Part shown: in pieces, positions 1-64,000 of the stretch
How positions within the stretch are numbered: the stretch's first letter is position 1
Layout of the letters: each line of letters opens with the position of its first letter
From: a virus
Lineage: Duplodnaviria; Heunggongvirae; Uroviricota; Caudoviricetes
Direction: 5' to 3' (one strand)
DNA length: 64,000 nt
Virus record (IMG/VR): IMGVR_UViG_3300020577_007233
Span: 189,593-253,592 of that record
Position numbers and translations under genes: made by a program
The notes under the pieces: generated by a model
Seen by the model: only the letters and a program-made list of their open reading frames with translations
Databases searched by the model: none
Told to the model about the DNA's origin: nothing

Positions 1-3000
1 ATCAATAACACCAAAGGATACGTTCTTATATGCTGTGTTTTGGTTAATGTCAAGCTTTGCTCTCAAAGCCCTACAATGCGAAGTATTAGCCTCTTGAGGA
101 GTAAACTCGACAAGGTTTCTTACGTTTGCATTAATCTTCTTCTGTACTGGCTTTGGAACAAGCTGGAAATTGCTATCAAACGTCTGCGTAGCAGGATCTG
201 TAATGCTTACAAAGATGTTTTGAGCAGCAGGAGGGGTCCATCCGGCTTCTGCAACTCTTGTTCTTGAAACAGTTGATGAAGTTACTGTAAATGAAGAGGC
301 AGATGGAGTAAAGGAAACAAGAGGCCTTGCCGCTCCGACCCCATAGTATGTTGACGTATTTCTAGCCTCGTCATTAAAGTCTTTCGAAACAGCAGGATGG
401 AAGTAAGAGTTAGACTGTATCTGAGGATACGTTCCAATGAGCAATTTGTTTGCGTACATTCCAATCATGTCTTCAACAATAACATCTACTTGCTGACTGT
501 TTGAGTCAACAGCAGAGGCAGCCCACTGGTCCCATGTTTTTACGCTTCCTCCTATGTATGCAAAATCCATAGAACCGAGACGAAGAGGCCATATGTTGTG
601 AGAAAAATCGCTAAACTGAGTAGATGTTGAACTGCCAACAGAAACCCACCTTAGCATGCAGATGCCTGAGTTTTCGACGTTCAGATTGTTGACAAATACA
701 GAATCTGCAATGGCCGTTCCTGTAGGAGCGGTCAAATTCCAAACAGCGTTTGTGTAGATTAGATTACTTCTGGCAACAACGTTGTTGTTTAGTATCTTGA
801 TGTTGTTTATCAATCCGCTCGTTCCTGCGAATCTCAAAACTCCACAGTTATTGCCACGACTATGTATGTTGAATCTATTGCTTGCAAAGGTAATATCGCT
901 AATAGGAGCCTTTACAATAACGCCATAATCGTAACCGCCCGTATTTATGATGTTAGAATCGAATCTAACCGCAAAGCTGTCGTCAACGTAGTTAGAACCA
1001 GAATGCAACACCGATCCGTATACCGTTACATATCTGGCGTTTTGTAGGTAAACCGAGCCAGCAGAACTGTTTGAGCCAAGTTCTCCGTTGTAACGGAAGT
1101 CGCAGAAGTTCATCGAGAACAATTCCGCCATTCCGCTTGACGATCCAAAGTGAACAATGCAATCAGTCTGATTGTGGGTTCCTATAACTTGCGTTGTATT
1201 AACCTTGCTATGATTGCATGCGTTCATAACAACGCTTTGCCCAATGAGATCAAATGTCTTGATTTTAGTTTGCTGTGACAAACATTGGTTGAAGTAAAGA
1301 CCGCTTACGAAATGCTCGGACTTCACAGCTTGATGCAAAGAAACAAACGAACACCTTGTGAAAGTAATGTTTCTAAACGACATTGAACCTTGGGCAGGAG
1401 GTTTGATTGTGCATCCAATAAGATTGGAAGTCGATGCGCTTTCTGATGTCTTACCAAAAGCCATGTCCATAAAATGAACATTAGAGGCTGTTGGAGAAAT
1501 CTCTATCAAAGATGTTGCTGATGGTCTTGAGAAGCTTCCGTCAGCCTCAATATAGGCTAGGTTTTGGTTTAGCCCCTTGAATATCACGTTAGGCTTGGTA
1601 ATTGTAACCTTAGCGCTAATCGGGAAATTAACAAGACCAAACAAGGCTCCTGATAGGAATTCAAACACAACCTTACCTTCAGGCTTGCTTGCGTTCATCC
1701 AAGATATAGCAGAAGCAAGGGTCTGGAAGGCGTTTGGATAAGCAGTTCCAGATGGGCTAAGATTGTTAGCCATTATCTGAACCTTAGTCCACTGTCCCGT
1801 CACAACTGTAGGATAGTTATTGACTACGGGGTTGGAGATAGTAACCCTCTTAACGATAGTATCGCTAGCAACGCCATTATGCCAAACCTTAAGCGTAATA
1901 GTAAATGGAGTCCCATTGTTGTTGTGATAGTAAGTATATGCGGCGTTTATGCCTCTTTGCTTGCTAGAAAGAGAGGTTGCTCTATAAGGCGATCCGTTGG
2001 CATCGCAATCATTGTTGACTCTATGATCTGAAATGTATGTTCTATTTGCTACGCTTGATGTTGGGTTTGGATCTCCAAAATCCCATTCAAATACACAGTC
2101 TTGAGGGTCAATACCGTTGAACCAAGAAGCAGATGCGTTTACATGAACAGTAAACGGAGCTTCGCCTGAAGTTTCTGATATTTCAATATGAGGAACAACT
2201 CTGTTTGAAAGATTCGTACCAAAAGTTCCGTATGCAAATGACTTGTAAGAGTTCCACCACTCTGAGCCTTCTGCCCATCTTTCGTATTCGGTGGTATTGT
2301 CTGTCGCTGCTATTGTTGCGTCAGTCCAAACAGAGTGGTTGCCAATCCATTCGGCTGTTCCAAGATCCGTTCCAGGCAAAGCTCCGTGACTGCTTCCCCA
2401 GTCCGCCCAGGCCTTGATAACAAAGAATGACTTTTCAAAATCCGGTGGGAAATTGTGTCCAGACGGAGTTTTTGCTGTACCTCTTGCGGAATTCATAATG
2501 AACTTAGAAGTAGCGTTATCCCAAGTTACAGTTACATCACCTATGTTTCTTGGGGCCGTAGGAGAGCCGGTCCACCACACTCCATAAGCTGAAGGATTAA
2601 TGGTTATCGTTGCTATCTTTGCGTTGATCCCGTTCTGTATAACAGAGCAAACATCATTCATAGAAGCAACAGCACTAAAGTTTAAGCCTGTAACCATAAC
2701 AGGGAAACAATCAACCCCAAGAACGAAGCAACCATTAGTAATCGCTTGCCACTGAGGAATCGTTTTTACTGCCGTTGGAGTAAATCTATGATTAGTGTAA
2801 CGGGTGCTTGCTCTAACTCCATACCACATAATAGCACCATCTGCTTCGGATTCGAAACATTGTCTATTAAGTCTTTGTGCAAGAGTGCCTTTATGGACCA
2901 TTCCTGTCAAAGGATTCAGTGCCCCTGCTTCAAAGAAGGTTGGCATAACGAAGGGGTATATTGGTCTGTTATGACCGTAAACCTCTATGATTTTAGTCAT

Positions 3001-6000
3001 AGCTCCCTTGATTGCATCTGCTTCTTGAATGTCTGCGGCATTCCAACCGCCGTATTGTGGATAGAATGATGGAGCGTAAAAGTCGTTGTAATCTTCAAAT
3101 GGAGTTGTTACATACGTTCCGTTTGAATATCTCTGGTTCGTCCTAACCAAACTGTTTGCAAACTGAGCGCCCGCCGTTGCGTGAGCGGCGTATGTAACAG
3201 GATCTGCCCAATAAAGAGCGCCGTAATAAGTGTTTGCAGCAAAAGGAGTTCCGTAGTAACCAACCCTAACATCAGTTCTGCCTAGTGCGGCTAATTGAGC
3301 CTTTGTTCTATTGTATAGGCTTCTAAACTGCTCTAGATTTGCGTCCGCCTGTGCTTCTGAAACTCCAAAAGACCAAACAGCAGTAGTTGTAACATTGCAG
3401 TAATCACCCTCAACGTCCCAAACAAACAGAGTACAATTCTGTGAAAGGCATTGTGCTATATGAGCAGCTATGTAGCTATCAGTAAATTGCGCCCACCCCT
3501 CTCCTGTGTAAGCAGTATATGCCCTATCAATATTGTTGACAGCCTTCATTTCCGTAAACGTAGGCTTACCAGTCCAGTTATTTATGCTCTCTGTAATGTA
3601 TAGAGATCTTTCTTTCGAGTATTTGTGAGCCAAAGCCATAGACGAATACGCATGGAACCAATTCGTGTTTATTACCCATCCGTTGTTGAATTCGTCGGAG
3701 TTGAAATCTGCGCCAGAGTAGTAGTTACTATCATACTCTTGGTCAGTGTATGTATAGGTTCCAATCCAGTCGGCGGTTCCAATGTCGGTAGCTCCGCCAG
3801 GAAGCGATGCTGAAGCTGTGTAAGTAAAGCAGTACGCATGCTCTCTTCCGTTATAGGAGTTGAAATCAGGAGGACACACCAAAGAGGGATCAGTGTAAGA
3901 AATTTCAAAACACGGAACTCTTGAGTATGAATTTGGAGAGTTGTTAGAAGTGTCAGAGTTGTAGTTTACAACAACTGTTCCGAGTTGATATGGAACCGAA
4001 AAAACCAAGCCTGGAATGGTTGTTGCTGGGCTTCCATAGTAAAACGTATTCAAATAGTACAAATCATCGTTGAAAGCTTTTTCAATGATATTTGCAACGC
4101 TTGTTGACTCGCTCCCTCCAACACTTGTTGCCGAAGAGAAATTAACGCCCGTAACTGAGTGACGAAGGCCACCGGCAGAATAAGAAAAACATCCATTCGT
4201 TATTGTCTGCCAGTCAGACAAACTCTTGGTCGGAACAGAGGGAGGACCGCCAGATGCAGTCATAAAATGTCTTTGTCTTGCCCCTCTGTAGCTAGGACGA
4301 TAAGCCGTCCAAAGAACGCATCCGTCAGCAATCCTTTTGACCCAAGAAACTGTTTTTCTCATGTAATTGCCAGAAACAACCTTACCATTCCAGGCGGACG
4401 AAGGATGAAAAGCTGATTCAATGAAAACATACAAAGGCTTATTACCAGCAACATATCTTACTGCTTGCAAAATGTTCTCTTTGAAATACGCATCATCATA
4501 AATGTCGTTTTCGCCGTAGAACGGATAAACTTCACAAGTAACGAAGTCTGCGTTATCAGAAAACTTCTTAGTTATGTAACTGCTTCCAGATTTTCTTAGG
4601 TTTATTCTTCTGTACTTGTTCTGCCAAGTATCGTAGTCAGTCAACTCAGTAGAGTTGTTGCCCCTTGTGTAATGATACATAACAGGATCATAGTAAGACT
4701 TAAACGAAGGTGTTAGGTAGAATCCAACTTTAACATCTGTTATCCCTCTTGCTGCAAGAAGTTCTTTTGTTCGATTGTACGCCAGAATATAAGACTCTAG
4801 CATGTTATCAATAATAGTGTCGCTGTACTGTGTATTGTCCATGAAAGAGATGTACAACTCTAAGTCGTAGCAGTAATATTTTGACTGACTATCGCCCAGA
4901 GATGGATCAAGATATGTTGAAATCAGCGAGTTAATCGCTGCGTCATTTACAGTCAATGTTCCTGCGGAAAGTATGGGAACAAGAACGGCTGGATCGTATG
5001 AGGTAACTGTAAAAGGACTAAAGCCTCCGCCAACATTCATGAACTCAAGACCGTAGGTATTTCTGAATGTCGTTACATTTGGCTGTCCTGACATTGCCGA
5101 CCAATAGAAAAACTTGAAGTCCTTAATGTCTGCGGTCAAGAGAGACTGTTCGCTGAAAACGGTCCACCAGCTTTGATTCTCTGCATACTCTTCCCACTCT
5201 CTTTGAGAACTAGAATTAGTGTAAACCCATTGCTTATTAGCAGGAGCAGAAGCATTGTTTACTGTAATGTCTCCAATAAACTGAGAGACAGCCAAATCAG
5301 TACCAGCAACGCTTGAGTTCCAGTCGTTTTTGCTTGATATAGTAAAAGCGCTTCCTTGGTAATTTCTGTGAAGATACGGAGGTTGAGGCGTTGCTGCTCC
5401 GTTTGTTGTCATAGAAAACAAGAAGCTTTTCTGAGTTGCGTTCCATGTAACGGTAACAGTTCCAAGAGGAAGCGGATACACTCCATCAAACGTGCCAGCC
5501 AAACCTGCGGATATCTTCGACTGTATTGCGCTCTGAAGAGTTGATGCAACGGCAGTCATGCTAAGAGCAGCAGAAGTGTTGATGCCGGTTATCTTGTACC
5601 TAACGCCAGCTATGGATAGACTGAAAGAACCGCTAGAAATAGTTCTCCAAGAAGCCAAATCAGCAGCCTCGTTAGCGCCGGATGGTCTCCATCTAAAATT
5701 GCCGTATTTGTAACTAGACCCAAGCCCGCCCTTAAGAACGACGCCATCAGAATATGTCTTGAACAAAGAAATGGCTTCAGTCATGTGATTTGAAGATATT
5801 GGAACACCAATATAGTATGAAGAAGCATCGTAAGTTGAGGCAAACGAGGCATAAAGAGGCTTTCCTCCTGCAACTCTTGATCTCATTTCCTGCAACGTTC
5901 TTCTTGCGAAAAGTTTCCATTCAGAAACTGCTGTTGAGGAAGTTCCTGAAACTCCATTTACTTTGGGACAAATGAAGTCAAAACTGGCACTAAAAGGAGT

Positions 6001-6498
6001 TGTTACAAAAACGCCGTTTATCTTTCGCTTGTTAAGTCTATCCATCCAGGCCGTCCAACTTTGGAAATTCTGAAGATATGTTGGATTGGCTGGACTTTGC
6101 TCATACTGAAGGGGAGTGCTATAGCTGCTTGAAAATCCGCCTGGGATGTCGTCAAAGCCAACAAATAGGTCTGAACGACCTCTTGCGTTAGCTCTTGCCT
6201 TACTTTGATCGTATACGCTCTTTATGGCATCTAGAATAGCATCAATCTCTACGTCCGTTATGCCTGCTCTTGCCATTTCGAGATTTGAGCCAGTTTCATT
6301 CCACGCTATAGCGTCATAGCCGCCATCTATGCACGCATCAACTAGCTGATTGATTTTTGTTGTATCAATCGCAAGACTTGTTGTATTTACAAAGGCTCCG
6401 CTTGCTGGGTAAACGGAGAAAAGATTGAAGGCCGAACGGAATTGCGATACACTAGGCTGTCCTAGAAATCCCATTGACTGGAAGAACTTAAACGACAT
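1..6498 (-). CDS. Giant virion structural protein (tail fiber/tailspike-like), N-terminal part only; continues past the window start
   Basis: Hand translation of the minus strand from the ATG at 6498 (RBS GGGAG 10 nt upstream) gives an open frame of more than 2100 aa with no stop before position 1. The ORF track omits it because it has no in-window stop. It contains right-handed beta-helix-like repeats (...NIKILNNNVVARSNLIYTNAVWNLTAPTG...). It also has an internal duplication of a module of about 350 aa (LESYILAYNRTKELLAARGITDVKVGFYLTP and LEQFRSLYNRTKAQLAALGRTDVRVGYYGTP). Confidence 0.7.
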   Translation of the reverse strand, partial: MSFKFFQSMGFLGQPSVSQFRSAFNLFSVYPASGAFVNTTSLAIDTTKINQLVDACIDGGYDAIAWNETGSNLEMARAGITDVEIDAILDAIKSVYDQSKARANARGRSDLFVGFDDIPGGFSSSYSTPLQYEQSPANPTYLQNFQSWTAWMDRLNKRKINGVFVTTPFSASFDFICPKVNGVSGTSSTAVSEWKLFARRTLQEMRSRVAGGKPLYASFASTYDASSYYIGVPISSNHMTEAISLFKTYSDGVVLKGGLGSSYKYGNFRWRPSGANEAADLASWRTISSGSFSLSIAGVRYKITGINTSAALSMTAVASTLQSAIQSKISAGLAGTFDGVYPLPLGTVTVTWNATQKSFLFSMTTNGAATPQPPYLHRNYQGSAFTISSKNDWNSSVAGTDLAVSQFIGDITVNNASAPANKQWVYTNSSSQREWEEYAENQSWWTVFSEQSLLTADIKDFKFFYWSAMSGQPNVTTFRNTYGLEFMNVGGGFSPFTVTSYDPAVLVPILSAGTLTVNDAAINSLISTYLDPSLGDSQSKYYCYDLELYISFMDNTQYSDTIIDNMLESYILAYNRTKELLAARGITDVKVGFYLTPSFKSYYDPVMYHYTRGNNSTELTDYDTWQNKYRRINLRKSGSSYITKKFSDNADFVTCEVYPFYGENDIYDDAYFKENILQAVRYVAGNKPLYVFIESAFHPSSAWNGKVVSGNYMRKTVSWVKRIADGCVLWTAYRPSYRGARQRHFMTASGGPPSVPTKSLSDWQTITNGCFSYSAGGLRHSVTGVNFSSATSVGGSESTSVANIIEKAFNDDLYYLNTFYYGSPATTIPGLVFSVPYQLGTVVVNYNSDTSNNSPNSYSRVPCFEISYTDPSLVCPPDFNSYNGREHAYCFTYTASASLPGGATDIGTADWIGTYTYTDQEYDSNYYSGADFNSDEFNNGWVINTNWFHAYSSMALAHKYSKERSLYITESINNWTGKPTFTEMKAVNNIDRAYTAYTGEGWAQFTDSYIAAHIAQCLSQNCTLFVWDVEGDYCNVTTTAVWSFGVSEAQADANLEQFRSLYNRTKAQLAALGRTDVRVGYYGTPFAANTYYGALYWADPVTYAAHATAGAQFANSLVRTNQRYSNGTYVTTPFEDYNDFYAPSFYPQYGGWNAADIQEADAIKGAMTKIIEVYGHNRPIYPFVMPTFFEAGALNPLTGMVHKGTLAQRLNRQCFESEADGAIMWYGVRASTRYTNHRFTPTAVKTIPQWQAITNGCFVLGVDCFPVMVTGLNFSAVASMNDVCSVIQNGINAKIATITINPSAYGVWWTGSPTAPRNIGDVTVTWDNATSKFIMNSARGTAKTPSGHNFPPDFEKSFFVIKAWADWGSSHGALPGTDLGTAEWIGNHSVWTDATIAATDNTTEYERWAEGSEWWNSYKSFAYGTFGTNLSNRVVPHIEISETSGEAPFTVHVNASASWFNGIDPQDCVFEWDFGDPNPTSSVANRTYISDHRVNNDCDANGSPYRATSLSSKQRGINAAYTYYHNNNGTPFTITLKVWHNGVASDTIVKRVTISNPVVNNYPTVVTGQWTKVQIMANNLSPSGTAYPNAFQTLASAISWMNASKPEGKVVFEFLSGALFGLVNFPISAKVTITKPNVIFKGLNQNLAYIEADGSFSRPSATSLIEISPTASNVHFMDMAFGKTSESASTSNLIGCTIKPPAQGSMSFRNITFTRCSFVSLHQAVKSEHFVSGLYFNQCLSQQTKIKTFDLIGQSVVMNACNHSKVNTTQVIGTHNQTDCIVHFGSSSGMAELFSMNFCDFRYNGELGSNSSAGSVYLQNARYVTVYGSVLHSGSNYVDDSFAVRFDSNIINTGGYDYGVIVKAPISDITFASNRFNIHSRGNNCGVLRFAGTSGLINNIKILNNNVVARSNLIYTNAVWNLTAPTGTAIADSVFVNNLNVENSGICMLRWVSVGSSTSTQFSDFSHNIWPLRLGSMDFAYIGGSVKTWDQWAASAVDSNSQQVDVIVEDMIGMYANKLLIGTYPQIQSNSYFHPAVSKDFNDEARNTSTYYGVGAARPLVSFTPSASSFTVTSSTVSRTRVAEAGWTPPAAQNIFVSITDPATQTFDSNFQLVPKPVQKKINANVRNLVEFTPQEANTSHCRALRAKLDINQNTAYKNVSFGVID

Positions 6499-6622
6499 AT
6501 CCTTTTCACTCCCACTCACGTTGGTTTTTATATGTGAGGATGGTATAAAACAATAATACCATAGATTACTCTATGGTACTATCGGATTTACCAATCTCCT
6601 CTATGTACTCAGCAAAATCGAA

Positions 6623-7093
6623 TCAATTACCAGAAGAACCAAAACCACCAATTCCTCTAGCCGTTTGACCCAACTCGGCAACTTCAATAAGTGTTGCCTC
6701 AACAGTTTGAGAAACCACAAGCTGAGCTATTTTGTCGCCCTTCTTGTATTTCTTCAACGGAACAGGAAGAGTTGCAAAAACAGTTCCTGTCTTATCCTGA
6801 TTGAATCTTAATGCTGGCTTAAACCTCACCAGAAGCTCTCCTCGGTATCCGTTATCAACAAGACCAACACTGTTCGCTAGCACTAGGTCGTATTTGCTGA
6901 TACTTGAACGAGGCCAAATTTCAGTGTTGTAACCCTTTGGTGGCTCAATACTAAGACCTGTCTTGTACTGTATGAAACCTTCTTGATCAACAACACCGTC
7001 GTCAATAGCAACAAGATCAAATCCTGCGTCAGAGACATTAGCTTTTTGAGGAATTACCGCTTCAGATGAAAGTTTTTTTACCGAAATATGCAT
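6623..7093 (-). CDS. dut: dUTP diphosphatase (dUTPase)
   Basis: 156 aa carrying the dUTPase motifs AGFDL, GLVDNGYRGEL and a C-terminal RGIGGFGSSG. Confidence 0.85.
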   Translation of the reverse strand: MHISVKKLSSEAVIPQKANVSDAGFDLVAIDDGVVDQEGFIQYKTGLSIEPPKGYNTEIWPRSSISKYDLVLANSVGLVDNGYRGELLVRFKPALRFNQDKTGTVFATLPVPLKKYKKGDKIAQLVVSQTVEATLIEVAELGQTARGIGGFGSSGN

Positions 7094-7102
7094 TGCATCT
7101 CC

Positions 7103-9610
7103 TTATGAACACTTACTGCTTCCACAGTCTTTACACGTTGCACAGCCTTCTTGTCGGATAACATTTACGCTACCGCAAGCCTCGCAAGAATATCCTGTAA
7201 CCTTTGTTCCGTCTTTGATGTATTTCTTGAGAACCCTGGCCATAGCCTTACCAAAATTAGTCATGTCGCCAGGACTCTTCTCAAGTTGATCAACAACAAA
7301 GGTAATATCTGAGCCGTGTCTAAGCGATAGACTAATCATTCTAGTTATTACCGCCTGCTCGTCGGTAAGTAAGTCGCAAATATCCTTAACGGTCGTTCCG
7401 TCTTCTGCGTCAAGAACGTAGTGACCTCTTTGGTGCTTGCTGATCTTACCTTTCTTTGCGTGAGTTATGCAACCGTTGCGACCAGCAAAGACTTCATAAG
7501 GATGACCGTCAAGAAGGCCGACGATAACAAAGAAATCTTCTCCCTTAGACTTTGTGTGGTGAATGTCGCATTCAAGGGTTTTGGGCCTCTTGGGAGCGGT
7601 TGTCTTTTGCAAGCTTGCTTTCTTTTCAGAATCAGTTGCAACAAGAACACCATCTCTGCATCCGTCTCTGTAGACAGTAAAACCCTTGCATCCTTGTTCC
7701 CAAGCTCTCATGTAGACTTCTGCAATGACTTCCTTCGGGCAGTCCTTGGGAACGTTGCATGTCTTGCTTATAGCATGGTCTATCCACTTCTGAGCAGCAG
7801 CTTGAATATCAACGCTAGCTACCCAGTCAACATCGTTTGATGTTGCCTTGTAGTATGGAGAGTCCTTATAGAAAGGCAAATCGTCAATGCTCTTTGGGGG
7901 AGCGTTTTCGTCTATCTTGTGACCGTTTGCTTCCATCCAAGTCTTGAAGTGATGATGGAAGACTGGGTAGCATTGCCACTTATCTCCAAGTTCATCAACC
8001 CTATCAACCCTTGTGTAGTGATCGTTAGGATTGATCTTCTTCCAACGGAGATAGAAAATCAAGAATGCAGGCTCAACGCCAGACGTTGTTTGGGTTTGAG
8101 TTGAAACGGAACCCGTTGGAGCGGTTGTTGTGTTTGCGATGTTTCTGCGACCGTACTTCTTGTAAAGCTCATAAACATCAGGTGCTGCATTCCAAATTCT
8201 TTCAAGAAATGGGTGGTTCTTTTCAAGATTAGCATTCCATATAGGGAACGCTCCTCTTTCCTTAGCCATAACACAAGAAGAACGATAAGACCCAATAGCA
8301 AGAGCCTTGTAGATTTGCTCGGTCAGAACGATAGACTCCTTAGAGCCGTAACGAACATTTAGAGCAGCGATAGCGTCTCCAAGAGCCGTAATTCCAAGAC
8401 CTGTTCTTCTTCCATTGATGCAAGCTGTTTTGATGTTGTTCCAAAGCTTTCGCTCAGCATACTTGGCGTCATCGCTTTCTGGATCTGAATCAATCTTTGC
8501 AAGAATCTTATCAATCTGCTCAATTTCAATATCAATCATGTCGTCCATGAGTCTTTGAGCGATACCAGAAATCTTCTCCATCTTCTCAAAGTCAAAGCGA
8601 GCTTTGCTTGTAAACGGATCTGTAACAAATGAGAACAGATTCACGCAAAGAAGCCTACAAGAGTCGTATGCGCTGAGAATAATTTCTCCGCAAGGATTGG
8701 TCGCAATGCTTTCGTATCCGAAATCCTTATAGATGTCGGATGGAGTGTATTTCTGAGCGGTGTCCCAAAAAAGAAGTCCTGGCTCTGCGCTTTGCCAAGC
8801 TGCCTCAATAATCTCTTTCCATAGCTCTCTTGCGTCAACCATTTGACGCATCTTTGCGTTTTCTTCACTAACCGGCCAACGCAATTCGACTTCTGTTCCG
8901 TTCTTAACAGCTTTCATGAATTCATCTGTTAGACGAATGGAGATATTAGCGCCTGTAACTCTCTTGCGGTCTTTCTTGATGTTTATGAACGTTCTAATTT
9001 CTGGATGATGGCACGAAATAGTCAACATCAAAGCGCCTCTGCGACCATTCTGTGCAACTTCTCGACAGGTGTTGGAGAAGCGATCCATAAAAACGCCTAT
9101 ACCATCAGTGGTTCTTGCGGCGTTTTTTGTTTCAAGACCTCTTGGGCGGATATGGCTTATGTCAAAACCAACGCCACCGCGTCTCTTCATAATCTGTGCT
9201 TGTTCTTGATCTGTCTTCATAATTCCGCCGTAGCTATCTTCCGGCGAAGGAATAACAAAGCAGTTGGAACACGATTGAACTTGGAACGGATTTCCAACAG
9301 CGCTCATTGGAGAGCCTTGCGGAATAATCCAATTGTAGTGTTCAAAGTAATCAAAAATCTCTTCTTCAGAGATTGGGTTTGGATAGTTCTTTTCAATCCT
9401 TGCAAACTCAGCAGCTAGTCTTCTGTGCATGTCAGAAGGAGTTGCTTCAATAATCCTGTTCTTGTTATCTCTCAATGCATACTTGCTAACAAACACTGAA
9501 GCCGCCAAATCATCTCCGTTGAAGTATTTAAGCGATCTTTGTAGTGCATCTTCTTCCGAATAGAAAACCGTTGACATCTGTTGTTCTCTCCCTTTTTCCG
9601 TAATTAACAT
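7103..9610 (-). CDS. Ribonucleotide reductase large subunit with C-terminal Cys4 zinc ribbon (class II NrdJ-like or class I alpha)
   Basis: 835 aa with the active-site NPCGEI motif of NrdA/NrdJ-type enzymes. The C-terminus is a zinc ribbon (CEACGS...CATCKDCGSSKC). No small-subunit gene is visible in the window. Confidence 0.75.
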   Translation of the reverse strand: MLITEKGREQQMSTVFYSEEDALQRSLKYFNGDDLAASVFVSKYALRDNKNRIIEATPSDMHRRLAAEFARIEKNYPNPISEEEIFDYFEHYNWIIPQGSPMSAVGNPFQVQSCSNCFVIPSPEDSYGGIMKTDQEQAQIMKRRGGVGFDISHIRPRGLETKNAARTTDGIGVFMDRFSNTCREVAQNGRRGALMLTISCHHPEIRTFINIKKDRKRVTGANISIRLTDEFMKAVKNGTEVELRWPVSEENAKMRQMVDARELWKEIIEAAWQSAEPGLLFWDTAQKYTPSDIYKDFGYESIATNPCGEIILSAYDSCRLLCVNLFSFVTDPFTSKARFDFEKMEKISGIAQRLMDDMIDIEIEQIDKILAKIDSDPESDDAKYAERKLWNNIKTACINGRRTGLGITALGDAIAALNVRYGSKESIVLTEQIYKALAIGSYRSSCVMAKERGAFPIWNANLEKNHPFLERIWNAAPDVYELYKKYGRRNIANTTTAPTGSVSTQTQTTSGVEPAFLIFYLRWKKINPNDHYTRVDRVDELGDKWQCYPVFHHHFKTWMEANGHKIDENAPPKSIDDLPFYKDSPYYKATSNDVDWVASVDIQAAAQKWIDHAISKTCNVPKDCPKEVIAEVYMRAWEQGCKGFTVYRDGCRDGVLVATDSEKKASLQKTTAPKRPKTLECDIHHTKSKGEDFFVIVGLLDGHPYEVFAGRNGCITHAKKGKISKHQRGHYVLDAEDGTTVKDICDLLTDEQAVITRMISLSLRHGSDITFVVDQLEKSPGDMTNFGKAMARVLKKYIKDGTKVTGYSCEACGSVNVIRQEGCATCKDCGSSKCS

Positions 9611-9720
9611 TCATTCTTCCTTTACTGTTTCAAATTGCGTAAACCATAATTTCAGCAACAAAGAATCGCTTCCTTCTATAGAAGTTATGAAAATCGTTTT
9701 TGATTCTTGACATCTCAACT

Positions 9721-11076
9721 TTACAGCATATCTTCGCTGTCTTCGATGAAATCTTCTAGAGATGGAGAAGGAGCTTCTTGCCCAAAACCAAGGGGTTTTT
9801 TCTTACTTTGAGTTTCCATATACGATGAATAATCTTTGTCTTTCACTTCTTTAATTGCTTCTGTAAAGTGAGACTTTTTAAGAAGGAGTTTTCCTTCTCT
9901 GTTAGAGTCTTCTTTTACAGCAAACAAAGCAGACGTTGTACAAAGATCTCGAATATGAGCGCCAGTTAGTCCCTTAAGGGACGTAGACAATTTCTTCAGA
10001 TCCACGCTTTCGTCAATAACAAATCTGTTTGTGAATCTGAGAATCATCTTCTCAATTTCTTTTTCTGCTGGCTTGTTTACTTTGATGATTCTATCAAACC
10101 TACCCGGACGATTCTTGACTGCGACTTCGAGATCTTTCAAGCAGTTTGTCGTTCCAAGGGTTATGATATCGCCAAAACTCTCGATACCATCAAGTTGATT
10201 CATAAGTTCCATAACAAAGGATGCGTTTCCGCTTGAGCGGTCAAGAGCAATCCAATCAATGTCTTCAATTATCAGAAGACAAGGCGCTAGGTCTTTTGCC
10301 ATTGAACAAACCTGCTTGATGCCTGTTATTCTGGTAAAATCAGAAGGAAGAGCGTACAAAACTGAACAGTCAAGGTCTTTTGCCAAGCACTTGCAAAGAT
10401 TCGTTTTGCCGACTCCTGGCTCTCCGTGAAGAATCACGCCCCTCTTGATGGAAAGGCCGTATGCTCTAAGTTTATCCCTGAGACTAAAGCTATCATTTAT
10501 GTTTGCTTTTACAACATCAATAACAGCTTTTGGCAGAATGACATCTTCCCAAGTAACATTGTCAAGCTCTAAAAACCTACAGTCGCAATCAATCTTCTTC
10601 CCTTTGTAAAGGTTATTCTCTGAAGCATACTTAAGAAGGTCTTGAAAAAGATTACCCTCTTTCTCTGTTGTTTGTATGCTGTAGTAAAACCCTCCTCTAG
10701 GGCCTTGGGTTATGGTGATGACCATTTTATTTTGGTCATTCACATAATAAAGAGTTGCAGACTTGTACCCCTTGATATATTTCTTGGGTTCAACTTCAAT
10801 ATCCATGAGGGTAGGAGGAACTTCGTTTAGATAACCATAGTCTGTGGCTTTTTGAAGCTTCCAGCCTCGGTCATTGAAGAAACGCTCCCAAACATATTGG
10901 AGCTTTCTGTGGGTATAGTGATCTGCCGCCTCAGAATCGCTTAGAGTTCTTTCAGCTTTGCTGAAAAACTCATCTAGGTGAAATTCTCTGAGCGAATCTG
11001 AATCAGCGGACATCAACGCTTGCGCGTAGTCGTGCAAGGTTGCGTCTTTGAGCTTTATTTTTTGGAGATCTGCCAT
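9721..11076 (-). CDS. Classical AAA+ ATPase with N-terminal domain
   Basis: Walker A GEPGVGKTN and Walker B LLIIEDID. A second region of homology (TNCLKDLEVAVKNRPGRFDR) is typical of FtsH/Cdc48-type AAA proteins. Confidence 0.8.
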   Translation of the reverse strand: MADLQKIKLKDATLHDYAQALMSADSDSLREFHLDEFFSKAERTLSDSEAADHYTHRKLQYVWERFFNDRGWKLQKATDYGYLNEVPPTLMDIEVEPKKYIKGYKSATLYYVNDQNKMVITITQGPRGGFYYSIQTTEKEGNLFQDLLKYASENNLYKGKKIDCDCRFLELDNVTWEDVILPKAVIDVVKANINDSFSLRDKLRAYGLSIKRGVILHGEPGVGKTNLCKCLAKDLDCSVLYALPSDFTRITGIKQVCSMAKDLAPCLLIIEDIDWIALDRSSGNASFVMELMNQLDGIESFGDIITLGTTNCLKDLEVAVKNRPGRFDRIIKVNKPAEKEIEKMILRFTNRFVIDESVDLKKLSTSLKGLTGAHIRDLCTTSALFAVKEDSNREGKLLLKKSHFTEAIKEVKDKDYSSYMETQSKKKPLGFGQEAPSPSLEDFIEDSEDML

Positions 11077-11123
11077 GCTACCATATCGGCAGTATGGCTA
11101 AAAAGAATTGACCTAATTCACAG

Positions 11124-12275
11124 TTAGTTGTTGTTCTTCTCTTCTTTAGTTTTGTCTGCGTAGAATTGAAAGAACGGACTAACAAATGTTTCAAGCTCTT
11201 TTTCGGAATCTGGGTGCTGTCTGCGAATAAAGTCAATCACAGAACAAACCCTATCATCCAGAGGAATCTTTGATGCACCAGCGCCTCGACGACCGCCTCC
11301 GTATTTCTTGCCAAAGATTTTCTGTATGAACTGGTGAACATTTATACTAAGAACGCCGGTCCTGAAAGAGGAAATTAGGTACTTGGGTCTATCAATACCC
11401 TCATCAACAATTCCCATAACCAGAGCGCTGTCGATAGACTCAATCTGAAGCATTTCTTCACAAAGCTTAGCAAGCAAGGCTCTTTGTTGAGCGTTTACAA
11501 AGCCAACATTTGATATGGTCAGATTGTTTCCGCAAACAAAGAAGTTGCTATACGCTCTTCTTCTAAGTTCAAGCAGCGCAAGAGGCTTGGGGTAGTCGTA
11601 AATCTTGCGAAGCAACTCAACATCCATCATTGATCTCAGCAAATCAATCGCTGCTGCATCGTTAGGAGTTGTTCCTTCTGATTTCAAATCTGCGGTATCG
11701 GTTGAAATGCCAAGATAAAGAGCCGTGGCAAGCCCTTTATCAATCCCAATTCCTAAAGTATTGAGCATTTCGAACAGTATTGTCGAACATGAGCCATATT
11801 GCTTGTTTATGTAGTTTGGGCAATCAAGATATGGATTTGAGGTATGATGGTCAATAACAACGTCGGGTTTTCTGTCCTTGTCAAGGAAAGGAAAAGCTCC
11901 TGTGTTGTTTTCTTTTCCAAAGCAACAGCTAGTATCAACAACAACAATCAAGCTTTTCTCAAGATTGCTTTTTATCTGCTGCAATGATTCTTCTTCGTTA
12001 TCTTCATCTATCTCAAGCTTCACTGCTGTTATGTTGAGAACATTCATCATAACACTGTTTTGAGTGTATGGAATTTCTCCGCCGTAATAGATTGTTGACG
12101 TTTTCCCAACAGATTCAACAACCGATTGTACAGCAAGGGCAGACGCCAGGCAATCTGGATCTGGCTGATCGTGACAAATGATAGCAACATTGTCTTTGCC
12201 TTTTTCTTTCAAGGCAGAAATCAATTTTTCAGACAGCTTACTATCAATGACTTGAATACCGTCTTGTTCGCTCAT
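11124..12275 (-). CDS. DHH/DHHA1 phosphoesterase (NrnA-like nanoRNase/pAp phosphatase family)
   Basis: Motifs HDQPDPDCLAS, VVVDTS and VIDHHTS, plus a C-terminal GGGRRGAGAS that fits the DHHA1 GGGH motif. Confidence 0.8.
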   Translation of the reverse strand: MSEQDGIQVIDSKLSEKLISALKEKGKDNVAIICHDQPDPDCLASALAVQSVVESVGKTSTIYYGGEIPYTQNSVMMNVLNITAVKLEIDEDNEEESLQQIKSNLEKSLIVVVDTSCCFGKENNTGAFPFLDKDRKPDVVIDHHTSNPYLDCPNYINKQYGSCSTILFEMLNTLGIGIDKGLATALYLGISTDTADLKSEGTTPNDAAAIDLLRSMMDVELLRKIYDYPKPLALLELRRRAYSNFFVCGNNLTISNVGFVNAQQRALLAKLCEEMLQIESIDSALVMGIVDEGIDRPKYLISSFRTGVLSINVHQFIQKIFGKKYGGGRRGAGASKIPLDDRVCSVIDFIRRQHPDSEKELETFVSPFFQFYADKTKEEKNNN

Positions 12276-12282
12276 AAAAACC

Positions 12283-12954
12283 TCAGGTCAGTTTGTTCAA
12301 CCATTCAAGATGAGTTTTCTTGTTGGGTCGAACCAATCCAATAGCTGCCTCTAAATCCACCCGAGGCCAAAAGGGTGCATCGCCACAATTGATAACAGGA
12401 ATCGGGCATTCACGGCTAACCCAATCCATCGCTGCCAAGAAATTGTCAACAGTTGTTATAGTGTGATTCTTGTTGTTTCCATAGAAATCTGTTTGTCCGT
12501 TTTTGTAGCCACAATCACACCCAAGAAGTATGATTGCCGAAAAGCCCATAGAAACAGCAAGTTGTACAGAAAGAGCAGCGGTTGAGCCTCCTCCGTACAA
12601 GACAGCAGGGTTGTTGCCAAATCTAAAAGAACCATGCTCAAGCGTAAAATGAGTGAACTGGTTTTTGGAGTCTATGGATTCTTTTGTGATTTTTGCGCAT
12701 GGAAGCTTGACGATATCTTCGTAACAGTCTGCGTACAAAGACTCATCCTGCCATATCAGTATCTTGGGAAGAATAACCCTGAATGCTCGATTGATTCCAA
12801 TAGTAAAACAATCCTCGATAAGCTTCAGATTGTTCTCAAGCAAAGATGGACCGTTCCCAACAATAAAAGCAACCTCCCCAGCCATTCGACCGGACCAGGC
12901 GTTGATGGGAAATTTTGATTTTGCTCGAAAAATCATAACAAGAACTGACTCCAA
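12283..12954 (-). CDS. GT42 sialyltransferase / MptE(DUF115)-like protein, paralog 1
   Basis: N-terminal FIVGNGPSL, as in Cst-II IAGNGPSL. Also GINRAF and ILLGCDCG. It is a tandem paralog of the next gene. Confidence 0.5.
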   Translation of the reverse strand: MESVLVMIFRAKSKFPINAWSGRMAGEVAFIVGNGPSLLENNLKLIEDCFTIGINRAFRVILPKILIWQDESLYADCYEDIVKLPCAKITKESIDSKNQFTHFTLEHGSFRFGNNPAVLYGGGSTAALSVQLAVSMGFSAIILLGCDCGYKNGQTDFYGNNKNHTITTVDNFLAAMDWVSRECPIPVINCGDAPFWPRVDLEAAIGLVRPNKKTHLEWLNKLT

Positions 12955-13622
12955 TACTCCCTTGGCTGCTTATGTTTGTTATCTATTGTTGATAGTACGC
13001 TGTCGAGATTTTCTCTATCAAAGACGGCATTATCTGAACAACTTACTATTCGACGTACCCCTTTGTCGTGAATCTCGCTTTTGATCCAAATCAAACCTGC
13101 CAAGCAGTTATCCATTGTTTTGTTGTTATGAAACTTGTTTTTGCCATAGAAGTCGGTGTCTTCTCCTCTTGGGCGACAGTCGCAACCAAGAAGAATAATA
13201 GGGTCGCAACCTAGAACATACGCAAGCTGAACAGCAAGCGGCGAGCTTGCTCCGCTTCCGCAAAGAATTGTAGAATCTGATGGCAAATCAAATTTACCAG
13301 CCTTTATCTTGTATCTTAGAAATCTGTTTTCTGGATCTCCGTGAGATGTGCTGAACTTGATGGCTTTAGTTTCCAGTAGTTTTCTTCGCTCGGTAAACCA
13401 AAGACTTGCATCTTGCCAAAGAAGAATGGTTGAATCAAGCTTATAGAACGAGCGATTTATTCCAATAGTGAAGTAATTGGACAAAGGGGCAATGTCTTCG
13501 TCGTTTAAGGAAGGTCCGTTGCCCAGTATGAATACCGGAACACCGAGCAATCTATCCTTCCACTTTCGGACATCGCCCCTTTGTCTTACAGATGAATACC
13601 TGATTCTTTTGACTGTCATCAA
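12933..13622 (-). CDS. GT42 sialyltransferase / MptE(DUF115)-like protein, paralog 2
   Basis: FILGNGPSL, GINRSF and ILLGCDC. Collinear similarity to 12283..12954, which it overlaps by 22 nt. Confidence 0.5.
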   Translation of the reverse strand: MMTVKRIRYSSVRQRGDVRKWKDRLLGVPVFILGNGPSLNDEDIAPLSNYFTIGINRSFYKLDSTILLWQDASLWFTERRKLLETKAIKFSTSHGDPENRFLRYKIKAGKFDLPSDSTILCGSGASSPLAVQLAYVLGCDPIILLGCDCRPRGEDTDFYGKNKFHNNKTMDNCLAGLIWIKSEIHDKGVRRIVSCSDNAVFDRENLDSVLSTIDNKHKQPREYWSQFLL

Positions 13623-14233
13623 GCTGGCTCTCCAAATGGATTACCGTCAACCTTGATGAACTTTGACCATGAAGGAGGAACCGCAGAAGAAGCAAGTCTA
13701 GCAAATCTTGCATAGACAGGATTCCACTTTGGTCTCTCAGGCTTCTTCAAAAGCTTGAGACCTGCTTCGTCAGGAGTTCTGTCTGCCTTCTTTGCGTTGA
13801 TGTCAAGGCAGCACATGACAAGGTTCTCCCAGGTAGAGCCTCCGCCCTTTGACCTTGGGATAACGTGGTCCATTGTTGCAGTATCCATAGTGATTCTCTT
13901 ACCCGTGTACTGACACGTGTAATTGTCTCGAATCAACAGGTTTCTACGGCTGAGCTTTACTTCCCTTTGAGGAAGCTTCTCGTATTCCTGCAACACAATG
14001 ATTTCAGGAACTCTAACCTTCGAATGAGAAGTCGAGATAAAAAGATCTCCCTCCTTTACAGAAAGGTTCATCCAGTCCTCAAAGGTGTAAAGCTGATAGT
14101 CGTCTGGATCAACAATGCGTGCAAGATCGCTCATCACCTTAGTAATCGCCTTCTTGACAGGCATGATTGAAATAGGCGTCCAGCCCTTATTCAGGACCAG
14201 CGTTGGGAGAGTGATTGTTGATCGCTGCTTCAT
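13619..14233 (-). CDS. HNH endonuclease
   Basis: C-terminal H-N-H signature: TMDHVIPRSKGGGSTWENLVMCCLDINAKKADRTP. Confidence 0.75.
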   Translation of the reverse strand: MKQRSTITLPTLVLNKGWTPISIMPVKKAITKVMSDLARIVDPDDYQLYTFEDWMNLSVKEGDLFISTSHSKVRVPEIIVLQEYEKLPQREVKLSRRNLLIRDNYTCQYTGKRITMDTATMDHVIPRSKGGGSTWENLVMCCLDINAKKADRTPDEAGLKLLKKPERPKWNPVYARFARLASSAVPPSWSKFIKVDGNPFGEPA

Positions 14234-14765
14234 TTGTTACTTCTGCTTTTATGCTCAGGTTATCAAGAAAGGCCTTGATAAACTCTTCGCTTGTGTCTAT
14301 GACCGTTATTTCGATTTGTGCATCGTAATCCTGAGAAATGTGAGCCATTCTCTTCGCTACTTCTTGCTTGCTAAGTCTTCCTATTCCACATCCTAAACCA
14401 CCAAACGCAATTGACTTCTGACCTGTAGAAACCGCTGTATCAAGAACCTTTCGAAGCAGATTCCCTATCGTGCCTAAAGAAGTATGACCTCCTGGGAACT
14501 TCATAGTTACTGCGTGATAGACAAGGTTTACACCTCTACGCTTCAGTAATCCTGCGTCTGAAACGTATAGATCGCCCGCTTCGTATGGACCACCCTCATC
14601 AACCACCTTCTTGACGTTCGCTCTCAGCAAATCTCCACCAGAACGAGCAATAGCTCCCGCTACGCCAGCGCCCATGACGCCAATACCATTGGCCGCGTTG
14701 ACAATAACATCAATGTTTTCGACCTTGGTAATGTCGCCTTGGATGACTTTCATGGATGCTCTCAA
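14187..14765 (-). CDS. Macro domain protein (ADP-ribose binding/processing)
   Basis: VIQGDITKVENIDVIVNAANGIGVMGAGVAGAI with SIAFGGLGCGIG match the macro-domain signature. Confidence 0.8.
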   Translation of the reverse strand: MRASMKVIQGDITKVENIDVIVNAANGIGVMGAGVAGAIARSGGDLLRANVKKVVDEGGPYEAGDLYVSDAGLLKRRGVNLVYHAVTMKFPGGHTSLGTIGNLLRKVLDTAVSTGQKSIAFGGLGCGIGRLSKQEVAKRMAHISQDYDAQIEITVIDTSEEFIKAFLDNLSIKAEVTNEAAINNHSPNAGPE

Positions 14766-14781
14766 ATAGGGGAAACAACTT

Positions 14782-15636
14782 TCACGACTGAAGTATAGCC
14801 TCCAAATCGCTCATGTACGAGGGATTGAGTGCCACTTTTTTCTGCAAACGCTCAAGAATCTTTGCATGCATTTGGCTTATTCTGGATTCAGAATAACCAG
14901 TCTTTTCTGCAATCTCTTTCATGGTCATATTTTCGTAATAGTGCATGTGAACGATTTTGCGCTCAAGAGGAATGAAATTCCTTCCCATCAACTTCTTGAA
15001 CATCTCTTCTTTGACAACGCTACCGAGAGGCTGCTCTTCGCTAGACTCATAGCTCTCAATCTGAAGTTCTTCACCGTCTTCTTTACCTGAAGAATTGCTG
15101 TAGATGCTCACACAAGAAACAGGATTAGCCTTTGCCTCTATCTCCGTAAACTCTTCCAGCGTCATGCCAAGATGGTTAGCCATCTCTTCGGAAGTTGGAA
15201 TTCTTCCAAGATCGCACTCTAAGGCATGGCGAGCCTTTTGCAGCTTGTTGTGTCTTTGTCTAACAAGACGAGGAACCCAGTCAACCTGTCGAATGTTGTC
15301 AAGTATAGAACCCTTGATTCTATGAATTGCAAAGGTTTCAAACTTATTCTCAAGGGTTGGATCGAAACGATCAATAGCATGAAACAGACCGTCAGTTCCC
15401 CATGCAACCAGGTCGTCGATATCAACCTCTCTAATCTTCTTGTGCATCCTGTCAGCCACCTTGCTAACAAGTGGGTAGTACAGTTCGAGTAGTGAGTTTC
15501 TGGCTTTCTCGTAGTCTTTTTGTGACTTCTTGTAATCTTCAGTTTCTTTCACAGAATCAGAGGCGTTTTTGTCAAACTTGTTTCTAATCTCGACGAAGTT
15601 ATTCCACTTCGTCTTGAGTGCTTCGTTACTTATCAT
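14782..15636 (-). CDS. Sigma-70 family sigma factor (FliA/sigma-28-like)
   Basis: Region 2 (DLVAWGTDGLFHAIDRFDP...FETFAIHRIKGSI) and region 4 helix-turn-helix (TMKEIAEKTGYSESRISQMHAKILERL). Confidence 0.8.
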   Translation of the reverse strand: MISNEALKTKWNNFVEIRNKFDKNASDSVKETEDYKKSQKDYEKARNSLLELYYPLVSKVADRMHKKIREVDIDDLVAWGTDGLFHAIDRFDPTLENKFETFAIHRIKGSILDNIRQVDWVPRLVRQRHNKLQKARHALECDLGRIPTSEEMANHLGMTLEEFTEIEAKANPVSCVSIYSNSSGKEDGEELQIESYESSEEQPLGSVVKEEMFKKLMGRNFIPLERKIVHMHYYENMTMKEIAEKTGYSESRISQMHAKILERLQKKVALNPSYMSDLEAILQS

Positions 15637-15704
15637 TCTAACGTCCTTTCTTGTTTCAACCGCTTAAGTATACAACGTTTGCGCTACACTATATTGCTTT
15701 GATT

Positions 15705-16769
15705 TCAACCCAATATCGTCTTGGGAGAGGCAGTCGCCACAGGAACCGTAGCGGTTACTACTACGGGTGCAGAAGGAACCGTCGCTGTGGAAGACGGATT
15801 TACTAGTGCGGGAACTTGAATTATAGAGGGCGATGGAGCTAAGCCATAACCTCTCTTGGTTTTATCAAGTGAACGAACTCTGTTCACAAGTTGCATTGTG
15901 GCACCAGACTGAATCTGGTGAGCAACGCCTGGCTCGACTGCGTTACCAAATATCTTCTCTCTAACGGTTGGAGGAAGATAGGTCTTAGCAACTTCACCAG
16001 TATGAACAAGTTCCTTGACGGCTGTATCCCTGTTCTTGATCTGAAAGAATACATAAACAACGGCTCCTAGGAAACCTAAGCCAAGGACGGCCAAAGCAAC
16101 CCAAGCAATCTGTTGTAGGTAAAGAGTTACAGCAACAGCTATACCCATAGTCGCAACGCAACCGGCGGCAACCATAAAGGCTGCTGGTGTCTTGAAAAAG
16201 AAGCCTATAACCAAGCTAGCTCCTATACCTATAACACAAACTACAACAATCCATGACAGCATAGTTCTCAACATCTTCGCATTGGAAGATTCCAATTCTT
16301 TGATCTTATCTTGGAGCTTTTGCCTCTGAGTTTCTGATTCTTTGGCAAAGGCGGTATAGTTCTGAATCTTTTGTTGCTGCTCTAGTAACTGTGTTTGTGT
16401 ATCTTTGAGTTTCTGTTCGACAGCAATAAGAGTGGCCGAATCTTCTCTTAAACCTTTCGTTTCTGTTCTTATGCCCGAGATTTCGGGGCCAAAAACTTCC
16501 TTGGTTTCAGGTGGAGCTTTGGTTTCGATGTTCGTTGTATGCTCATCAATTTTTTCGGCTCTAGTTGCTACATCCTTTCCTGTTTCACCAACGGTCTTGG
16601 CCGCTTCACCAACCTTCTCTCCTTCCTTCAATACGGTTGGAGTTTCAGGTGGGGTTTTTGTTGAACTTGTGTTGTCACCAGAACTTGTGCATGATGTGAT
16701 AACAAAACTCCAACTCATAACAGTCAAAAAGATTGCTATGCCCCAAAAAAGCTTACTTGCGTTCGTCAT
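15705..16769 (-). CDS. Membrane protein with N-terminal signal/lipoprotein-like segment, coiled coil and several TM helices
   Basis: Hydrophobic N-terminus ending ...VITSC. A Q/E/K-rich coiled coil is followed by three or four hydrophobic segments. Confidence 0.5.
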   Translation of the reverse strand: MTNASKLFWGIAIFLTVMSWSFVITSCTSSGDNTSSTKTPPETPTVLKEGEKVGEAAKTVGETGKDVATRAEKIDEHTTNIETKAPPETKEVFGPEISGIRTETKGLREDSATLIAVEQKLKDTQTQLLEQQQKIQNYTAFAKESETQRQKLQDKIKELESSNAKMLRTMLSWIVVVCVIGIGASLVIGFFFKTPAAFMVAAGCVATMGIAVAVTLYLQQIAWVALAVLGLGFLGAVVYVFFQIKNRDTAVKELVHTGEVAKTYLPPTVREKIFGNAVEPGVAHQIQSGATMQLVNRVRSLDKTKRGYGLAPSPSIIQVPALVNPSSTATVPSAPVVVTATVPVATASPKTILG

Positions 16770-16974
16770 TTTCTTCTCCTAATATGCTGTTTATAGTGAC
16801 TTGGATTTCTTCAGACGTAAATGATCGATATGAGTAGGCAACGTAGAATCCATTCTCTATTTTCAGCGTTTTGGCATGAAATCCTACCTCACAGAGCTTT
16901 TCTTTGTACAGCATAGCGTACCGCTCGTTCCAATCACAACCAAGTCCTGCTATCTTAATTGGAGGGGTTTTCAT
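16753..16974 (-). CDS. Hypothetical small protein
   Basis: 73-aa ORF packed tightly in the minus-strand operon. Confidence 0.35.
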   Translation of the reverse strand: MKTPPIKIAGLGCDWNERYAMLYKEKLCEVGFHAKTLKIENGFYVAYSYRSFTSEEIQVTINSILGEENDERK

Positions 16975-17293
16975 GATTACGAGAATTGTCTAAGGCGTTC
17001 AAAAATTCTATAACAACCCATGTAACACCTAGGGCTATTACTCCGGTAAAAGGCCATAGGAACAACTTCGTAATCCAAATATTCAAACAGACTTCGCCTA
17101 TTAGCGTTGTCCAAAAACTAGCGCAAACCGTACATTCTAATAACTCAGGCAGTTTCTTATATATTTTGCCAAATAGGAATTTGAGAGGCCTTGTGATAAG
17201 ACTTACAGGCCAATCGTCGCCCTTTTCTACTAGCAATACGGCCAAAGAGCAACCAAACAAGACTGAAAATATCAAGTGAATCAAGAGTTCCAA
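16955..17293 (-). CDS. Small membrane protein (holin candidate)
   Basis: 112 aa with two or three hydrophobic helices, lying close to the lysozyme-like gene. Confidence 0.4.
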   Translation of the reverse strand: MELLIHLIFSVLFGCSLAVLLVEKGDDWPVSLITRPLKFLFGKIYKKLPELLECTVCASFWTTLIGEVCLNIWITKLFLWPFTGVIALGVTWVVIEFLNALDNSRNHENPSN

Positions 17294-17517
17294 AAGTCAA
17301 CCTCCGGAAAATCGAATATGTACCTGTATTCGTTCAGATACCTAAGAATCTCATCAAAGCCGTTTATCTGCCTGGTCTTCTGGATCGACTGTAACACAAA
17401 AAAGTAATCATCAGAAATGACGAAATCATGCTTTATGTCCCTGCTTATCAGCAAATAGGATATCCTATTGCCTCTCGGCGAAACATCTCCGTAAAAAATG
17501 GAGACATATTGAGTCAT
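17281..17517 (-). CDS. Hypothetical protein
   Basis: 78-aa ORF whose start overlaps the previous gene's stop. Confidence 0.35.
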   Translation of the reverse strand: MTQYVSIFYGDVSPRGNRISYLLISRDIKHDFVISDDYFFVLQSIQKTRQINGFDEILRYLNEYRYIFDFPEVDFWNS

Positions 17518-17518
17518 A

Positions 17519-17911
17519 TCACTTTTTCTTAGTTCGTCTGTCCTTCTTTTCCTCTGAATCTAGCTTTTCTTTTTCTTTACTTGCCCGTTCTAGGGCTGAC
17601 TGAATAATCTGCCATTTACCCTTTTGGTCTTGTTTTACATACGAATCCGAAACGGTAACATTGCTGGCGTGTTTGCTCAAATGCATTGCAATTAGAACAA
17701 TGTAGAGCCATTTACTGTCTGGATCTGTTACTTTGTACTTTTCAATAAAACCCCAATCAGCCAATTCGTTGTAAATTTCAAGAGTTTTGCCCGAAATAGC
17801 CCTGTCGGGACGAGTACAAGCCTGGAATATTTCGTCAAACGTTTGAACAGCCTCTTCAACAACTTGCATTTTTGGGGTCATTGTAATCTTCATTTTAAGT
17901 CTCCTGGACAA
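17519..17911 (-). CDS. Hypothetical protein, K/E-rich C-terminus
   Basis: 130-aa ORF. Confidence 0.45.
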   Translation of the reverse strand: MSRRLKMKITMTPKMQVVEEAVQTFDEIFQACTRPDRAISGKTLEIYNELADWGFIEKYKVTDPDSKWLYIVLIAMHLSKHASNVTVSDSYVKQDQKGKWQIIQSALERASKEKEKLDSEEKKDRRTKKK

Positions 17912-17976
17912 TAGAGGATATCGTCATTTTCTGTTCGATATAGTAGTAGATTGTTTCACTAAGAGGAACTGGCTAA

Positions 17977-18708
17977 ATGAAAAACGGATGGTACTACAGG
18001 GCCGCTAAAAACGACATAGCTCTTGCAAAAGAAGCTATCAACTGGAAAGATGTAAGAAAAGGACTTGGCTGGGGAGCAGGTCTTGGGGCTGTCCCTCTCG
18101 CTGTCGGTCTTATGACAGGGCCTCACGGCAAACCTCAAGTAGAGCAACCTCAAAAACCAGCAATCACTCAGCAAATGCCAGCAAATATGCCAAAGCAGCC
18201 AGTCACAACACCTTCTCCAAAAACTGAACAGCCAAAGCCTCAGCCAGCAAAAGCTGAGCAACCAAAACCTCAGCCACAAACTGCTACAAAGACTCAACCA
18301 ACAAAGGCTAGCCCAACAAAGAATCATGCTGACCTAGACAGGATTATGAACGTTATCCACCAACTAGAATCCAATGGCGGAATAAACGCAAAAGCTCGAT
18401 TTGAGCCTGAGTTTCTTGAAAACTACGGCGACAAAGGACTTATGCCTACCTTAAGAAAAAGATATGGAGACAAAGCGGCAGCAAGCAGCTATGGTCCCTA
18501 TCAAGTAATGCTTTTGAAGGCATGGGAAATGGGTTTTAGAGTGTCACCAGAAGAACTCGCAGATCCAGAAACCAATAGAAAGGTTGCTGAAAGCATTGTT
18601 GTTCGTTATCTCGACAAGGGATATAAGCCTTGGCAGGTGTTCAAAAGATATAATGGCGGCGACGAGTACGCAGACAGAGCCATTAATCTCTTAGAAGAAT
18701 CTAAGTAG
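17977..18708 (+). CDS. Lysozyme-like / lytic transglycosylase-like protein with N-terminal TM anchor and Pro-rich linker (endolysin candidate)
   Basis: An N-terminal TM (GLGWGAGLGAVPLAVGLMTG) and a PQP-rich linker precede a C-terminal domain containing QLESNGG...SYGPYQVM, which resembles the GH23 ES...GLMQ motif. The overlapping minus ORF 17959..18327 is treated as spurious. Confidence 0.5.
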   Translation: MKNGWYYRAAKNDIALAKEAINWKDVRKGLGWGAGLGAVPLAVGLMTGPHGKPQVEQPQKPAITQQMPANMPKQPVTTPSPKTEQPKPQPAKAEQPKPQPQTATKTQPTKASPTKNHADLDRIMNVIHQLESNGGINAKARFEPEFLENYGDKGLMPTLRKRYGDKAAASSYGPYQVMLLKAWEMGFRVSPEELADPETNRKVAESIVVRYLDKGYKPWQVFKRYNGGDEYADRAINLLEESK

Positions 18709-19282
18709 TCTTTTCTGGTGGTATTAGATCCCTACCAATTGAAAGATACACAGATTGAGCAATCTTAACTGTTGCTGTTGCATCGCTAAGGCCTCGATGA
18801 AGCTTGTCGGCAAAGACAATACCTTCTCTTACTAAGACTTCTTTTACAGAAAGCTTATCTGCCTTTTCGCAGTTTCTCTCAACAAAGTAAATGTCTTTGA
18901 GATTGCGATGTTCTCCAAAAGGAAGAACAACGTTATTGCGAAAGCAATCTCCCTTTAGGCATTTTAGATCCCAACTGCCCCAAGTAAACCAAACAACTTC
19001 TTTAGTTGTTAAGTTGAACTTATCCAAATACCATTTATGGAACGATTCTATTACTTCAGCCAAGTATGGAGCGCCATCGACATCTGACTGCTTAATTGTA
19101 GTAAGCCTTCTGCAATAGGAAGATAGTTTTGTGTTTATCTTTGGCCTAACAAAGCTTGTCCAACTATCGAGAATGTTATAGTTGTCATCAGCAACAACAA
19201 TGCCAATGTCTATGATTTCATTTAGGTCGGGTACTTTTGGTATCTCCCAACATGTGGCTTCTAAATCTACAATTAGCTTCAT
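18701..19282 (-). CDS. DEDDh 3'-5' exonuclease (ERI-1/3'hExo-like)
   Basis: Motifs LIVDLEATCWE and HRGLSDA. The start is taken at internal Met (MKLIVDLEAT), so the gene abuts the ThyX stop. Confidence 0.65.
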   Translation of the reverse strand: MKLIVDLEATCWEIPKVPDLNEIIDIGIVVADDNYNILDSWTSFVRPKINTKLSSYCRRLTTIKQSDVDGAPYLAEVIESFHKWYLDKFNLTTKEVVWFTWGSWDLKCLKGDCFRNNVVLPFGEHRNLKDIYFVERNCEKADKLSVKEVLVREGIVFADKLHRGLSDATATVKIAQSVYLSIGRDLIPPEKTT

Positions 19283-19283
19283 G

Positions 19284-20210
19284 TCATATTCTATCGTTTG
19301 GTAGTAGTTTACTAAGAGTTGCTGCAAACTCTTTTTTCTTTCGCTCGCTCCACTTGTTTTCTGTCGCAATGAGGTCAAGTCGCATCAAAACGTCATGAGG
19401 GTTGATCGTTAGAATCTTCTGCATTGTCTCAATCTCATCGCCAGAGAATGTTACAGATTTCATCCTGTGATTTTCGAAAGCCTCTGTTGCAAGAGGAGCC
19501 AGAGATCTGCATGTTTCTAACATCTTTTCGGCAAAAACTCGGATTTCATATTGAGCGTGAGAGTCAGCCCTCAACGACAAGAAGTGAAACAGATTGTGCA
19601 AGTCAATCTTCCAATACCACTCTGTGTAAAAGTTGACAGAAAGAAGAGTTCTTGCAATCTCTCTTGAAACGCCCTTCCTTAAGAAACTCTCGTATTCATT
19701 ATGAGATTCCCTAGAATTATTGCTAAGTAGTTCAACAAATTCTCTTCTTACCGCTTCGTCAAGTTCTCCGTCAGAAGCCTGCTTGTTAAGTTTGCTCTGC
19801 CCAAGGACTTTAGCGGTATCAGGAATGTAGGCTATTTCAGGCACTTCCGAATATCTTGCGGAATACTCGTTGACGCTAGCTGTTCTATGACGAATCCACT
19901 GTCTTGCAACAAACATAGGCATTCGACAATGGAATTTCATTTCAACCATTTCAAATGGAGTTGTATGCCTATGCTTCATCAAGTAATTGATGAGACCCTT
20001 ATTCTCGTTAACTGTCTTTGTTCCCTTACCATAGCTTACTCTAGCTGCTTGAGCTATAGCATCATCTGCTGATATAGAATGAGGGTCCGTAGGGCTTGGC
20101 ATTGCGTCTACGAGACGAACAAAACCATAATCCAAAACCTTATGAACATCAAAGGCTGGATGCGGCTTTTCTTGATCTGGATACAGAACTAATGTTTTGG
20201 TTGCTTCCAT
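19284..20210 (-). CDS. thyX: Flavin-dependent thymidylate synthase ThyX
   Basis: ThyX signature RHRTASVNEYSARYS (RHRxxSxxxxSxRY). Confidence 0.9.
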   Translation of the reverse strand: MEATKTLVLYPDQEKPHPAFDVHKVLDYGFVRLVDAMPSPTDPHSISADDAIAQAARVSYGKGTKTVNENKGLINYLMKHRHTTPFEMVEMKFHCRMPMFVARQWIRHRTASVNEYSARYSEVPEIAYIPDTAKVLGQSKLNKQASDGELDEAVRREFVELLSNNSRESHNEYESFLRKGVSREIARTLLSVNFYTEWYWKIDLHNLFHFLSLRADSHAQYEIRVFAEKMLETCRSLAPLATEAFENHRMKSVTFSGDEIETMQKILTINPHDVLMRLDLIATENKWSERKKKEFAATLSKLLPNDRI

Positions 20211-20260
20211 CTATCTTCCTCGACAAAAGAGTATGGATGGAATTCGACTAAATTGAGGGT

Positions 20261-20617
20261 TTAATCGCCATCTTCACGACCCGTAGCCGTAATGTATTGT
20301 ATCGCTTGGCTACACAGATTAGACGTTTTGTTGGAAACAAATGAAAACTGCTCGGAAATAGAGTCTCTCCGAGCAAGCCACTTCTTTGTTATTTCGCCCT
20401 GCTTGCAGTGGTTTTCGATAAAAGAAGATATACGATTCCTAGTTACTCGTATGTCTCTTTCAATCTCAAGCATCTGATTAATGTGCTTAGACGTTTCTGT
20501 AGAGGTAGGCTTTTCAGCTAATTGCTCTTTGAGCAGCGAAACGGCACTCTGGGCCTTATCCAAATGCCTTTGGTGTCTCTCGAAAGCCGAAGCGATAGCC
20601 TTCCAATTCGTTGCCAT
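20261..20617 (-). CDS. Hypothetical protein
   Basis: The ORF is trimmed to Met43, which has an AAGG RBS, to avoid overlapping the divergent plus-strand gene. Confidence 0.4.
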   Translation of the reverse strand: MATNWKAIASAFERHQRHLDKAQSAVSLLKEQLAEKPTSTETSKHINQMLEIERDIRVTRNRISSFIENHCKQGEITKKWLARRDSISEQFSFVSNKTSNLCSQAIQYITATGREDGD

Positions 20618-20692
20618 GTATGACCTTACTTCGACTACTACTTGCATATTTAGAGCCGATTTCACCAAACCCCAAACTACTTGTAGATACAA

Positions 20693-21370
20693 GTGAAAGA
20701 GGAATGTTTCACATATATCCGAAACACTGTAGTAGGATTTCATAATGGAAAGTTTACTATGAGATGGTACGATAGAGCAATACCCAAGATAAATGACATC
20801 ATGCCTTACCTAAAGGAGGCTGCTAAGTCTATTTCTGGAAGCAAGCAAGTGAAAAACGTATATGCTTGGGGTTCTGTCGCAGAAAACTTCGAGAACAAAG
20901 AATCTAGAGTGAAAGACATTGACATACTGATTGAATGTAACTTTGATTCTGGAGATTTACTGGCAATAGACAATAGCTATAACGGCGCTTTGAAGATCGC
21001 AAAATCTGAACTTGAAGATTTGGGATTCAACCCAGATGCCGTTTCTTTTACACAATCCCTACTAAAACTCAAGGCTCCATCCATTGATTTTTGGGCTATT
21101 TCCAAAGACAAAAAACTTCTTCACTGGGGTCCAATTACAGAAACCATTGAAGAATGGAAGCAGGTTAGAAAAGAAGCTGAGGTTAGAGCAGAAGAAACTA
21201 CTAAGCTTACAAAGAAAGAAGTCTTAGCAGCATCTGAATTTGATCGCAAGAAGTGGCACGAAGCCTACGAAAAGTACATTCAAGATTATGCAAATGGATG
21301 TCCGCAAGGATGGTACGCCTCTCAGAACAATGTCGATAAAGTCTTCGAGAAAACAACAAAACTCTCGTAA
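20693..21370 (+). CDS. Nucleotidyltransferase-fold (Pol-beta superfamily) protein
   Basis: A minimal NTase motif, AWGSVAENFENKESRVKDIDILIE, of the form hG[GS]x9-13DhD. The true start may be the internal Met at 20759. Confidence 0.4.
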   Translation: MKEECFTYIRNTVVGFHNGKFTMRWYDRAIPKINDIMPYLKEAAKSISGSKQVKNVYAWGSVAENFENKESRVKDIDILIECNFDSGDLLAIDNSYNGALKIAKSELEDLGFNPDAVSFTQSLLKLKAPSIDFWAISKDKKLLHWGPITETIEEWKQVRKEAEVRAEETTKLTKKEVLAASEFDRKKWHEAYEKYIQDYANGCPQGWYASQNNVDKVFEKTTKLS

Positions 21371-21376
21371 GTCAAT

Positions 21377-21796
21377 ATGACAAAGCATTTCTGTCCAATT
21401 TGCTCTTCTAAAGAAGTTTCAATAGTAAATAGTCATCTCTTTTCATCTATAAGATGCAAAGAGTGTCTTCATGAAACAATCTTAGCAAAAGAAGAGAATT
21501 TGCATAAATTCGTAGCCAAAACGCTCAAGAACAACAATATATGCCCCAAGGCGTCTCCTCAAGCCGAAGACATTATCGAATATTCATACTGCCCATATTG
21601 GGCAACAATGAAAGCGTTTAGAAATCTTTCAACTATACGCATAAGAAAAAGAACGCCCAACCTACTAATGATTCAAACGTTCTCTGATAAAAGCGTGAAA
21701 ATCTTTGCCAACAACCTCAAGGTTCCGTTTACAATGACTGAGACTGAAGATTTCTACTACATAGACATTCAGTTATCGTCTTCATCTTCGTCGTAA
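21377..21796 (+). CDS. Cys-rich (zinc-binding) hypothetical protein
   Basis: CPICSS...CKEC pairs. Confidence 0.4.
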   Translation: MTKHFCPICSSKEVSIVNSHLFSSIRCKECLHETILAKEENLHKFVAKTLKNNNICPKASPQAEDIIEYSYCPYWATMKAFRNLSTIRIRKRTPNLLMIQTFSDKSVKIFANNLKVPFTMTETEDFYYIDIQLSSSSSS

Positions 21797-22125
21797 CTAT
21801 CTGAGTATATGTCATCTTCCTCAGACTTTAGTATGTATCTGTTTTGCCAGTCGGTTTCAAGAAAACCAACATGCTCATCTGTTATGAACTCAAGAACTAT
21901 ATCATTGATGTAAAAAGCCATCTCTTCATTAGTTGTGTAGCATGATACTTCTGGAATACCAACACAACCTCGTCTTTCAGAGAAATAGCCAAGGACTAGA
22001 TTGTTGATAGCTTTGGACTTTTCTAACCCTGACTGCTCAGAACCCTCCAATTGAAGAAAGTAGTCCCGCAACCGGATCAAAGCAACAATGAATTCTTTTT
22101 CCCACTCTATTCTTGTTTTAGCCAT
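21769..22125 (-). CDS. Hypothetical acidic protein
   Basis: 118-aa ORF with an acidic C-terminus. Confidence 0.4.
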   Translation of the reverse strand: MAKTRIEWEKEFIVALIRLRDYFLQLEGSEQSGLEKSKAINNLVLGYFSERRGCVGIPEVSCYTTNEEMAFYINDIVLEFITDEHVGFLETDWQNRYILKSEEDDIYSDSYDEDEDDN

Positions 22126-22201
22126 ATCTCATTATCGAACAAAGAAAGTGTAGGGCTTTAGTTGGTAGGGAAATTGTCGATAGAACAATACAGGAAACGC
22201 C

Positions 22202-22690
22202 ATGATTACAAACTTTGTCTCATCAACGTTAAGCCTTGTAAAGGCCATTTTTCTCAAGAACCAACCTTCTCAAAAGGATCAGCCTATTCAAGAGGTTCAA
22301 CTCCCTGAAGAGAAGCTCATAGAGCCTGTGTCTATTGCGGAAATCGCTCAGGAGTTGCCGCATAAAGACAAGGTTATGTTTCAACCGAATACCCTCATCG
22401 CTACCAATAGCCATGATTTTCCCAACAACGAAAGAACCAATCTTGGTCCTCAACCACCATCTCAGCCTCAACAAAAGCATGTAATAACCATAGAATGCGA
22501 TTCTGACGCAGTTAGGCACATACAAAATCTTTGCAGGTTCTTTGAAATCAATGAGCTAGATGCATTGGCTAAAGGGCTTTGGCTCCTAACGGTCGCAAGA
22601 GATGTAGAAATCAATAATAAGAAGCTTGGGGTTATCTCTGTAGACAAAAACGGTCTTATTGTTGAGGTTTCTCCTATTAACATAGTATGA
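22202..22690 (+). CDS. Hypothetical protein
   Basis: 162-aa ORF. Confidence 0.4.
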   Translation: MITNFVSSTLSLVKAIFLKNQPSQKDQPIQEVQLPEEKLIEPVSIAEIAQELPHKDKVMFQPNTLIATNSHDFPNNERTNLGPQPPSQPQQKHVITIECDSDAVRHIQNLCRFFEINELDALAKGLWLLTVARDVEINNKKLGVISVDKNGLIVEVSPINIV

Positions 22691-23355
22691 ATCTTCAATT
22701 CTCAACATGCGCTATGTGTAGACCAGAGGTAATTGAAGAGACCTACCGTTCATGGACAAGTAAAATGAAAGGCGTCTCTTACAAAGAAATGACGCTCTTT
22801 CTTGATGTCGCTCCAATACCAAAAGAAGACATAATGAAAAGGGAGACCGTTGTAGAAATTGCCAAAAGCTACTTCGGTAATGTTATCGTAAACCTACCAG
22901 AGGAAAGAAATTTCTCTAAGGCTATGAAATGGTGCTGGTCTTCCGCAAACGCAGACTATCTTTTTCATCTTGAAGACGATTGGCGTCTTGAAAGAGAATT
23001 TCACATCAACGAACTCTTCTCTATAATGGAGAACAATCCTAAGATTTTACAAGTTTCTATTAGACATCACTCGGCTGATTGGAGAGGAGTGACTTTTTGC
23101 CCAGGACTTCTCAAAAAAGCCTATTACAAAACATTTGCCGACAAGTTTGTTGACAAGAAGGACGAAAAGGTATACATGAGTTACGAGGCAAATCCTGAAG
23201 CTCTAATGAGAAGAATTCAGTGGGATGTTGGTATATCTTATGACAATGCCGTACTATACCCTGAAGAAGTTATCGTTAGAGACATAGGTGAGGCCTGGAA
23301 AAAGCAAAGAGCCTTTTTCAGTCAAACGTATCTGTCTCAGTATAAGAGCGAATAA
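22687..23355 (+). CDS. Hypothetical protein (possible GT-A-like glycosyltransferase)
   Basis: 222 aa. An HLEDDW motif is faintly DXD-like, which is weak evidence. Confidence 0.35.
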   Translation: MNLQFSTCAMCRPEVIEETYRSWTSKMKGVSYKEMTLFLDVAPIPKEDIMKRETVVEIAKSYFGNVIVNLPEERNFSKAMKWCWSSANADYLFHLEDDWRLEREFHINELFSIMENNPKILQVSIRHHSADWRGVTFCPGLLKKAYYKTFADKFVDKKDEKVYMSYEANPEALMRRIQWDVGISYDNAVLYPEEVIVRDIGEAWKKQRAFFSQTYLSQYKSE

Positions 23356-24027
23356 ATGAGAAGGCAGTTCGACTTTATCATTACTGGAACGCCGTTTTGC
23401 GGGTATGCTGCAACCGCTAAAGTTCTCAACGATATTGGTATTGGCTGTTCTGTTGAAAAGAGCATAAACGATTGGTGGGCAATGATGGACCTTGATCCCA
23501 AGAACGAAATCGAAGGCGATTGCTCTTGGTTTGCAGCGCCATATCTTGACTTTTTCAAAGACTCAACAATCATTCTTCATCAAACAGTAAATCCCTCAAG
23601 GTTTATTGAAGAGGCTGAACGATCTAGGCTTTTTAACAACTGGGAAACAGACTATCTCTACTCGCACAAAACAGACTTCTCTGCCAATAAGTTCATCAAG
23701 TACCAGGGACGGGAATGGAATTGGCCCAACAGCACAAGAGAGCGAATAGAACTCTTCTACACTAAGTGGAACCTTCTAATAGAAGAAAAGGCCCAAGGCA
23801 AAAAGTACATGAGATATCGAGTAGAAGACTTCGGAGAAGAACTTCTTGAAAGAATCTGCTGGTTTCTAGGTACTAGCTTCTCAGGAAAGAACGTGGGAAG
23901 ATTCGCAAAAAGTTCTTCCCTAGACATAAGCAAAGCTCTTGAAACCAATCAAGAACTCAAGAACATTTGCTTTAGATACGATTATTTGCCGTTCTCTGAC
24001 AAGAGCTTGCCATTCAATACAGCATAA
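23356..24027 (+). CDS. Hypothetical protein
   Basis: 223-aa ORF that abuts the previous gene. Confidence 0.4.
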   Translation: MRRQFDFIITGTPFCGYAATAKVLNDIGIGCSVEKSINDWWAMMDLDPKNEIEGDCSWFAAPYLDFFKDSTIILHQTVNPSRFIEEAERSRLFNNWETDYLYSHKTDFSANKFIKYQGREWNWPNSTRERIELFYTKWNLLIEEKAQGKKYMRYRVEDFGEELLERICWFLGTSFSGKNVGRFAKSSSLDISKALETNQELKNICFRYDYLPFSDKSLPFNTA

Positions 24028-24566
24028 CATAGCTCAACAAAACGAAGCATTGAAAAATCTGATTTCATTTTGTTTATATCCTTATGAACCCATTGTATAT
24101 TTGACTTTGTGTAGCCTTTAGAAGAATCTATCCTATCCAAAGAAGCTGTTGTATACCCGTTTTTATGTTCTTCTATAGAATTTGCAAAAACAATAGGCAA
24201 TCCCGATATTCCACATTTCTTATTTTGTTTCTCGTATATTGATTGTAAATAGTCTCTGTCTATATCTTTATCAAACTCTATTTTTCTTAACTTTGCGCTG
24301 TGTTTAATATGAGCATAAAAAACGCTAGATATTTTCCCATTTAGTTTGCGTTCTTTTGCTTTACACTTTCTGCATTGACTACTTTTACCAGACAATAAAT
24401 GATCTTGTATAACAATTCTTTTTAACCCACACTGACACTGGCATTCCCATTGTTGTGTATATCTTGTTTTTTGGCGTCTTTTATCAAAAGACTCTAAAGG
24501 CTCTACCTTTTTCAGAACACTCCATTTCCCGTATTTTTTGCCCAATAAATTCTTAGCCTTACTCAC
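23982..24566 (-). CDS. HNH homing-endonuclease-like protein with N-terminal Cys cluster
   Basis: An HNH core (TASLDRIDSSKGYTKSNIQWVHKDINKMK) plus CQCQCG...CRKC. Confidence 0.7.
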   Translation of the reverse strand: MSKAKNLLGKKYGKWSVLKKVEPLESFDKRRQKTRYTQQWECQCQCGLKRIVIQDHLLSGKSSQCRKCKAKERKLNGKISSVFYAHIKHSAKLRKIEFDKDIDRDYLQSIYEKQNKKCGISGLPIVFANSIEEHKNGYTTASLDRIDSSKGYTKSNIQWVHKDINKMKSDFSMLRFVELCYAVLNGKLLSENGK

Positions 24567-24609
24567 TGTAGTCTCCTATCAACACAAAGCTTATAGTGAG
24601 ATTACAAGT

Positions 24610-25077
24610 CTAGTGCTGAGAATCCTTCTTTGAGTGGCTGGAAAGCAAAATTCCCTCCAAATGATCGATTTCGTGCTGAGCGCAGCGAGCCTCAAGTTCT
24701 TTCATGTGTTCTTGAACGATTTTGCCTTCAAGATCTGTATACTTGATAAGAATGAACTTATCCCTGGTTACGCTCTGAGTAAGACCAGGCTCAGATAAGC
24801 AGCCCTCGTTTTCAGTGTAAGGGTGACACCGATGAATAATGACAGGATTGATGCAAACTTTGGGCTTCTTCATCTTCCCTAGCTGCATAACAAACATACG
24901 AAGAGAAACTCCCGCTTGGTTGGCTGCCAAACCAATACCACCATGATTCTTCATGATTTCAAGCATCTTCCCAGCGATGTCTTTCACATTATCTGACGAT
25001 TGCACCTCAGCGCAACGAGTCTGAAGGATATCGGCAGGCGCGTAAACAAGAGCCATCTTTGATGTGTCTGTTTCCAT
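24610..25077 (-). CDS. def: Peptide deformylase
   Basis: All three PDF motifs are present: GIGLAANQ, EGCLS and HEIDHL. Confidence 0.85.
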   Translation of the reverse strand: METDTSKMALVYAPADILQTRCAEVQSSDNVKDIAGKMLEIMKNHGGIGLAANQAGVSLRMFVMQLGKMKKPKVCINPVIIHRCHPYTENEGCLSEPGLTQSVTRDKFILIKYTDLEGKIVQEHMKELEARCAQHEIDHLEGILLSSHSKKDSQH

Positions 25078-25125
25078 GATTTTGTTCCAGTTTGCCGATA
25101 CCTTCTTTGGTTAGTCGCAAAAAGG

Positions 25126-25923
25126 TTGCGACTTGTTCAAAGGAGTATAGGTATGCTTACAGTTCGTTGTCCAATTAGGTTTCCACAATTAGTCTTCGTC
25201 GAAGAGATCAACTTCCCAACAAATGACAGTAAGGCACCGCTTTATCGTCTTGACTGGTCGAAGTTTGAAGACCACCACAAAGAAAAACATGAGGCTTGGA
25301 ACAAGAAATGGTATCCATCGCAAACGATACCAGCGGCAGATTTCGTGCCTGAAGAGTACAGAACTATTGACTCCATGCACTATTTGCTTGATGGCAAGTA
25401 TATAGATGAGATCAATCGTTGCTTCCGTCAAGCATTCGATGAGTGGCAACAAAACAAACCGTTTGATACAGTCATAAGATTAGTTACTCTTGATATACAA
25501 AAAGCCTACTTGTATGTAGGGTTCAAGCTGCTTTGCGACTGTATGTTCAGCAAGAAAACAGATTTCTATGAAAGAGGAGTTCTAAAGACTATTGCTCCTC
25601 ACTATTTTCTTGTCCGTTTTTGGCAGCACAATGTTGGAACGAGTCACGTTTACGATTTCTCGATGCTTAACAAGCTAAAAGAAAGAAAGTCCTCAGACGT
25701 TGATGGTATCGTAATAAACAACTTCGTAAATGAAGTTGAAAAGAAGATACTTGAAAGAGAAACCAACGTTTATTCTCTAATAGTACCCGAAAACCAAAGG
25801 GCTGACATAGATAAGAGTCTGGAAGCTGTAAAACAAGAGTTCTACGAACAGGGTATCATCTCGTATTCAAACTCTCGCGGTTCAACAGGTTCGAAAAACG
25901 CAAAATCAAAGGCTAAGAAGTAA
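25126..25923 (+). CDS. Hypothetical protein
   Basis: 265-aa ORF followed by a terminator hairpin. Confidence 0.45.
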   Translation: MRLVQRSIGMLTVRCPIRFPQLVFVEEINFPTNDSKAPLYRLDWSKFEDHHKEKHEAWNKKWYPSQTIPAADFVPEEYRTIDSMHYLLDGKYIDEINRCFRQAFDEWQQNKPFDTVIRLVTLDIQKAYLYVGFKLLCDCMFSKKTDFYERGVLKTIAPHYFLVRFWQHNVGTSHVYDFSMLNKLKERKSSDVDGIVINNFVNEVEKKILERETNVYSLIVPENQRADIDKSLEAVKQEFYEQGIISYSNSRGSTGSKNAKSKAKK

Positions 25924-25927
25924 CAAA

Positions 25928-25958
25928 GAAGGCATCCGAAAGGGTGCCTTCTTATTTT
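25928..25958 (+). terminator. Intrinsic terminator hairpin (may also act on the convergent minus-strand gene)
   Basis: Stem GAAGGCA-loop-TGCCTTC followed by TTATTTT. Confidence 0.6.
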
Positions 25959-26143
25959 CCCTTATTGTTTTGTTGTTGATTTACGAAACCCCAAAGACTT
26001 TTGGGATGTTCGTTTTTATTGCTTTGGTTTAGATGCTTGCGAAGCGTTTCCCAATTGATGTTTGATGGCGTGTTCTGATTAACCTTGTTTATCGTTGAAC
26101 GGTTAAGGTTTCTAACTTCTTCATGCTGGTCTTTGTTGTCCAT
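25952..26143 (-). CDS. Hypothetical N/Q-rich small protein
   Basis: 63 aa. A strong RBS, GGAG, sits 7 nt before the ATG. Confidence 0.4.
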   Translation of the reverse strand: MDNKDQHEEVRNLNRSTINKVNQNTPSNINWETLRKHLNQSNKNEHPKSLWGFVNQQQNNKGK

Positions 26144-26848
26144 AGAATTTCTCCTTATACCATCAATTCGTCATTATTGTAAGAATTCCTACACCAATGT
26201 TTATTCGATTTTTCTTTATAGGCGCACTTTTTCATTGATGCAGGGAGTTGTCTTCCATTGCGTTGTTGCTTTGTTGCTTCATTGCAATATTGGCTCGCCT
26301 TGCGGCTCGCAGTTGTCATCATGCGTTGCATGATTCCAACTCAACATTTTCTTATTGCTTGTTGCTCAATGTTTCTTTGCAATGCGCCAATGCGCTTTGC
26401 GCCATGCGCAAGCCCCTTTCAGTCGATTCTAGAATCTTCAATAAAAAGAAACCAGAATCAACTGAAAGTTTCCCTACCAGCCAAGGTAGGTTGCTAAGTT
26501 GATCTTTTAAGGTCGGCGTTAAGACTTAGCTTTCATTCAGTCTACCGTCTTCTTACGTCTAAATAGCTCATGAAATGGGGGACAAAGTGAGCTAAGCAAC
26601 TAGCCTATTACGGCTGAAGAAACAGAAAACAGAGCTTCTATATTGACTGTTACCGCCCTTTGTGGGGCAATCTCAACTCTTCGACGGAGGCCAGAGTCAG
26701 CCTAATCATTTGTCCAGCACCCATAGGTGAGCGGTAGGGATGATTACCCTTTTGACAATCAGAGGCTGTTTTAGAAGAAGACCGCCTCTTGCTTAGAGCG
26801 AGGTATCGGCACAATCCTGTCTAAAACTCCACCTTCACACCAAAAACA

Positions 26849-26875
26849 AAAACCCCGCAAACAGCGGGGTTGTGT
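26849..26875 (-). terminator. Intrinsic terminator after the acidic-peptide gene
   Basis: On the minus strand, the hairpin CCCCGCTGTTTGCGGGG is followed by TTTTTGTTTTT. Confidence 0.65.
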
Positions 26876-27037
26876 TTAGATATCGTCATCGTCTTCGTCG
26901 TCATCAAATTCGTCGTAACTGTCGTCGTCACCAAAGTCATCAAACTCTTCGTCATCTTCGAAGTCGTCGAGTTCATCATCAAACTCGGAATCTTCCATCT
27001 CTGCGTCATTCTCTTCATCAAAAGGCTTCTTTCCCAT
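26876..27037 (-). CDS. 53-aa hyper-acidic protein (about 60% Asp/Glu)
   Basis: Hand translation gives MGKKPFDEENDAEMEDSEFDDELDDFEDDEEFDDFGDDDSYDEFDDDEDDDDI. A GGAG RBS lies 7 nt upstream. It is absent from the ORF track because it is under 60 aa. Confidence 0.5.
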   Translation of the reverse strand: MGKKPFDEENDAEMEDSEFDDELDDFEDDEEFDDFGDDDSYDEFDDDEDDDDI

Positions 27038-27049
27038 TGCTTTCTCCTT

Positions 27050-27769
27050 TCAGTCTTGTTGTAACCGGGACAACTCTCCATTGATATTTACAAGAGCAAC
27101 AGAGTTCAGTTTTTCGAATTGCGGGCTTAGGAAGATTTTTCCTTTCTTCATTTCCAAGAATTTCTTAAGGAAATCGGCTCTTCCTTTTCTCCATTGTTCG
27201 TCTGTATACATGCTGTATTCAGCACGAACCCCTTCAACAAGTTTCATGTAGGCATCAAAATCGTCAACCCCGAACCGTTGAAGATCAACGTCCACCAACA
27301 AATTTGCTTCTAAATCTTCCGGCGGCGGAGGGCTGTTGTGTTTGGTAAAGAGAATCAGTTCCGAGATTCTAGAAGCTTGAACAGAAGTCCAACCTGCGTC
27401 CATTAGATCGTTATAGCAGAGAACTGCGCTGCTCTTTTCGTTATCTATATTGCTAACGGCTTTATATACTCTATCGTGGTTGAACCATGCAAGAAGAACA
27501 TGGTTCATGTTCCCCTTAAAAGAAGACTCAACATCGACTAGGGCCTTCACTCCTTCTCTGATGTGTTCAAAATCATGCCACTTTCTAGGAGTCCCTTCAG
27601 CAATTGGTTCCTCATATTCCCTAGTAAGGACATTGTACATTCTTACGGTGTGACTTATTTTGTTGAGATGCAATCCTGCATTCACTGCTCTATCAAAAAC
27701 GTAGTACAAGAAACCGTTTTCGTAAAACGTTTCAATAAGAGGGTGAGATTTCTTTTCAAGCATTCTCAT
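27050..27769 (-). CDS. HD-domain-like phosphohydrolase (tentative)
   Basis: H...HD...D spacing (ISHTVR; AWFNHDRVY; DVDLQRFGVDD). Its start overlaps the stop of the CoaD-like gene. Confidence 0.4.
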   Translation of the reverse strand: MRMLEKKSHPLIETFYENGFLYYVFDRAVNAGLHLNKISHTVRMYNVLTREYEEPIAEGTPRKWHDFEHIREGVKALVDVESSFKGNMNHVLLAWFNHDRVYKAVSNIDNEKSSAVLCYNDLMDAGWTSVQASRISELILFTKHNSPPPPEDLEANLLVDVDLQRFGVDDFDAYMKLVEGVRAEYSMYTDEQWRKGRADFLKKFLEMKKGKIFLSPQFEKLNSVALVNINGELSRLQQD

Positions 27770-28275
27770 TTTCTGTGTTTTGATTCAAGTGCTTCAGCGA
27801 TTCGTTCAGGAACGTACTGCCTTATTTCTTTTTGCCAACCTTCGTAACCGATAAGGCTTTTCACGAAGCTGCTGGAAACAACAGAAAGATGATGAGGCGG
27901 CGTTACCATGATTGTCTCAACATCAAAACCCCTACTGTTTGCCATTTTCCTGTTGATCTCAGCCATTGTTGATTCAACAGAAAAGTCTTCGGCATTTCGG
28001 ACTCCTCTCAACAAGTGAGTCGCTCTTTCTTGCCGGATAAAATCAACCAAGTAGTTCGGTCCAATCGTCTTGACTACAGCGCCTTTGGGAACGCAAGACG
28101 TAGCCATAGACGCTCTTTCTTCGGCTGTAAAGAGGTATCTTCCAACCTTGCTGGGATTTACGGCAATACAGACAATAAGCTCATCAAAAAGCTCAAGGCC
28201 TTGCTGAACAACCCAAAGATGACCAAAGGTTATGGGGTCAAGACTTGCGGCGTAAATGGCTTTTGTTCTGCTCAT
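27766..28275 (-). CDS. coaD: Phosphopantetheine adenylyltransferase-like nucleotidyltransferase (CoaD family)
   Basis: Collinear with E. coli CoaD: AIYAASLDPITFGH matches AIYPGTFDPITNGH. Further matches are IAVNPSK...FTAEERA, ATHLLRGVRNAEDF and VSSSFVKSL. Confidence 0.75.
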   Translation of the reverse strand: MSRTKAIYAASLDPITFGHLWVVQQGLELFDELIVCIAVNPSKVGRYLFTAEERASMATSCVPKGAVVKTIGPNYLVDFIRQERATHLLRGVRNAEDFSVESTMAEINRKMANSRGFDVETIMVTPPHHLSVVSSSFVKSLIGYEGWQKEIRQYVPERIAEALESKHRK

Positions 28276-28309
28276 TCCCTATTTTAGAGCAGAATTTCTT
28301 CACAAAAAA

Positions 28310-29224
28310 CTACAGCAAAGCTTCATCATCTGGAAACTCGGACGTTTCAGAAGCAGGAGTGTAGCAGATTATGCCTGCATCCAGAGCCTCGCCTGCAACA
28401 ACCGTATACAGTGCTATTGCCTTGACTTTTGCAGAACCAGTTATAGAGCGATATGACTCAACCATCCATTTGATAGAAAGGTCTAGTTCTCTCATGGAAG
28501 AGAATCGCACGCTGTTTATCTCAAAAAAGCTTCCAGGAGGAACAACATCTCCTGCTTTTGACATAGTACCATGATAGCTATTTCTAGTTGGAGCGGTATA
28601 GTGACTAGCATTAAACCCCTCGCTAGCAGGAAGCATAATAAGAACGTTTTTGCTTGAGTTTGGAATAGGAACTTTCCTTCTCTCAAACTGCATAACCTCG
28701 TTCTTTTCGATCTCGCAAAGACCAACCTCTTTAGGGTTGAGAGACATTTCCTCAGCTACGGCTTCCCATAGGTCATAAGCAATCGGTTGTTGCGGTTCAG
28801 TTCTTATTGTTTTGATTCCAAGACTATGAAAGATGGGATGCTTTGGGCGACCGTTCGTTGCTCCGACAGCAAAAGAGCGAACACCAGAAGCGTCCACAAA
28901 GCGGTAGACAAAAATTCGAACAAACGGAGCAGGTTCCGCTCCGATTGAGGCCTTTATCATTGATGAGAGCTTTTGAGCAAGATTGGTCATTCTTTTCATA
29001 AGCTGCTCTGCGTCTCTGCACTTTATGAACGGTGCATAAAAACAGCCAGCCGTAGATTCCCTGTTGGAATGAATGACAGTATTACTGTCATCAAGAACTG
29101 TTCCAAAAAAAGTAGTGTCAAAGCTGATTGGGATCTCTTTGTATCCCTCGCCAACAGAATCAACATCGGTGTAAATCTGTTCGCTATTAACGCCAGCTAT
29201 CTCTTTGTACTGCGTTGTACTCAT
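28310..29224 (-). CDS. Hypothetical protein (operon partner of ABC ATPase)
   Basis: The start is taken at Met28 (MSTTQYKEI), giving an ATGA overlap with the upstream gene's stop. Confidence 0.45.
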   Translation of the reverse strand: MSTTQYKEIAGVNSEQIYTDVDSVGEGYKEIPISFDTTFFGTVLDDSNTVIHSNRESTAGCFYAPFIKCRDAEQLMKRMTNLAQKLSSMIKASIGAEPAPFVRIFVYRFVDASGVRSFAVGATNGRPKHPIFHSLGIKTIRTEPQQPIAYDLWEAVAEEMSLNPKEVGLCEIEKNEVMQFERRKVPIPNSSKNVLIMLPASEGFNASHYTAPTRNSYHGTMSKAGDVVPPGSFFEINSVRFSSMRELDLSIKWMVESYRSITGSAKVKAIALYTVVAGEALDAGIICYTPASETSEFPDDEALL

Positions 29225-29733
29225 GACACTCTCCCATATTCGTTGATTGCAACAGAATCGAGATTGTTGGTAACTTCTTTTTCGCAACTCGCAAAAAAGA
29301 TACACAGAGATCTCATTAACATCTGCTTAGCCGCTTCGTCTGAGTTTGTTCTAAGTAGCTCTATCTTTGAGTATTTGGAAGTCGCAAAGATAGTGTCTTC
29401 AACAAGTTCCAGTTTAACTGTAACACCAGAACACAGGAACTCTTGAAGTTTTTCAGAGAAGTCAGAATCAATGTCGCTTTCGCAATTAACCTTTTTCCCA
29501 AGATAAGCCAAACCAGCGGCAACAATTGTCTGCGCCCTAGTCTTGTCAAAATATGAAGGAGCAACAAGAAAAACCAACGGATTGTGGCCCGTTTTCTCTG
29601 AATAGACCTTCAAAACCATGTTTTTGACAGACGAGCAGATGCTGAACTCGTTTCGAGCAGCAAAAGCATCTTTATAGGCGTAAATCAGCTTGTTTAGGCT
29701 TTCAAAACGGTCTTTGGTCATATATCGCCTCAA
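29221..29733 (-). CDS. Hypothetical protein (operon partner)
   Basis: 170 aa with 4-nt overlaps on both ends. Confidence 0.45.
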   Translation of the reverse strand: MRRYMTKDRFESLNKLIYAYKDAFAARNEFSICSSVKNMVLKVYSEKTGHNPLVFLVAPSYFDKTRAQTIVAAGLAYLGKKVNCESDIDSDFSEKLQEFLCSGVTVKLELVEDTIFATSKYSKIELLRTNSDEAAKQMLMRSLCIFFASCEKEVTNNLDSVAINEYGRVS

Positions 29734-30734
29734 TCAACAAGGGGTTGACCCTTGATGACTGGGATATCGAACAAACAGTCCTCTCCATACAAGTCTCTCA
29801 CGTGTTCAATCATTACGGAGCTATGGCTTGTCACAATAAACTGCTTGTCAGGAAAGCACTCGATAAGCTTGTCTATCATTTTTCTGTGTCTCTTGAAATA
29901 CACATGCATTTCAATATTGTCAACCATTACGATATCGCTTTTGTCTATTAGCGACGGGTCGCAAAGGCTTCTTAGGAGAGTTGCTATCTTCTTTTCGCCA
30001 GCACTCATTGATTTGTAGTGAACTTTGACGTTTCCTTTTTCGATAACGAAACCTTGATAGAAGGCATTCTTGTCTTCTTTTACGCTTTGAGTGATGTTAT
30101 CGTAGATCTCGTTTTTGGTCATGGTAGGCGCTTCTATCTTTTCTTTGCCGTAGTTTTTAGCAAGAGCCTTGATAGCCTCTCTTAGGGACTCGTTCCCTCC
30201 TTCGACACCTTCTGATGATACAAGCTTTTCTGCGTAACACTTGTACCCGTATATGGCTCTCGCCAAATCAAGAAAGAGTTCGATTCTTTCTGCTGGTATT
30301 TGGAACTTACTTGTATTGAGAGGGTTGTCTGCGTCAATAAACACTGAGTTTATTGCCCCTCTGTCGATTAGGTCGTTTTGAATGACATCATCATCCTTAA
30401 CGTGAACTATCAGATCTTTTTGACCATCATAGAAAATGCCCTTAATTTCCATTTGGTCCGAAAACTTAGTGAATCCAGCATAGCTTGGATCGTAATCTGG
30501 ATGATATTGAAGCTTTCTGAGCAGAAGGTTATCGTCAGAAGGGTTTCTTTTTGCGTAGGCTTTTGACCTGCCAAGGAGACCGATAGCATTCAATCCTGTG
30601 CTTTTGCCGCATCCGTTTGGACCAAAGAACATATTTACAGGTTTGAATGAACCATCTGCTCTTGTAAAATCAAAAACACAAGGATCTTGAAAGCCAGCAT
30701 AGTTACGAAGAAGCAAGGACTTAATTTTGAGCAT
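29730..30734 (-). CDS. ABC-type (AAA_21/SMC-RecF-like) ATPase
   Basis: Walker A FGPNGCGKST, signature-like MSAGEKK, Walker B IVMVDNIE and H-loop TSHS. The start is set at MLKIKSL, where a GGGAGG RBS lies 8 nt upstream. Confidence 0.7.
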   Translation of the reverse strand: MLKIKSLLLRNYAGFQDPCVFDFTRADGSFKPVNMFFGPNGCGKSTGLNAIGLLGRSKAYAKRNPSDDNLLLRKLQYHPDYDPSYAGFTKFSDQMEIKGIFYDGQKDLIVHVKDDDVIQNDLIDRGAINSVFIDADNPLNTSKFQIPAERIELFLDLARAIYGYKCYAEKLVSSEGVEGGNESLREAIKALAKNYGKEKIEAPTMTKNEIYDNITQSVKEDKNAFYQGFVIEKGNVKVHYKSMSAGEKKIATLLRSLCDPSLIDKSDIVMVDNIEMHVYFKRHRKMIDKLIECFPDKQFIVTSHSSVMIEHVRDLYGEDCLFDIPVIKGQPLVD

Positions 30735-30922
30735 GAAAAAACCTCCCGGTAATGCTGTTATCGGCATACCGAGAGGTCTGGAAAGAAAAGACAAGCTAGC
30801 GACTACCGAAAATTCTCTTCCATCCCCTTGCTATCTTAAAGCATGCCCAAGAGATTATCGCGAGGATAACCATTCCCATAACGTGCTTTTGATGCATTAG
30901 GCTGCAACGTCGAGATTCTTCC

Positions 30923-31333
30923 TCAATATCTTTGCGAGTCAGCAATTCGTATCTCCCGAATAGAGTTAATTTTGGAAGAAAGCCTCCACGGAAACTTTGT
31001 AGCAGATGGGTACGAATCCATTCCTGTTACAATATACTTTGTCTCAAGAGGATGCCGACCAGGAGGAAGATCAAGCAACACGGAAGCCACAACAACAGCG
31101 TTCTTTTTGAGAGCTTTGCTTTCTGCGTATTTCTCAACCTCAACCGCAATCGTTTTTGGTAGATTTGCTATCAACAGTTGACGCTCTTCTCCGTCAACAA
31201 CGCAATTGCAAGCAAAGCGTCTAAGCAATTTCGTGTTGCCACGGAATGTCCAGCTTTGAACAAACTCAACAAACGGCCTATGAAAATGAACGATATGACG
31301 TTCATTGCGTTTTGGCTTGAAAAATACGTTCAT
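30923..31333 (-). CDS. Hypothetical protein
   Basis: 136-aa ORF. Confidence 0.4.
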   Translation of the reverse strand: MNVFFKPKRNERHIVHFHRPFVEFVQSWTFRGNTKLLRRFACNCVVDGEERQLLIANLPKTIAVEVEKYAESKALKKNAVVVASVLLDLPPGRHPLETKYIVTGMDSYPSATKFPWRLSSKINSIREIRIADSQRY

Positions 31334-31372
31334 AAAACAAGTCCCCGCCCGTTAGAGCAGGGACTGTTGGTA

Positions 31373-32611
31373 TTACTTGGACGAAGGAATGAGCATTGTT
31401 GACGCAGGAGCAGTGGTGCTTGCGTTTACAGGAGTGTTAGGACGAGCAGAAGGCTGTCCAAGCGCAGTCCTGATAGCTCCCATGAAGTCGCCAGAAAGCG
31501 AAGTGAAGTTCATGTTCTGAGGAAGGAAGCCGTTGAAGTTCTGGAAGGCCGTTCCCATGCTTCGAGAAATCTCGATCTGAGCAAAGGTTTGACCACCAAT
31601 ACCTTCATAAGCGGCGTACAAGAGTTTCTGCGCCTCAGCCTTAGCTCTACCCTCAGCAAGGATGGCGGCAGCGCGATTTTCAGCAGCAGCCTTTTCAGCC
31701 TCAGATGCAATCTTCAAACGAGAAGCATCAGCTTCGGCGGCAAGAATGGTCTGCTGCTTCTGCGCCTCAGCAGCGGTCAAGGTAGCAGCCGCAACCTGCT
31801 CAGCCTTAAGCTTAGCAACTTCCTTGTCTCTCTGAGCTTCAACAACCGCTCTGTTCAGGTCAGCCTGAGCAACGGCTCTTGCCTTCAATGCATCAGCCTC
31901 TGCTGCCTTGGTTTCTTCATCAGCGCGAAGCTTCTTCTGCTGAGCAATCTGACGAGCCTTGATTTCGGCGACATAGTTAGGATCAAGAGCAATCTTCTCG
32001 ATTACGAAGTTCTCGACAATAACACCCTTTTCCCGAAGTTCGCCATTCGCAGCGGCCAAGTCCTGCTCAATTTCGGTTTGCAGTCTAACAAGGCCCTCAC
32101 CAGAGTATGCGTCAGCGGCCTTCATTTTGGTGGCATGATTCTTGACGATCAACTGAACGCTATTGCGAAGCAGCCTTTCCTCAATCAAGCCAGAAGGGGC
32201 ATCAACGTGAGAGTGATATCCCTTGTGAATATCAACAACCTTGGTCGGGTCATAGCGCCAGCGAACGCTCAGGTTGATGTGCATGTCCTGCTGATCCGCG
32301 GACTGCACAAGATAGGGATCATAATCTCTGCCTCTTCCAGATTCGCCGGAGCCAGCAGGCGTATCGTTCATAACAAAGACCTGGCTGGTCATGTCGTAAC
32401 GATAGATTGTGGTGGTTACTCTGTTGCGAGAGTAAACGCCAGGGCCAAGAGAATTCGAGTCAACGCCGCTCATTGTCTCTCGAACGCCAATCTCGCTACC
32501 GCCAACCGTTTCAAGGTCAAAGGTAGCAAAACCAGCAATGGCGAGAATAGCAATTACAACAACTGAGGCAATCGCTTTGAACGGAACGGAACTTTCTGAA
32601 TGGTAAGCCAC
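31373..32611 (-). CDS. SPFH (band-7/flotillin-like) membrane protein
   Basis: An N-terminal TM is followed by an SPFH core (GVRETMSGV...LGPGVY...DMHINLSVRWRYDP...KGVIVENFVIEKIALDP). A long Ala/Glu/Lys coiled coil resembles flotillin EA repeats. Confidence 0.65.
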   Translation of the reverse strand: MAYHSESSVPFKAIASVVVIAILAIAGFATFDLETVGGSEIGVRETMSGVDSNSLGPGVYSRNRVTTTIYRYDMTSQVFVMNDTPAGSGESGRGRDYDPYLVQSADQQDMHINLSVRWRYDPTKVVDIHKGYHSHVDAPSGLIEERLLRNSVQLIVKNHATKMKAADAYSGEGLVRLQTEIEQDLAAANGELREKGVIVENFVIEKIALDPNYVAEIKARQIAQQKKLRADEETKAAEADALKARAVAQADLNRAVVEAQRDKEVAKLKAEQVAAATLTAAEAQKQQTILAAEADASRLKIASEAEKAAAENRAAAILAEGRAKAEAQKLLYAAYEGIGGQTFAQIEISRSMGTAFQNFNGFLPQNMNFTSLSGDFMGAIRTALGQPSARPNTPVNASTTAPASTMLIPSSK

Positions 32612-32649
32612 TATAAACTCCTTGCGTCATTGACGCTTGTTTGAGAACG

Positions 32650-33159
32650 TTACTTCATCATTGAATTAAGCCGCTCAAGACGTTCAGCTTGAGCAAGCAC
32701 GGTGTCTGTTTCTGCCTGCATTCTTTTGCGAAGCCGTTCAGCTTCTTTTCTTTTCTGGCTTTGCCAGATTACAATACCAAAGGTGACAAAGCCAACAAGA
32801 GCAACTACTGGTACAACAAACTCAAGAAGATAAAGCCTTCTTGAAAAGATACCAACAAAAGCAACAAGACCGCAAATCGCCCAAATAGCAAGATTGATCG
32901 TGCCTGTCGTGTCTTTTTCTTTTCTTATTTCGGGAGGCAATGTTGGCCCCAGCTTGCTAGCAAGAAGCTCGACTTGCTCGCTTTTGTAGACTTTATTGGG
33001 ACCGTCAAGGAAGATTTGCAAATGACCTGCCTCTGCTATTCGGTCAACTTCAGCTTCCTCAATACCCAGAAAGTCTGCTGTCTGCTTGGAAGTGACAAAC
33101 ATATTGTGGGTGGAAAGGACTCTTGGCGTACCGACAGATGGAATAGTTTTTGTGAGCAT
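32650..33159 (-). CDS. Two-TM membrane protein (putative partner of the SPFH protein)
   Basis: Two hydrophobic helices, then a charged tail. It sits immediately upstream in the same operon. Confidence 0.45.
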   Translation of the reverse strand: MLTKTIPSVGTPRVLSTHNMFVTSKQTADFLGIEEAEVDRIAEAGHLQIFLDGPNKVYKSEQVELLASKLGPTLPPEIRKEKDTTGTINLAIWAICGLVAFVGIFSRRLYLLEFVVPVVALVGFVTFGIVIWQSQKRKEAERLRKRMQAETDTVLAQAERLERLNSMMK

Positions 33160-33204
33160 ATAGGTTTTCCTCAGTCAGAATGATAGGAGGGCGGTTCTTC
33201 ACAT

Positions 33205-34074
33205 TCAAATACTGAAAGAAGAGAAGTTCAGCGGCTTGTCAAGGTTTTCGTTGTAGAAATAGCAGCCAACATACTGCTGACCATGATAGTCGTGAACAAC
33301 TACAACAGCCTTTGTGCAGGCAAACTGAAGTTCTGGGCACTGATCTCCCCCAACATCTGTATTCAAGATAGTGGGAACCAATACAGCCCTAACCAGTGCA
33401 TCATAATTGATGTCTGCTCTTGTCCATCCAGCGTTCATTGCTCTTTGAAATTCTGGCGACTTTTGTAGCTCAAATTCGGTAGACATCTTGTTCATCAAAG
33501 TAGATGATCTCAGAGCAATCATCTTGCTGCGAATTTTTCCTGTAACCTCGCACTGCATGTTTATGTGTGTTGTTCTGTAGAAATTCTCGTACTTTTCTTC
33601 TTGAGGAAGATTGAGGTTTTCGGTATCTTCTATATAGCGTATTTCTACATCAAGAAAGCCAATCTTCGGCGGAGTAAGAGCCGCAATCCTTTCAACAACA
33701 TTTGACGGCAGTTCTTTGTAGACTCGCATAAAAGATCCATTATTCACTGTCGATTCTATTTCGGTAATTTCGGCAAATACCTGATTGTTGAACGTCTTAT
33801 TGACCGTTTCAATAAACCTGTTTGCTGACTTTTTTGATGAAAAAGAGTAGTCGCAGCAAAGAGGTTCCCAGTCTGCAAATGAGCCTTTGAATTGTTTGGC
33901 TATTTCCTGAACTTTGTCTTGAGTTGGCCCAAGAGAAAAGCCCGGTCCATGAAGAATCTCTTCAATGGAATCCGGGCAGTTTTCTGTGAGACAAACTCGG
34001 ACATTGTACATCTTCTGTGACATCCGCATAATCCTCGCGATAGGTTTCTTGCCTATCGAGAAAAACGGTCTCAC
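33205..34074 (-). CDS. Hypothetical protein
   Basis: 289-aa ORF. Confidence 0.45.
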   Translation of the reverse strand: MRPFFSIGKKPIARIMRMSQKMYNVRVCLTENCPDSIEEILHGPGFSLGPTQDKVQEIAKQFKGSFADWEPLCCDYSFSSKKSANRFIETVNKTFNNQVFAEITEIESTVNNGSFMRVYKELPSNVVERIAALTPPKIGFLDVEIRYIEDTENLNLPQEEKYENFYRTTHINMQCEVTGKIRSKMIALRSSTLMNKMSTEFELQKSPEFQRAMNAGWTRADINYDALVRAVLVPTILNTDVGGDQCPELQFACTKAVVVVHDYHGQQYVGCYFYNENLDKPLNFSSFSI

Positions 34075-34099
34075 ATTAAAGCCTTACACCAAAAAGACG

Positions 34100-37000
34100 T
34101 TATCCGATTATTCTTCTATACCAAGTACCAAAAGCTTGACGAGGTTGATTTGGATCATTCTCGCCTCCCTCATTGAGTTCTCTTTCTTCTTCCCAAAGAT
34201 CAGGATTGAGATTATCTTGGAAAGCTGCATCTTTACCAGCTTGTCTCAAGATTTCGTTCAAGTCAGCAGCAAGTTGCGCCTGATTTGCACGATCTTCAGC
34301 CCTTGCTTCCTTAAGCTGCTGCTGAACTTCGGTATCATCCATACCTGCAAGCAACGTTTCTTCTGCTTTTGCATCAAGATCTTGAACAATACCTGCAATG
34401 CGGATCTTGTTCCTAACGAATCTGTAGAAAACCTCGTCAGGATTAAGCTTCTTGTTTCCGTTAGCATCTACCCCTTCGGCTCTGACAACCATATATCTTG
34501 TGTTTACGGGCATGAAGTTATTGATACGGAAAGCTCTACCCTCAGCCTGCTCGCAAACCCTAGGCGTCCAGTCAAAGTCGTTCATAAGAACGTGTTGAGT
34601 GGAGTTTTCCATACTGATACCAGTACCACCCTTGAGTGCAGCAACAACCATAGCCCTTGCCATAGTGTCTTCTCTTTTGAACTCATCAACAGCGGCTTGG
34701 ATGTTTGCGCCCTTGTCGCCGTCCATAACGTGTACAACCTTTAGGTCTGGGTCTATGCCAGCAAGATGTTCCTGTAGGCCTCTAACCAGATCTCGGCATG
34801 TATCCTTAAAGCAGGAGAAGATAAGAACCTTTTCTCCTTGATCAATCAAGGCAGTAGCGTCAGCAAGTGTCTTTGGAACTTTTCTCTTAGCTAGAACAAG
34901 CCTTGATGCTGTTAGATTACAAATTGCCGCATTTGGGTTCTTGTAGGCGTTGAGTTTGTTCTGAAGCTCAACAGCAAAGCCGTCCATATCAAAATCAGCT
35001 TCGTCAATATACTCTTCTCCAATAGTGTGTTGAGGAATGTCTGGATTCATGGACTTTTGAGACCTGCTCAAATATGCGCCAGACAAGGTTAGCCATTTAC
35101 GAAGATTGTAAGCTCCCTTTTCTTGAGCCTCAATAGCTTCCTTGACGTTCATGTTTTTCATGGTCGCCTTAGAGCCAATAAACTCATTGGTAAAGTCTCT
35201 TGTTGAAAGCTCTCCAAGGGTGTGTCCTGTTATTCTTAGGACATTATGAATGTCAGCCGCTGTGTTTGCTGCTGGCGTTGCAGAAGCCGCCCACTTAAAG
35301 GGAATCTTTGGAGCCAGATCAGAAAGGTTCTTAGCGATACTTGTAGTTTCGTTCTTAAGCATATGTGCTTCGTCAAACACAACAACAGTCCACTGACCTG
35401 TATACAAAGCGTCGAGATAAGCTTGAGAAGTTGCTCTTGCAACCGTTGGAGCGCCGCTCGGTCTTCTTATTGCTCCCTCTGGTCCCTTCTTTACGTTGGA
35501 TGAGATATCAGAATATGACATAATAACCCATTTTGCATTAGACGCAGGATTCGTGCTTACTTGAGCAGGATCTTCTCCTAGCTTTTGCACGATTTCTCTC
35601 ATCCACTGTGTTTGGGTATTTTTGAGCGTGAAGATAAGGATTCTTCCGCCGCTTTGAGCAACTCTCATCTTTGCTGCTGCAATGGTGGAGAGAGTCTTAC
35701 CTGTACCAGTCTTGTCTCCAAGAATGGCACTGTTTCTTTGATACAACCAAGCAACACCTTGCTTCTGTTTTTTGAAGAGTTTAGCTCCAGGAACGGCAGC
35801 GTCCGTTTCATTAAAGAAACGGTTATAGTCCCATTCAAGTTCACCATTCTTCCTTTTCTGAACACCATCTTCAATAACAGCATAGCCATCTAGCTCGCCG
35901 GTATATCTTGTTCTTTCAAGCTTCTTGTCATTCAGTAAGCGAGCCAAAAGAATTCGAATGCTATTAACGTCCCATTGGCTCTTCTTCAAAAGAAGACTAA
36001 ACCTAACGAAGTCGTCGAAAGAACCCCAAATAAACCAACCGTTGTTCTGTTCAAGTCTCATTCCTGTTGGCTTATGTCTTTCAGGCTTTGGTTGCTCTTG
36101 AGGGTTTGCAGGGTTATCCTGATTGCCTCCCATAGGAAGCTGAGGTTGCTGAGGAATGAATCCTCCCCTAATATCGTCGTATTTTTCTGGTCGCAAGTCA
36201 GTAAGATTGCCCTTACTTGGGAAAGAGAATTTGATGAAATCTCCAAGCTCTTCTCTAGAGCCAGGAGTCTGAGGACTTCGCACAAACATGAAGAACTTTG
36301 TTCTTACGCTTGCATCTTCAACTACGAGAATCTTGTTAGGGTCGAGCTTCGCTATATTCTTCTCAGTTAGCTGTTGATCGTACTTATCAATAGCATCAAT
36401 GAAGTCTTGTACATTATACTCTCTCTTCCTCATAAAAGAGGCGAGAGCATGAAGTTGCGATGGAACTGTTCCTTTTTGTCTCGAAAAGACATAGGAAGCG
36501 ATAGGTCTAATAGAAACCTCTTGACCGCCGATACGCTCTTGGCGTATGTAGTTCATAATTTCTTGATTATAGTTGAAGCGAATGGCAATAGCGTCCCAAG
36601 TTGGAACCTTAACTTCAACAGTCTTTTCGTCAGCAAGAGGTTGTTGCCCGGCTTGATCTTCTCCGCCAGCGGCAACTTGCATAGCAACTTCTTCAAGGGG
36701 TGCGGTATTGAAACCAATACCCTTAAGAGCAGCGTTCATTGCGTCAAAAGCTCCCTTGTCGCTAATCATAACATGGAAGTAGGGGCCGTCAATTTGAGCC
36801 TTAGAGAAAACAAAGAACGGAGCAGGCTCAATCTTGTTTCGATTCTTAGTGTTTTTCCATGTTGCCCATTCAGGATACTTACCGTTTCCGTCTTTAAGTC
36901 CATCAACAAACTTCTTGGCTATGCCTTGAAGCTTTTTGAATTCAACCTCAGTAAGGCCTTCCAATCTAACAATGGCTGTAATTCTTCCGGTTTTACCCCA

Positions 37001-37270
37001 AGCGTGATTCTGTAGAACAGCTAGTTGCCTTTGTCCTTGCGGAGCCTGATTATCAGCGGGCGCAACTGCGGGAGCAGCGGGGACAGCCGCTTGATTTGCG
37101 GGAGCAGCGGGAGCAACAGGAGCAGCCGGTTGAACCTCATTAACAGGAGGTTGAACTGGTTGTTCAGGATTGCCGTCTCCCAAAGGATCGCCATTATTCA
37201 GAGGATCTGGATTTCCTCCGTTTTGAGACAATCTAACTAGCCTATCAATTTTGAAGTAGCTTGATAACAT
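34100..37270 (-). CDS. SNF2-family helicase with large N-terminal extension
   Basis: Motif I GDKTGTGKTLSTIAAA, motif II VVFDEAHMLKN and motif VI QAEGRAFRIN. The N-terminal region of about 500 aa includes a Pro/Ala/Gln-rich low-complexity tract. Confidence 0.85.
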   Translation of the reverse strand: MLSSYFKIDRLVRLSQNGGNPDPLNNGDPLGDGNPEQPVQPPVNEVQPAAPVAPAAPANQAAVPAAPAVAPADNQAPQGQRQLAVLQNHAWGKTGRITAIVRLEGLTEVEFKKLQGIAKKFVDGLKDGNGKYPEWATWKNTKNRNKIEPAPFFVFSKAQIDGPYFHVMISDKGAFDAMNAALKGIGFNTAPLEEVAMQVAAGGEDQAGQQPLADEKTVEVKVPTWDAIAIRFNYNQEIMNYIRQERIGGQEVSIRPIASYVFSRQKGTVPSQLHALASFMRKREYNVQDFIDAIDKYDQQLTEKNIAKLDPNKILVVEDASVRTKFFMFVRSPQTPGSREELGDFIKFSFPSKGNLTDLRPEKYDDIRGGFIPQQPQLPMGGNQDNPANPQEQPKPERHKPTGMRLEQNNGWFIWGSFDDFVRFSLLLKKSQWDVNSIRILLARLLNDKKLERTRYTGELDGYAVIEDGVQKRKNGELEWDYNRFFNETDAAVPGAKLFKKQKQGVAWLYQRNSAILGDKTGTGKTLSTIAAAKMRVAQSGGRILIFTLKNTQTQWMREIVQKLGEDPAQVSTNPASNAKWVIMSYSDISSNVKKGPEGAIRRPSGAPTVARATSQAYLDALYTGQWTVVVFDEAHMLKNETTSIAKNLSDLAPKIPFKWAASATPAANTAADIHNVLRITGHTLGELSTRDFTNEFIGSKATMKNMNVKEAIEAQEKGAYNLRKWLTLSGAYLSRSQKSMNPDIPQHTIGEEYIDEADFDMDGFAVELQNKLNAYKNPNAAICNLTASRLVLAKRKVPKTLADATALIDQGEKVLIFSCFKDTCRDLVRGLQEHLAGIDPDLKVVHVMDGDKGANIQAAVDEFKREDTMARAMVVAALKGGTGISMENSTQHVLMNDFDWTPRVCEQAEGRAFRINNFMPVNTRYMVVRAEGVDANGNKKLNPDEVFYRFVRNKIRIAGIVQDLDAKAEETLLAGMDDTEVQQQLKEARAEDRANQAQLAADLNEILRQAGKDAAFQDNLNPDLWEEERELNEGGENDPNQPRQAFGTWYRRIIG

Positions 37271-37296
37271 TCATCTTTCCCTTGTTATTCAGTTAT

Positions 37297-40047
37297 TCAA
37301 CCAAATACCCCTAATTTCCTATACCAACTAGAAGAAGCTTGTTTTCCTTGCTTAGCGGCCCTTCTGTTGCAAAGATCGACAACTCTAGCGTCAGCCATAG
37401 CAACAGGATCAATTTCTTCGCACCTCAAATATCCAGAACTACCAGGCAGGGCAGAGGTTAGGAGCATGATAACAACATTGACATACTTCTCCTTAACATC
37501 TTCTCTAGCCTTTACAAAAGCAGGAAGTTTGGGATACTCTTTAGCCAAAAGACTGTAAGATATGGCAGCGTTTGTGTTTACTCTTTTTCTTAGATATGCG
37601 TCCAAGATTTCTGGCAACTGCTGTTGCTCTGGGTTTAGACTCAAATATACAGCAGGCTTCAAATTGATTGTCTTTACAATCTGTGGTATGTTTTCTTGAG
37701 CGTTATCAACGGCTTTTCTAAAATCAGGATCTTGCTGAAGCCTTGGATCAAAATACCCCTGACCGTCCAAAAGTTGTCTTTTGAGTGGGTCGCTCTTTAG
37801 AACGTGAGCCTTGTATGCGTCAAAAAGACCAGGATCGTTTCTGTACTCTTCATCAAACTTGACAAACTTACCAATGTTCATGTTAAGAACTTTTCTCTTG
37901 GTAATCGCAGCAAGCTGCTGAAAGGACGGAAGTTTGCGAACCCATCCAGGAGCAATGGAGTTGATTTCTCTGTCCATAAACTCATTGAGGAATATCGTGT
38001 CTTCCGTTTGTCTCTTATACGGAAGCTTGTGAGCGCCGCTAATTCTCTTAGCGTACTCGTCGCTTATTCTTTCAATGTTCTGCGCATTCTGAAAGAAGGC
38101 CTCAACAGACTGTCTTGGCATGTCTTGAGAGAAAAATCCAGCTTCAATAGCAGGACCGGCACTTTCTAACTTAGCCTGCTCTCTGTCCATTTCAAAGGCT
38201 CTGTCTTCGTTAAGTTCAGGCAGATACTTACCAATAGCTTCTTGCATCTTTTCAAGTTGCATATTGGCTATGTTGATTCTTCTTCTTTCTTCCTTAGTCT
38301 TTCTTGTTGCTCCGTGAGCGCTAGCTATCCAGTGTATGCCGCCCCTGTACTTAGCAAGGACAGCTTCTTTGAACATCTCTTTTCCTCTTGGGAAGATTTG
38401 CCAGTGATTAGGAACTCGATCCAAAACCTGTCCAACGTTTTCAGGAGCGTTCTGGTACATAACAGCAAGCCTACCATGAACATTGTCAGTAAAGGCAGGA
38501 TCATTCAACACAAAGTCAGGCATCTGTTGCGCATTGTTGGCAAGATTCTCAGCCAAAGCAAAAGCGTCATTACCGCCCAAGGCTTCAACTCTCTTAAACC
38601 AACCCTTCTTGCACGCATCTTGCATTGACTTAACGACAGCAGGATACTTGGCGAAGTTTTCGTTTTCTGTAACCCTGTTATAGAGTTCAGGACTTCTCTC
38701 AAGCTCGTTTTTGAACCACTCAAGCTCTTCGAGATTAGGAGTACCGTCTTCGTTGAAGAAGCTCTTGTTGAGGTTTCTTTCTTTGAGAATTCTGTCCCAG
38801 TGAGACCTAGCACTGCCGGTTATCTTAGGCTCAAGACCTTCTCTATATATCAAGTCAGTAATTTCGCGCCAATAAGCAGTAGGACAAGAACGACTAACTC
38901 CGTCTGCAAAGCTTTGATCGCCAGCTATCTCGTAAATTTGCTGATTTTGATTACCAAAGCGTATACCAACGTGACCCTTTCCATTGTCAACAAGAATCCA
39001 AAAATCTCCATCTGATAGATAGATTGGACCATTACTATTCTTCTTTGTACACCAAGAATTAGGGACAGAGAAGTTGTGAAGAATATCAAGGTTTCTGTCG
39101 TAAACTTGCTCTGCTGTTAGGGGATTGCCCTTTTCGTCTACTCCTGGCTTGGTGTTAGCCTTCATAGGAAGCTTAAGCCATCCAGATTGATTGTCCTTAC
39201 TAAACTCTTTCCTACCAGCCTCAATACTGTGATCAACAAGGTCTTTCTGATAGTCCTTGATTATGTCAATTCTAGAAGAGCCATTTTGATCAATAGCTCC
39301 TTGAACCTGATCAACAGGAATTCCTGTTTCGGCAGATATCTGTTCGGTAGTCTTGCCTTCCTTATTAAGAGCAAGAATCTTCTTGTAAGCGGCTTCGTCC
39401 TTAATGGGGCCGTCATACTTGAATCTAACTCTCTTGAGCTTTTGAAACATCTGTCCAATAACAGCAGGATTCGCTGCTGGCGGAGGGTTGACTGTTTTGG
39501 CTTGAGAAGTTTCAACAACAGGATTCAAAAGCATGTAGATAAAGGCTGGATTGGCAGCATAGTCAGGATTCTCTATAAGATACTGCTTCCACCCATCATA
39601 TGTCTGTTGCTTCTGTCTATTGATAACGTTGAGATAGAATTTCTCAGCCCCTTCAGGGTTGTTTATGTACATCAAGTGAGCGTGTTCAAGCTCAGGATTG
39701 AAGATGTTATTTCTCTTGGCAAACTCATACTCTTTCTCTACGTCAAACTTCTTAGCAAAGTAGTTGTCAGGGTTCTCTGGATCCATTTTGGCAAAAAGCT
39801 TTGGAAGAACCATTAGCTGAATGTACTCTTGTATGTCTTTTTCGCCGTTCTTTGGGTCTATTTTCTTGGCAACGTCTTGCCCCGTCTCTTCGTTCTCAAC
39901 GTTATATCCACCCCACTTTATCATGGAGTCGAACTTCATAATGAAAAGTTGAAGGATTGGATCAACAACCTTATACTGTTGGATCTTCTCTTTCGGTCCT
40001 GCAACTTTTATCAATGGCCTTGCGGCAACATACCAATTCATCAGCAT
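37297..40047 (-). CDS. Large hypothetical protein (916 aa)
   Basis: Long uninterrupted ORF in the operon. No recognizable motif. Confidence 0.5.
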   Translation of the reverse strand: MLMNWYVAARPLIKVAGPKEKIQQYKVVDPILQLFIMKFDSMIKWGGYNVENEETGQDVAKKIDPKNGEKDIQEYIQLMVLPKLFAKMDPENPDNYFAKKFDVEKEYEFAKRNNIFNPELEHAHLMYINNPEGAEKFYLNVINRQKQQTYDGWKQYLIENPDYAANPAFIYMLLNPVVETSQAKTVNPPPAANPAVIGQMFQKLKRVRFKYDGPIKDEAAYKKILALNKEGKTTEQISAETGIPVDQVQGAIDQNGSSRIDIIKDYQKDLVDHSIEAGRKEFSKDNQSGWLKLPMKANTKPGVDEKGNPLTAEQVYDRNLDILHNFSVPNSWCTKKNSNGPIYLSDGDFWILVDNGKGHVGIRFGNQNQQIYEIAGDQSFADGVSRSCPTAYWREITDLIYREGLEPKITGSARSHWDRILKERNLNKSFFNEDGTPNLEELEWFKNELERSPELYNRVTENENFAKYPAVVKSMQDACKKGWFKRVEALGGNDAFALAENLANNAQQMPDFVLNDPAFTDNVHGRLAVMYQNAPENVGQVLDRVPNHWQIFPRGKEMFKEAVLAKYRGGIHWIASAHGATRKTKEERRRINIANMQLEKMQEAIGKYLPELNEDRAFEMDREQAKLESAGPAIEAGFFSQDMPRQSVEAFFQNAQNIERISDEYAKRISGAHKLPYKRQTEDTIFLNEFMDREINSIAPGWVRKLPSFQQLAAITKRKVLNMNIGKFVKFDEEYRNDPGLFDAYKAHVLKSDPLKRQLLDGQGYFDPRLQQDPDFRKAVDNAQENIPQIVKTINLKPAVYLSLNPEQQQLPEILDAYLRKRVNTNAAISYSLLAKEYPKLPAFVKAREDVKEKYVNVVIMLLTSALPGSSGYLRCEEIDPVAMADARVVDLCNRRAAKQGKQASSSWYRKLGVFG

Positions 40048-40271
40048 ATCTCTCCAAACGTTAGAAGATACTCACATATTCCCTGAAAATCGTCCCTATC
40101 CTTCTCTTTCTTGCTCATGATATTAGAATCGACAAACTTTCGCACAAAAGAAAACCGCCGACTCAGCCAAAGACCAAATCGGCGGGAAGTTTATCTCTAT
40201 TCTCGCTTCTCCCAACACTCTACTTTGGTGTAAAAACATCTCTGTTTCTACAAGACTATAACATAGTCTCT

Positions 40272-42401
40272 TTAGCCCTCTCGTAGAAAATCTTGAGGCT
40301 TGTTAATCCTGGCATACCAGCCAGATGCCCTGGTCCTAGGACGTACTACCTTCTTTTTGATTTTATTAGCCTTTTCCTCTTCTTTTCTTTTGTATTCCAT
40401 ATGTCTAACTACCTGAAGCATCTCTGGAGTGTAATCAGTTGTTTTTGCAAAAAACTTGACTATCCAAGAAGGCACCTTGAAGTTTTGCTTTGTTATTTCT
40501 CTTCTTATATGCTCTTCAACGTCCATGTCCATGTTGTAAGGGAAAGAATCTCTTCTTGCTTCGGTCTCTGCGTAATCTCTTGCCTTTTGAGACTCTTCTT
40601 CCCATTCGGAATAAGCAGCTTGATATTCTTTCGTGGTAAGAAAGTCGCTTTCGTCAGGCTCCGGTCCAACACCAAGATCGCTATCGTCCCAATAGAAGTT
40701 CGAATCAAACTCCTCATTGTTCTTTTGTATCTTTTCTCTAGCAACACCTATTTGAGAAATCGCATCTATCGCCCTGCTCATGTACTTTCTTTGAAGTTCA
40801 GGAGGCAATTCATCAATACTCTTAATTCCGCTCGGAAATACTCTTTCTGATTGTCTGTTCTCAAAAGCTTGCATTCTAATCTGTTCTCTTTGAGCGACAG
40901 GATCGAACGGCATTCCCATGTTCTCAAGCCTTTGTCTTACGATCTTTTCGGCTCCAGGCAAATAGTCCTTAAGCATTGTGTCCATGTACTCTGGTCGAGT
41001 CTTCTTGTAATCCGTTGGATAGTGCTTTTTGTCTCCGTTAGCAATCTGAGTTGCTTTGGCTTTCATCTTTCGTACATCAAAGTCACCAGCCTTGATGCCC
41101 GCAATATCAGACAACACGGCTGTTCTACCAAGAACCTCTCCACAACCTCTTGCTGCATAACCAGAACCATCTCTAGACCTTCTGCTGACATAGTTTTCAA
41201 CAGCATCATAAGCGTCATCAAAAACCCACTTCTCCAAAGGCGTTGGTCCATACATCCCGTTTCCATAGATGATTTCTTCCAAATCTTCATCTAAAGAATT
41301 ACTTCTTCCAAGGTCGTAATCAAACTCGCCTCTCATTCTTTTGGCGTTGTCCTCAAACCCATCAATAGCCATAACTCTTTCAGAAGCATACTGAAGAGCG
41401 TCTTCTCCTCCAACCTTATTGGCGTCCATCATAAACTGAGGATCATCTTTAAGTTGATCGGAAGCCAAAACGGTTGCTCTAGGATTCTCTTTGATGGCCT
41501 TGAAAAGAAGAATCTGATCGTTTGCACTTTCCTCCGTAGAAAACTGCATCAACATCTTGTAAGGAATGCCAAGCTTCTTGGCGTACCTTTCTCCAAGAAT
41601 ATCAAACAAACCTCTAGGCAAAGAAGTTGGCTCGTCATTGATATCCATAACTTGATTTAGTTGAGGGTCCATCTGTAGTACAGGTCTACCACCTTTAGTC
41701 ACGATGTAAAGATATCCATACTCTTTGATATAGCGGTCTGCTTGACAGTGAGGATAATCAGCCCTTGTACACCATTTCGTTCCTACTCCAAGCTTGGCTA
41801 CAGACTTCGGATCACTGACTTGATAAACCATAGAACCGTCTTCAAGGCTCTTAACAACTTTGACGCCTGGCATTCTAGCTGGATCGTTTTCTATTACACC
41901 AGCTTTAGGTCCGCTTTCAACGTACTTTTCAAGCTCTCGCTCAAGCGCAAGCAAATCAGGATACTTGTTGATATCCTTTTCCAAAGGAATGCCAGGTCTA
42001 TTCCTGAGCATCTGAAAGTTCTTCAAAGCAGCAAACATTCTAGGACCGTCTTCTGCTGGTATGAACGAAAATCTTGGATTGTTAAGTAGGCCGTTTACCC
42101 AAGGAACAAACTCCTTGGGAATCTTCGCATAAAAGACACCCTTTTCCCCAGGTTTCTTGAATCTCTCCTCAAGAACAGGCATCGCCACTTGTTTAGGTTG
42201 TTTTTCAGGAATTGGCTGAGTTAGAAGAGTTTGTATTCTTCTTCGAAGCCAAGATTCGTCAAGGCCAGGAGTTCTGTTAAGCTCAGTACCTATGGCTTTT
42301 TGCACATGCTTTGGTAAAGTCATAACGTAACTAATAAAGTCAGGGCTGTAACCCTGTTGAGTAAGAAAGACATTAAGTTGCGCAAAAACATACCAACTCA
42401 T
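40272..42401 (-). CDS. Large hypothetical protein (709 aa), paralog-domain protein A
   Basis: It shares a segment with the next gene (KLGVGTKWCTRADYPH versus ELGKGTKWCTNADVDG). Confidence 0.5.
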   Translation of the reverse strand: MSWYVFAQLNVFLTQQGYSPDFISYVMTLPKHVQKAIGTELNRTPGLDESWLRRRIQTLLTQPIPEKQPKQVAMPVLEERFKKPGEKGVFYAKIPKEFVPWVNGLLNNPRFSFIPAEDGPRMFAALKNFQMLRNRPGIPLEKDINKYPDLLALERELEKYVESGPKAGVIENDPARMPGVKVVKSLEDGSMVYQVSDPKSVAKLGVGTKWCTRADYPHCQADRYIKEYGYLYIVTKGGRPVLQMDPQLNQVMDINDEPTSLPRGLFDILGERYAKKLGIPYKMLMQFSTEESANDQILLFKAIKENPRATVLASDQLKDDPQFMMDANKVGGEDALQYASERVMAIDGFEDNAKRMRGEFDYDLGRSNSLDEDLEEIIYGNGMYGPTPLEKWVFDDAYDAVENYVSRRSRDGSGYAARGCGEVLGRTAVLSDIAGIKAGDFDVRKMKAKATQIANGDKKHYPTDYKKTRPEYMDTMLKDYLPGAEKIVRQRLENMGMPFDPVAQREQIRMQAFENRQSERVFPSGIKSIDELPPELQRKYMSRAIDAISQIGVAREKIQKNNEEFDSNFYWDDSDLGVGPEPDESDFLTTKEYQAAYSEWEEESQKARDYAETEARRDSFPYNMDMDVEEHIRREITKQNFKVPSWIVKFFAKTTDYTPEMLQVVRHMEYKRKEEEKANKIKKKVVRPRTRASGWYARINKPQDFLREG

Positions 42402-44740
42402 TTGTTTTTTCCAATAACTTGAATCTGCTCAGGAAACCAAGCAACAACCCATTGTTCATTTTTCTTGCTTGGGTCTATGTTGTTTCCGTGATTTACAACG
42501 ATACCGTCATATCCTGTTGCCTTGCTAATGAACCTAAGAACCTTTTCAAAGTTACTCTTATTGAAAAGATCGTACAGAATGAAAGCCGAAGACTTACCGA
42601 TGTATACTCTTGCCATACTCTCAAAAACAACCCTTTCGCCTTCAGTTGCAACATCTCCAAAGTTGTCTAGAATCTGCTTGCCTTCTAACTGTACGGCCAA
42701 CTTTAGAAGACCCCTTGTTTGATTAGCGGTTAGAGAAGGAAAAATATCAAAAGCACTTGACTGTTCAATATGTCCAGACGAAATTTGAATAGGCTTCTTT
42801 AGGTTTACCTTTGCCTGCATAACTCCAGGAGACGGTCCTCCTTGTCCATAATTGCCTGCTGTTTCTCGTCTGCTTGTGAAATAAAAACCAGGACCGTATT
42901 GGTCATTGCCTTGTCCTATGTAGTCATAAACAAAGCCTCTTTCTTGTATAGAGTTTTGGTCGCCAGTTCCGTGAAATACATTGTACTCAGGAAAGTCCGC
43001 TCTTTTGTACCAACCTCTTTTCGAGGTGCTTACACCAAGAAAACCAAAGTTTGATTGATAGTAATTGGAAACAGAGCTATCTTTGCTTGAAAGAATGAGG
43101 CGTTCCATTTCGGGCCATCTTGCTTTCATTATATGAACAGCATACTGACCGGCTGCCCAGCCGTTCTTAAGTTCCATGATTCTTTTTTCAAGCTCAGTCC
43201 ATCTCTGTCTTACAACATCTCTTGCGTAATACAACGCTTCGCTTAAGCCTCCCCATCTGTCATTGAGTAAGTAGTTCTCAACTTCAGGCCATCTTCCCTT
43301 GATAACTTCTTTGGCATATTCATACATATCCCAGATCTTGCCGCTATCAATAATGGCTTTTTCAAGCTCAGGCCATCTGAGGTTACAATTCTTCGCATAC
43401 TCTATAGCGTATTCCTGCGAGTAGTGCTGCTTGCCAGTTTCTAAGAGATAGTCTTCAAACCTCTTCTCTGCTCTTTGAGAACCATTCAAATACCAAAGAT
43501 ACCCAACAAGCTCTTCAGCACGATTCGGGTTCTTCATTATGGCCGCTTCATACTCGGGCCAAGGAGTGAAATCTCCACCTCCTGGCTTGCCCTGTCCATA
43601 ATTGTAGTCCGAATATCTGTCTTTCCAGTATTCAAAAGCATATGATGAATTGATGATTTTGGCTTCTTGATTTGGGTCTCTCCAACGAAGACCTTGCTGA
43701 CTAACTGCGTCTAGGTACTCTGCTATCCTGTTACCATCTGTAACTCCATAGTTCTTGAGTTTTTTCGCGTCAGAAGGAAGTTGGTTAAAGATGATCTTAT
43801 CTTCAACAGCCTTAAGTCTGCCAAATTTCTTTGCGTATTCTAGCATGTCATCAAAAGCATAACTTGGGAATTTGCCATCGTCTTCTTCTTTAACCTTTTC
43901 CATGAAGAAGTTCGCAAGATCCACATCTGCTCCCTCATAAGAAATGTTGAAAGCGTAGTTCTGAAGGAAGTCGTCCTTTTTGATGCTGCCTCTTTGTATA
44001 AGCTCTCTAATCAGAGAAATGAAAGATGGAGTAGGCTTTTTGATGGGCCTGTCAAGAATATCCATGACCTGATCAAGAGAAGACGTTGCTTGAGCATACT
44101 TTTCCCACTTGCCGCCATTGTTATGCAGAAACAACAAAAGAGGACCGCCCTCTAAATACATTTGAGCGTTTTCGTAGCCGTCAACATCTGCGTTTGTACA
44201 CCACTTGGTTCCCTTACCAAGCTCACAAACAGCTTCAGGAGTTGTCATCTCAAGAACTCGCCATTCGTTATCTCGAAAAATCTCCCTACTACCCTGCATC
44301 TTGATGTTTTTGGCAACCTGTCTTTTGCTTGCTTCGTCCTTGACGCCAAGAACCTTTCCAACAGCAACTTCAAGATCTCCAAGAGAAGGATATTGCTGTA
44401 GGTTTTTAAGCTCAAACTTGTTGTTCTGTTGAGTAAAGATAGTTAGAGCATTCGTAAGTCTTCCAAGGTCTTCTGGTAGCCTTATTTGACCGTTAACAAG
44501 CCACCCATATATGAAGAACAGAAAACGATTGGGGATTCTACCTTGAACAGTATGAAGGTATGCCTTGTAGTTGTTGAGATGGTACTCAAGCCTCGAAGCT
44601 CCTTTTTCGTTTGTAAGCTTTGATAGCTCAACCGCCGTTCCACGGTCCCAGTCGTTTAGGTTTCTTAAATAGGTTTCAGCGCTTGGGCTAAACCCCAACG
44701 CTTGATAGTTGATATCAGCTATGCGAACGAACCAATTCAC
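42398..44740 (-). CDS. Large protein (780 aa) with shared GTKWCT domain, four tandem RWPExE helical repeats and C-terminal ART/PARP-like motif block
   Basis: Four repeats in a row: NLRWPELEKAII, KGRWPEVENYLL, RQRWTELEKRIM and KARWPEMERLIL. The C-terminal NVFHGTGDQNSIQERGF...GPGFYFTS...FILYD resembles the PARP/Tpt1 H-G-[ST] ... Y-F-x signature. Confidence 0.5.
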   Translation of the reverse strand: MNWFVRIADINYQALGFSPSAETYLRNLNDWDRGTAVELSKLTNEKGASRLEYHLNNYKAYLHTVQGRIPNRFLFFIYGWLVNGQIRLPEDLGRLTNALTIFTQQNNKFELKNLQQYPSLGDLEVAVGKVLGVKDEASKRQVAKNIKMQGSREIFRDNEWRVLEMTTPEAVCELGKGTKWCTNADVDGYENAQMYLEGGPLLLFLHNNGGKWEKYAQATSSLDQVMDILDRPIKKPTPSFISLIRELIQRGSIKKDDFLQNYAFNISYEGADVDLANFFMEKVKEEDDGKFPSYAFDDMLEYAKKFGRLKAVEDKIIFNQLPSDAKKLKNYGVTDGNRIAEYLDAVSQQGLRWRDPNQEAKIINSSYAFEYWKDRYSDYNYGQGKPGGGDFTPWPEYEAAIMKNPNRAEELVGYLWYLNGSQRAEKRFEDYLLETGKQHYSQEYAIEYAKNCNLRWPELEKAIIDSGKIWDMYEYAKEVIKGRWPEVENYLLNDRWGGLSEALYYARDVVRQRWTELEKRIMELKNGWAAGQYAVHIMKARWPEMERLILSSKDSSVSNYYQSNFGFLGVSTSKRGWYKRADFPEYNVFHGTGDQNSIQERGFVYDYIGQGNDQYGPGFYFTSRRETAGNYGQGGPSPGVMQAKVNLKKPIQISSGHIEQSSAFDIFPSLTANQTRGLLKLAVQLEGKQILDNFGDVATEGERVVFESMARVYIGKSSAFILYDLFNKSNFEKVLRFISKATGYDGIVVNHGNNIDPSKKNEQWVVAWFPEQIQVIGKNK

Positions 44741-47115
44741 TTGGCTTTCTTTCCTTTTGCCTTAATGTACCAACCCTTCCTTGTCTTTTTCTTTTTCGCA
44801 GATGCATCAACCTCTCGACCCTTCTTTTTCTTGTCTTCACTAGGAGCAAGAACATGAAGCTGTTTCATGGCTCTTGTAAATGCAACATACTTGGCATTCT
44901 CTTCTTGATCCAAAGCATCTGGTGTTTTGGACTTAGGGTGAGGGAAAAGATTTGGCTCAAGAATGTAAACTCGATCAAACTCCAAACCCTTAGATCTGTG
45001 AGCGGATGTCAAAGTTACATATGACAATGGATCTTTGTTACGCAACTTCTCAGCTTCGCCCGCATCGTCAATGTTGACGCCAGCAAACTTGCTCTTGATG
45101 AAATTGATGAACGTTTCGCTATCAGTAACCCTCATATTCAGACCACGATCAGTAAAGCCGTTAGCCTCCAAGTGACCAACGATATTACCCAAAGCCTCCG
45201 TAACCGCCTTCATATCCTTAAGCTCAGCTTCTTTGCTGATCTTGTTGCGCCATTTTGCCTCAGTCTCTGTATAGAAAGAGTCCAAAACCTGTCCAAGCTG
45301 CTGAATAGGAACCCTTCTAGAGTTTCTGCCGCTTCCTACAACCTTCTTAAGATGGTCAATAAGCTCTTTTGAGAAGTCTCTTCCAATGATAACGAAATCA
45401 ACATTCGACTTCATCAATGACAATGCTGTGTTTACCAATGGAGCATTTGTTCGCGCAAGGAATGCAGTCTGAGCCGACAACCTTCCAGTTCGAGCTTTTT
45501 CATTAGCAATGCCCCCTAAAGCGTCCTCGGCTTTAGTGCCTTCCGTTACTTGGCCGTCAAAGTCCCTACCAGCAACCAAGTTCTTAACCTTAGTCTTCTG
45601 ATTGACATACTGAATAATGTTGCGACCGCTACGGTAGTTGACAGGAAGCTCATGGGGGACATTTCCGTTTGGAGCATTACCCAAAACGCCCTGAACCTTA
45701 TTGAAAGCCTGAGCATCAGCGCCTCTAAACATATAGATAGCCTGATTAGGGTCGCCTACTGCAACAATTCTTGCGCCAGCCTCAGATAGCTTTTGCAACA
45801 TAATTGTTTGACAAGTATTGAAGTCCTGAACTTCATCAGCCAAGACTACATCATACTTTGGGAACTTGACATCAGGGCTTATTGCAGAATACCACAAAGT
45901 ATCATCATGGTCTCTCATTCCCTCGCACTGAGGAACATTGCAATTTCCGGGCAAACAATAATACAGAAGATCTAGAACCTTGTCTATAATCTGAGGCTTG
46001 AACGTTTGAGCATTATTCGCCGGTTTTGAGTTGTTTGTTGTAAGGTCCGTATCAATGCTGTACTTTGTAATGATTGAGTCAATGTCTGTTGCGGCAGTTT
46101 GAGACTTAGGATGAACGGCAAAAGCCTTTGCAAGGCTTGCAACTTGCTTGATTGTTTGCTTTGCTGCGTACTTGACCGAGTTAGGAAACGTATTGTCTCC
46201 GTCCATCATAGCGTCTGCCATGATAGCTATTCTTTCCCCACCCTGATTCCATAAGTCTGTAAACTGAACCGCACCCAACTCTGCGCTTCGACCTAATACT
46301 TGTCCCAAAAAGCTGTGACTCGTCTTAACTTCAACGCCATTAGGAAACTTACCCTTACCCGTAGAGGCCTCGACTTGATTCTTCTTGTTGAAGACCAAGT
46401 AAAGCCATTTCTGATTTGGGTCTTTGAAAGATGCTAAGTGACGAAGCATCGTTGTCTTACCTGAACCAGCAAGAGCGTTAATCATTATGCTTTGAGGAGT
46501 ATTGAGGAATGATTCTTCTATTTCTTTTTGTTGCGGGCTTATTCTTTCAGCAGGAATTCGTCCCTGTACCTTATTGGGATCTTCCGCAACCGCCTCTTCC
46601 GCCTTCGCCCCTTCGTCGCCCCCAACTTGATTGTTAAGCTCACGGAATTTTTTGAAGAGCATAGACGGGACTTCGCCAGAAATTTTTTGGCCCCTATCAT
46701 CCGCGACACTTTTTACGACCTTCGCTATTTCCGCGGCTGGGATCTCCGCTCCCGTTCCGTCTTCCTTCATGTACTCCCAATAGTTGCCCTTTTTCGATAC
46801 AACCACCGGAATGCCCCCATCTAACATTGTAGCCAAAAACCAAGTTTTTCGCGCAATAGGTTGAACAACAGCATTGGGAGGCTGATTTTGCGGCTGCTGA
46901 ACTTGAGGCTGATTAGGACGAGGCATAGGAGCCTTCGGAACCTGATTCTTAGGAGCGTCAACAAGATTTACAAGACCCTTGCAACCAGGATAGTTGCTGC
47001 AACCATAGAACTCCCCATACGGACCCTTACGCAACTTCATGGTTGCTCCGCACTTCGGGCAATATACCTCTGCGGTTACAGTCTTCGAATGCTTTGTCAT
47101 CTTGTACCAACTCAT
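44737..47115 (-). CDS. UvrD/PcrA-like SF1 helicase with N-terminal topoisomerase-type C4 zinc ribbon
   Basis: The N-terminus has CPKCGATMKLRKGPYGEFYGCSNYPGCKG. Helicase motifs follow: NALAGSGKTTML (I), VLADEVQDF (II), YRSGRNII (IV) and TSAHRSKGLEFDRVYIL (VI). Confidence 0.85.
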   Translation of the reverse strand: MSWYKMTKHSKTVTAEVYCPKCGATMKLRKGPYGEFYGCSNYPGCKGLVNLVDAPKNQVPKAPMPRPNQPQVQQPQNQPPNAVVQPIARKTWFLATMLDGGIPVVVSKKGNYWEYMKEDGTGAEIPAAEIAKVVKSVADDRGQKISGEVPSMLFKKFRELNNQVGGDEGAKAEEAVAEDPNKVQGRIPAERISPQQKEIEESFLNTPQSIMINALAGSGKTTMLRHLASFKDPNQKWLYLVFNKKNQVEASTGKGKFPNGVEVKTSHSFLGQVLGRSAELGAVQFTDLWNQGGERIAIMADAMMDGDNTFPNSVKYAAKQTIKQVASLAKAFAVHPKSQTAATDIDSIITKYSIDTDLTTNNSKPANNAQTFKPQIIDKVLDLLYYCLPGNCNVPQCEGMRDHDDTLWYSAISPDVKFPKYDVVLADEVQDFNTCQTIMLQKLSEAGARIVAVGDPNQAIYMFRGADAQAFNKVQGVLGNAPNGNVPHELPVNYRSGRNIIQYVNQKTKVKNLVAGRDFDGQVTEGTKAEDALGGIANEKARTGRLSAQTAFLARTNAPLVNTALSLMKSNVDFVIIGRDFSKELIDHLKKVVGSGRNSRRVPIQQLGQVLDSFYTETEAKWRNKISKEAELKDMKAVTEALGNIVGHLEANGFTDRGLNMRVTDSETFINFIKSKFAGVNIDDAGEAEKLRNKDPLSYVTLTSAHRSKGLEFDRVYILEPNLFPHPKSKTPDALDQEENAKYVAFTRAMKQLHVLAPSEDKKKKGREVDASAKKKKTRKGWYIKAKGKKAK

Positions 47116-47220
47116 TTCTTTTGTTCTCTCAAAGGTTACTCTATATTATCGTATTTCACAGCAATCTTCCTTTGTAAGATATACAAGGAAAAGACTCGTT
47201 CTTTCGATAATTGATAAAGT

Positions 47221-48291
47221 ATGAACTGGTTCCGTCTTGCAAAGTTTGGACAAATATGGAACGTTGAGTATCACACCGATTCTCTCGAAGCCTGCCTCTC
47301 CGCCCTCTACCAACTAACCTATAAATACCAACAACTTCAAATCCATAAGTTCAAAGGCCACCCTAAACGTCACGAAAACATTCTTCTCGGAATAGAACAA
47401 AGAGCAAGACAAGTCATACAAGATACAATCAATATTCTCGAACCAGCCTTCTCTAAATGGTTAGCTCAACACGCTATCACCAATCCCGTTGCATGGGGAA
47501 CTAACCACATAGACCAACAATTCGAAATGGCAGAAGGTTCGCCAGATGCCCTTGGAACAATGTTCAATAACTTCACGCTTTGGACTGGAGAGAATAGAAA
47601 GATTGTTATACCGCCAGATACGGTAGCTGAACACCTTGATGCTCCCCTTCGAAATGGACAAATGCCATATCTTGCCCAATGGTTCAAAGCCGTCAAAGCT
47701 GAAATGGCCGAAGGAGACAAAGAAAATCAAGGCGAGCTTGATACTCGTCCAGAAGAACAAATAGATGAATATTATGAACAGCTTGACTTTTCAGATTACT
47801 TTGCTGAGTTCTATGAAAACAACTGGGTCTATATGATGGAGCAAATAGCCCAACATCAAGATATCTACGAAGTAGCGAAAGAAATTGCATCCTACGGTCT
47901 ATTCCCAGAATGGTTCGGCTATTGGAGAAGCGTAGGTATAGAACAAACAAGAGAAAATGTAGAGCAAGCCTATGCCCTCATCCATCAACTCAAATCGCAA
48001 CCTATAGATAAAGCTCTTGCTAATATCAATATCATCATCAATACATGCCACCAGAATGGCGATATGCTCGAATACATAACAGAAGAAACAAGCGAAAGCG
48101 TTTCTCATCTCAAAGAAGTTATGTCCTATTACTCCAATCTCTCAGATAGCTCGCCTGAAATGAAAGATTGGAATAAACAACTTCGTGGCGTTGGTACAAA
48201 GTTTCCTGTTGTTCGTAGGCCAAAACAGCCTACAGAGCCGATTGTGCCGCAGCAAGAAGCAACGCCGCAAAACCCCAATGAAGCTTTGTAA
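47221..48291 (+). CDS. Hypothetical protein
   Basis: 356-aa plus-strand ORF, first gene of a two-gene plus-strand island. Confidence 0.5.
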   Translation: MNWFRLAKFGQIWNVEYHTDSLEACLSALYQLTYKYQQLQIHKFKGHPKRHENILLGIEQRARQVIQDTINILEPAFSKWLAQHAITNPVAWGTNHIDQQFEMAEGSPDALGTMFNNFTLWTGENRKIVIPPDTVAEHLDAPLRNGQMPYLAQWFKAVKAEMAEGDKENQGELDTRPEEQIDEYYEQLDFSDYFAEFYENNWVYMMEQIAQHQDIYEVAKEIASYGLFPEWFGYWRSVGIEQTRENVEQAYALIHQLKSQPIDKALANINIIINTCHQNGDMLEYITEETSESVSHLKEVMSYYSNLSDSSPEMKDWNKQLRGVGTKFPVVRRPKQPTEPIVPQQEATPQNPNEAL

Positions 48292-48343
48292 CTCTTGCGC
48301 GACTTTTTATTTCTAAGTCAAGAAAGGTAAGCTAGCTCTGCTC

Positions 48344-48907
48344 TTGCAATTACAGAGTATGAGAAAAGCATTCACACTGATCGAGCTTCTTGTTGTTATA
48401 GCTATCATTGCTTTGTTGCTTTCTATACTCATACCATCCCTTGCTAAAGCAAGAGACACAGCTAAGAGTATTGTATGCACTACAGGCCTAAAGCAAATCG
48501 CAACAGGCATTGCTATGTATGTTAACACTCATAGAGACTATCCAGATGCATATGGCAACCAATCTGTTGTTTCAGGTATCAACCTTCCTGATAAACTTGA
48601 ACCATACCTAGATGCTCCATTGCCAGTACCAGGCCAAAAGCTTAGTCCTTGGGTATGCCCCTTTGATAAAGAAATGTATCCTATTACGGGCGGTAGCTAT
48701 ATGTATGCCCCATACTACTATAGAATATGGTTCAAGCCCTCAATCACAACAATCTTTGAAACAGTCCCGCTGCTTCCAATGATAAGAGACTTCTATCCAA
48801 GAAGAAATAACCTAGTTCATATTGCTAGAGTTGATACATCTACTGATGAAGTTGACCAAACAACCTACGCTCCCGGCGCAAGCTGGCTTAATGCTAATCG
48901 TAGATAA
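48344..48907 (+). CDS. Prepilin-type N-terminal cleavage/methylation domain protein (type IV pilin/pseudopilin-like)
   Basis: MRKAFTLIELLVVIAIIALLLSILIPSLAKARDTAKSIVCTTGLKQIATG is a classic class-III signal. It resembles the DUF1559 (H-X9-DG) pseudopilin-like proteins of Planctomycetes and Verrucomicrobia. Confidence 0.7.
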   Translation: MQLQSMRKAFTLIELLVVIAIIALLLSILIPSLAKARDTAKSIVCTTGLKQIATGIAMYVNTHRDYPDAYGNQSVVSGINLPDKLEPYLDAPLPVPGQKLSPWVCPFDKEMYPITGGSYMYAPYYYRIWFKPSITTIFETVPLLPMIRDFYPRRNNLVHIARVDTSTDEVDQTTYAPGASWLNANRR

Positions 48908-49324
48908 TTACTTAGGTTTGCCAGGGTTCAACTTACGAGCAATGCCATTAACAACATCAACAGCCTCTTTGCTTGCTGGCATTCCCTTAACTCTGTTGTA
49001 CTCTTCGTGAGTACCTATCCAATACCATACATAGTAAGACTGATACTTCAAAGCTAAAGCTCTATGACCGCCGCCTACCTGAGCAGACCATATAGGTATC
49101 TTGAAGCCGTTTTCAACCATTGGCTTGATGCCAACTTGTTGAGGATTGGATAGCAACATTTGATACTTTTCGTTTGCAAGCTTCTGTATCTGAGGCGGCA
49201 ATTTTCTAAGCAAATCCCTAAAGCCCTTTGTCTGCCAATGACCAGTGCCAAAGCCAGCAGCCTTTGTTAGGCCATACTCGGCTCCTAGCTTGTCTTCATA
49301 TGATTGTGAAAAGATAACTTTCAT
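48908..49324 (-). CDS. RelE/HigB-superfamily-like protein (tentative)
   Basis: The C-terminal ...FKIPIWSAQVGGGHRALALKYQSYYVWYWIGTHEEYNRV resembles the HigB C-terminus (...HKIFVKHIVSHAEYDKL). Confidence 0.35.
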   Translation of the reverse strand: MKVIFSQSYEDKLGAEYGLTKAAGFGTGHWQTKGFRDLLRKLPPQIQKLANEKYQMLLSNPQQVGIKPMVENGFKIPIWSAQVGGGHRALALKYQSYYVWYWIGTHEEYNRVKGMPASKEAVDVVNGIARKLNPGKPK

Positions 49325-49758
49325 CAGAACTCCACTATCCTACCGCCAGGAAACTTGTTATACAAAAGCCTATGCACAAGAGACTGCGCTCTATCTAAAG
49401 CCGGACTCTTAACTACAGATATAATGCGATTCTTCGCATCATACCTTCCTTTGATGGCATTGAGCCTGCCACCAAACTCCGCTCCAAAAATCTCATCATG
49501 AACAAACGAATAACCCCTGTTGCCCTTCTTATACCACTCGCCAGCAGTCTCTGACTCTATCTGACCATTCCTAAAAATCCAAATAGCATCGTTCGGATTC
49601 GGAGGAGGTAGCTTGGCATTCCTATCGTCATGAGGATCAGGGTCGGCGCTAGTCCAACTATGACCTTGAGCAAGATAACCATGCCTCCACCAGGGATCTT
49701 CAGATGCTTTAAGTAGCTTATACCACATTGTTGGGCTGCTCTCCTGAGCGATTAGCAA
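49324..49758 (-). CDS. Hypothetical protein
   Basis: 144-aa ORF with a 1-nt overlap. Confidence 0.4.
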   Translation of the reverse strand: MLIAQESSPTMWYKLLKASEDPWWRHGYLAQGHSWTSADPDPHDDRNAKLPPPNPNDAIWIFRNGQIESETAGEWYKKGNRGYSFVHDEIFGAEFGGRLNAIKGRYDAKNRIISVVKSPALDRAQSLVHRLLYNKFPGGRIVEF

Positions 49759-50044
49759 TCATCTGCTGAAGCTGTTCTCTACTGAGAGGACCAGAGCCTT
49801 GCCTGTCAGGATATCCCGCATCAATCCACATGTTAACAGTTTTGGGATTTGTGTCATATGGGCTTATGTCAGCAAGTTGCTCTTGTCCATTAGGTATTCT
49901 AACATAATGGTAAGCCTTTACAACGTCTACAGAACCATCAGGGTTTCGCTCGTAGTCAAGCTCTATCCTGCACTGATGTCCCTTGTAGTCCCACTGCGAC
50001 TCATGCATAGCCGCCTTGTAAGATTTGCTAAATATACTCTTCAT
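49718..50044 (-). CDS. Hypothetical protein
   Basis: 108-aa ORF. Confidence 0.4.
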   Translation of the reverse strand: MKSIFSKSYKAAMHESQWDYKGHQCRIELDYERNPDGSVDVVKAYHYVRIPNGQEQLADISPYDTNPKTVNMWIDAGYPDRQGSGPLSREQLQQMIANRSGEQPNNVV

Positions 50045-50076
50045 TACACAACCTCCCTGCTCTGCATTAACTATTA

Positions 50077-50409
50077 CTAAAGAGGCCTATACCCTTCTAA
50101 TCTTGCTCTACTTACTCTTACTTCTCCACCATTCACACTGTCGCCTCCTGATACTATATCAGATTCATCATATGAATAGGTAAGCAAAAGCTCTTGATCA
50201 TCTGTCATTCCGCTGTAGTAATCGGTTGCGAACTGTTCGGTTGTTCCTAGAAAGGTATCGCCAGTAGTGCTGCCAACTTCTAAGCTATACTGTATCTTGT
50301 GATTAGCCAAAGAATAAGCAACGCCGTTGGCAAAGCCAACAACCTTAAACCCCGTTCTTCTACTTTGCGCGAATTTATACCACATTGCGTTTTTTGTACT
50401 CTTGTCCAA
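50077..50409 (-). CDS. Hypothetical protein
   Basis: 110-aa ORF. Confidence 0.4.
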   Translation of the reverse strand: MDKSTKNAMWYKFAQSRRTGFKVVGFANGVAYSLANHKIQYSLEVGSTTGDTFLGTTEQFATDYYSGMTDDQELLLTYSYDESDIVSGGDSVNGGEVRVSRARLEGYRPL

Positions 50410-51328
50410 GCCATCTCAAGGCTGCTGGCAACTGCTTAGGCCATACATACCTATATAGTTCGTTCTTCATAATTTGAACGCTCTTGTTGCCAAAGCCTCT
50501 CACCAAAGCTTTCTTTGCTTCTTCAAAAGTCCATCTGCCGCCATACCTATCAACAAAGTGTTGAACAAACTTGTTGGGATCAAAGTCTTCATCAACCCTA
50601 AATACTCTTCTCGTTGCATGATGAGACTCTCTATTGGCGCTGCCCTTAAACTCGTAATCCTTATTGCTCGCCAAGAACTGCTGTCTTGATACATTTGTAA
50701 GTTGACCGTTACGATTGTCTCGTAACCATACTCTTGTAATACGGTTAGGATTCAAGTGACCAACAAACAAGGCTTGGCTTTCGCCAAATCCTAATAGAGT
50801 ATTCGCAAGCTCTGGTCTTTCGCTTTGAGAGATAGGCGGAATGTTACGATCAACCGCTCGTTGCCTTGCCTTCATTCTCTCTTCTTCTCTTTTGGCCTTA
50901 CTGTTGCCAAAGTATTCAGCCATTTGTCCTTGAACGGTATATGAGCCGCTAGGCCATACGGGAGCCTCAAGCTCGTTCATGTACGCATGAAACTCAATTA
51001 TCCAAGCTCCAAACTCCGAAGCAGTCTTAGGATTGGTTGCTACAAATAAGCCTTGAGGATTGTTGTCGGCTTCGTAAGAGTATACTCGCCCAACCCTTGC
51101 TTTACCAGATAAGCCATGACGACATGCAGATATCGCATCCTCTAAATCACGAAAACCGTGAAACAATCTTACAGAGTCGTTGCTCTTGATAAGCGGTCTT
51201 TCTTCAGGGCTGCGACCAGGAGGTAATGTAAACCTGTCCGCTTCCTTCTGAAGCTCCATAGCCGTAATGTAAGAGTTGCTGTAAATCTTCTTCATTGTCA
51301 AAAGTCTCTTAGCTGTCAAAAATGTCAC
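50375..51328 (-). CDS. Hypothetical protein
   Basis: 317-aa ORF. Confidence 0.45.
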   Translation of the reverse strand: MTFLTAKRLLTMKKIYSNSYITAMELQKEADRFTLPPGRSPEERPLIKSNDSVRLFHGFRDLEDAISACRHGLSGKARVGRVYSYEADNNPQGLFVATNPKTASEFGAWIIEFHAYMNELEAPVWPSGSYTVQGQMAEYFGNSKAKREEERMKARQRAVDRNIPPISQSERPELANTLLGFGESQALFVGHLNPNRITRVWLRDNRNGQLTNVSRQQFLASNKDYEFKGSANRESHHATRRVFRVDEDFDPNKFVQHFVDRYGGRWTFEEAKKALVRGFGNKSVQIMKNELYRYVWPKQLPAALRWLGQEYKKRNVV

Positions 51329-52124
51329 GTTTCAAACAACTGTTGCAGTTGATGAAAGCAATGTATTCGCTACGTTCTGTATTCTCTTTCTTGACATTAC
51401 CAACCTTCTTGGACTTGACAAACTTCCAGTCATACATCGGGAAAACTTCTTTTGCTGTAGAACCATAGCAAAAGATGATCGGAGCTTTGATTCTTCCTAT
51501 TAGGTCAACAGTTGTTTGCGGATTGTAAGATTTGTCTTTGTAGAGCATGTGCGAAATTTCTTTCTTCTTCAAATCCAAGTACGGCGGATCTAAAAACACC
51601 AAATCCCCATCCTGCTCAACATAATCCGTAGCTTCGCCTAGTTCAAATCTTGAGCTTTGTAGCTTTGGAAGACACGCTATCGTCCTATCTACCGGCAAAA
51701 ACTTCTTCCCATACATCTTGTAACTTTGAAAGTCGCCAGCTATCAAACCACAACAGTTCACACGAATGTAGTTCAAAGCTCCTGCACACAACTCAGTCCA
51801 AGGTTCTAACCCAATCTCTAACATATCAAGCTTGCGTATGTCTGTAATGCCTTTTTCAAGGCTTCTGAGCCTAAATTTCTCAAGGTTGACTATATCTTCA
51901 GGTTTGCTTCTATGGAGATAGTAATAGATGGATATAACTAAAGGATTGCGGTCAATTCCGTATCCCTCAGTAGTCGTATTGAATATCATGCTAGCTGAGC
52001 CGCAATAAAGCTCGCAAAGCCTTTTATGAGATGGAAGGTCTTCGAGATAAGGAATGAGCCATCTCTTGCTGCCTGAATAGCAAAAAGCCATGTTCTCTTT
52101 GTGCGTGAAAATTGATTCGTTCAT
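51309..52124 (-). CDS. dam: N6-adenine DNA methyltransferase, Dam-like (D12 class)
   Basis: FLDPPYL (the DPPY motif) and an N-terminal FCYSGSKRWLIPYL like the Dam AdoMet-binding region. Confidence 0.8.
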   Translation of the reverse strand: MNESIFTHKENMAFCYSGSKRWLIPYLEDLPSHKRLCELYCGSASMIFNTTTEGYGIDRNPLVISIYYYLHRSKPEDIVNLEKFRLRSLEKGITDIRKLDMLEIGLEPWTELCAGALNYIRVNCCGLIAGDFQSYKMYGKKFLPVDRTIACLPKLQSSRFELGEATDYVEQDGDLVFLDPPYLDLKKKEISHMLYKDKSYNPQTTVDLIGRIKAPIIFCYGSTAKEVFPMYDWKFVKSKKVGNVKKENTERSEYIAFINCNSCLKRDIFDS

Positions 52125-52142
52125 CCTCGTAATATCGGATGA

Positions 52143-52820
52143 TTACTTGACCAAGTACGGCCAACGATAAGCAAAGAAGTTTGCCTTGAACTTTTCTAGC
52201 TGACCCGGAGTGATTGCTTTTCTATCAAATCCGTTAGCATAGTTCATGATGTTTTCATTCATAGATGAATCAGCAACATCTTCGTATGTGGGCTTAGGAG
52301 TGTCTTCAACCCCATCGTCAGGATCAAAGACATGCTCTAAACCTCCACCCCAATGCCCCATCTCATGAGCCAACACCCATTTGTTTGAGTGCTGCCTAGC
52401 AATAAGAATTACATTCTCTCCCTGAGATGCCATACTCGCTAAACCACAAATGTTGCGTTCCAGACCCTTATGCATCTCAGGCGCTATGTAAACATAGTAG
52501 ATGCTCAAAGTGTTGTAATACCTTTCTGCATCATCTCGGTAATAACTGAAGTCCTTATTGTCTTCTACGCACTCCACAATGGTGATGTCAAACTTGATCT
52601 TTACGTCACTAAACAAGTCTTCGCACGCTTTCAACTCTTTTTGAATCTCTTCCATGCTGCGAACTTGACAGCCATCCTTTTCTGCTATGGCAATCCTTGT
52701 TCGTATATGCAAATAACCATCAGAAGCTTTGAGAGAATCAACAAACCTATCGGTAGGGGCAGATACGCAACCCGCTATGCAGGTCAACATAATGCACAAG
52801 ATTGCAGCAATTTTTTTCAT
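52143..52820 (-). CDS. Metzincin-type zinc metalloprotease lipoprotein
   Basis: A signal peptide with lipobox (LTCIAGC) and HEMGHWGGGLEH, which matches HExxHxxGxxH. Confidence 0.65.
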   Translation of the reverse strand: MKKIAAILCIMLTCIAGCVSAPTDRFVDSLKASDGYLHIRTRIAIAEKDGCQVRSMEEIQKELKACEDLFSDVKIKFDITIVECVEDNKDFSYYRDDAERYYNTLSIYYVYIAPEMHKGLERNICGLASMASQGENVILIARQHSNKWVLAHEMGHWGGGLEHVFDPDDGVEDTPKPTYEDVADSSMNENIMNYANGFDRKAITPGQLEKFKANFFAYRWPYLVK

Positions 52821-52911
52821 ATACTGCCACCCCTTTTGTCCCCAAAATGTTTACAAAGCCTCCAAAACTGTTACCAGCGGATGCTTTGTCGTATTTTCAT
52901 ATATTCACTAA

Positions 52912-53187
52912 CTATTTTATGAGAGGCAATATGCGAGCAAATACCTGTTCATATCCTCTTGGATTCATGCTATCGTATTGAGTGTCCCAAAAATGACGAA
53001 CTACGGATTGAAGATTACGAAGTTTTGGGTGACCAACTACTCCATACTTTTTAGCCACATCGTCTTCTAATAAAGCAATATTCACTCTTCTGTCTGGCAT
53101 TTCATATTTGGCATATGGATCAGTGCTTTTGCCCTGAATATCAGCCGCTGATTTGTTCAAATAACTTTGAGTTTTTAGACTTTTCAT
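52912..53187 (-). CDS. Hypothetical protein
   Basis: 91-aa ORF lying downstream, in the minus direction, of the direct-repeat region. Confidence 0.4.
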   Translation of the reverse strand: MKSLKTQSYLNKSAADIQGKSTDPYAKYEMPDRRVNIALLEDDVAKKYGVVGHPKLRNLQSVVRHFWDTQYDSMNPRGYEQVFARILPLIK

Positions 53188-53214
53188 TTACATTCCTATT
53201 GTATAGACCGCACT

Positions 53215-53345
53215 ATTTCATTCATACATCCGCTAAGGTATCCCTCTGTGCGCAAATTTTAAGTGACGGCATAGAGTGCCAAGGTATCCCCTATTGGCGA
53301 AAATTAAAGTGACGTATACCCTTTGGGTTTATTCCCTATTAGCGA
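53215..53345. repeat. Two and a half direct repeats of about 45 bp (AAGGTATCCC...GCGMAAATTTTAAAGTGACG)
   Basis: Copy 1 CTAAGGTATCCCTCTGTGCGCAAATTTTAAGTGACGGCATAGAGTG. Copy 2 CCAAGGTATCCCCTATTGGCGAAAATTAAAGTGACGTATACCC. A partial third copy TTCCCTATTAGCGAAAAAAG. All lie between the HNH gene and the gene at 52912..53187. Confidence 0.5.
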
Positions 53346-53358
53346 AAAAAGTTTTCTG

Positions 53359-54219
53359 CTAACTAAAAATGTCATACACATCTTTAGAAGATTCTGTATC
53401 AAATCTTTCTTTCCAATGAAGCATCGTATGACAGTTATGACAGAGAACGTCACATTTATTAATTTCTTGTTGTATAGATTTTATGCTTTTGCCTTTTGCC
53501 ACTAATCTTCCTATTTCACTTGTTTTCTCTTTGGGATCTCGATGGTGAAAACATAAAACAGCCGGATGACTTTCTCCGCAGTCTTTACAAGGATGGTTAA
53601 GTTTGTATTCCCAAATATATTCCATTGCTTTATATTTTCTTCGAGTTAGGTTTTTTCGAATATCTAGTTTTTTGTTTTTGCATACTTGTTCTATTGTAGG
53701 AACTGAACTTTTTAACTTATTTTGCCTCTTTTTGAAATAATAGTGCTGAGCATTAGTGTACTTGTATTGCGTCTTCAAAAATGTTTGTTTCTCAAGTTCT
53801 TTGATTTCCGATAAGAGTCTTTCTTTTTCTTTTAGCCGACTCTCATGTTGTTCTAGAAAAATAGATTCTTGTTTATCTCTAAGATTTTCTATTTCTTTTC
53901 TTATTATTTCTTGCTCTAATTTCCGTTTTGCTTCGTTTTGTAGATTGATTTTCTGATTTTCTAATTCTACTAACTCACTTTGTTCTTTTTGAGCCTTTTC
54001 AAGATTCTTTAATAGAAGATCATATCGTTGCTGATTTTCTTCGCTCATCCCTTCGAGGGATATCTTTTTGATTTCTCTTCTAATAGAACCAAGATATTGT
54101 TCTAAGCGATATCTTTCTTTATTCTGAGACCGCCATTTTTTCTTGTATTCTCTTTGTTTTTGTTTATCTTTGTATGGCATATAGCTAGTTATCGTGTGTT
54201 TTACTATTCTACGTTTCAA
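53359..54219 (-). CDS. HNH endonuclease with K/E-rich coiled-coil N-terminus
   Basis: C-terminal CKDCGESHPAVLCFHHRDPKEK...CDVLCHNCH. A TTG start is inferred. It sits at the composition boundary. Confidence 0.7.
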   Translation of the reverse strand: MKRRIVKHTITSYMPYKDKQKQREYKKKWRSQNKERYRLEQYLGSIRREIKKISLEGMSEENQQRYDLLLKNLEKAQKEQSELVELENQKINLQNEAKRKLEQEIIRKEIENLRDKQESIFLEQHESRLKEKERLLSEIKELEKQTFLKTQYKYTNAQHYYFKKRQNKLKSSVPTIEQVCKNKKLDIRKNLTRRKYKAMEYIWEYKLNHPCKDCGESHPAVLCFHHRDPKEKTSEIGRLVAKGKSIKSIQQEINKCDVLCHNCHTMLHWKERFDTESSKDVYDIFS

Positions 54220-54395
54220 TCTTCACACTAATAGGAAAAAGGCCGTAGCTGTGTATACTTTAGGCTACCACTGGCGAATATAGATATCTTACTTTTCCTG
54301 AAGACCCCCCCTATGGGGTACGGGGTACTCCTTTTATCATTATGAGTGGGAAATAACAACTCCCATTCTTCCACTGCGCCAGGCCCCCACCCCTC

Positions 54396-54578
54396 CTAAG
54401 AAAGTCTAGCCCTTCTTAAGCTGCTCCTCAGTTCCTTAAGCTTTGCCTTGAACTTGGCATGGATGGATGGGTCATCCTTGCAGCCTGCGTATCCGCCAGC
54501 GGCAACGTCTCTGCGCCATTGCGAGTAGTCGTCCTCTGTCTTATCAATCTGCTGTTGGATGGTCATGGGCTTGTTCAT
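54396..54578 (-). CDS. Small hypothetical protein (60 aa)
   Basis: Minus ORF directly downstream of motif copy 54597. Confidence 0.45.
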   Translation of the reverse strand: MNKPMTIQQQIDKTEDDYSQWRRDVAAGGYAGCKDDPSIHAKFKAKLKELRSSLRRARLS

Positions 54579-54685
54579 ACCTACAACCTTTGCGCAGAAA
54601 GTCTAGCCTCCTTAACTTGGTACGGAACCCATACCCTTGCGGGCTAGGTTAGGTTGGCTCAACCCTTTACCCGTACCGTGCGCCG

Positions 54686-54892
54686 TTAGCCCTTCTTGGG
54701 CTTTGTTACCTTGAGGCTGATGCGTCCCTTGTTGTTGGAGGCGAAGGCGAGGACTCGGTTGAGCATATGGTTGGCCTTCTTCCAACCGGCGACTCGGACA
54801 ACATCATCGACTTCGAGGGAAACGTCGATGTTAAGACGAGTCTGCTTGCTTGAGCGGGACTTGGTTGCCTTGACTGTTTTGGTTGCTGCCAT
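54686..54892 (-). CDS. Small basic protein (68 aa), possible DNA-binding
   Basis: Downstream of motif 54911, after an AAGGA RBS. Confidence 0.45.
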   Translation of the reverse strand: MAATKTVKATKSRSSKQTRLNIDVSLEVDDVVRVAGWKKANHMLNRVLAFASNNKGRISLKVTKPKKG

Positions 54893-54916
54893 GTTCCTTG
54901 TTTCCTTTGAGGAAGT

Positions 54917-55405
54917 CTAGCCCTCAACCCAATACGCTCGGCTGCTTTCGGTGACGTAGTTATTTTCCGTCATCTGCCAAGCCTTTCCATTGTGACGAAT
55001 GGAGTTTGTAAAGTATTTCGGCTTGTTGTTTTCGTCGAGGATGGCGATGCTGTAATCGCCAGCGGTCTTGGGAGGGTCAGTAAAGACGCAACGAAGTTTT
55101 GCCTTGAAACTGACAGGCTTGTAGGCTTTCTTCTTTCTCGGCTTGTCCAGCCGAACGAGGTCGGTAAAGACTTTGCCGTAGGGAAGGGGAGGATGGCCCT
55201 CCTTGTCGGTCGGAGCCTTGACTGAGGCGACAACCGCATACTCCTTAATATGACGATTGTAGGCTTCCCATTGCTTTGCGATTTCGGTTGCTTCGGCAAT
55301 GGTTTTTGGTTCTGGACCGCTGGGGCCAAAGTTGCCCTGCCAAGTTCCATCAACTTTGTTGCCGTTCGTTTTTTCGACTTCGATGATGGAGTAGTTCATG
55401 TTCAT
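54917..55405 (-). CDS. Hypothetical protein (162 aa)
   Basis: Downstream of motif 55418. Its TAG stop is the CTAG core of motif 54911. Confidence 0.5.
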   Translation of the reverse strand: MNMNYSIIEVEKTNGNKVDGTWQGNFGPSGPEPKTIAEATEIAKQWEAYNRHIKEYAVVASVKAPTDKEGHPPLPYGKVFTDLVRLDKPRKKKAYKPVSFKAKLRCVFTDPPKTAGDYSIAILDENNKPKYFTNSIRHNGKAWQMTENNYVTESSRAYWVEG

Positions 55406-55428
55406 TACGAAGGGTCAGGAAGTCTAGC

Positions 55429-55557
55429 CTACCGCTGAGAGTTCTTGGGCTGCCGCTGCTTGTTGCGTTCTCTCCGCCGTTCGTTCCTCCGCTGTTTGCG
55501 CTCTTGTTCGGCTGCCCAGCGTTGGATGGCGTTCGCATCTCTTTCAAAGTCGCTCAT
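55429..55557 (-). CDS. Small Arg/Gln-rich protein (42 aa)
   Basis: Hand translation gives MSDFERDANAIQRWAAEQERKQRRNERRRERNKQRQPKNSQR. It lies downstream of motif 55576. The 65-aa ORF listed in the track is in another frame and crosses a motif, so it was rejected. Confidence 0.35.
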   Translation of the reverse strand: MSDFERDANAIQRWAAEQERKQRRNERRRERNKQRQPKNSQR

Positions 55558-55637
55558 GCTTATGAGTTGTTGTTAGAAAGTCTAGCCTTGTTAAATGACA
55601 AACCCCCTTACGGGGGTTGTTTGGGGTTGGGGTTGAC

Positions 55638-56006
55638 TTAGGCGACCGCTGCCGCTTTGGGCTTGGGCGGGAGGCTGATGCGCCCGCCGCGACGGATGAC
55701 GTAGGGGATGGGGCTGTCGTTGGGGACGGTGATGCCGTAGATGCTGCTGAGCATCCCAGTCGCCTGCTTGTCGCCGCCGAGGTCGCGGATGGTCTTGGCG
55801 GCGATTCGGATGGTCTGGCGAGTGCCGCTGGCGATGGTTGCGCGGCCCTTGGTCATGATCGTTCCGATGAGGCTCTTGACTTCGGCATCGGAGAGGTTGG
55901 GGTTGGCGGCGCGGACGGCGTTGATAGCGAAATCGACGCTGTGGATGCTGCTATTGAGGATGGTGAGGGTGAAGGGCTTGGCGGTCTTCTTGGTCTTGGT
56001 CGTCAT
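55638..56006 (-). CDS. Hypothetical protein (122 aa)
   Basis: RBS AAAAGGAAAC. Downstream of motif 56071. Confidence 0.5.
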   Translation of the reverse strand: MTTKTKKTAKPFTLTILNSSIHSVDFAINAVRAANPNLSDAEVKSLIGTIMTKGRATIASGTRQTIRIAAKTIRDLGGDKQATGMLSSIYGITVPNDSPIPYVIRRGGRISLPPKPKAAAVA

Positions 56007-56087
56007 TGGGCGTTTCCTTTTCTTTGTTAGGGGCGAGGCATTCGTCCCTTATGGCTCTTGGAAGTTGCGAGAAAGTCTAGCCTTGAA

Positions 56088-56381
56088 TTACCCCTGCCTC
56101 AAACTGAGTTGAGGGATAACAATGCGGCTGGCGATGGCGGCTGTTTCCTTGACGATGTGCCGAGTTCCCTTAAGTTCGGCTGTCTTGGAGTTGCCTTCGA
56201 GTTGGCGGTTCTGCTTGGCGATTCTGCGCCCGAGGGTTTGGGGCGTAACTTCGTTGACCTTGAAGAAACGGCGAGCGTTGCCTTGCCGTTCTGCTTCTTC
56301 ATCGAGGGAATCGAGGCCGCTACCCTTTTGGGCTGCGGCTCGTTGACGGTTGAGGTTGCGGAGGGCTTTTTCGTTGAACAT
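56088..56381 (-). CDS. Hypothetical protein (97 aa)
   Basis: RBS AAAGGA. Downstream of motif 56416. Confidence 0.5.
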   Translation of the reverse strand: MFNEKALRNLNRQRAAAQKGSGLDSLDEEAERQGNARRFFKVNEVTPQTLGRRIAKQNRQLEGNSKTAELKGTRHIVKETAAIASRIVIPQLSLRQG

Positions 56382-56461
56382 TGGGCTGGTCCTTTCTGCT
56401 GCCTATTTCTGGCGAGAAAGTCTAGCCTTGCCTTTCGGCAACGATGAAAGCCTTGCCTTTG

Positions 56462-56950
56462 TTAGCCCTTTGCCTTGCCGACCTTGACCACCTTGAGGAG
56501 AAAGCGAGCGCGACGGCCTGCGTGCTGTCCAGGCTTGCGGTTGAAAACGATGTCGGCCCTTGCCTTGCTCATGCCAGCATCGCGCCGCTTCTTGCGGTTG
56601 ATGACGGTTTGCTTCTTGATGGGGGTGATGCTGATGGGGTGGCCGAGGTCGAACACCGTACCGGCGGCTTCGGGCTGTCCTGCGTCAAACTGCTTGGCGG
56701 ACACAAACTGCTGAGCGTTGGGCGAGAAAACGAGGCGGTGGCCGTTGGCGATGGCTCGGATTTCGAGGCGGTCATTCTGAAAGACGACGGGATCTCCGTA
56801 GCCAGCGAGGCGCATGCCTTCGGCGTGTTGGCAATGCCGAGGGTCTTGGAGTTTGCACTCCTTCGCATCGGGCAGCGAGTAGAGGCGAGGCATCTTCTTG
56901 TTGCCCACCTTGAAATACTTGTGCTTGGGATTGGGCTTGGTCGTGGTCAC
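56462..56950 (-). CDS. Basic hypothetical protein (162 aa)
   Basis: GTG start with an AGGA RBS. Downstream of motif 57003. Confidence 0.45.
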   Translation of the reverse strand: MTTTKPNPKHKYFKVGNKKMPRLYSLPDAKECKLQDPRHCQHAEGMRLAGYGDPVVFQNDRLEIRAIANGHRLVFSPNAQQFVSAKQFDAGQPEAAGTVFDLGHPISITPIKKQTVINRKKRRDAGMSKARADIVFNRKPGQHAGRRARFLLKVVKVGKAKG

Positions 56951-57008
56951 TTCTTCTGTCCTTTCATGGAATGGGGTTGACGATGGGGCTTGTTATTTGC
57001 GCGAAAGT

Positions 57009-57431
57009 CTAGCCGATTGCCTGTGCCTTGCGTGCTTCGTATTCCTCTTTGGCCTTCACCCACTTGTCGAGGGTTTCGATTGCTGCCTCTGGCACGCCTT
57101 CGCGGAAGTTGTCTGACCAAAGGCGGCAATACGCTCCGTCGCTGTATTCGCTGAGGCCAATCCATTGAACGTGGTTGTTCTCATCGAGGAACATGCAACC
57201 ACCAAAGCGGCTGAATGTGCTTGCCTTGGGCTTGTTCCAAACTTCGCCTGCCACCTTGGGGTTGGTTGTCTGGCTCCAGAATCGCACGCCCTTGTTGGGG
57301 CTGTATTCGAGCCAGTACCGAATCTTGCAGCGAAGTCGGAACCCAAAGGGGTAATCATCGACGACGTATGCGGTTTCGGGTGAGATGTGTCCCTTGAGGA
57401 GTTTCGTGACGGTTGGGAGGGTATTGGGCAT
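57009..57431 (-). CDS. Hypothetical protein (140 aa)
   Basis: Downstream of motif 57449. Its stop TAG lies inside motif 57003. Confidence 0.5.
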   Translation of the reverse strand: MPNTLPTVTKLLKGHISPETAYVVDDYPFGFRLRCKIRYWLEYSPNKGVRFWSQTTNPKVAGEVWNKPKASTFSRFGGCMFLDENNHVQWIGLSEYSDGAYCRLWSDNFREGVPEAAIETLDKWVKAKEEYEARKAQAIG

Positions 57432-57454
57432 GGTTCTTGTTTCTTGCGCGAAAG

Positions 57455-57586
57455 TCTAACCCTGCCTTGCGCCTCTGCGATTGAGGAGTTCGGTTGTGAT
57501 GGCGAGCATGGCCTCAACGTCGCCTTCCATCTTGGCGAGTTCGTAGGCATCGCGGAGGTGATTGAACGTCATTTGGTCGAGTCGCA
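57455..57586 (-). CDS. Small protein (43 aa)
   Basis: Hand translation gives MRLDQMTFNHLRDAYELAKMEGDVEAMLAITTELLNRRGARQG. The stop TAG lies inside motif 57449. Downstream of motif 57627. Confidence 0.35.
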
Positions 57587-57844
57587 TGGGTCGAGTCCTT
57601 TCGTTGTTACATATAATAAGTTGCCAGAAAGTCTAGTCGTTGGCGGCTCGGAGAGTTCCACTCATAACGATTACCGCTAGTTAAGCTCAACAAGGCCCTC
57701 AAAGGGCCTTGTGAGCTGCCGTTGGATGATTCGCTTGTTTGGTTGGGGTTAGTTCTGTTTCATGGTTTGTTCTCCCTTGGTTTGTCGGAGTTGACTTGTC
57801 TGATGACTCTTAACAAGGGGCTGAAAGTCTAGCCCCCTTGTCTC

Positions 57845-58195
57845 TTACCATCCGAGTTCCTTCGGGCGGTTGGTATTCTCTACCCTCTTGCGTTGGGGCT
57901 GAGGGTTGCGATTCTGAGCGGCGGCAACCGCTGCGCCGAGGAATCCTTCGATATTGGCGACGCGCTGGCCGAGTTCTTCGGCATCCTTCTTCTTCTTCCG
58001 TTCGTCCATGATAGCGTTCATGGCGAGGGAGCGAAGTCCTTGCGCTTCCGCCCGTTCCAACAAAACTCGTTCGAGTTCTGTCAGTTCGTCGTAGGCGAGG
58101 AATTGTTGGGGGGCTGGCTTGTCCAGACCGCCGTATTGTTCGGCGGCAAGGATGAGCATGGGGTCCATTCGACGGAGTTGGTTGGGGTTGGGCAT
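57845..58195 (-). CDS. Hypothetical protein (116 aa)
   Basis: Downstream of motif 58214. Confidence 0.5.
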   Translation of the reverse strand: MPNPNQLRRMDPMLILAAEQYGGLDKPAPQQFLAYDELTELERVLLERAEAQGLRSLAMNAIMDERKKKKDAEELGQRVANIEGFLGAAVAAAQNRNPQPQRKRVENTNRPKELGW

Positions 58196-58232
58196 GACTC
58201 TTATTTCCTTTGGGAAAGTCTAGCCCTTCGAT

Positions 58233-58526
58233 TTAACGACCTGCTTTGGCTTGGATGCGGACGTTGTAGAAGTTGCCCTCTCGTTGGTCGCTCTGTACGT
58301 TCCCAAAATGAACGATCCAATTCCTCTCGTCAAACTCCTTGACAGTCCTTCTGATGACTCTCTCATTGACAAGGGAAGTGGCAATGGTTGTATCTACCGT
58401 GCTGCCAGTAACGTATTGGCGAGTGAGAGTCTGAATGAGGGAATCGACCACCTTGACGAACATGGCTTCGTCTTGGTCTTGCTGAATCTTGTCGAGTTTG
58501 CTTGGCGTTGGGATGTTGATGTTCAT
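58233..58526 (-). CDS. Hypothetical protein (97 aa)
   Basis: Translationally coupled to the upstream gene. Confidence 0.45.
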   Translation of the reverse strand: MNINIPTPSKLDKIQQDQDEAMFVKVVDSLIQTLTRQYVTGSTVDTTIATSLVNERVIRRTVKEFDERNWIVHFGNVQSDQREGNFYNVRIQAKAGR

Positions 58527-58714
58527 TAGATTCTCCCTGTTGCAGTAAACTCCACCTTGAGGCCGTTAGAAAGGGTCACGATGCCCTCAAGGGCTGCTGC
58601 GAACGATGAGGGATGAAGGTTGCGAGAGTTGTTGCACTTGCTGCATGGTCCTCCCTTGAGGCCGCTGTGCTTGCCGCAGTCTTTCTTAACAAGTTTGATG
58701 GGCGGTTGTTCCAT
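58526..58714 (-). CDS. Small Cys-containing protein (62 aa)
   Basis: CGKHSGLKGGPCSKCN. Downstream of motif 58733. Confidence 0.45.
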   Translation of the reverse strand: MEQPPIKLVKKDCGKHSGLKGGPCSKCNNSRNLHPSSFAAALEGIVTLSNGLKVEFTATGRI

Positions 58715-58771
58715 GCGTTCTACTTCTTGCGCGAAAGTCTAACCCTTGCGCAGTGGTGGCGCAGTGTTGCA

Positions 58772-59020
58772 TTACTGATTTGCTTCGAGTTGCGCCTTGT
58801 ACCGCTGAAAGTTGTGACGTTGTGTTGCTTGGGCTGCTCGGTACTCAACTTGACAACTGATGCAGCGAATCTCTGCGCTGCTTGTTCGTTCGAGTTTCTC
58901 AAAGGGCTGATGGCAGTCGTAACAAATGCCGACGATTCTTCTTGCGATGCAAGTATCGCAAGCAACAACGGTGGGGATTTCTTCCCCTTTGCAGAATCCG
59001 CATTTGTCGTTGCTGGGCAT
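58772..59020 (-). CDS. Cys-rich zinc-ribbon-like protein (82 aa)
   Basis: CGFC...CDTC...CYDCH...CISC. Downstream of motif 59039. Confidence 0.5.
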   Translation of the reverse strand: MPSNDKCGFCKGEEIPTVVACDTCIARRIVGICYDCHQPFEKLERTSSAEIRCISCQVEYRAAQATQRHNFQRYKAQLEANQ

Positions 59021-59044
59021 GACTCTATCTTCCGTTCTGGAAGT

Positions 59045-59356
59045 CTAGCCCTTGATGCGAATACTTCCCTTCATGCGTTCATCATCGCACCAACAACCGC
59101 AGACTCCTCCGCAACCTGGGCAACCACCCTTGATTGTGACATCGGCTTCGAGAGCGTAGGCTGCATTGCCGATGATTCGAGCGGTCTGATTCCAAATGGC
59201 TTGACTGGTGCCGTCAAGTTCCTTTGCTGACTTGTCCGAAACCATTTGGCAGGCTTTGGCAGTCGCCTTAAGCATGCGCTCGCCGTATTGCTCGATGAAA
59301 ACGAACATTGACAGAGCGAGTTCATCGTCGGAAAGTTGTTTGGGAGGGTTGGGCAT
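59045..59356 (-). CDS. Cys-rich protein (103 aa)
   Basis: GGCPGCGGVCGCWC. Its stop TAG lies inside motif 59039. Downstream of motif 59375. Confidence 0.5.
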   Translation of the reverse strand: MPNPPKQLSDDELALSMFVFIEQYGERMLKATAKACQMVSDKSAKELDGTSQAIWNQTARIIGNAAYALEADVTIKGGCPGCGGVCGCWCDDERMKGSIRIKG

Positions 59357-59390
59357 GGCTTTTACTTCCTGCGAGAAAGTCTAGCCCTTA

Positions 59391-59669
59391 TTAGTTGGGC
59401 ATCTTATGTCTTGCCGCTGCTGCGAGTTCAGGCGAGACAACGAATCCCATGCCAAGCCAGTTACGGTCGGCGAGAGAGGTGAACGCTTCCATCTTGGCCG
59501 CCTCAATTGGCCGCTTCTTCATTCGCTCAAAAGCGATCCAAATGCGCTTGATGGTTCGAGGAGTCGGTCGTTTGGGATGATGAAGCAGAGCGTAAACGTG
59601 GACGATGCTTGGCAGGTGCATCATGCGACGGATGCTCATGTTATTCGGATTGGGGCAGTCCGTTGTCAT
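59391..59669 (-). CDS. Hypothetical protein (92 aa)
   Basis: Downstream of motif 59687. Confidence 0.45.
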   Translation of the reverse strand: MTTDCPNPNNMSIRRMMHLPSIVHVYALLHHPKRPTPRTIKRIWIAFERMKKRPIEAAKMEAFTSLADRNWLGMGFVVSPELAAAARHKMPN

Positions 59670-59881
59670 TGCTTTTGTTTATTGAGCGAAAGTCTAGTCT
59701 TTGGGGCATTGGGCTGGAAGGACGTTCACTCATAATGATTACGATGTTTAAGTAGCCAGAGCGGCTTAGGGGCATTGAGTTCCCTATCCGCTGCTCCCTG
59801 CAATGCTCCCCTCGGAACGTGTCCGAGAGGCAGGTCGCCTGGCTTTTCCCATTGTAAGGCTTTGACCCGAAAGTCTAGCCC

Positions 59882-60070
59882 TTAGATTCTGTTTCCCTTG
59901 CTGTCGCAAGGTCCGAGCGTAACCCAATGAGCGTCGTAGGGTTGGGGCTTGACAAGGGGTGGCCCCTTCCAAGTTCCGTTCCTCCGTTGCTCCATCTCAT
60001 GCGCCCATGAGCCTTCGTAGCGGCTGATGGGTTCGTACTTGCCGTTCGGTTTCTTCTTTCCAAGTCCCAT
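59882..60070 (-). CDS. Small protein (62 aa; start moved to ATG at 60070)
   Basis: Starting at MGLGKKKPNGKY places the ATG 18 nt from motif 60089. The track's TTG start would be only 6 nt from the motif. Confidence 0.4.
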   Translation of the reverse strand: MGLGKKKPNGKYEPISRYEGSWAHEMEQRRNGTWKGPPLVKPQPYDAHWVTLGPCDSKGNRI

Positions 60071-60099
60071 GCTTCTTAACAAGGGTTGGAAAGTCTAGC

Positions 60100-60513
60100 C
60101 TACAGTTTGCTGACTCTTTCGCCGTCCCCAACGAGGTCGTACTCGGGAAATTCCTTGCTGAGTTTGGTAAGGCGTTCGCCGAGTTCGTTGGCTTCGAGTT
60201 CCCTTCTGTCCCAAAAGCCAGCCCCATGACCGTTGCGAGTGAGCCAAAAGTCGTGGCCGTACTGAGCGGCATCCGCTTCTTCGAGTTCCTCGGTGGTAAG
60301 TTCTTCGAGCATCATGGTTGCAAACTGAGCGCAGTCGGCAACCATATCAAAGTAAGTCGCCGGCTCGATATCATCGCCGTCGTACTGACCGTCCAAGTTC
60401 TCTGAGGTGGCTTGATCGCCTTCGTTGGTACTTGACCAAAGGGCGCAAACGATGTACGCCTTCACAAAGTTGTCAAACCAATTCGAGGGGTTGGAGTTGA
60501 AGTTCTTACTCAC
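60100..60513 (-). CDS. Acidic hypothetical protein (about 137 aa)
   Basis: Start inferred at a GTG that overlaps the upstream small gene's TGA (GTGA coupling). The 249-aa track ORF crosses motif 60708 and is treated as an artefactual extension. Confidence 0.4.
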   Translation of the reverse strand: MSKNFNSNPSNWFDNFVKAYIVCALWSSTNEGDQATSENLDGQYDGDDIEPATYFDMVADCAQFATMMLEELTTEELEEADAAQYGHDFWLTRNGHGAGFWDRRELEANELGERLTKLSKEFPEYDLVGDGERVSKL

Positions 60514-60689
60514 GCCTTCTCCCCTTCTGGCACGCCCGCCGCTTCGAGGAGTTCGGTATCGCTTGCGTCGATGTGCTTTGCGAGGGATTGGAGTTCCGAA
60601 AGTTCTCCGTAAGAGATACGTTCGGCTCGGAGTTCCTTGCGAAGATACTCCAATCTGTCTCGGATGCTTTGAGGGGTTGAGTTGGGCAT
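60510..60689 (-). CDS. Small protein (59 aa)
   Basis: Hand translation gives MPNSTPQSIRDRLEYLRKELRAERISYGELSELQSLAKHIDASDTELLEAAGVPEGEKA. The ATG is 18 nt downstream of motif 60708 with an AAAGG RBS. Confidence 0.4.
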   Translation of the reverse strand: MPNSTPQSIRDRLEYLRKELRAERISYGELSELQSLAKHIDASDTELLEAAGVPEGEKA

Positions 60690-60713
60690 GACCTTTATTT
60701 CTGGCGCGAAAGT

Positions 60714-61046
60714 CTAGCCGACGATGCTGGTGTATGCGTCTGGCTTGGTTTCGCCCTTCTTGCGCAAAAACCAACCTCTCGTTGAGATGTGGATGATTTC
60801 GTAACCCTCGGCAATCTGAGGGAAGGGGCGGTACTCGCCTTGCCACCATTCGTCATTACGAACGCATCCGCCGTTGTAACGGGTTGACCCATAGGCTGAG
60901 GGAATGGACGCTGATGACCCCATGTAACCCTTGCCGTAACCATCCCCAAAGGCGTTCTTAGGATTGGCTTTGGCAACCTTGGCGCATTTCGCTGCATCCC
61001 AAACCTCTTGCGGATGCTGAAACAATGGAAGGTTGGGGTTGACCAT
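60714..61046 (-). CDS. Gly/Tyr-rich hypothetical protein (110 aa)
   Basis: Downstream of motif 61065. Its stop TAG lies inside motif 60708. Confidence 0.45.
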   Translation of the reverse strand: MVNPNLPLFQHPQEVWDAAKCAKVAKANPKNAFGDGYGKGYMGSSASIPSAYGSTRYNGGCVRNDEWWQGEYRPFPQIAEGYEIIHISTRGWFLRKKGETKPDAYTSIVG

Positions 61047-61146
61047 GCTTAAGGATTTGCTGATGAAAGTCTAGCCGATTGCGTTGCACTCATAACGATT
61101 ATGGTCGCTTGTTATTTCCTTGCACTCATAACGATTTCGGTTAGTT

Positions 61147-61186
61147 AAAAGCCAAACGGCAAGGGATTCGTCCCTTACCGTTGGCT
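61147..61186 (-). terminator. Intrinsic terminator (hairpin plus T-run) preceding a promoter-like cassette
   Basis: On the minus strand the stem AAGCCAACGGTAAGGGA/TCCCTTGCCGTTTGGCTT is followed by TTTTAAC. Confidence 0.55.
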
Positions 61187-61223
61187 TGCCCAATGTTCGT
61201 TTGGAAAGTCTAGCCCTCGGCTT

Positions 61224-61949
61224 TCAGACCTTCATCATGCTGCGCTCGCCGATGAGGTACGCTTCGGCAATGTCCCAAATTCGCTCCCTCATTTCCATCG
61301 GACGCTCGGTAAAGTTGTCGGTAATCCGATACCGTTCGCCGCCGATGGCGATTTCGACGATGTTCTCAATACCGTAGACAACGAACCGAACCGCATCATC
61401 CCCAAGCCCCTGATTGGAGTAGTCGGAGCGAGGGGCAAGGTACGGCTCGACGTTTTCGGTCGGCTCGGTCGTTCCGTCCGCGAGTCGGAGATACTCGGGC
61501 GTTCCAACCGCCTTGAAGATGAAGCGGAGATAGGCCGCGCCGTCGTCGCCCTTGTCCTTCTTGTTGACGCTGAGGCAAGTCGGACCATCCTCGGCCATGA
61601 TAGGCCGATGCCATGATTCGCCCTTGCGGAAGCGGTCTTGAATTTCCGCCTCAAGTTCCTCGGCTGAGAGGGGGGCAAGGTTCGCCGCCGCCCGTTCCGC
61701 CTCAATCGCCTTTGCGAGTCGGTTCTCGACAACGCGCTCGTAACGGCCCGCGATGGTTCCGTTGACCTTTGTGACCTTGCCGATGGTCAAACCATCCTTC
61801 ATGGTACGGCCCGCCTTGAAGGGGTTGGGAAGGCCGTTGGTTCCGTTCGCCCTCGTATCGGGTTCGGTAACAACCACCATGCTGATGATGGTATTGGCGG
61901 TAACGCCAAGCAGAAGGGTTCGGAGTTGGTTGCGAGAGATGAGTTTCAT
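61224..61949 (-). CDS. Secreted hypothetical protein (241 aa, N-terminal signal peptide)
   Basis: Hydrophobic N-terminus. Downstream of motif 61987. Confidence 0.5.
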   Translation of the reverse strand: MKLISRNQLRTLLLGVTANTIISMVVVTEPDTRANGTNGLPNPFKAGRTMKDGLTIGKVTKVNGTIAGRYERVVENRLAKAIEAERAAANLAPLSAEELEAEIQDRFRKGESWHRPIMAEDGPTCLSVNKKDKGDDGAAYLRFIFKAVGTPEYLRLADGTTEPTENVEPYLAPRSDYSNQGLGDDAVRFVVYGIENIVEIAIGGERYRITDNFTERPMEMRERIWDIAEAYLIGERSMMKV

Positions 61950-62128
61950 TGGGCAGAGTTCCTTTCTGTCTACTGAAAGTTCCTTGAAAGTCTAGCCCCA
62001 AAGTTCATTGGTTGGGGTTGCTTTCGATGCTACTGGAAATTCCGTTGAAAGTCTAACCCTTGCGCCGAATCAGGAAGTTCACTCATAACGATTATGCTGC
62101 AATCATTATAGGTGAGATTGTTCGATGC

Positions 62129-62155
62129 AAAAACGAAAGCCGCAGTTGGCTTTCG
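62129..62155 (-). terminator. Strong intrinsic terminator immediately after motif copy 62156
   Basis: On the minus strand the stem CGAAAGCC-AACTGC-GGCTTTCG is followed by TTTTTGC. Confidence 0.65.
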
Positions 62156-62171
62156 GAAGTCTAGCCCTGTT

Positions 62172-62489
62172 TCAGCCAGCCGCAATGGTCGCTTCAAGGG
62201 GGACGTTTGGTGCGCCTGCTTCAATGGCGACGTTATCCCTCTTGGTCTGAATCTGCTCAACCTTGAGTTCGCAGAGTTCAAGATGCCCTCTCCAAACAAC
62301 CGCCTTACCTTTTTCGTGGACCTCGATGGTTGTTTTGACTGCATCCTTTTCGCTCATCTTGCAAACCTCCATGAGAAGGTTAGCAACGAAGTCGGGCGTA
62401 TGAACGTCGGAGTTCCAAAGGAGAACAACATGGGGAGGAAGATGGTCAACCTTGGTTTCGGTTGCTTGTTCAAGGGTTGCGTTGGGCAT
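62172..62489 (-). CDS. clpS: ClpS-like ATP-dependent Clp protease adaptor
   Basis: VVLLWNSDVHTPDFVANLLMEVCKMSEKDAVKTTIEVHEKGKAVVWRGHLELCELKVEQI is collinear with E. coli ClpS ([23 protein letters not shown]...[22 protein letters not shown]). Confidence 0.7.
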   Translation of the reverse strand: MPNATLEQATETKVDHLPPHVVLLWNSDVHTPDFVANLLMEVCKMSEKDAVKTTIEVHEKGKAVVWRGHLELCELKVEQIQTKRDNVAIEAGAPNVPLEATIAAG

Positions 62490-62559
62490 CTGATTCTTTT
62501 CGACATCGCCTATTTCGGCTCTGAAAGTCTAGCCGCCGTTTTTTTCCACATCGAAGTTC

Positions 62560-62950
62560 AGCGGTCTTGACTCCGCCTCGTCTTTTGGGGTCTTGCACAG
62601 TGCAAACAGTGTGAGTTCAGTGCCTCTTGTGTGCCTTTTGTGTGCAGTTCAGTGGTCCTTGCTGCGCCTGCCTCCGCCTCGGCTGCCTCGGAGCGGCTCC
62701 TCTTCTTTTGGGGTCTTTATGATCTTTCAAGATCGCCCTTGTTTTTGGGCCTTTTTGCACCTCGGAGGTGATCGTCTTTGGGGGTCTTGACGGTCAAATG
62801 ACCGCTTTGACCGCCATCTGATCCATGCTCTTTTGGGTCGTTGGACAAATCTATTTGTATCGGCTTCTGTTTGGGGGTCTTTGGTCTGGGTGCTGCTTCC
62901 CCGATCTTTCCGGGTTTGCCGGGTCTTTGACCCAGATCTGGGTCTCGTTT
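62560..62950. repeat. Non-coding iteron/palindrome region: about five copies of TTTGGGGTCTT plus two perfect palindromes (GATCTTTCAAGATC and GACCCAGATCTGGGTC); GATC-rich
   Basis: Iteron copies lie at about 62581, 62705, 62774, 62829 and 62867. The palindromes are at 62721-62734 and 62929-62944. At least six GATC sites fall within about 260 bp. No credible ORF is present. Confidence 0.6.
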
Positions 62951-63178
62951 ACCCTGCGACGGAAAAGGTCACTCATAACGATTATATGCTAGCGCAAACA
63001 TAAGGGCGGCTTGTTTAGGGCCGCCCGTTGATTCGTACCTCCCGATTCTCTTTCGGGTTCCGAATAGCAGAGTTCCGTCCGCTCGGGGTAACTAAGGCTC
63101 GCAACCATACACTGACCAGTCGCCCGGTCTATCCTGTTGCTTTTACCATTCCATGCCTTTTGTTTTCGGCGCGAAAGT

Positions 63179-63364
63179 CTAGCCGACTTTCAGAGTCAGA
63201 GGATGCTTGAATGAGGGGCGAGAAACAATCCGATTGGGCTTCTCGGCGTTCTGAACCTCAAGGGTTCCTCGGAGCCAAATGGGAACCTTTGAGTGAACGG
63301 TGGGGTTCTTGGGCCGCTGTGCGGCTTCTGCTGCTCTCTTGGCTTCTTTGCTTGCTCGGCTCAT
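63179..63364 (-). CDS. Small basic protein (61 aa)
   Basis: RBS AAAGGAAAAG. Its stop TAG lies inside motif 63173. Confidence 0.45.
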   Translation of the reverse strand: MSRASKEAKRAAEAAQRPKNPTVHSKVPIWLRGTLEVQNAEKPNRIVSRPSFKHPLTLKVG

Positions 63365-63520
63365 GGGCTTTTCCTTTTCAACAAAGGGCGAGAAAGGCGA
63401 GGACGCAGAGAACGAAACGGTCTCGGTTGCTCATGCTTATGACTTCTTACTTAGAAGTCTAGTCTCCTTAAAGCAGAGCGGAGGACCAACGGCCCTCTAC
63501 GCCCTGCTGCCCAAGTTTCA

Positions 63521-63709
63521 TTACCACTTCTTCGTGGCTGTCTGCTGAACGGTTGCCTTGTTGCCGTTGCTTCCGAACGCCTGCCTTGCTGCGTCGGCTG
63601 CGTTGTTCGCCCCAGTCACGGTCTTGGTTTGACCGCTGTGAGTGACTTGGAACGAGTTATGGGAACCTTGCTGCATTGGCTGGAACGGGGTGTTATTCGA
63701 GTTTGTCAT
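63521..63709 (-). CDS. Small protein (62 aa)
   Basis: Downstream of the double motif at 63728 and 63744. Confidence 0.45.
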   Translation of the reverse strand: MTNSNNTPFQPMQQGSHNSFQVTHSGQTKTVTGANNAADAARQAFGSNGNKATVQQTATKKW

Positions 63710-63748
63710 GCCTATTGAAATGACCCCGAAAGTCTATCCCCAAAAAGT

Positions 63749-63958
63749 CTAGCCCTGACTCTTGGTTGGCGTCAGAAGAAAAGGCTCGTTTGCTTCTTCA
63801 GGACGGTTGGGCCAAGAGCGAAGCCGCTTCATCTCAGGGTCGGCGTGCTTCAGATCCCAAACGCTCTTGGGGTCGATGGTGCCAGGGTAGGGCCAGTCGT
63901 TGGGACTGACGCCCCGCCACATTACCGCTGCCTTGCTGAAGCCTTGGCAGTAACCCAC
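63749..63958 (-). CDS. Small protein (69 aa as listed; N-terminus uncertain)
   Basis: Its stop TAG lies inside motif 63744. Confidence 0.4.
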   Translation of the reverse strand: MGYCQGFSKAAVMWRGVSPNDWPYPGTIDPKSVWDLKHADPEMKRLRSWPNRPEEANEPFLLTPTKSQG

Positions 63959-64000
63959 AAGGTCTTGGTAGGCATTGCGGTTGCCGCTGACTCGCTGAAT

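Follow-up and report, generated by a model that had tools for sequence, protein, structure and literature searches.

AriA, an ATPase whose binding of negatively charged proteins depends on ATP, possesses a glutamate, E393, that has been mutated to obtain ATPase-defective AriA (PMC11464382). With respect to coenzyme A (CoA), the phosphopantetheine adenylyltransferase (PPAT) CoaD has been reported as a viral auxiliary gene (PMC11097641; PMC8093824), and the HD family includes a phosphodiesterase, AcpH, by which 4'-phosphopantetheine is released (PMC8557913). Here we describe a locus of an uncultured huge phage that brings together an ATPase related to AriA, a CoaD and an HD-superfamily phosphohydrolase. 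It comprises six co-directional minus-strand ORFs at positions 26876-30794 of the window, i.e. the whole 64,000-nucleotide stretch of viral DNA analyzed, which is almost wholly dense and packed on one strand:

30739-30779, minus strand: stem-loop in the 5' leader of the ATPase gene (from folding energy, shuffles and a covariance model)
29730-30734, minus strand: ABC ATPase of the AAA_15/AAA_21/SMC_N type, 334 aa (matches in Pfam, PADLOC and PDB)
29221-29721, minus strand: orphan partner, 166 aa, always directly downstream of the ATPase
28310-29224, minus strand: orphan partner, 304 aa, with two similar halves and an acidic C-terminal tail
27766-28275, minus strand: CoaD/PPAT, 169 aa, an accessory gene (matches in NCBIfam and PDB)
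27050-27769, minus strand: HD-superfamily phosphohydrolase of an uncharacterized phage family, 239 aa, its ATG overlapping the CoaD stop (ATGA)
26876-27037, minus strand: hyper-acidic peptide, 53 aa, the last gene, with its own AAGGAG Shine-Dalgarno sequence
26851-26871, minus strand: intrinsic terminator-like hairpin with a T-run, closing the cluster

The same six genes (334, 166, 304, 169, 239 and 53 aa) are recovered by independent metagenome gene callers. The preliminary description of this DNA had recognized a six-gene minus-strand cluster encoding an ABC ATPase and CoaD-like, HD and acidic-peptide products, which the ORFs and motifs bear out, and the strong terminator that it placed at the end of the cluster is present as an 8-bp stem with 6 GC pairs and a T-run (AACCCCGCtgtttGCGGGGTT, then TTTGTTTTTG). 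The partner sizes of 170 and 305 aa given there are corrected to 166 and 304 aa, and of the five junctions, all of which it described as 4-nt overlaps, only two are of this kind, namely the ATGA overlaps between the 166-aa and 304-aa genes and between CoaD and HD. A 34-nt spacer separates the 304-aa gene from CoaD and a 12-nt spacer holding the AAGGAG separates HD from the acidic peptide, while an overlap of the ATPase with the 166-aa gene would require the latter to begin at a TTG; an ATG with a GAGG Shine-Dalgarno sequence sits 8 nt past the ATPase stop and is the start chosen by the gene callers. Between the upstream 136-aa gene (30923-31333) and the ATPase no terminator-like site was seen; hence, the transcript may begin further upstream.

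The ATPase most likely starts at the ATG at 30734, which has a GGGAGG Shine-Dalgarno sequence and yields 334 aa, rather than at the TTG at 30794 (354 aa); the stretch that would encode the supposed N-terminal extension from the latter is a conserved RNA hairpin. In its stem an anti-Shine-Dalgarno arm (ACCUCU...) pairs with the GGGAGG, ending 4 nt before the ATG, and its loop holds a conserved motif, UGCCGAUAAC, which in the form TGYCGATARC occurs a single time in the window. The hairpin has a minimum free energy of -23.1 kcal/mol (z = -6.1), a stability that none of 200 shuffles attained, and 10 further loci have comparable hairpins of -18 to -26 kcal/mol ahead of the ATPase gene. A covariance model finds it in 10 loci, the window included, each time only upstream of the ATPase; 96.6% of the cells in the alignment are paired, 11 of the 13 pairs vary on both sides, and the observed covariation is reached by none of 500 shuffles, with slid controls scoring at most 0.15 versus 0.635. 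By this pairing the hairpin sequesters the ribosome-binding site of the ATPase gene, and it would thereby control at translation how much ATPase is made.

The ATPase displays Walker A (GPNGCGKST), signature (SAGE), Walker B (IVMVD) and H-loop (TSHS) motifs and passes the Pfam cut-offs for AAA_15 (59.9 bits), AAA_21 (44 bits) and SMC_N (41.4 bits). Additionally, the PADLOC models for PtuA and AriA match it at 1e-19 to 1e-17, the defense-ATPase families AbiLi, MADS3 and NsnB are likewise matched, and its closest PDB match is retron Ec83 PtuA (9e-11). The earlier assignment to the SMC/RecF kind stands and can be refined: by its sequence affinities the protein is placed with PtuA and AriA in the OLD/PtuA/AriA-like (AAA_15/AAA_21) branch of the SMC/RecF-type ABC superclass. 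Whereas retron Ec83 PtuA has DEID, the aligned stretch of the phage ATPase reads DNIE, such that the Walker-B aspartate is followed by an asparagine where the catalytic glutamate is expected, at the position of AriA E393. This asparagine is constant throughout the clade: the 14 clade members and two distant homologs all carry DN(I/L/V)E(M/L)H. The substitution need not abolish hydrolysis, and a conserved glutamate three residues further on might serve as a substitute catalytic residue.

In neither of the two partners could a DNA-binding, nuclease or other domain be recognized. The 166-aa protein has no match in Pfam, PHROG, NCBIfam or PADLOC, and its profile has no sequence match in PDB; the homologs found are restricted to the clade, evolve rapidly (25-37% identity in distant relatives) and share a conserved C-terminal motif, RSLCI..A.C.K.V(S/T)NN....LN.YG. 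Each half of the 304-aa protein runs from a beta-rich stretch through a long helix to a beta-hairpin, and its acidic C-terminal tail is disordered and usually ends in phenylalanine. Its AlphaFold model is confident (pLDDT 88), nothing in PDB or BFVD matched that model, and the family contains no invariant catalytic-type residues. The terminal peptide carries 33 aspartates or glutamates among its 53 residues (pI 4.05, net charge about -31). Relatives have a small ORF of 45-73 aa at the same terminal position, with an acidic fraction of 0.58-0.73 in most lineages and a phenylalanine end in several copies; the copies of L015, L018 and L026 are less acidic and have in common a (N/D)(D/E)PYYDDDE motif, and in L025 no copy was found on the plus strand.

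We compared the locus with about 20 related metagenomic loci, on contigs of up to 494 kb. None of them lacks the ATPase (57-98% identity), the two partners or the small terminal peptide, and the structured leader belongs to this shared core as well; the ATPase, 166-aa and 304-aa genes are adjacent and in the same order clade-wide despite divergence of the partners to 22-38% identity, the 166/304 overlap is kept, and the peptide stays last whatever is inserted before it. In conservation the ATPase ranks among the top two proteins of the syntenic region, at 63-94% identity across the clade against 33-44% for the neighboring SNF2 helicase; where the latter is at 33-44%, identities are 63-72% for the ATPase, 22-38% for the 304-aa partner and 25-37% for the 166-aa partner. 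The neighbors belong to replication and nucleotide metabolism (SNF2 and Dda-like helicases, RNR, ThyX, dUTPase, DHH and RNase T), and the block upstream includes an ART-PolyVal protein together with the SNF2. Searches of 185,579 species genomes of bacteria and archaea, and of cultured phages, did not recover the core module.

By analogy with described relatives, we tentatively posit that this core might act in DNA metabolism as a DNA- or DNA-mimic-gated clamp, an assignment that we regard as possible and still doubtful. The ATPase would be a slow-hydrolyzing, ATP-gated dimerizing clamp or scaffold, like its PtuA, AriA and RecF-type relatives, and would hold the 166-aa and 304-aa proteins; the acidic, phenylalanine-terminated tail of the latter and the free acidic peptide would act as mimics of DNA or of SSB tails, competing for a basic groove and thereby gating the binding of DNA or a DNA-binding partner. 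This mechanism rests on analogy because the partners have no recognizable domain and the 304-aa model matches no known fold. The fast evolution of the partners, the DNA-mimic-like peptide and the ART-PolyVal neighbor are equally compatible with an arms-race role in counter-defense.

Such a role in counter-defense, which we consider unlikely, would make the acidic peptide a DNA mimic that blocks host immunity directed against DNA, for example restriction-modification or BREX, and the ATPase with its partners an early takeover complex; in variants, the ATPase complex would load or deploy the mimic or be a slow decoy for host OLD/PARIS/Septu-type ATPase sensors. It would account for a peptide of charge -31 that is conserved in position and not in sequence, for partners evolving much faster than the backbone, as expected of an arms race, and for the glutamate-to-asparagine change, and it agrees with the presence upstream of SNF2 and ART-PolyVal, typical of injected polyvalent counter-defense proteins, and with the likeness of the ATPase to PtuA and AriA, the latter of which binds acidic phage proteins (PMC11464382). 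However, the ATPase is among the most conserved proteins of the region, vertical and in fixed synteny, whereas counter-defense genes are normally patchy; moreover, the small peptide is not hyper-acidic in three lineages and the PHROG and Pfam scans gave no match to known anti-defense families.

Less probable again is a phage-borne defense or superinfection-exclusion system of the OLD/Septu/PARIS kind, with the ATPase as sensor, one or both orphans as a new effector and the peptide as an antitoxin-like inhibitor or trigger mimic. Defense systems are usually mobile and patchy, whereas this module is core and syntenic throughout its clade and absent from the prokaryotic species genomes and cultured phages searched. 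Although the top family matches of the ATPase are defense ATPases, and although gene coupling and translational control of the ATPase are both tight, the ATPase scores only 44 bits against the PtuA equivalog model (cut-off 500), and the partners have neither a nuclease or effector signature nor a PADLOC match, the 304-aa family also having no invariant catalytic-type residues. That viruses often carry PARIS-type systems (PMC11464382) is in keeping with this reading.

Turning to the remaining two enzymes, CoaD scores 131.7 bits against the NCBIfam PPAT equivalog TIGR01510 (cut-off 103.3) and matches PPATs in PDB over its full length (1e-24), with H18, K42, RGxR, N106 and the SSS motif kept, which confirms the collinearity with authentic PPAT noted before. 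Neither a PPAT fold repurposed for another substrate nor nucleotide signaling, both entertained in the preliminary description, is supported: this score and the retained catalytic residues point to ordinary CoA metabolism. Nor is CoaD as unexpected in a phage as had been thought, since several phages already carry CoaD annotations. The HD protein matches phrog_19425 'phosphohydrolase' (2.9e-18), and its motifs (R.YH...H, HD..Y, NE..S, D.D and GR) are invariant across lineages; it has no match to Pfam HD or the AcpH family ACP_PD at E ≤ 1, or among solved structures. A homolog lies amid tRNA genes in Rhodococcus phage Weasels2, with CoaD not nearby. Within the clade CoaD is found only alongside HD, itself present in most lineages, and their ATGA overlap, by which HD is translationally coupled to CoaD, is retained in L019, L020, L025 and L027. 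In the most basal lineage, L028, HD is apparently fused in frame to the C-terminus of CoaD, a reading that requires taking the CoaD gene as split at a T5 run, where assembly error or gene decay is possible. Furthermore, in an unrelated phage contig a fusion of CoaD with the dephospho-CoA kinase CoaE is directly followed by the same HD family, the ATPase trio being absent from the 3 kb covered on each flank. We propose that CoaD and HD probably constitute a CoA-pathway cassette; more speculatively, and by analogy with AcpH, the HD protein could be a phosphopantetheine-releasing enzyme.

CoaD is missing from L014, L015-L018, L022 and L026, several lineages having no CoaD and others neither CoaD nor HD, a pattern of loss or gain scattered over the ATPase tree (a simple NJ tree with no support values). 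The 370-kb and 494-kb contigs without CoaD at the locus did not yield a clade-type CoaD or HD at any other site. The preliminary description had tied its reading to an operon neither absent nor split in relatives; it is in part split, the core trio and the peptide being constant and CoaD or CoaD with HD being missing in some lineages. In light of these absences and the autonomous recurrence of the pair, the six genes are not one signaling or defense module; the locus is very probably a composite of a clade-wide core and an optional, dispensable CoaD-HD enzyme pair embedded in it, between the genes for the 304-aa protein and the acidic peptide. The six-gene unit thus survives as a phage operon-like cluster and not as one functional unit, and CoaD-HD, formerly tied to the ATPase module, appears as an autonomous cassette, given the apparent fusion and the recurrence with CoaE.

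That all six genes form a single pathway, building an adenylylated or phosphopantetheine-like group or placing it on a macromolecule (DNA, a protein or the acidic peptide), or making a nucleotide signal, is a reading near to that of the preliminary description and is improbable: at least four lineages without CoaD, or CoaD and HD, keep the rest, the pair recurs beside CoaE without the trio, CoaD resembles an ordinary PPAT and the partners have no transferase or GNAT signature. This is despite the retention of the six-gene order in several deep lineages, including L028, the insertion within the L028 trio of a sulfotransferase, also a 3'-phosphoadenosine-cofactor enzyme, and the prediction of jumbo-phage ABC ATPases with acyl-CoA-dependent GNATs as DNA-modification systems (PMC7824862). 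It is just as improbable that these are unrelated neighbors packed together only by a compact phage genome at an insertion-tolerant spot, for although insertions occur upstream of the trio (band-7, 169-aa and 136-aa genes), downstream (CoaD/HD) and within it (the sulfotransferase), and nearly the entire window is dense on one strand, the trio holds its adjacency, order and 166/304 overlap while its partners diverge, the small peptide remains terminal, and CoaD and HD co-occur, overlap, apparently fuse in one lineage and recur together elsewhere.

Our overall proposal, which we regard as quite possible if somewhat short of probable, is therefore a composite huge-phage operon in which a DNA- or DNA-mimic-gated core clamp is accompanied by a CoA cassette. 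The gating would operate while phage DNA is being replicated or recombined, or at the stage of early takeover. CoaD and HD would act on the 4'-phosphopantetheine/CoA pool, with HD supplying or recycling the PPAT substrate, for example by an AcpH-like removal of 4'-phosphopantetheine from holo-carrier proteins, and the PPAT then producing dephospho-CoA in a manner that would escape host feedback control.

The locus proved to be composite: a leader hairpin and four genes, encoding an ATPase, two orphan proteins of 166 and 304 aa and a small terminal peptide, form a core shared across a clade of related metagenomic huge-phage loci, and inside this core sits a dispensable CoA-pathway cassette made up of CoaD and an HD phosphohydrolase. 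As the preliminary description had it, the ORF listing of the window gives six co-directional minus-strand genes between 26876 and 30794, and these calls are matched by the public annotation of two metagenomic contigs carrying an identical CoaD (334, 166, 304, 169, 239 and 53 aa). The further statement that all junctions overlap by 4 nt was wrong by direct reading of the sequence, though the cluster is tight, with gaps between its genes of -4 to 34 nt:

ATPase/166-aa gene: ATPase TGA, then an ATG 8 nt on with GAGG before it; a 4-nt overlap needs a TTG start
166-aa gene/304-aa gene: ATGA overlap
304-aa gene/CoaD: 34-nt spacer
CoaD/HD: ATGA overlap
HD/acidic peptide: 12-nt spacer with AAGGAG inside

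The strong terminator claimed for the end of the cluster is present at 26851-26871, where a T-run follows a GC-rich hairpin, and the other terminator-like matches within the operon are weaker, lie in coding sequence and occur at chance number. The six genes thus have the properties of a single operon, namely a common strand, short or overlapping junctions and a clear terminator at the end only. Upstream, the interval between a 136-aa gene and the ATPase contains no terminator-like site, and a terminator-like hairpin lies 5' of the 136-aa gene at 31340-31365; no sigma-70-like promoter above chance was found upstream of the ATPase, and scanning the window for Rfam families and tRNAs gave no hits. 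The ATPase almost certainly starts at the ATG at 30734, which has GGGAGG before it, and not at the TTG at 30794. Its gene has a leader of its own:

30739-30779, minus strand: leader hairpin, 41 nt, before the ATPase start; its anti-Shine-Dalgarno arm pairs with the Shine-Dalgarno sequence

This hairpin has a minimum free energy of -23.1 kcal/mol (z -6.1) and a loop, UGCCGAUAAC, whose motif occurs a single time in the window. Ten further loci have a hairpin of -18 to -26 kcal/mol at the same place, with differing inner stems and the loop motif UG(C/U)CGAUA kept, and in four lineages the hairpin is weak or absent and the loop motif alone is kept. A covariance model built from three close sequences finds the leader in ten loci, the window included, each time only 5' of the ATPase. 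In the resulting alignment, which is fitted to the structure and takes in two antisense rows and one terminator row, 96.6% of the cells pair and 11 of the 13 pairs are altered on both sides; none of 500 shuffles reached this pairing, and slid controls were far lower. RNAalifold run on a MAFFT alignment of the leader returned no structure, since loops differing by 1 nt in length had put the arms out of register, and the covariance-model alignment was used instead. The hairpin and its covariation point to gene-specific translational control of the ATPase. Translational operators regulate the T4 replication genes gp32, gp43 and the RegA targets, and the leader resembles these operators in that a conserved hairpin covers the Shine-Dalgarno sequence of a single gene, although it has no sequence relationship to them; as in the T4 operators, its conserved loop could be a protein-binding site.

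The motifs by which the first gene product had been called an ABC ATPase, i.e. Walker A, signature, Walker-B Asp and H-loop, are all intact. In 14 clade members and two distant homologues the Walker A GPNGCGKST, the S(A/D)GE signature, the hhhhD strand (IVMVD) and the TSHS H-loop are invariant, and so is DN(I/L/V)E(M/L)H, in which the catalytic Glu that should follow the Walker-B Asp is missing and is replaced by Asn (DNIEMH in the window, aligned to DEIDLH of the retron Ec83 PtuA). The protein scores above the Pfam cut-offs for AAA_15, AAA_21 and, just, SMC_N, the PADLOC models for PtuA and AriA match it at 1e-19 to 1e-17 (AriA at 1e-17), and the retron PtuA ATPases are its closest solved relatives. 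It thus shares with the PtuA-PtuB pair of Septu and retrons, and with the AriA-AriB pair of PARIS, the AAA_15/AAA_21 branch, a similar size and motif spacing, and the position of the ATPase gene directly 5' of tightly coupled partners. RecF is a protein of ~340 aa with ~190 residues between Walker A and signature, and the 334-aa ATPase is similar in both size and spacing (~190 residues); it is further like RecF and the SMC heads in its SMC_N match and in its neighborhood of replication and recombination genes. In contrast to SMC, Rad50 and SbcC it has no long coiled coil, hinge or zinc hook, and its partners are unrelated to RecO/RecR, kleisins or Mre11. Tests of membership in Septu, PARIS, RecF or SMC failed: the ATPase reaches 44.1 bits on the PtuA equivalog NF041760, far under the cut-off of 500, 22.8 bits against 172 on the RecF equivalog TIGR00611 (over the N-terminal P-loop only), and 20 bits against 478 on the SbcC subfamily model. 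We conclude that it is a new variant in the OLD/PtuA/AriA-type branch. Distant ATPase homologues of 24-26% identity, each with a Walker B of the form DN(V/I)EMH, were seen on two further contigs (L029:340-1551 and L030:5073-6071), where the downstream genes are others and no members of the 166-aa or 304-aa families occur; the Glu-to-Asn subfamily is therefore wider than the clade.

The two partners, set down as unknowns in the preliminary description, remain so: neither the 166-aa nor the 304-aa protein matches any library, profile-versus-PDB sequence searches gave nothing for either family, and per-member Pfam scans returned no recurring family, hence no GNAT, TOPRIM, OB or nuclease signal. 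The two families are also unrelated to each other (hhalign). A word-indexed search recovered only four close homologues of the 304-aa protein and a viral-contig scan with the single protein nothing, and an exhaustive profile search of 1.84 billion representatives yielded 25 members, all of ~300 aa. A confident AlphaFold2 model from 23 sequences (pLDDT 88.5, pTM 0.82; with 5 sequences only, pLDDT 35) predicts two similar halves, each with a beta-rich stretch, a long helix and a beta-hairpin, followed by a disordered tail; no OB fold was detected in the model. Only four columns of the family are invariant, none of them catalytic-looking. With the window and a twin 98% identical to it treated as one, the family has 22 distinct C-termini, and 15 are acidic runs with a terminal Phe. 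The tails of SSB (DDDIPF-COOH) and of T7 gp2.5 dock into partner proteins, and the acidic, Phe-ended tail of the 304-aa family resembles them. On a 1.3-kb contig (L011:23-899) the 304-aa homologue stops at 226 aa and its missing C-terminal part lies on the opposite strand just downstream, the result of a small inversion or else of faulty assembly. The 53-aa peptide is indeed hyper-acidic (62% Asp/Glu, net charge about -31). In most lineages the terminal ORF is 58-73% D/E and often Phe-ended; it is less acidic in L015, L018 and L026, which have the motif (N/D)(D/E)PYYDDDE in common. No copy of it was seen on the plus strand of L025. Libraries and literature searches gave no earlier description of the two orphans or of their link to the ATPase.

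This combination of a defence-type ATPase with extreme negative charge brings up two plausible, if less likely, alternatives to the reading that we favor below. As a counter-defence module the core would act against bacterial defence, and the terminal peptide, which in composition only is like the DNA mimic T7 Ocr, would suit such a role. In contrast to the folded Ocr dimer, however, the peptides are of 45-73 aa, low in complexity and probably disordered, and several share with SSB an acidic run ending in a C-terminal Phe. As a phage-borne exclusion system the core would be a counterpart of Septu or PARIS carried by the phage itself. AriA recognizes highly negatively charged proteins in an ATP-dependent manner (PMC11464382), and here a hyper-acidic peptide is co-encoded with the ATPase. 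Set against the known systems, however, the locus has neither the HNH nuclease partner of PtuA nor the DUF4435/TOPRIM partner of PARIS (AriB), neither partner gene matches a PADLOC or Pfam model or any known family or fold, and the Asn of the ATPase stands where AriA has E393, the residue mutated to obtain an ATPase-defective protein (PMC11464382). Furthermore, Septu and PARIS are mobile bacterial islands, whereas the ATPase module is a vertically inherited core of the phage clade.

This inheritance is apparent from about 20 related loci that were fetched and whose ORFs were classified with HMMs of each family. The preliminary description had treated the six genes as one operon; of this, the core order stood, as the ATPase, a ~170-aa gene, a ~300-aa gene and a small terminal ORF follow one another in every locus covering the region, and the six-gene unity fell, with CoaD and HD being variable:

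CoaD and HD both absent: L015/L016, L017, L018, L026
HD only: L014, L021-L024
CoaD and HD: window lineage, L012, L019, L020, L025, L027, L028

CoaD without HD was never seen among the fetched loci. In a neighbor-joining tree without support values, rooted with two distant homologues, the most basal ATPase is that of L028, which has both CoaD and HD; the pattern thus calls for more than one loss, or gain, of CoaD alone and of CoaD together with HD. Where large contigs are without these genes at the locus, pattern scanning of the remaining sequence gave no clade-type CoaD or HD. A single six-gene modification pathway, in which all six products would serve one reaction sequence, is unlikely: several deep lineages do keep the six-gene order, but in other loci the core occurs with HD only or with neither enzyme. 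That the six are unrelated neighbors, packed together through the compactness of phage genomes, is also unlikely and sits poorly with the constant order of the core.

Other changes surround the conserved trio of ATPase, 166-aa and 304-aa genes. In the window lineage three genes are inserted upstream of it, and distant relatives have the homologue of the 289-aa gene immediately 5' of the ATPase:

30923-33159, minus strand: lineage-specific insertions between the conserved 289-aa gene and the ATPase, namely genes for a basic 136-aa protein (pI 9.95), a band-7/SPFH protein (412 aa) and a 169-aa membrane protein

In L028 a sulfotransferase gene (6535-7305; Pfam Sulfotransfer_3, 3.6e-14) lies between the 166-aa and 304-aa genes. 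The identities of distant relatives to the window proteins differ strongly within the block:

ATPase: 63-72%
Peptide deformylase: 44-51%
916-aa protein: 35-44%
SNF2 helicase: 33-44%
166-aa protein: 25-37%
304-aa protein: 22-38%

Based on this comparison the ATPase is under unusually strong constraint, and the 166-aa and 304-aa proteins are among the fastest-evolving of the block; the only neighbor that matches the ATPase in conservation is an NTP_transf_2-like protein.

With regard to the cassette, CoaD scores 131.7 bits on the PPAT equivalog TIGR01510 (cut-off 103.3), and its reported collinearity with PPAT is borne out by end-to-end alignment to solved PPATs at ~1e-24, with the catalytic His, Lys, RGxR, Asn and SSS kept. 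Compared with the PPAT 5h16 it conserves FGH, K, RGvR, iNR and vvSSS (the (T/H)xGH motif, K42, R88/R91, N106 and the SSS motif), and it carries AASLDP where PPAT has PGTFDP. A role as an NMNAT or NAD-reconstitution enzyme was rejected (29 bits on NMNAT models, cut-off 127). Judged by its sequence, CoaD is thus predicted to be an ordinary member of the PPAT family, with only 31-38% identity to cellular PPATs. Contrary to what had been supposed, its presence in a phage is not unexpected: coaD has been reported in viromes, and annotated copies exist in phages of Brevundimonas, Caulobacter and Microcystis (PMC8093824; PMC11097641). Unlike bacterial CoaD, that of the phage clade is always coupled to the HD enzyme and embedded in the ATPase operon. 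The assignment of the HD enzyme as an HD-like hydrolase holds by its motifs, since six divergent members all have H65, H69, H98-D99 and D160/D162. The only match of the enzyme is PHROG 19425 'phosphohydrolase' (2.9e-18), with no Pfam or NCBIfam family (Pfam PF01966 included) at E <= 1 or 0.1, and no solved relative in the PDB by sequence or profile; by its motifs it belongs to the HD superfamily, but to no curated family.

The HD start and CoaD stop overlap as ATGA in the window, L019, L020, L025 and L027. In L028 (8182-9368) the C-terminal part of CoaD continues in frame into HD; the CoaD gene is split there at a T5 run, and the split could stem from gene decay or faulty assembly. On an unrelated 72-kb viral contig (L051:2983-4813) a 393-aa ORF is a PPAT-dephospho-CoA kinase fusion (PDB matches: PPAT 7e-25, DPCK 1.6e-6), and an HD of the same family (HMM 2e-17) overlaps its end as the next gene; no ATPase trio was found within the 3 kb fetched on either side. 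The CoaD-HD pair is thus a unit of its own, and this context with dephospho-CoA kinase supports the pathway assignment of the PPAT and links the HD family to the final steps of CoA synthesis. AcpH, a metal-dependent phosphodiesterase of the HD superfamily, frees 4'-phosphopantetheine from holo-carrier proteins (PMC8557913), and the phage HD is comparable to it as an HD-superfamily gene linked to PPAT, whose substrate is that very product, and to the PPAT-DPCK fusion. Our preferred inference, by analogy, is accordingly framed around this shared substrate: a shunt in which HD would release 4'-phosphopantetheine from holo-ACP and PPAT would convert it to dephospho-CoA. Against this, AcpH and the phage HD have no detectable sequence similarity (Pfam ACP_PD and HD do not match at E <= 1, so that HD was rejected as a sequence homologue of AcpH), the link being by gene context only, and an HD homologue of Rhodococcus phage Weasels2 lies among tRNA genes with no CoaD nearby, a hint of possible further roles for the family. 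This Weasels2 gene (78970-79530) is annotated as 'phosphohydrolase', and the cluster around it consists of tRNA genes and small ORFs. In phage NCTB, an ORF upstream of the HD homologue was considered as a CoaD and rejected.

The window comes from a large phage. An identical HD protein is found on a 256.8-kb contig and related loci on IMG/VR contigs of 334, 371 and 494 kb. The clade is uncultured. A DNA similarity search of the 26-32 kb region against 50,697 phage records gave no relative, tblastn against cultured phages gave none for the 304-aa protein or the 916-aa neighbor and one weak partial match for the ATPase (27% identity over 30% of the query), and an ATPase pattern scan of 185,579 species genomes gave nothing. 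The window also encodes a ribonucleotide reductase, dUTPase, ThyX, an RNase T-like exonuclease, a DHH phosphoesterase, peptide deformylase, a sigma factor, HNH endonucleases, SNF2 and Dda-like helicases, an ART-PolyVal-domain protein and a band-7 protein. The SNF2 and 916-aa genes are syntenic with the ATPase module across the clade. They belong to a set of large proteins upstream of the operon, which resembles the 'polyvalent' injected or early proteins; this and the other features of the window are as follows:

1-6570, minus strand: stop-free frame of at least 2190 codons running past the window start, a giant phage protein
12283-13622 (minus), 22687-23355 (plus) and 20693-21370 (plus): two tandem sialyltransferase-like genes, a GT2-like glycosyltransferase and the NTP_transf_2-like protein
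34100-47115, minus strand: Dda-like helicase (792 aa), ART-PolyVal ADP-ribosyltransferase-domain protein (780 aa), DUF4116 protein (709 aa), orphan (916 aa) and SNF2 helicase (1056 aa)
54400-63754: 28 copies of GAAAGTCTAGCC in one orientation, against 0.35 expected by chance

The copies in the last block are 150-650 nt apart, and most of them, in the minus-strand form GGCTAGACTTTC, lie ~20-25 nt 5' of the minus-strand ATG of a small orphan ORF. The block, which is 52-55% GC (elsewhere 42%) and strongly AT-skewed, has the look of ~25 small genes that each carry a promoter or leader motif of their own. There are also six occurrences of a second motif, ACTCATAACGATTA. The promoter-like GGCTAGACTTTC is absent from the ATPase operon.

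We infer that the core works as a clamp or scaffold gated by ATP. Its ATPase would hydrolyse slowly and dimerize on ATP, the acidic, DNA-mimic-like tails would control whether it binds DNA or a partner that itself binds DNA, and the whole may act in phage DNA metabolism or early takeover. In its fullest form, this proposal would describe a hitherto undescribed machine of the huge-phage clade, comprising a translationally gated Asn-for-Glu ABC ATPase, two orphan subunits, one of which is predicted to have a new fold and carries an acidic tail that ends in Phe like that of SSB, and a separate hyper-acidic peptide, with DNA-mimic tails gating an ATP-locked clamp; the HD would in addition be a new phosphopantetheinyl hydrolase, letting the phage strip holo-ACP and pass the prosthetic group to CoA via its own PPAT. 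We regard this complete picture as unlikely. Should the core be yet another system for exclusion or counter-defence, and CoaD-HD an ordinary pair of auxiliary metabolic genes, the value of the locus would be moderate and mostly that of cataloguing; a new mechanism in the core would make it more important. Three features lend themselves directly to experiment: the Walker B in which Asn naturally replaces Glu, the acidic peptide encoded with the ATPase, and the leader, by which the ribosome-binding site is sequestered. To our knowledge, nearly all OLD/PtuA/AriA-type ABC ATPases described so far are defence sensors of bacteria; the present one is a conserved core gene of huge phages, and the core would bring to this group a new set of partners and probably a new fold. 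Likewise, the CoaD-HD(-CoaE) linkage provides a testable function for an uncharacterized HD family and suggests an undescribed phage manipulation of the 4'-phosphopantetheine/CoA pool, and possibly of host fatty-acid synthesis.

What the first reader, a model, noticed from the sequence alone, without database searches (positions are those of the whole stretch)
26876..27037. Unannotated 53-aa hyper-acidic protein, a possible DNA mimic or anti-restriction factor
The ORF has a good RBS and a terminator directly after it. About 60% of residues are Asp or Glu, in DD/EE/F-D arrays. Acidic proteins of this kind in phages, such as Ocr and ArdA-like proteins, mimic DNA and block restriction or host DNA-binding proteins. 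It is missed by the ORF track because it is under 60 aa.
Basis: seen in the sequence. Interest (0 to 1): 0.55.

Follow-up and report, generated by a model that had tools for sequence, protein, structure and literature searches.

The report
Tiny hyper-acidic disordered jumbo-phage protein
A real 53-residue gene in an uncultured aquatic jumbo phage encodes a floppy protein that is about 60% aspartate and glutamate; related phages keep its charge but not its sequence, so it probably imitates nucleic acid or an "acidic tail" to block a DNA- or RNA-binding protein, though nothing shows it is an anti-restriction factor.

Summary
Window 26876..27037 (minus strand) is a 53-aa ORF with 62% Asp+Glu and net charge about -31. 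An AAGGAG Shine-Dalgarno lies 6 nt upstream, and a hairpin terminator starts 4 nt after the stop.

It is a genuine gene. Public gene callers already call it. Between three close lineages, synonymous sites are saturated (pS 0.85-0.99) while pN is 0.09-0.22, and all indels are in frame. In lineages whose neighbouring genes are only 34-41% (HD) or 51-70% (CoaD) identical, the same slot holds a 45-67-aa ORF with 59-71% D/E. One lineage of eight has lost it. Composition, size and position are conserved; sequence is not.

AlphaFold gives no fold. There is no match in Pfam, PHROGs, PADLOC, NCBIfam, PDB or 1.84 billion representative proteins.

It differs from folded DNA mimics such as Ocr and gp5.9 (25-29% D/E). 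It resembles the disordered acidic tail of T7 gp2.5 and the acidic domain of SPO1 Gp44. My best reading is a flexible polyanionic nucleic-acid or acidic-tail mimic, which is inferred, not shown. Anti-restriction is untested and unsupported.

In passing: directly downstream lies a roughly 450-620-nt structured RNA with strong covariation and no Rfam family.

The parts
26876..27037 (-). CDS of the 53-aa hyper-acidic protein (ATG 27037..27035, TAA 26878..26876)
   Evidence: Composition is. Gene calls with the identical product appear on six contigs. Between lineages, differences sit mainly at third codon positions ([10,8,24] and [3,4,18]), pS is 0.85-0.99 against pN 0.09-0.22, and all indels are in frame. 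Acidic ORFs occupy the same slot in deep lineages.
27044..27049 (-). Shine-Dalgarno AAGGAG, 6-nt spacer to the ATG
   Evidence: Read directly. AAGGAG is kept in L007, L018, L028, L030, L031 and L033.
26841..26871 (-). Intrinsic terminator-like hairpin (8-bp stem with 6 GC pairs, 5-nt loop) plus T-tract
   Evidence: Found in the scan. The stem is invariant while the loop varies in L007 and L018 (TAACT, TGACT). A comparable hairpin is present in L031. It is absent in L028, L030 and L033, where the stop codon abuts the downstream RNA.
27050..27769 (-). Upstream cistron: 239-aa HD-type phosphohydrolase (phrog_19425). Its stop lies 12 nt before the acidic ORF's ATG, and it always precedes the acidic ORF.
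   Evidence: Matches phrog_19425 at 2.9e-18. The H..H and HD motifs are invariant in alignment A7. Synteny is shown.
27766..28275 (-). CoaD-like pantetheine-phosphate adenylyltransferase, same operon
   Evidence: TIGR01510 scores 131.7 bits against a cut-off of 103.3. PF01467 also matches.
29730..30794 (-). PtuA/AriA-like ABC/SMC-type ATPase, first recognisable gene of the conserved block (ATPase - 170 aa - 304 aa - CoaD - HD - acidic ORF)
   Evidence: Family matches. The block is conserved in all lineages.
26392..26843 (-). Adjacent feature, not part of the protein: the covariation-supported core of a conserved structured non-coding RNA. It begins with UUUGGUG right after the terminator.

Best explanation
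The ORF is a translated gene and the last cistron of a conserved jumbo-phage operon (ABC-ATPase, two unknown proteins, CoaD, HD phosphohydrolase, acidic ORF). Its product is an intrinsically disordered polyanion of 45-67 residues with net charge -27 to -45. A hydrophobic or aromatic residue occurs every 3-8 positions. There are one to three basic residues, at the N-terminus in 7 of 8 variants, and usually a hydrophobic last residue after an acidic run.

Selection acts on charge density, size and the sprinkling of hydrophobic anchors, not on a defined sequence or fold. The most likely mode of action is flexible electrostatic mimicry. The chain lies along the positively charged nucleic-acid-binding surface of a target protein, from host or phage. 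Its Asp/Glu carboxylates stand in for phosphates, and its Phe/Tyr/Leu/Ile side chains, including the C-terminal one, fit into base-stacking or tail-binding pockets. This would compete with ssDNA or RNA, or with SSB-type acidic tails.

Shown: gene reality, purifying selection, conservation of composition across deep lineages, predicted disorder, and absence from every known family.

Inferred: binding to a basic surface, competition with nucleic acid, and the identity of the target, which is unknown.
For: Gene reality:
- SD, ATG and terminator are in place.
- Public gene callers call it.
- pS is 0.85-0.99 against pN 0.09-0.22, differences concentrate at third codon positions, and all indels are in frame.

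Conserved composition without conserved sequence:
- ORFs of 45, 48, 48, 51, 51, 53, 65 and 67 aa with 59-71% D/E sit directly after the HD gene. This holds in lineages whose HD proteins are only 34-41% identical and whose CoaD proteins are 51-70% identical.
- It is the most divergent stretch at DNA level in an 8.6-kb comparison (identity 0.49-0.68), yet stays acidic.

Disorder:
- AF2 gives pLDDT 62, pTM 0.15 and no secondary-structure element.
- Only 17-25% of residues are hydrophobic.

Precedents:
- SPO1 Gp44 residues 56-122 are 57% D/E and disordered. They were proposed to mimic ssDNA and interact with RNAP beta/beta' in a two-hybrid assay (PMC8208478).
- The T7 gp2.5 tail is 58% D/E over its last 26 residues and ends EDGDF. 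It competes with ssDNA for the OB cleft and docks on the polymerase basic patch (PMC10359462 and PMC12339929).
- Here 7 of 8 variants end DDDDI, DEDDI, EDDDF, DEDEL, DDISL or DDDDL.

Context:
- The genomic neighbourhood is DNA and nucleotide metabolism, not virion structure.
Against: - There is no experimental or co-variation evidence for any partner.
- No homologue of known function exists. HMMER's composition-bias correction and the absence of these tiny proteins from one collection make the negative searches weak.
- One lineage (L027) has lost the ORF, keeping only a ...FEPFYDDDECQAPS extension on the HD protein. It is therefore dispensable there.
- The N-terminal KKPFDEEND motif is conserved only among close lineages.
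- Extreme polyanions can have other roles, such as cation or polyamine binding, chaperoning basic proteins, or acting as a regulatory subunit.
- No strongly basic protein is encoded immediately beside it. The HD neighbour has pI 5.8.
Confidence: 0.45

Rival explanations
1. Free-standing SSB-type acidic tail, which is the most specific form of the mimic idea. The protein would be a trans-acting copy of the disordered acidic C-terminal tail of ssDNA-binding proteins. It would dock through its terminal hydrophobic residue and preceding Asp run into the tail-binding pockets or basic patches of replication, recombination or repair proteins, or into the OB cleft of an SSB. This would either hijack or block the SSB interactome.
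For: - The T7 gp2.5 tail ASKPRDEESWDEDDEESEEADEDGDF is 58% D/E, and gp4 ends NDTDF.
- The variants here end EDDDF, EDDDF, DDDDI, DEDDI, DDDDL, DEDEL and DDISL.
- The gp2.5 tail is disordered, competes with ssDNA and binds the polymerase basic patch. Its C-terminal Phe is essential according to paper titles cited in PMC12339929.
- The gene sits among helicase, RNR, ThyX, RNase T and DHH genes.
Against: - The resemblance is compositional. No statistic separates it from any D/E-rich tail.
- One variant (L031) ends ...LLEIDED rather than in a hydrophobic residue.
- The terminal residue varies between I, F and L, whereas the gp2.5 Phe is reported as critical.
- No SSB or polymerase of this phage was identified in the window, so no cognate partner can be named.
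Confidence: 0.18
2. Ocr/ArdA-style anti-restriction or anti-BREX factor. The protein would imitate dsDNA and titrate type I R-M or BREX complexes.
For: It is small, extremely acidic and phage-encoded, all properties associated with DNA mimicry (PMC9836394). The same window carries an ART-PolyVal protein typical of counter-defence arsenals.
Against: - There is no match to the Ocr or ArdA Pfam models or to any PHROG.
- Ocr is 117 aa, folded, 29% D/E and 45% hydrophobic. This protein is 53 aa, 62% D/E and 19% hydrophobic residues beyond the start Met, or 23% on the same residue count used for Ocr, with no predicted structure.
- Free sequence drift and indels between lineages fit poorly with a fixed array of charges spaced like B-DNA phosphates.
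- It is not at a genome end or in an early-injected position that can be recognised. It is the last gene of a metabolic-looking operon.
Confidence: 0.1
3. Dedicated partner of its own operon. It would be a regulatory or inhibitory subunit, an antitoxin-like element or an assembly chaperone for one of the co-transcribed proteins (HD phosphohydrolase, the 304-aa or 170-aa unknowns, or the PtuA/AriA-like ATPase), or for a very basic phage protein.
For: - The gene order HD then acidic ORF is strict, with a short gap (12 nt in the window), across lineages at 34-41% HD identity.
- The ATPase resembles those of the Septu and PARIS defence systems.
- A protein with net charge about +21 (23982..24566) and a 136-aa protein of pI 9.95 lie within a few kb.
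Against: - The HD, 304-aa and ATPase proteins are themselves acidic or neutral (pI 5.4-6.4).
- L027 keeps the whole operon without the acidic ORF.
- Nothing indicates toxicity of the neighbours.
Confidence: 0.15
4. Cis-acting ORF. Translation of an Asp/Glu-codon-rich leader-like frame would matter, for example for termination, read-through or folding of the structured RNA that starts just downstream, and the peptide itself would be irrelevant.
For: - In L028, L030 and L033 the stop codon abuts the conserved UUUGGUG or UUCGUG start of the downstream RNA with no terminator.
- There is a weak Trp_leader-like Rfam hit at 26845..26939 with E 0.88.
Against: - That Rfam hit is far below gathering score (18.5 against 41 bits).
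- The ORF is 45-67 codons, much longer than attenuator leaders.
- Protein-level constraint is visible: 11 N-terminal residues are invariant through synonymous changes, and pN is much lower than pS.
- Selection keeps acidity using four different codons.
- L027 keeps the RNA without the ORF.
Confidence: 0.06
5. Bulk polyanion with a non-mimic role. It would sequester Mg2+, Ca2+ or polyamines, or act as a solubilising or entropic shield during infection.
For: Only charge density and length are conserved over deep divergence. The net charge of -27 to -45 in about 50 residues would bind multivalent cations.
Against: Regularly spaced aromatic and aliphatic residues and the hydrophobic C-terminus are kept, which suggests protein docking. 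A single small protein is a poor stoichiometric sink for millimolar cations.
Confidence: 0.05

Closest known systems
Acidic C-terminal tail of phage/bacterial ssDNA-binding proteins (T7 gp2.5, also T7 gp4 C-terminus, E. coli SSB-Ct)
   Same: Both are disordered and have about 58-62% D/E with interspersed aromatic residues. Both end in an acidic run followed by a hydrophobic residue: gp2.5 ends ...EADEDGDF, and here the endings are ...EDDDF...DDDDI or ...DDDDL. The tail is known to compete with ssDNA and to dock on basic patches.
   Different: Here the 'tail' is an independent 45-67-aa protein with its own RBS, not an appendage of an OB-fold domain. It is about twice as long. There is no sequence homology, and partner binding is untested.
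SPO1 Gp44, central disordered acidic domain (residues 56-122)
   Same: Both come from phages. The Gp44 domain is 57% D/E with no basic residues, is experimentally disordered, was proposed to mimic ssDNA, and contacts RNAP beta/beta' (PMC8208478).
   Different: Gp44 is a 27-kDa three-domain protein. Its acidic segment is flanked by a folded DNA-binding N-domain and a C-terminal region, both needed for activity. The protein here is the acidic segment alone. No homology is detectable.
Folded phage DNA mimics: T7 Ocr, ArdA, T7 gp5.9, lambda Gam
   Same: All are small, acidic and phage-encoded. gp5.9 is almost the same length at 52 aa.
   Different: These are folded, dimeric and helical, with 25-29% D/E and 37-45% hydrophobic residues (PMC9836394). 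The protein here is 59-71% D/E and 17-25% hydrophobic, with no predicted structure. There are no HMM matches.
Eukaryotic small acidic IDPs DSS1/Sem1 and CSNAP; D/E-repeat autoinhibitory regions
   Same: DSS1 and CSNAP are small, highly acidic disordered proteins (PMC8442969; listed abstract only). DSS1 is reported to shut down the DNA binding of BRCA2 subdomains (PMC11329725). D/E repeats compete with DNA on DNA-binding domains (PMC10250230). That DSS1 and CSNAP are about 57-70 residues and carry aromatic residues is from my own knowledge, not from a paper read here.
   Different: They belong to a different domain of life and share no homology. Their acidity is lower than here.

Membership tests
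Ocr (T7 gp0.3; Pfam Ocr family) | Sequence match to the family HMM | tested here: not met
   The Pfam-A scan of the 53-aa protein returned 0 families at E<=0.01. PHROGs also returned 0.
Ocr (T7 gp0.3; Pfam Ocr family) | Folded helical dimer of about 117 aa that displays a fixed B-DNA-like array of carboxylates | tested here: not met
   AF2 gives pLDDT 62, pTM 0.15 and no helices of at least 4 residues. The protein is 62% D/E and 19% hydrophobic residues beyond the start Met, or 23% on the same residue count used for Ocr (AVILMFWYC incl. Met1), against 29% and 45% in Ocr. Length and sequence drift freely between lineages.
Ocr / ArdA (function) | Inhibits type I restriction-modification (or BREX) in vivo or in vitro | not testable with these tools
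   This needs plating-efficiency or binding assays.
ArdA (Pfam ArdA family) | Sequence match to the family HMM; three-domain protein of about 165 aa | tested here: not met
   No Pfam hit, and the length is 53 aa.
T7 gp5.9-like RecBCD inhibitor | Parallel coiled-coil dimer of about 52 aa with a heptad hydrophobic core | tested here: not met
   No PHROG or Pfam hit and no predicted helix. Hydrophobic spacing is irregular (8,5,4,3,6,3,6,3,9) and is shifted by 3-, 5- and 8-residue indels between lineages. gp5.9 is only 25% D/E.
SSB-type acidic C-terminal tail (functional class, not a homologous family) | Disordered segment rich in D/E | tested here: met
   The variants are 59-71% D/E and no structure is predicted. 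The gp2.5 tail is 58% D/E.
SSB-type acidic C-terminal tail (functional class, not a homologous family) | Terminal hydrophobic or aromatic residue directly after acidic residues | tested here: met
   Seven of 8 variants end in I, I, F, F, L, L or L after a D/E run. L031 ends ...LLEIDED.
SSB-type acidic C-terminal tail (functional class, not a homologous family) | Covalently attached to an OB-fold ssDNA-binding domain | tested here: not met
   It is a separate cistron with its own SD and ATG, placed after an HD phosphohydrolase gene.
SSB-type acidic C-terminal tail (functional class, not a homologous family) | Binds replication or repair partners, or the OB cleft, in competition with ssDNA | not testable with these tools
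   This needs binding assays or multimer structure prediction.
SPO1 Gp44-like RNAP inhibitor | N-terminal folded DNA-binding domain plus acidic disordered middle domain plus C-terminal region | tested here: not met
   Only an acidic segment is present in the 53 aa. The architecture of Gp44 is taken from PMC8208478.
Acyl carrier protein (considered because CoaD and an HD enzyme are adjacent) | Conserved phosphopantetheinylated Ser (DSL motif) in a four-helix bundle of about 75-80 aa | tested here: not met
   Ser40 is absent from L018 and not alignable in deep lineages. There is no PP-binding Pfam hit and no helices are predicted.
Attenuator leader peptide (Rfam Trp_leader etc.) | Covariance-model score at or above gathering; short leader with regulatory codons and alternative terminator/antiterminator | tested here: not met
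   Trp_leader scores 18.5 bits against a gathering score of 41, with E 0.88. Protein-level constraint is present.

The most novel reading that the evidence does not exclude
The protein is the founding member of an undescribed class of phage effector. It would be an entirely disordered polyanion selected for composition, acting as an 'acidic tail in trans'. It would dock through its C-terminal hydrophobic residue and aromatic anchors onto the SSB-tail or ssDNA-binding sites of host replication, repair or defence proteins. Its sequence would be free to drift, which would explain why homology searches cannot see it. It sits beside, and in some lineages is probably co-transcribed with, a new large structured RNA.
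Probability: 0.15. Interest if true: 0.7.

Novelty: new variant of a known kind. Interest (0 to 1): 0.45.

Why it matters
Small phage proteins are a large, poorly charted pool of host-takeover and counter-defence factors. Those known to imitate DNA are folded proteins that can be found by homology or structure. This case shows a gene on which selection preserves only charge density, length, a few hydrophobic anchors and genomic position. Public gene callers do call it.

If it proves to be a trans-acting acidic-tail or ssDNA mimic, it would give a 53-residue peptide, short enough for chemical synthesis, that blocks a nucleic-acid-binding protein. It would also justify composition-plus-synteny screens for similar effectors in other phages.

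The follow-up also uncovered a covariation-supported, Rfam-unknown RNA of about 450-620 nt next to the gene. That RNA may be of greater interest than the protein.

Tried and rejected
- **Sequence homology for the 53-aa protein.** The search for homologous proteins found nothing, and phmmer against 1.84 billion representatives gave 0 hits. PDB returned only a chance hit at E 0.2. Pfam, PHROGs, PADLOC and NCBIfam found nothing. These negatives are weak: the exact sequences are not in the 15-billion-protein collection, and HMMER corrects for biased composition.
- **Back-translated N-terminal motif searches.** IMG/VR gave 0 hits twice and GTDB genomes gave 0. Metagenomes gave one new lineage, L018, its fragment L019, and one false hit, L017.
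- **Strain-level variants L003-L006 as evidence of selection.** Rejected. Their differences are confined to a mosaic patch at 27434..27770, and the non-coding DNA is equally identical.
- **Distant CoaD loci in IMG/VR (L021-L025) and phage NCTB (L020).** They show no synteny and no acidic ORF, so they are uninformative.
- **Openness of the reading frame as evidence.** Rejected. Antisense and other frames are also open, a by-product of GAN repeats. The codon-position bias is what discriminates.
- **Simple DNA tandem repeat.** TRF finds only weak 15-nt and 27-nt periodicities (2.3 copies, 75-84% matches). This does not explain the conservation.
- **ACP-like carrier.** Suggested by the adjacent CoaD and HD genes, but rejected because no Ser is conserved.
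- **Attenuator leader.** Rejected.
- **Fold search.** Not run, because the model has no confident structure.
- **A basic partner encoded next door.** None is adjacent.
- **Apparent ORF desert at window 1..6600.** This was an artefact of the ORF lister. The region is one giant minus-strand ORF of at least 2190 aa that runs off the window.

Full report
**Observation**

Window 26876..27037 carries, on the minus strand, an ATG-initiated ORF of 53 codons: MGKKPFDEENDAEMEDSEFDDELDDFEDDEEFDDFGDDDSYDEFDDDEDDDDI.
- It has 22 Asp and 11 Glu (62%), two Lys at positions 3-4, seven aromatic residues and a net charge near -31.
- AAGGAG lies at 27049..27044, six bases before the ATG. It directly follows the TGA stop of the upstream 239-aa gene, so the two cistrons are 12 nt apart.
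- Four bases after the TAA stop comes an 8-bp GC-rich hairpin followed by TTTGTTTTTG (26871..26841).
- The ORF is a clear outlier. Of 663 ORFs of at least 30 aa in the window, the next most acidic has 26% D/E. Twenty shuffles of the window never exceeded 21% in an ORF of at least 45 aa.

The only qualifications are the strand (minus) and that 'unannotated' applies to the 60-aa ORF track. Public gene calls contain this exact product on six metagenome contigs.

**Context**

The window is from an uncultured phage.
- The neighbouring 239-aa protein occurs on a 256,820-bp contig.
- The window encodes ribonucleotide reductase, ThyX, SNF2-like and UvrD-like helicases, a DHH phosphoesterase, an ART-PolyVal protein and peptide deformylase.
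- There is no nucleotide match in 50,697 phage records.
- The samples named in the contig records are aquatic metagenomes.
- The acidic ORF is the last cistron of a minus-strand block: PtuA/AriA-like ABC ATPase, 170 aa, 304 aa, CoaD (TIGR01510 above cut-off), HD-type phosphohydrolase (phrog_19425), acidic ORF.

**Is it a gene?**

Strain-level contigs (95.6-100% identical overall) are uninformative. Their differences are confined to a mosaic patch in the HD gene, and the adjacent non-coding DNA is just as invariant.

Three more distant lineages found through the HD neighbour and a motif scan are informative: L009-type (51 aa), L007 (48 aa) and L018 (48 aa).
- Between the window type, L007 and L018, synonymous sites are saturated (pS 0.85-0.99) while pN is 0.09-0.22.
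- Differences fall 10/8/24 and 3/4/18 on codon positions 1/2/3.
- Every indel is a multiple of three.
- The SD, the ATG and the terminator stem are kept while the loop varies.
- The first 11 residues (M-G/A-KKPFDEEND) are invariant through synonymous changes.
- Other frames are also open, which is a by-product of GAN repeats, so it is the codon-position pattern that identifies the frame.

**Deep conservation**

Homologues of the CoaD gene at 70, 68, 63, 60 and 51% identity led to five further lineages with the same gene order. Their HD proteins are only 34-41% identical to the window's.

In four of the five, the slot right after the HD gene again holds a small ORF with an AAGGAG SD and extreme acidity:

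| Lineage | Length | D/E |
|---|---|---|
| L031 | 67 aa | 70% |
| L028 | 45 aa | 64% |
| L030 | 65 aa | 60% |
| L033 | 51 aa | 71% |

These ORFs cannot be aligned with the window's protein. They share these features:
- length of 45-67 aa and net charge of -27 to -45;
- 17-25% hydrophobic residues spaced 3-8 apart;
- basic residues almost only at the N-terminus;
- a hydrophobic last residue after an acidic run in 7 of 8 variants.

In L027 the ORF is gone. The HD protein carries a 14-residue extension ending ...FEPFYDDDECQAPS, which looks like a remnant.

At the DNA level the ORF is the least conserved 200 nt of an 8.6-kb comparison (0.49-0.68 identity). Selection therefore maintains composition and architecture, not sequence.

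**What it is not**

No family model matches it (Pfam, PHROGs, PADLOC, NCBIfam). Nothing matches in PDB sequences beyond a chance hit or among 1.84 billion representative proteins. These searches are weakened by composition-bias correction and by the absence of such tiny proteins from one collection.

AlphaFold2 predicts no structure: pLDDT 62, pTM 0.15, no secondary-structure elements.

Measured on T7 itself, the folded mimics differ in kind:
- Ocr is 117 aa, 29% D/E and 45% hydrophobic.
- gp5.9 is 52 aa, 25% D/E and 37% hydrophobic, and forms a coiled-coil dimer (PMC9836394).

Other readings were also rejected:
- An ACP-like role, prompted by the CoaD and HD neighbours, fails because no Ser is conserved.
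- A leader-peptide role fails on the Rfam score (18.5 against 41 bits) and on the protein-level constraint.

**What it most resembles**

- The last 26 residues of T7 gp2.5 (ASKPRDEESWDEDDEESEEADEDGDF) are 58% D/E and end in an acidic run plus Phe. T7 gp4 ends NDTDF. The variants here end EDDDF, DDDDI, DEDDI, DDDDL, DEDEL and DDISL.
- That tail is disordered, competes with ssDNA for the OB domain and binds a basic patch on the polymerase (PMC10359462, PMC12339929).
- SPO1 Gp44 has a 57% D/E disordered domain. It was proposed to mimic ssDNA and interacts with RNAP beta/beta' (PMC8208478).
- Eukaryotic DSS1 and D/E repeats work similarly.

**Mechanism proposed**

The protein is a flexible polyanion that occupies a basic nucleic-acid-binding surface, or an SSB-tail-binding surface, of an unknown host or phage protein. 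Hydrophobic side chains and the C-terminal residue would act as anchors. Gene reality, selection, disorder and the compositional resemblance are shown. Binding, competition and the target are inferred.

Rivals are an SSB-tail decoy in the narrow sense, an Ocr-like anti-restriction factor, a subunit or chaperone for an operon product, a cis-acting ORF, and a cation or polyamine sink. They are weighed in the dedicated fields.

**By-product: a structured RNA downstream**

The stretch between the acidic ORF and the next gene is non-coding, with stops of all three kinds in every frame. Yet it is the best-conserved DNA of the region: 0.90-0.98 identity to L007 at 26400..26799, against 0.67-0.93 for coding DNA.
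- It is present in all eight lineages, including L027.
- It begins with UUUGGUG, immediately after the stop codon in three lineages and after the terminator in the others.
- It contains invariant blocks such as GACUGAAUGAGAG.UAAGU.UUAACGCCGACC.
- RNAalifold predicts 64 pairs, 26 of them with compensatory double changes.
- 91.8% of cells are paired, against 33-45% when partners are slid.
- No shuffle out of 500 reaches the observed number of covarying pairs (26 against 13.4 +/- 2.2) or the covariation score.
- The minus strand folds with z = -3.98.
- No Rfam family matches in any lineage, even at E<=0.1 to 1.
- In window coordinates the supported core is 26843..26392 (-), with a further conserved block at 26238..26226.

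**Verdict**

The finding is real, and the 'mimic' intuition is reasonable in a loose sense. The Ocr/ArdA anti-restriction label has no support. I rate it as a new variant of a known kind (acidic phage mimic or acidic tail), with moderate interest (0.45).

Noticed in passing
window 26392..26843 (-), possibly extending to ~26225: A conserved structured non-coding RNA lies directly downstream of the acidic ORF and is present in all 8 lineages. It is 0.90-0.98 identical where flanking genes are 0.67-0.93. It has 64 predicted pairs, 26 with compensatory changes, and 0 of 500 shuffles reach the observed covariation. The minus-strand MFE z-score is -3.98. There is no Rfam family at gathering score or at E<=0.1-1 in any lineage. 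There is no hit in the phage collection or IMG/VR. It is a candidate new large phage RNA family of unknown function.
   Followed up: partly
L027 5504..6274 and 6275..6925: One lineage (CoaD 70% identical) lacks the acidic ORF. Its HD protein instead has a 14-residue C-terminal extension ...KFEPFYDDDECQAPS that looks like a fused remnant. The downstream RNA is retained.
   Followed up: yes
L028 6509/6510, L030 4911/4912, L033 5475/5476: In three deep lineages there is no terminator hairpin between the acidic ORF's stop codon and the conserved 5' UUUGGUG/UUCGUG of the RNA. The two are therefore probably co-transcribed there. The window, L007, L018 and L031 have a hairpin in between.
   Followed up: partly
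window 27434..27770: Among otherwise near-identical strain variants (L004, L005, L006), almost all substitutions cluster in the N-terminal half of the HD phosphohydrolase gene. This is a sharp mosaic or recombination patch, or a locally diversifying segment.
   Followed up: no
window 25100..25199: The intergenic stretch between the divergently transcribed peptide deformylase and the 265-aa (+) gene is 99% identical to L007, although the flanking genes are 0.74-0.91 identical. It is probably a conserved promoter or regulatory region.
   Followed up: no
window 25952..26143 (-) and 25126..25923 (+): The 63-aa basic, N/Q-rich ORF (its start is ATG in the window and GTG in L009/L013) and the opposite-strand 265-aa gene are present only in the window-type lineages. 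In deep lineages the RNA is followed directly by the deformylase gene.
   Followed up: partly
window ~54200..64000: Base composition shifts abruptly. GC rises from about 0.29-0.45 to 0.50-0.66, with strongly negative AT skew (-0.2 to -0.4). Only short overlapping ORFs appear on both strands, and none has a Pfam hit. Possible explanations are a foreign insert, an assembly join or an unusual coding region.
   Followed up: no
window 1..6570 (-): A single giant open reading frame of at least 2190 codons runs off the start of the window. The ORF lister omits it because it is cut by the window end.
   Followed up: partly
window 21769..22125 (-): A 118-aa ORF with net charge about -17 ends in an acidic tail ...EEDDIYSDSYDEDEDDN. 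It is a second strongly acidic product in the same genome region and has no Pfam hit.
   Followed up: no
window 23982..24566 (-): A 194-aa ORF has net charge about +21 (pI 9.75) and lies 2.3 kb downstream of the acidic gene. It is a candidate nucleic-acid-binding protein and a conceivable partner of a polyanion.
   Followed up: no
window 29730..30794 (-) and 42398..44740 (-): The phage encodes a PtuA/AriA-like ABC ATPase of the kind used by the Septu and PARIS defence systems, at the head of the acidic ORF's operon. It also encodes a 780-aa protein with an ART-PolyVal ADP-ribosyltransferase domain.
   Followed up: no

Follow-up and report, generated by a model that had tools for sequence, protein, structure and literature searches.

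The window, that is, the whole 64-kb stretch of phage DNA that was analysed, carries on its minus strand two neighbouring open reading frames of 709 and 780 amino acids, at 40272..42401 and 42398..44740, respectively, exactly where an earlier note had placed them; all features described below lie on the same strand. The 780-aa frame begins with a GTG codon and overlaps the upstream UvrD gene by 4 nt. Its product consists of an N-terminal tag, a carrier domain, a series of RWPE repeats, a W-Y junction and an ADP-ribosyltransferase (ART) payload, and it has one homologue at 89% identity (P0001) along with 55 more. The tag, (M/V)NWFVRIA at residues 1-8 (44717..44740), is mirrored in close homologues that begin M[STNR]WF[IFL]RIAD; residues 1-4 are probably disordered because their pLDDT is low. 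The 709-aa paralogue is made up of the tag MSWYVFAQ, a carrier domain, a DUF4116 repeat at residues 300-342 (41376..41504; Pfam score 26.2 bits, cutoff 24.9, with a better match in orthologues, E 1e-22), an uncharacterised region and a terminal W-Y junction. To call these two proteins giant, as had been done, is too strong. Their proposed paralogy holds for a carrier domain of about 200 aa, of which the block that they had been seen to share is part (BLASTP 30% identity over 178 aa, E 4e-13), but not for the remaining parts, which are unrelated.

Upstream lies a 792-aa UvrD-type helicase with a Top1 zinc ribbon (44737..47115, Pfam), which begins MSWYKM... and ends ...KGWYIKAKGKKAK, and on the other side a 1056-aa SNF2-type helicase (34100..37270, PHROG and NCBIfam matches) that ends ...GTWYRRIIG. 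Both are syntenic partners of the carriers, the UvrD gene in four related loci (L002, L003, L005 and L006), and contigs with this synteny are as long as 333 and 495 kb. Between the SNF2 gene and the 709-aa gene is a 916-aa neighbour with W-Y tags at both its N- and C-terminus (37297..40047). The surroundings of the cluster within the 64 kb are genes of replication and nucleotide-metabolism type (RNR, AAA, DHH, helicases), and no recognisable head-morphogenesis genes adjoin it in the window. A macro domain protein is encoded at 14187..14765 (Pfam PF01661, E 3e-21), 28 kb from the 780-aa gene. The domain is thus present as reported, but the role of cognate eraser that was suggested for it is supported solely by co-occurrence within 64 kb, and about 56% of jumbo phages have a macro domain (PMC9503650).

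The carrier domain of the 780-aa protein spans residues 38-248 (43997..44629; family HMM E 5e-71), and its AF2 model (pLDDT 88.6) has a helical bundle ahead of an alpha/beta core. Its hallmark is the motif G-K-G-T-K-W-C-T-N-A-D at residues 175-186 (44183..44218), in which W180 and C181 are invariant across the family, while P70, E90, D91, T178, Y195 and D230 are nearly so. The corresponding domain of the 709-aa protein occupies residues 61-273 (41583..42221; family HMM E 4e-48) and bears G-V-G-T-K-W-C-T-R-A-D. A third, degenerate copy of the core may be present in the 916-aa neighbour, where the sequence around S-W-C-T (residues ~325-357, nt 38977-39075) gives marginal scores (HMM E 0.0045; hhalign Prob 57%, E 1e-4). 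Pfam models matched none of 38 members, the domain appears to be undescribed in the literature searched, and the family extends to some 11,900 protein clusters at 50% identity. In other proteins the domain can occur at any position and in as many as five copies, a pattern more in keeping with a module that binds or catalyses than with a unique signal for packaging. It is found together with ART-PolyVal domains in proteins of 1,900-2,700 aa (P0085, P0086, P0092 and P0134), and giant relatives combine it with one to three ARTs and cREC. A relation to the PcfJ-like family (PF14284) is possible: an 802-aa orthologue of the 709-aa protein in L005 has PcfJ (E 2.4e-11) in the position of the TKWCT domain, and Foldseek, run with the carrier model, lists two 'PcfJ-like' phage proteins among its matches (E 3e-4 and 2e-3). 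However, the PcfJ model matches 0/38 carrier sequences, the hhalign profile-to-sequence comparison is non-significant, and PcfJ has H-C in the place of the carrier's W-C.

Between carrier and payload the 780-aa protein has the four tandem repeats that were noticed from the start, now recovered with an HMM made from 221 homologous repeat units. They cover residues 442-550 (43091..43417) with a period of 28-30 aa, as units at 442-464, 469-493, 499-523 and 525-550 (i-E 3e-7 to 5e-14) whose RWPE/RWTE cores fall at residues 455, 483, 513 and 541, and the same HMM picks up a weak fifth unit at 394-403.

The C-terminal residues 585-780 (42401..42988) constitute an ART-PolyVal domain. A PARP/ART-like C-terminus had been proposed, and it is borne out by Pfam PF18760 (38.2 bits against a gathering threshold of 31.2, E 2.9e-9, residues 588-779), by an AF2 model with an ART fold (pLDDT 86.4, pTM 0.83) and by a profile search of PDB sequences, in which FHGT and GxGFYFT align with the catalytic His/Tyr motifs of PARP12, PARP14 and PARP10. 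The PF18760 annotation is also carried by 9/9 ART-only homologues. The model has the split beta-sheet of the PARP/diphtheria-toxin division of ARTs, with H590 (nt 42971-42973) predicted on strand 1, Y620 (42881-42883) on strand 2 and D745 (42506-42508), the third conserved element, within G-Y-D-G-I-V-V directly ahead of strand 5; this is the His/Tyr/Asp pattern on strands 1/2/5 of ART-PolyVal. The motifs FHGT (H590) and GFYFT (Y620) are invariant in 12/12 homologues, as are Y631 (42848-42850) and D745, and the NAD-binding and catalytic positions are kept down to 27-31% identity; the loss of the catalytic H or Y in homologues, which would have told against an ART, is thus not seen. The Glu of a PEQI motif is substituted in 2/12 of them. 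The Y-x10-Y spacing is also that of diphtheria toxin Y54/Y65 and PARP1 Y896/Y907. The C-terminus therefore reads as an apparently intact H-Y-D ADP-ribosyltransferase, for which catalysis is predicted. The PARP catalytic domain itself (PF00644, H-Y-E) was considered and rejected, there being no PF00644 match at E <= 1 and an Asp at the third position.

Because it is of the H-Y-D type, the enzyme is neither an Alt nor a Tpt1. The resemblance to Tpt1 fails in that the Tpt1/KptA RNA 2'-phosphotransferases are not its closest similarity, and FILYD, which the earlier note had taken as part of the signature, sits in a helical insert and is neither conserved nor catalytic. Kinship with T4 Alt falls on the active site, since Alt is of the R-S-E type (Alt/VIP2), with Arg, Ser-x-Ser and Glu, and the two show no similarity. 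What is left is a proposed functional analogy, in which a phage enzyme of the ART kind enters along with the DNA and modifies proteins of the host. T4 Alt owes its targeting to a capsid-targeting sequence at its N-terminus, which gp21 cleaves.

In the 780-aa protein, a linker of ~35 aa between carrier and payload contains the W-Y junction S-K-R-G-W-Y-K-R-A-D at residues 573-582 (42995..43024), and a junction is found at the matching site in 13/15 close homologues, followed by one of four unrelated payload classes or by a short tail. Past the [STGN]-W-Y-[KR] junction these are an ART, a zincin-like HExxH module, a GNAT or an uncharacterised 130-aa module, and there are payload-less forms too. 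Carriers of 60-70% identity (P0002, P0007 and P0010) bear unrelated C-termini. The 709-aa protein has the junction S-G-W-Y-A-R-I-N at residues 693-700 (40302..40325) and stops 9 aa later; it is without a payload because its chain ends just past this junction. Its orthologue P0198 continues after the junction with an additional module of ~260 aa that has a GNAT at its end. Orthologues of both carriers bear other payloads at this point, and the junction is therefore an exchange point for effector cassettes. The same peptide also occurs outside the carriers. For instance, the stand-alone ARTs P0057 and P0058 begin MSWYKKA and MNWYKKA, in L003 the UvrD helicase itself bears the HExxH module past an internal NWYKK, and the W-Y-tagged genes of related loci include small HTH/sigma-like proteins. 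In the syntenic cluster the peptide stands at N- or C-termini in 24/51 genes against 0.8 expected, an enrichment of ~30-fold. Both the swapping of payloads at the junction and the W-Y peptide at gene termini seem to be undescribed in the literature searched.

These features can be set against several known systems. ART-PolyVal (PF18760; N4-ART or Tox-ART-HYD2-like; PMC5512222, PMC9503650) is a family already known, by prediction, whose members in polyvalent proteins have an H / Y / D active site (Iyer et al. 2017, PMC5512222), and no biochemically characterised member was found in the literature searched. The 780-aa protein shares this site and likewise places its ART in a large multidomain phage protein beside helicases of the SNF2 and UvrD types and a methylase. 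It differs in that the ART is fused to a carrier of TKWCT domain and RWPE repeats that is invisible to Pfam, in place of a MuF, vRNAP, MPTase or named LPD domain, and in having a predicted helical insert of ~80 aa between strands 4 and 5. With MuF-effector fusions and polymorphic toxins (CdiA VENN, Rhs DPxGL) it shares a constant N-terminus, a short junction peptide and a swapped C-terminal enzyme. The constant region is here followed by four payload classes and short tails on carriers that are 40-89% identical, as is characteristic of polymorphic effectors, and the chain joins several unrelated domains (carrier, repeats and ART, with HExxH or GNAT instead in homologues) in the manner of polyvalent proteins. 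Yet it is without Rhs or CdiA, no Pfam or PHROG match places a MuF (Phage_Mu_F) domain in it, its junction is [STGN]-W-[YF]-x-[KR], the peptide also marks the extreme N-termini of many separate genes, and there is no evident immunity gene. The neighbouring helicases (SNF2 and UvrD) and Dam methylase are of kinds that make up polyvalent and Dar-type proteins. Like the P1 Dar proteins (DarB methylase-helicase, DdrB and others), which are head-packaged and injected, the locus is a cluster of very large proteins with SF2/SF1 helicases and an adenine methylase close by, but the parallel is one of domain content only.

On balance the best explanation, and one that is more likely than not, is that the 780-aa protein is a modular effector of a huge phage, of the polyvalent or polymorphic-effector kind. 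Its constant N-terminal part (the W-F tag, the carrier domain and the four RWPE repeats) would serve localisation or partner binding, most likely for incorporation into the virion and co-injection with the DNA, and a disordered linker with G-W-Y-K-R at its end would connect it to the payload. The ART would then act early in infection, transferring ADP-ribose from NAD+ to a macromolecule of the host, and the 709-aa neighbour would be a paralogous carrier without a payload, orthologues of both having other payloads in related phages. That the protein is packaged and injected is plausible on indirect grounds. The Pseudomonas phage PA5oct protein EST35_0205 is a carrier-domain homologue (carrier HMM E 3e-42) annotated as 'structural protein, ESI-MS/MS', that is, a virion protein seen by mass spectrometry, and the proteins from which the ART-PolyVal family was defined are ones for which packaging is predicted (PMC5512222). 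The A4 ejection protein contains a similar domain, which the authors of the A4 structure left unassigned. Against a virion location stand the position of the cluster, within the 64 kb, away from any head genes and the fact that EST35_0205 has only the carrier domain in common with the 780-aa protein, lacking RWPE repeats and ART.

A bolder extension, possible though not to be expected, is that [STGN]-W-[YF]-x-[KR/hydrophobic] represents an undescribed sorting or processing code of a megaphage clade, placed at termini and module boundaries, that it doubles as a seam for cassette exchange and that the carrier is a new delivery component. The proteins so marked would be the UvrD and SNF2 helicases, the two carriers, the stand-alone ART and GNAT proteins and the small HTH proteins, and their shared fate would be either to enter the capsid together and be ejected or to be cut into modules.

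Could the same enzyme act without ever being packaged? It might be made in the infected cell like T4 ModA/ModB and ADP-ribosylate host or phage targets, with carrier and repeats acting in target recognition or regulation and the W-Y tags in intracellular sorting or assembly. That no recognisable head-morphogenesis genes adjoin the cluster in the window suits this account, as does the multi-copy, position-independent carrier, and the tagged HTH/sigma-like proteins need not be virion components; the mass-spectrometric detection of the carrier-domain protein in PA5oct virions speaks against it, as do the ART-PolyVal family and its partner domains, which are characteristic of proteins whose delivery along with the DNA is predicted, and it is judged rather unlikely, if the most serious rival. 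Less likely still is a non-protein target (DNA, RNA or small molecules), where the ART would modify nucleic acid or hydrolyse NAD+ or NAD-derived immune signals in anti-defence or host shutoff, since PARPs that modify proteins and diphtheria toxin are the closest matches by structure and by profile, and Iyer et al. place the family among the ARTs that act on proteins (PMC5512222). This alternative bears on the target, whether or not the protein is packaged, so that its probability is not to be added to the others.

The carrier might itself have enzymatic activity, perhaps as a thiol-dependent peptidase or transferase, and use Cys181 to process W-Y junctions and free the payloads, an idea that concerns the carrier's role, is compatible with the modular effector favoured above and again does not add to the other probabilities. 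The zincin MPTase is a proposed processor of polyvalent proteins. The invariant W180 and C181, the near-invariant acidic E90, D91 and D230, the repeated association of carriers with W-Y junctions and ART payloads, and the replacement of the carrier domain in L005 by a PcfJ-like domain with an H-C motif at the equivalent place all lend it some weight. It is nonetheless improbable, as a conserved His for a Cys-His dyad is absent, peptidases gave no structural match and many carrier-domain proteins are without W-Y junctions. That the ART is a degenerate pseudo-enzyme, a structural or binding module without catalysis, is very improbable given the invariance of all its NAD-binding and catalytic positions.

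Of the host-modifying enzymes that phages inject, ARTs of the polyvalent type are predicted to be some of the commonest. To our knowledge, the selection of cargo for delivery is understood in few model phages, with the T4 capsid-targeting sequence, P1 Dar and the N4 vRNAP as the examples. The locus offers a compact and testable system, with an ART of ~200 aa capable of standing alone and a clear predicted active site, a natural payload-swap series (ART, HExxH, GNAT and uncharacterised) on nearly identical carriers, and a W-Y peptide of 4-6 residues that could serve as a selection or processing signal. It also brings to notice a very large carrier-domain family outside current Pfam that has been seen in one virion proteome. 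Should the tag prove to be a packaging signal, the injected proteomes of uncultivated huge phages would become predictable by sequence alone.

The C-terminal domain of the 780-aa protein (42398-44740, minus strand) is an ADP-ribosyltransferase (ART), as the earlier note had proposed from its motifs. Residues 588-779 match ART-PolyVal (PF18760) above the gathering score, and an AlphaFold2 (AF2) model of the region, made with 11 homologues, has a pLDDT of 86.4 and a pTM of 0.83. In a profile search of PDB sequences, which included a match to PARP12 at E 0.003, FHGT falls on the catalytic His motif of the PARPs and GxGFYFT on their Tyr motif, 'GKGxYFA'. The catalytic His and Tyr are kept in homologues, with H590, G591, Y620, Y631, D745, P770, Q772 and I773 unchanged across all 12 aligned sequences, even where identity is as low as 27%. 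The model puts H590 on strand 1 and Y620 on strand 2; D745 opens strand 5, ahead of which comes a helical insert of about 80 aa. 'FILYD', once taken as a further motif, sits in this insert and is not conserved. The arrangement is the H / Y / D configuration given for the ARTs of polyvalent proteins (Tox-ART-HYD2-like; Iyer et al. 2017, PMC5512222), and membership of either the Tpt1 or the T4 Alt family was rejected on a membership test. A literature search on 'ART-PolyVal/PF18760' found no experimental study.

What, then, is the remainder of the protein to which this enzyme is attached? The block reported as common to the 780-aa protein and its 709-aa neighbour (40272-42401, minus strand) is real: in an alignment of 178 aa the two are 30% identical (E 4e-13), and GKGTKWCTNAD of the 780-aa protein pairs with GVGTKWCTRAD of the 709-aa protein. 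Similarity is confined to this carrier domain of about 200 aa, outside which the proteins are unrelated, and a 38-member family profile recovers the 780-aa protein at E 5e-71 and the 709-aa protein at E 4e-48. The AF2 model of the domain (pLDDT 88.6) consists of a helical bundle (19-140) and, after it, an alpha/beta core (150-235), and the loop that carries the TKWCT motif connects two helices. Both W180 and C181 are invariant, and P70, E90 and D91 (of R-L-P-E-D), T178, Y195 and D230 nearly so. The domain falls outside every Pfam, NCBIfam and annotated PHROG family, none of the 38 members has a consistent match to any Pfam family, Pfam scans of five further carrier-domain proteins of about 1,900 aa gave no matches, and phmmer searches of PDB sequences with residues 1-566 and with the ART region singly returned chance Rab matches or nothing. 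The family is nonetheless very large: among 1.84 billion cluster representatives 11,898 proteins match the carrier HMM at E <= 1e-3, of which 7,762 pass E <= 1e-10; they range from 214 to 2,733 aa and have one to five copies of the domain at any position. When the carrier model was compared with viral models by Foldseek, a 'structural protein' of phage PA5oct ranked first (E 4e-8); uncharacterised proteins of phages and Marseillevirus came next, together with two named 'PcfJ-like'. PA5oct EST35_0205, 482 aa long, matches the carrier HMM at E 3e-42 with the motif TRWCT and lacks repeats; its annotation is that of a structural protein detected by ESI-MS/MS. The 916-aa neighbour in the window has a marginal match around 'NSWCTKKNSNGPIYL' (E 0.0045; hhalign Prob 57%). 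The carrier domain may serve in docking, in target binding or in Cys-dependent catalysis.

A relationship of the carrier domain to PcfJ is raised by a 333-kb contig, in which the orthologue at the 709-aa position (L005 12149-14557, 802 aa) keeps the flanking regions and has a bona fide PcfJ domain (PF14284, E 2.4e-11) in place of the TKWCT domain, with 'GKMGHCVGS' where the 709-aa protein has 'GVGTKWCTR'. The comparison of the carrier profile with this PcfJ region by hhalign was not significant, so that the relationship is only suggested; the PcfJ domain would represent either displacement of one domain by another or extreme divergence inside one superfamily. Literature searches on 'PcfJ' gave nothing but plasmid-name noise.

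Following the carrier domain in the 780-aa protein are the four tandem repeats that the earlier note had described, and a profile built from 221 homologous units places them at 442-464, 469-493, 499-523 and 525-550 (i-E 3e-7 to 5e-14) with the consensus '..dp..A..YA..VIKGRWPEAEP.ILk'. No such repeats occur in the 709-aa or 916-aa proteins, and 'RWPE' in the literature is cell-line noise only. The repeats accompany the carrier domain in 123 of 186 retrieved carrier proteins and lie downstream of a carrier copy in every architecture listed, so that carrier domain plus RWPE repeats looks, from these architectures, like a recurrent dyad. Several giant members join the dyad to N-terminal ART-PolyVal domains (P0085; P0086, which adds a cREC; P0092; and P0134, which has three), an arrangement opposite to that seen in the window. 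Matches of homologues to Phage_FRD3, HTH_35, YunG-like, DUF982 and other Pfam families are not real domains, because they contain zero significant stretches and are summed matches to the RWPE repeats.

These proteins have a short junction at which the enzyme module changes. Of 15 close homologues, which share 40-89% identity with the 780-aa protein across carrier and repeats, 13 reach [STGN]-W-Y-[KST]-[KR] about 30 residues past the last repeat, and beyond this W-Y junction the sequences diverge completely. What follows is an ART of about 205 aa in the window protein, P0001, P0008 and P0009, a module of about 185 aa with an HExxH motif in P0007, P0010, P0012, P0013 and P0014, an unrelated 130-aa module in P0002, P0003 and P0004, a GNAT in P0015, and only a short tail in P0005 and P0011. 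ART, zincin-like HExxH and GNAT are protein-directed enzyme classes typical of polyvalent proteins (Iyer et al., PMC5512222). Stand-alone ARTs, 55% identical to that of the window, begin MSWYKKADFPQYDVFHGT and MNWYKKAIKYDVFHGT; in locus L003 one such ART gene is the immediate downstream neighbour of UvrD, and the UvrD itself there runs past an internal 'KNWYKKSQ' to an end that matches the end of the HExxH module. The 709-aa protein terminates 14 residues after the Trp of 'RASGWYARIN', whereas its orthologue P0198 (42% identity over the full length) continues from 'RASGWYNLLK' for about 260 residues and ends in a GNAT, and the L005 and L006 orthologues are extended in the same way, GNAT included. 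The shared junction layout and these extensions therefore make both paralogues carriers on one plan; judged by sequence, the 780-aa protein bears an ART as its payload, and the 709-aa protein at present bears none.

The two genes stand in a co-directional run of large genes transcribed in the order UvrD-type helicase with a Top1 zinc ribbon (792 aa, 44737-47115), 780-aa protein, 709-aa protein, 916-aa protein (37297-40047) and SNF2-type helicase (1056 aa, 34100-37270). The 780-aa gene has a GTG start in a 4-nt overlap with the stop of the upstream gene, and the 709-aa gene adjoins it. The order UvrD, 780-homologue, 709-homologue, an optional AAA gene, 916-homologue and SNF2 recurs on metagenomic contigs of 495,113, 333,623 and 119,352 bp, and the window therefore belongs to a huge phage; it has no close cultured relative by megablast, 24 kb of its DNA finding no match in the phage collection searched. 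As far as about 54 kb the window has phage-like genes for ribonucleotide reductase, AAA ATPases, DHH, HNH, Dam methylase and macro domain (14187-14765) proteins; no tRNAs were found in the window. An ORF of at least 2,190 aa (1-6570, minus strand) extends past the left window end, a truly giant protein with a DUF3383 match in two stretches (E 3e-29). The UvrD helicases of L002 (6573-10004) and L006 (6371-9943) carry intein or LAGLIDADG-type insertions, as does a 1,051-aa protein of L004 (2951-6106); the window UvrD is without the insertion seen in L002 and L006. Prepilin-type proteins with the N-terminal methylation motif FTLIELLVVIAII and a weak DUF1559 match are encoded in the window (48344-48907, plus strand), L002 (963-1508 and 4395-4952) and L006 (3834-4388), which hints at a host in the Planctomycetes-Verrucomicrobia group. 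A weak match to a ParE-like toxin domain (48908-49324, minus strand) has E 7e-4 and does not reach the Pfam cutoff; L002, a syntenic locus, shows it as well.

The W-Y peptide is also found outside the junction. As [STGN]-W-[YF]-x-[KR/hydrophobic] it stands at the extreme N-terminus, and often also near the C-terminus, of otherwise unrelated genes, including helicases, small HTH-like proteins and unknowns, in the window (34100-49758) and in L002, L003, L005 and L006. In the window all tagged ORFs lie between 34 and 50 kb: M-x(1,3)-W-[YF] begins the 916-, 709-, 780- and 792-aa proteins and a divergently transcribed 356-aa ORF (47221-48291), a 144-aa ORF (49324-49758) has MWYKLLKA at its probable start, and [STG]-W-Y-[RAI]-[RK] lies in the last 15 residues of the 1056-, 916-, 709- and 792-aa proteins. 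Of 51 genes called in four related loci, 24 have W-[YF] in the first six residues against 0.8 expected (binomial P 1.5e-29), and 10 have it in the last 20 against 3.1 (P 8e-4). C-terminal tags are kept between orthologues, for example SSSWYRKLGVFG, RRWYRKLGTFA and KGWYRKAATTY. At the DNA level only the TGG-TAY/TTC codons are shared and the flanking bases differ, so that the peptide is what selection acts on; the reading as a recombination site in the DNA, or as a translation signal, was rejected on this ground. The tags fall in low-confidence ends of both AF2 models, ends that are presumably disordered, and the peptide may be a docking signal, a cleavage site or only a recombination-tolerant seam. 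We know of no described signal of this kind, and the literature searched, of limited coverage, held none comparable.

Just upstream of UvrD in L002 (6091-6576), L005 (7134-7613) and L006 (5877-6374) are ORFs of 159-165 aa that begin MSWYKIAQSGFVTVYHGTS, MWYKAANETFVTLYHG and MWYTLASEGTVTLYHG, a tag with an ART-like 'YHG[TS]' strand behind it; in the window, 47115-47221 contains no equivalent ORF. These may be a different small ART family; the L002 ORF (161 aa, 'MSWYKIAQSGFVTVYHGTS'), the one compared with the ART profile, matches it over the first 22 residues only, the tag and YHGT, and so cannot be counted as an established ART. G+C is 38-46% up to about 54 kb, and composition shifts abruptly over about 54000-64000 (G+C from about 0.38-0.44 to 0.51-0.55, AT skew strongly negative) in a region of small minus-strand ORFs without Pfam matches, which may have been acquired as an island, belong to another element or reflect a join in the assembly. 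It encodes a homologue of the ClpS adaptor (62172-62489, minus strand; E 2e-19), which is curious beside the W-Y tags: ClpS reads N-terminal Trp, Tyr, Phe and Leu.

What might the loaded carrier do? The ART very probably binds NAD+ and transfers or cleaves ADP-ribose, and its target is likely to be a host protein, not nucleic acid and not NAD+ itself; packaging of the 780-aa protein in the capsid followed by injection, as the earlier note envisaged, has about an even chance, and the macro domain as 'eraser' is pure speculation. The ART is a further member of a family known from prediction, and comparative genomics has already established the idea of phage ARTs that are injected or polyvalent (PMC5512222, PMC9503650). 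As far as checked, three things lie outside those descriptions: the carrier dyad, whose very large family no model describes; the polymorphic series of payloads that it bears; and the W-Y junction and terminal tag common to about half of the genes in a conserved megaphage cluster.
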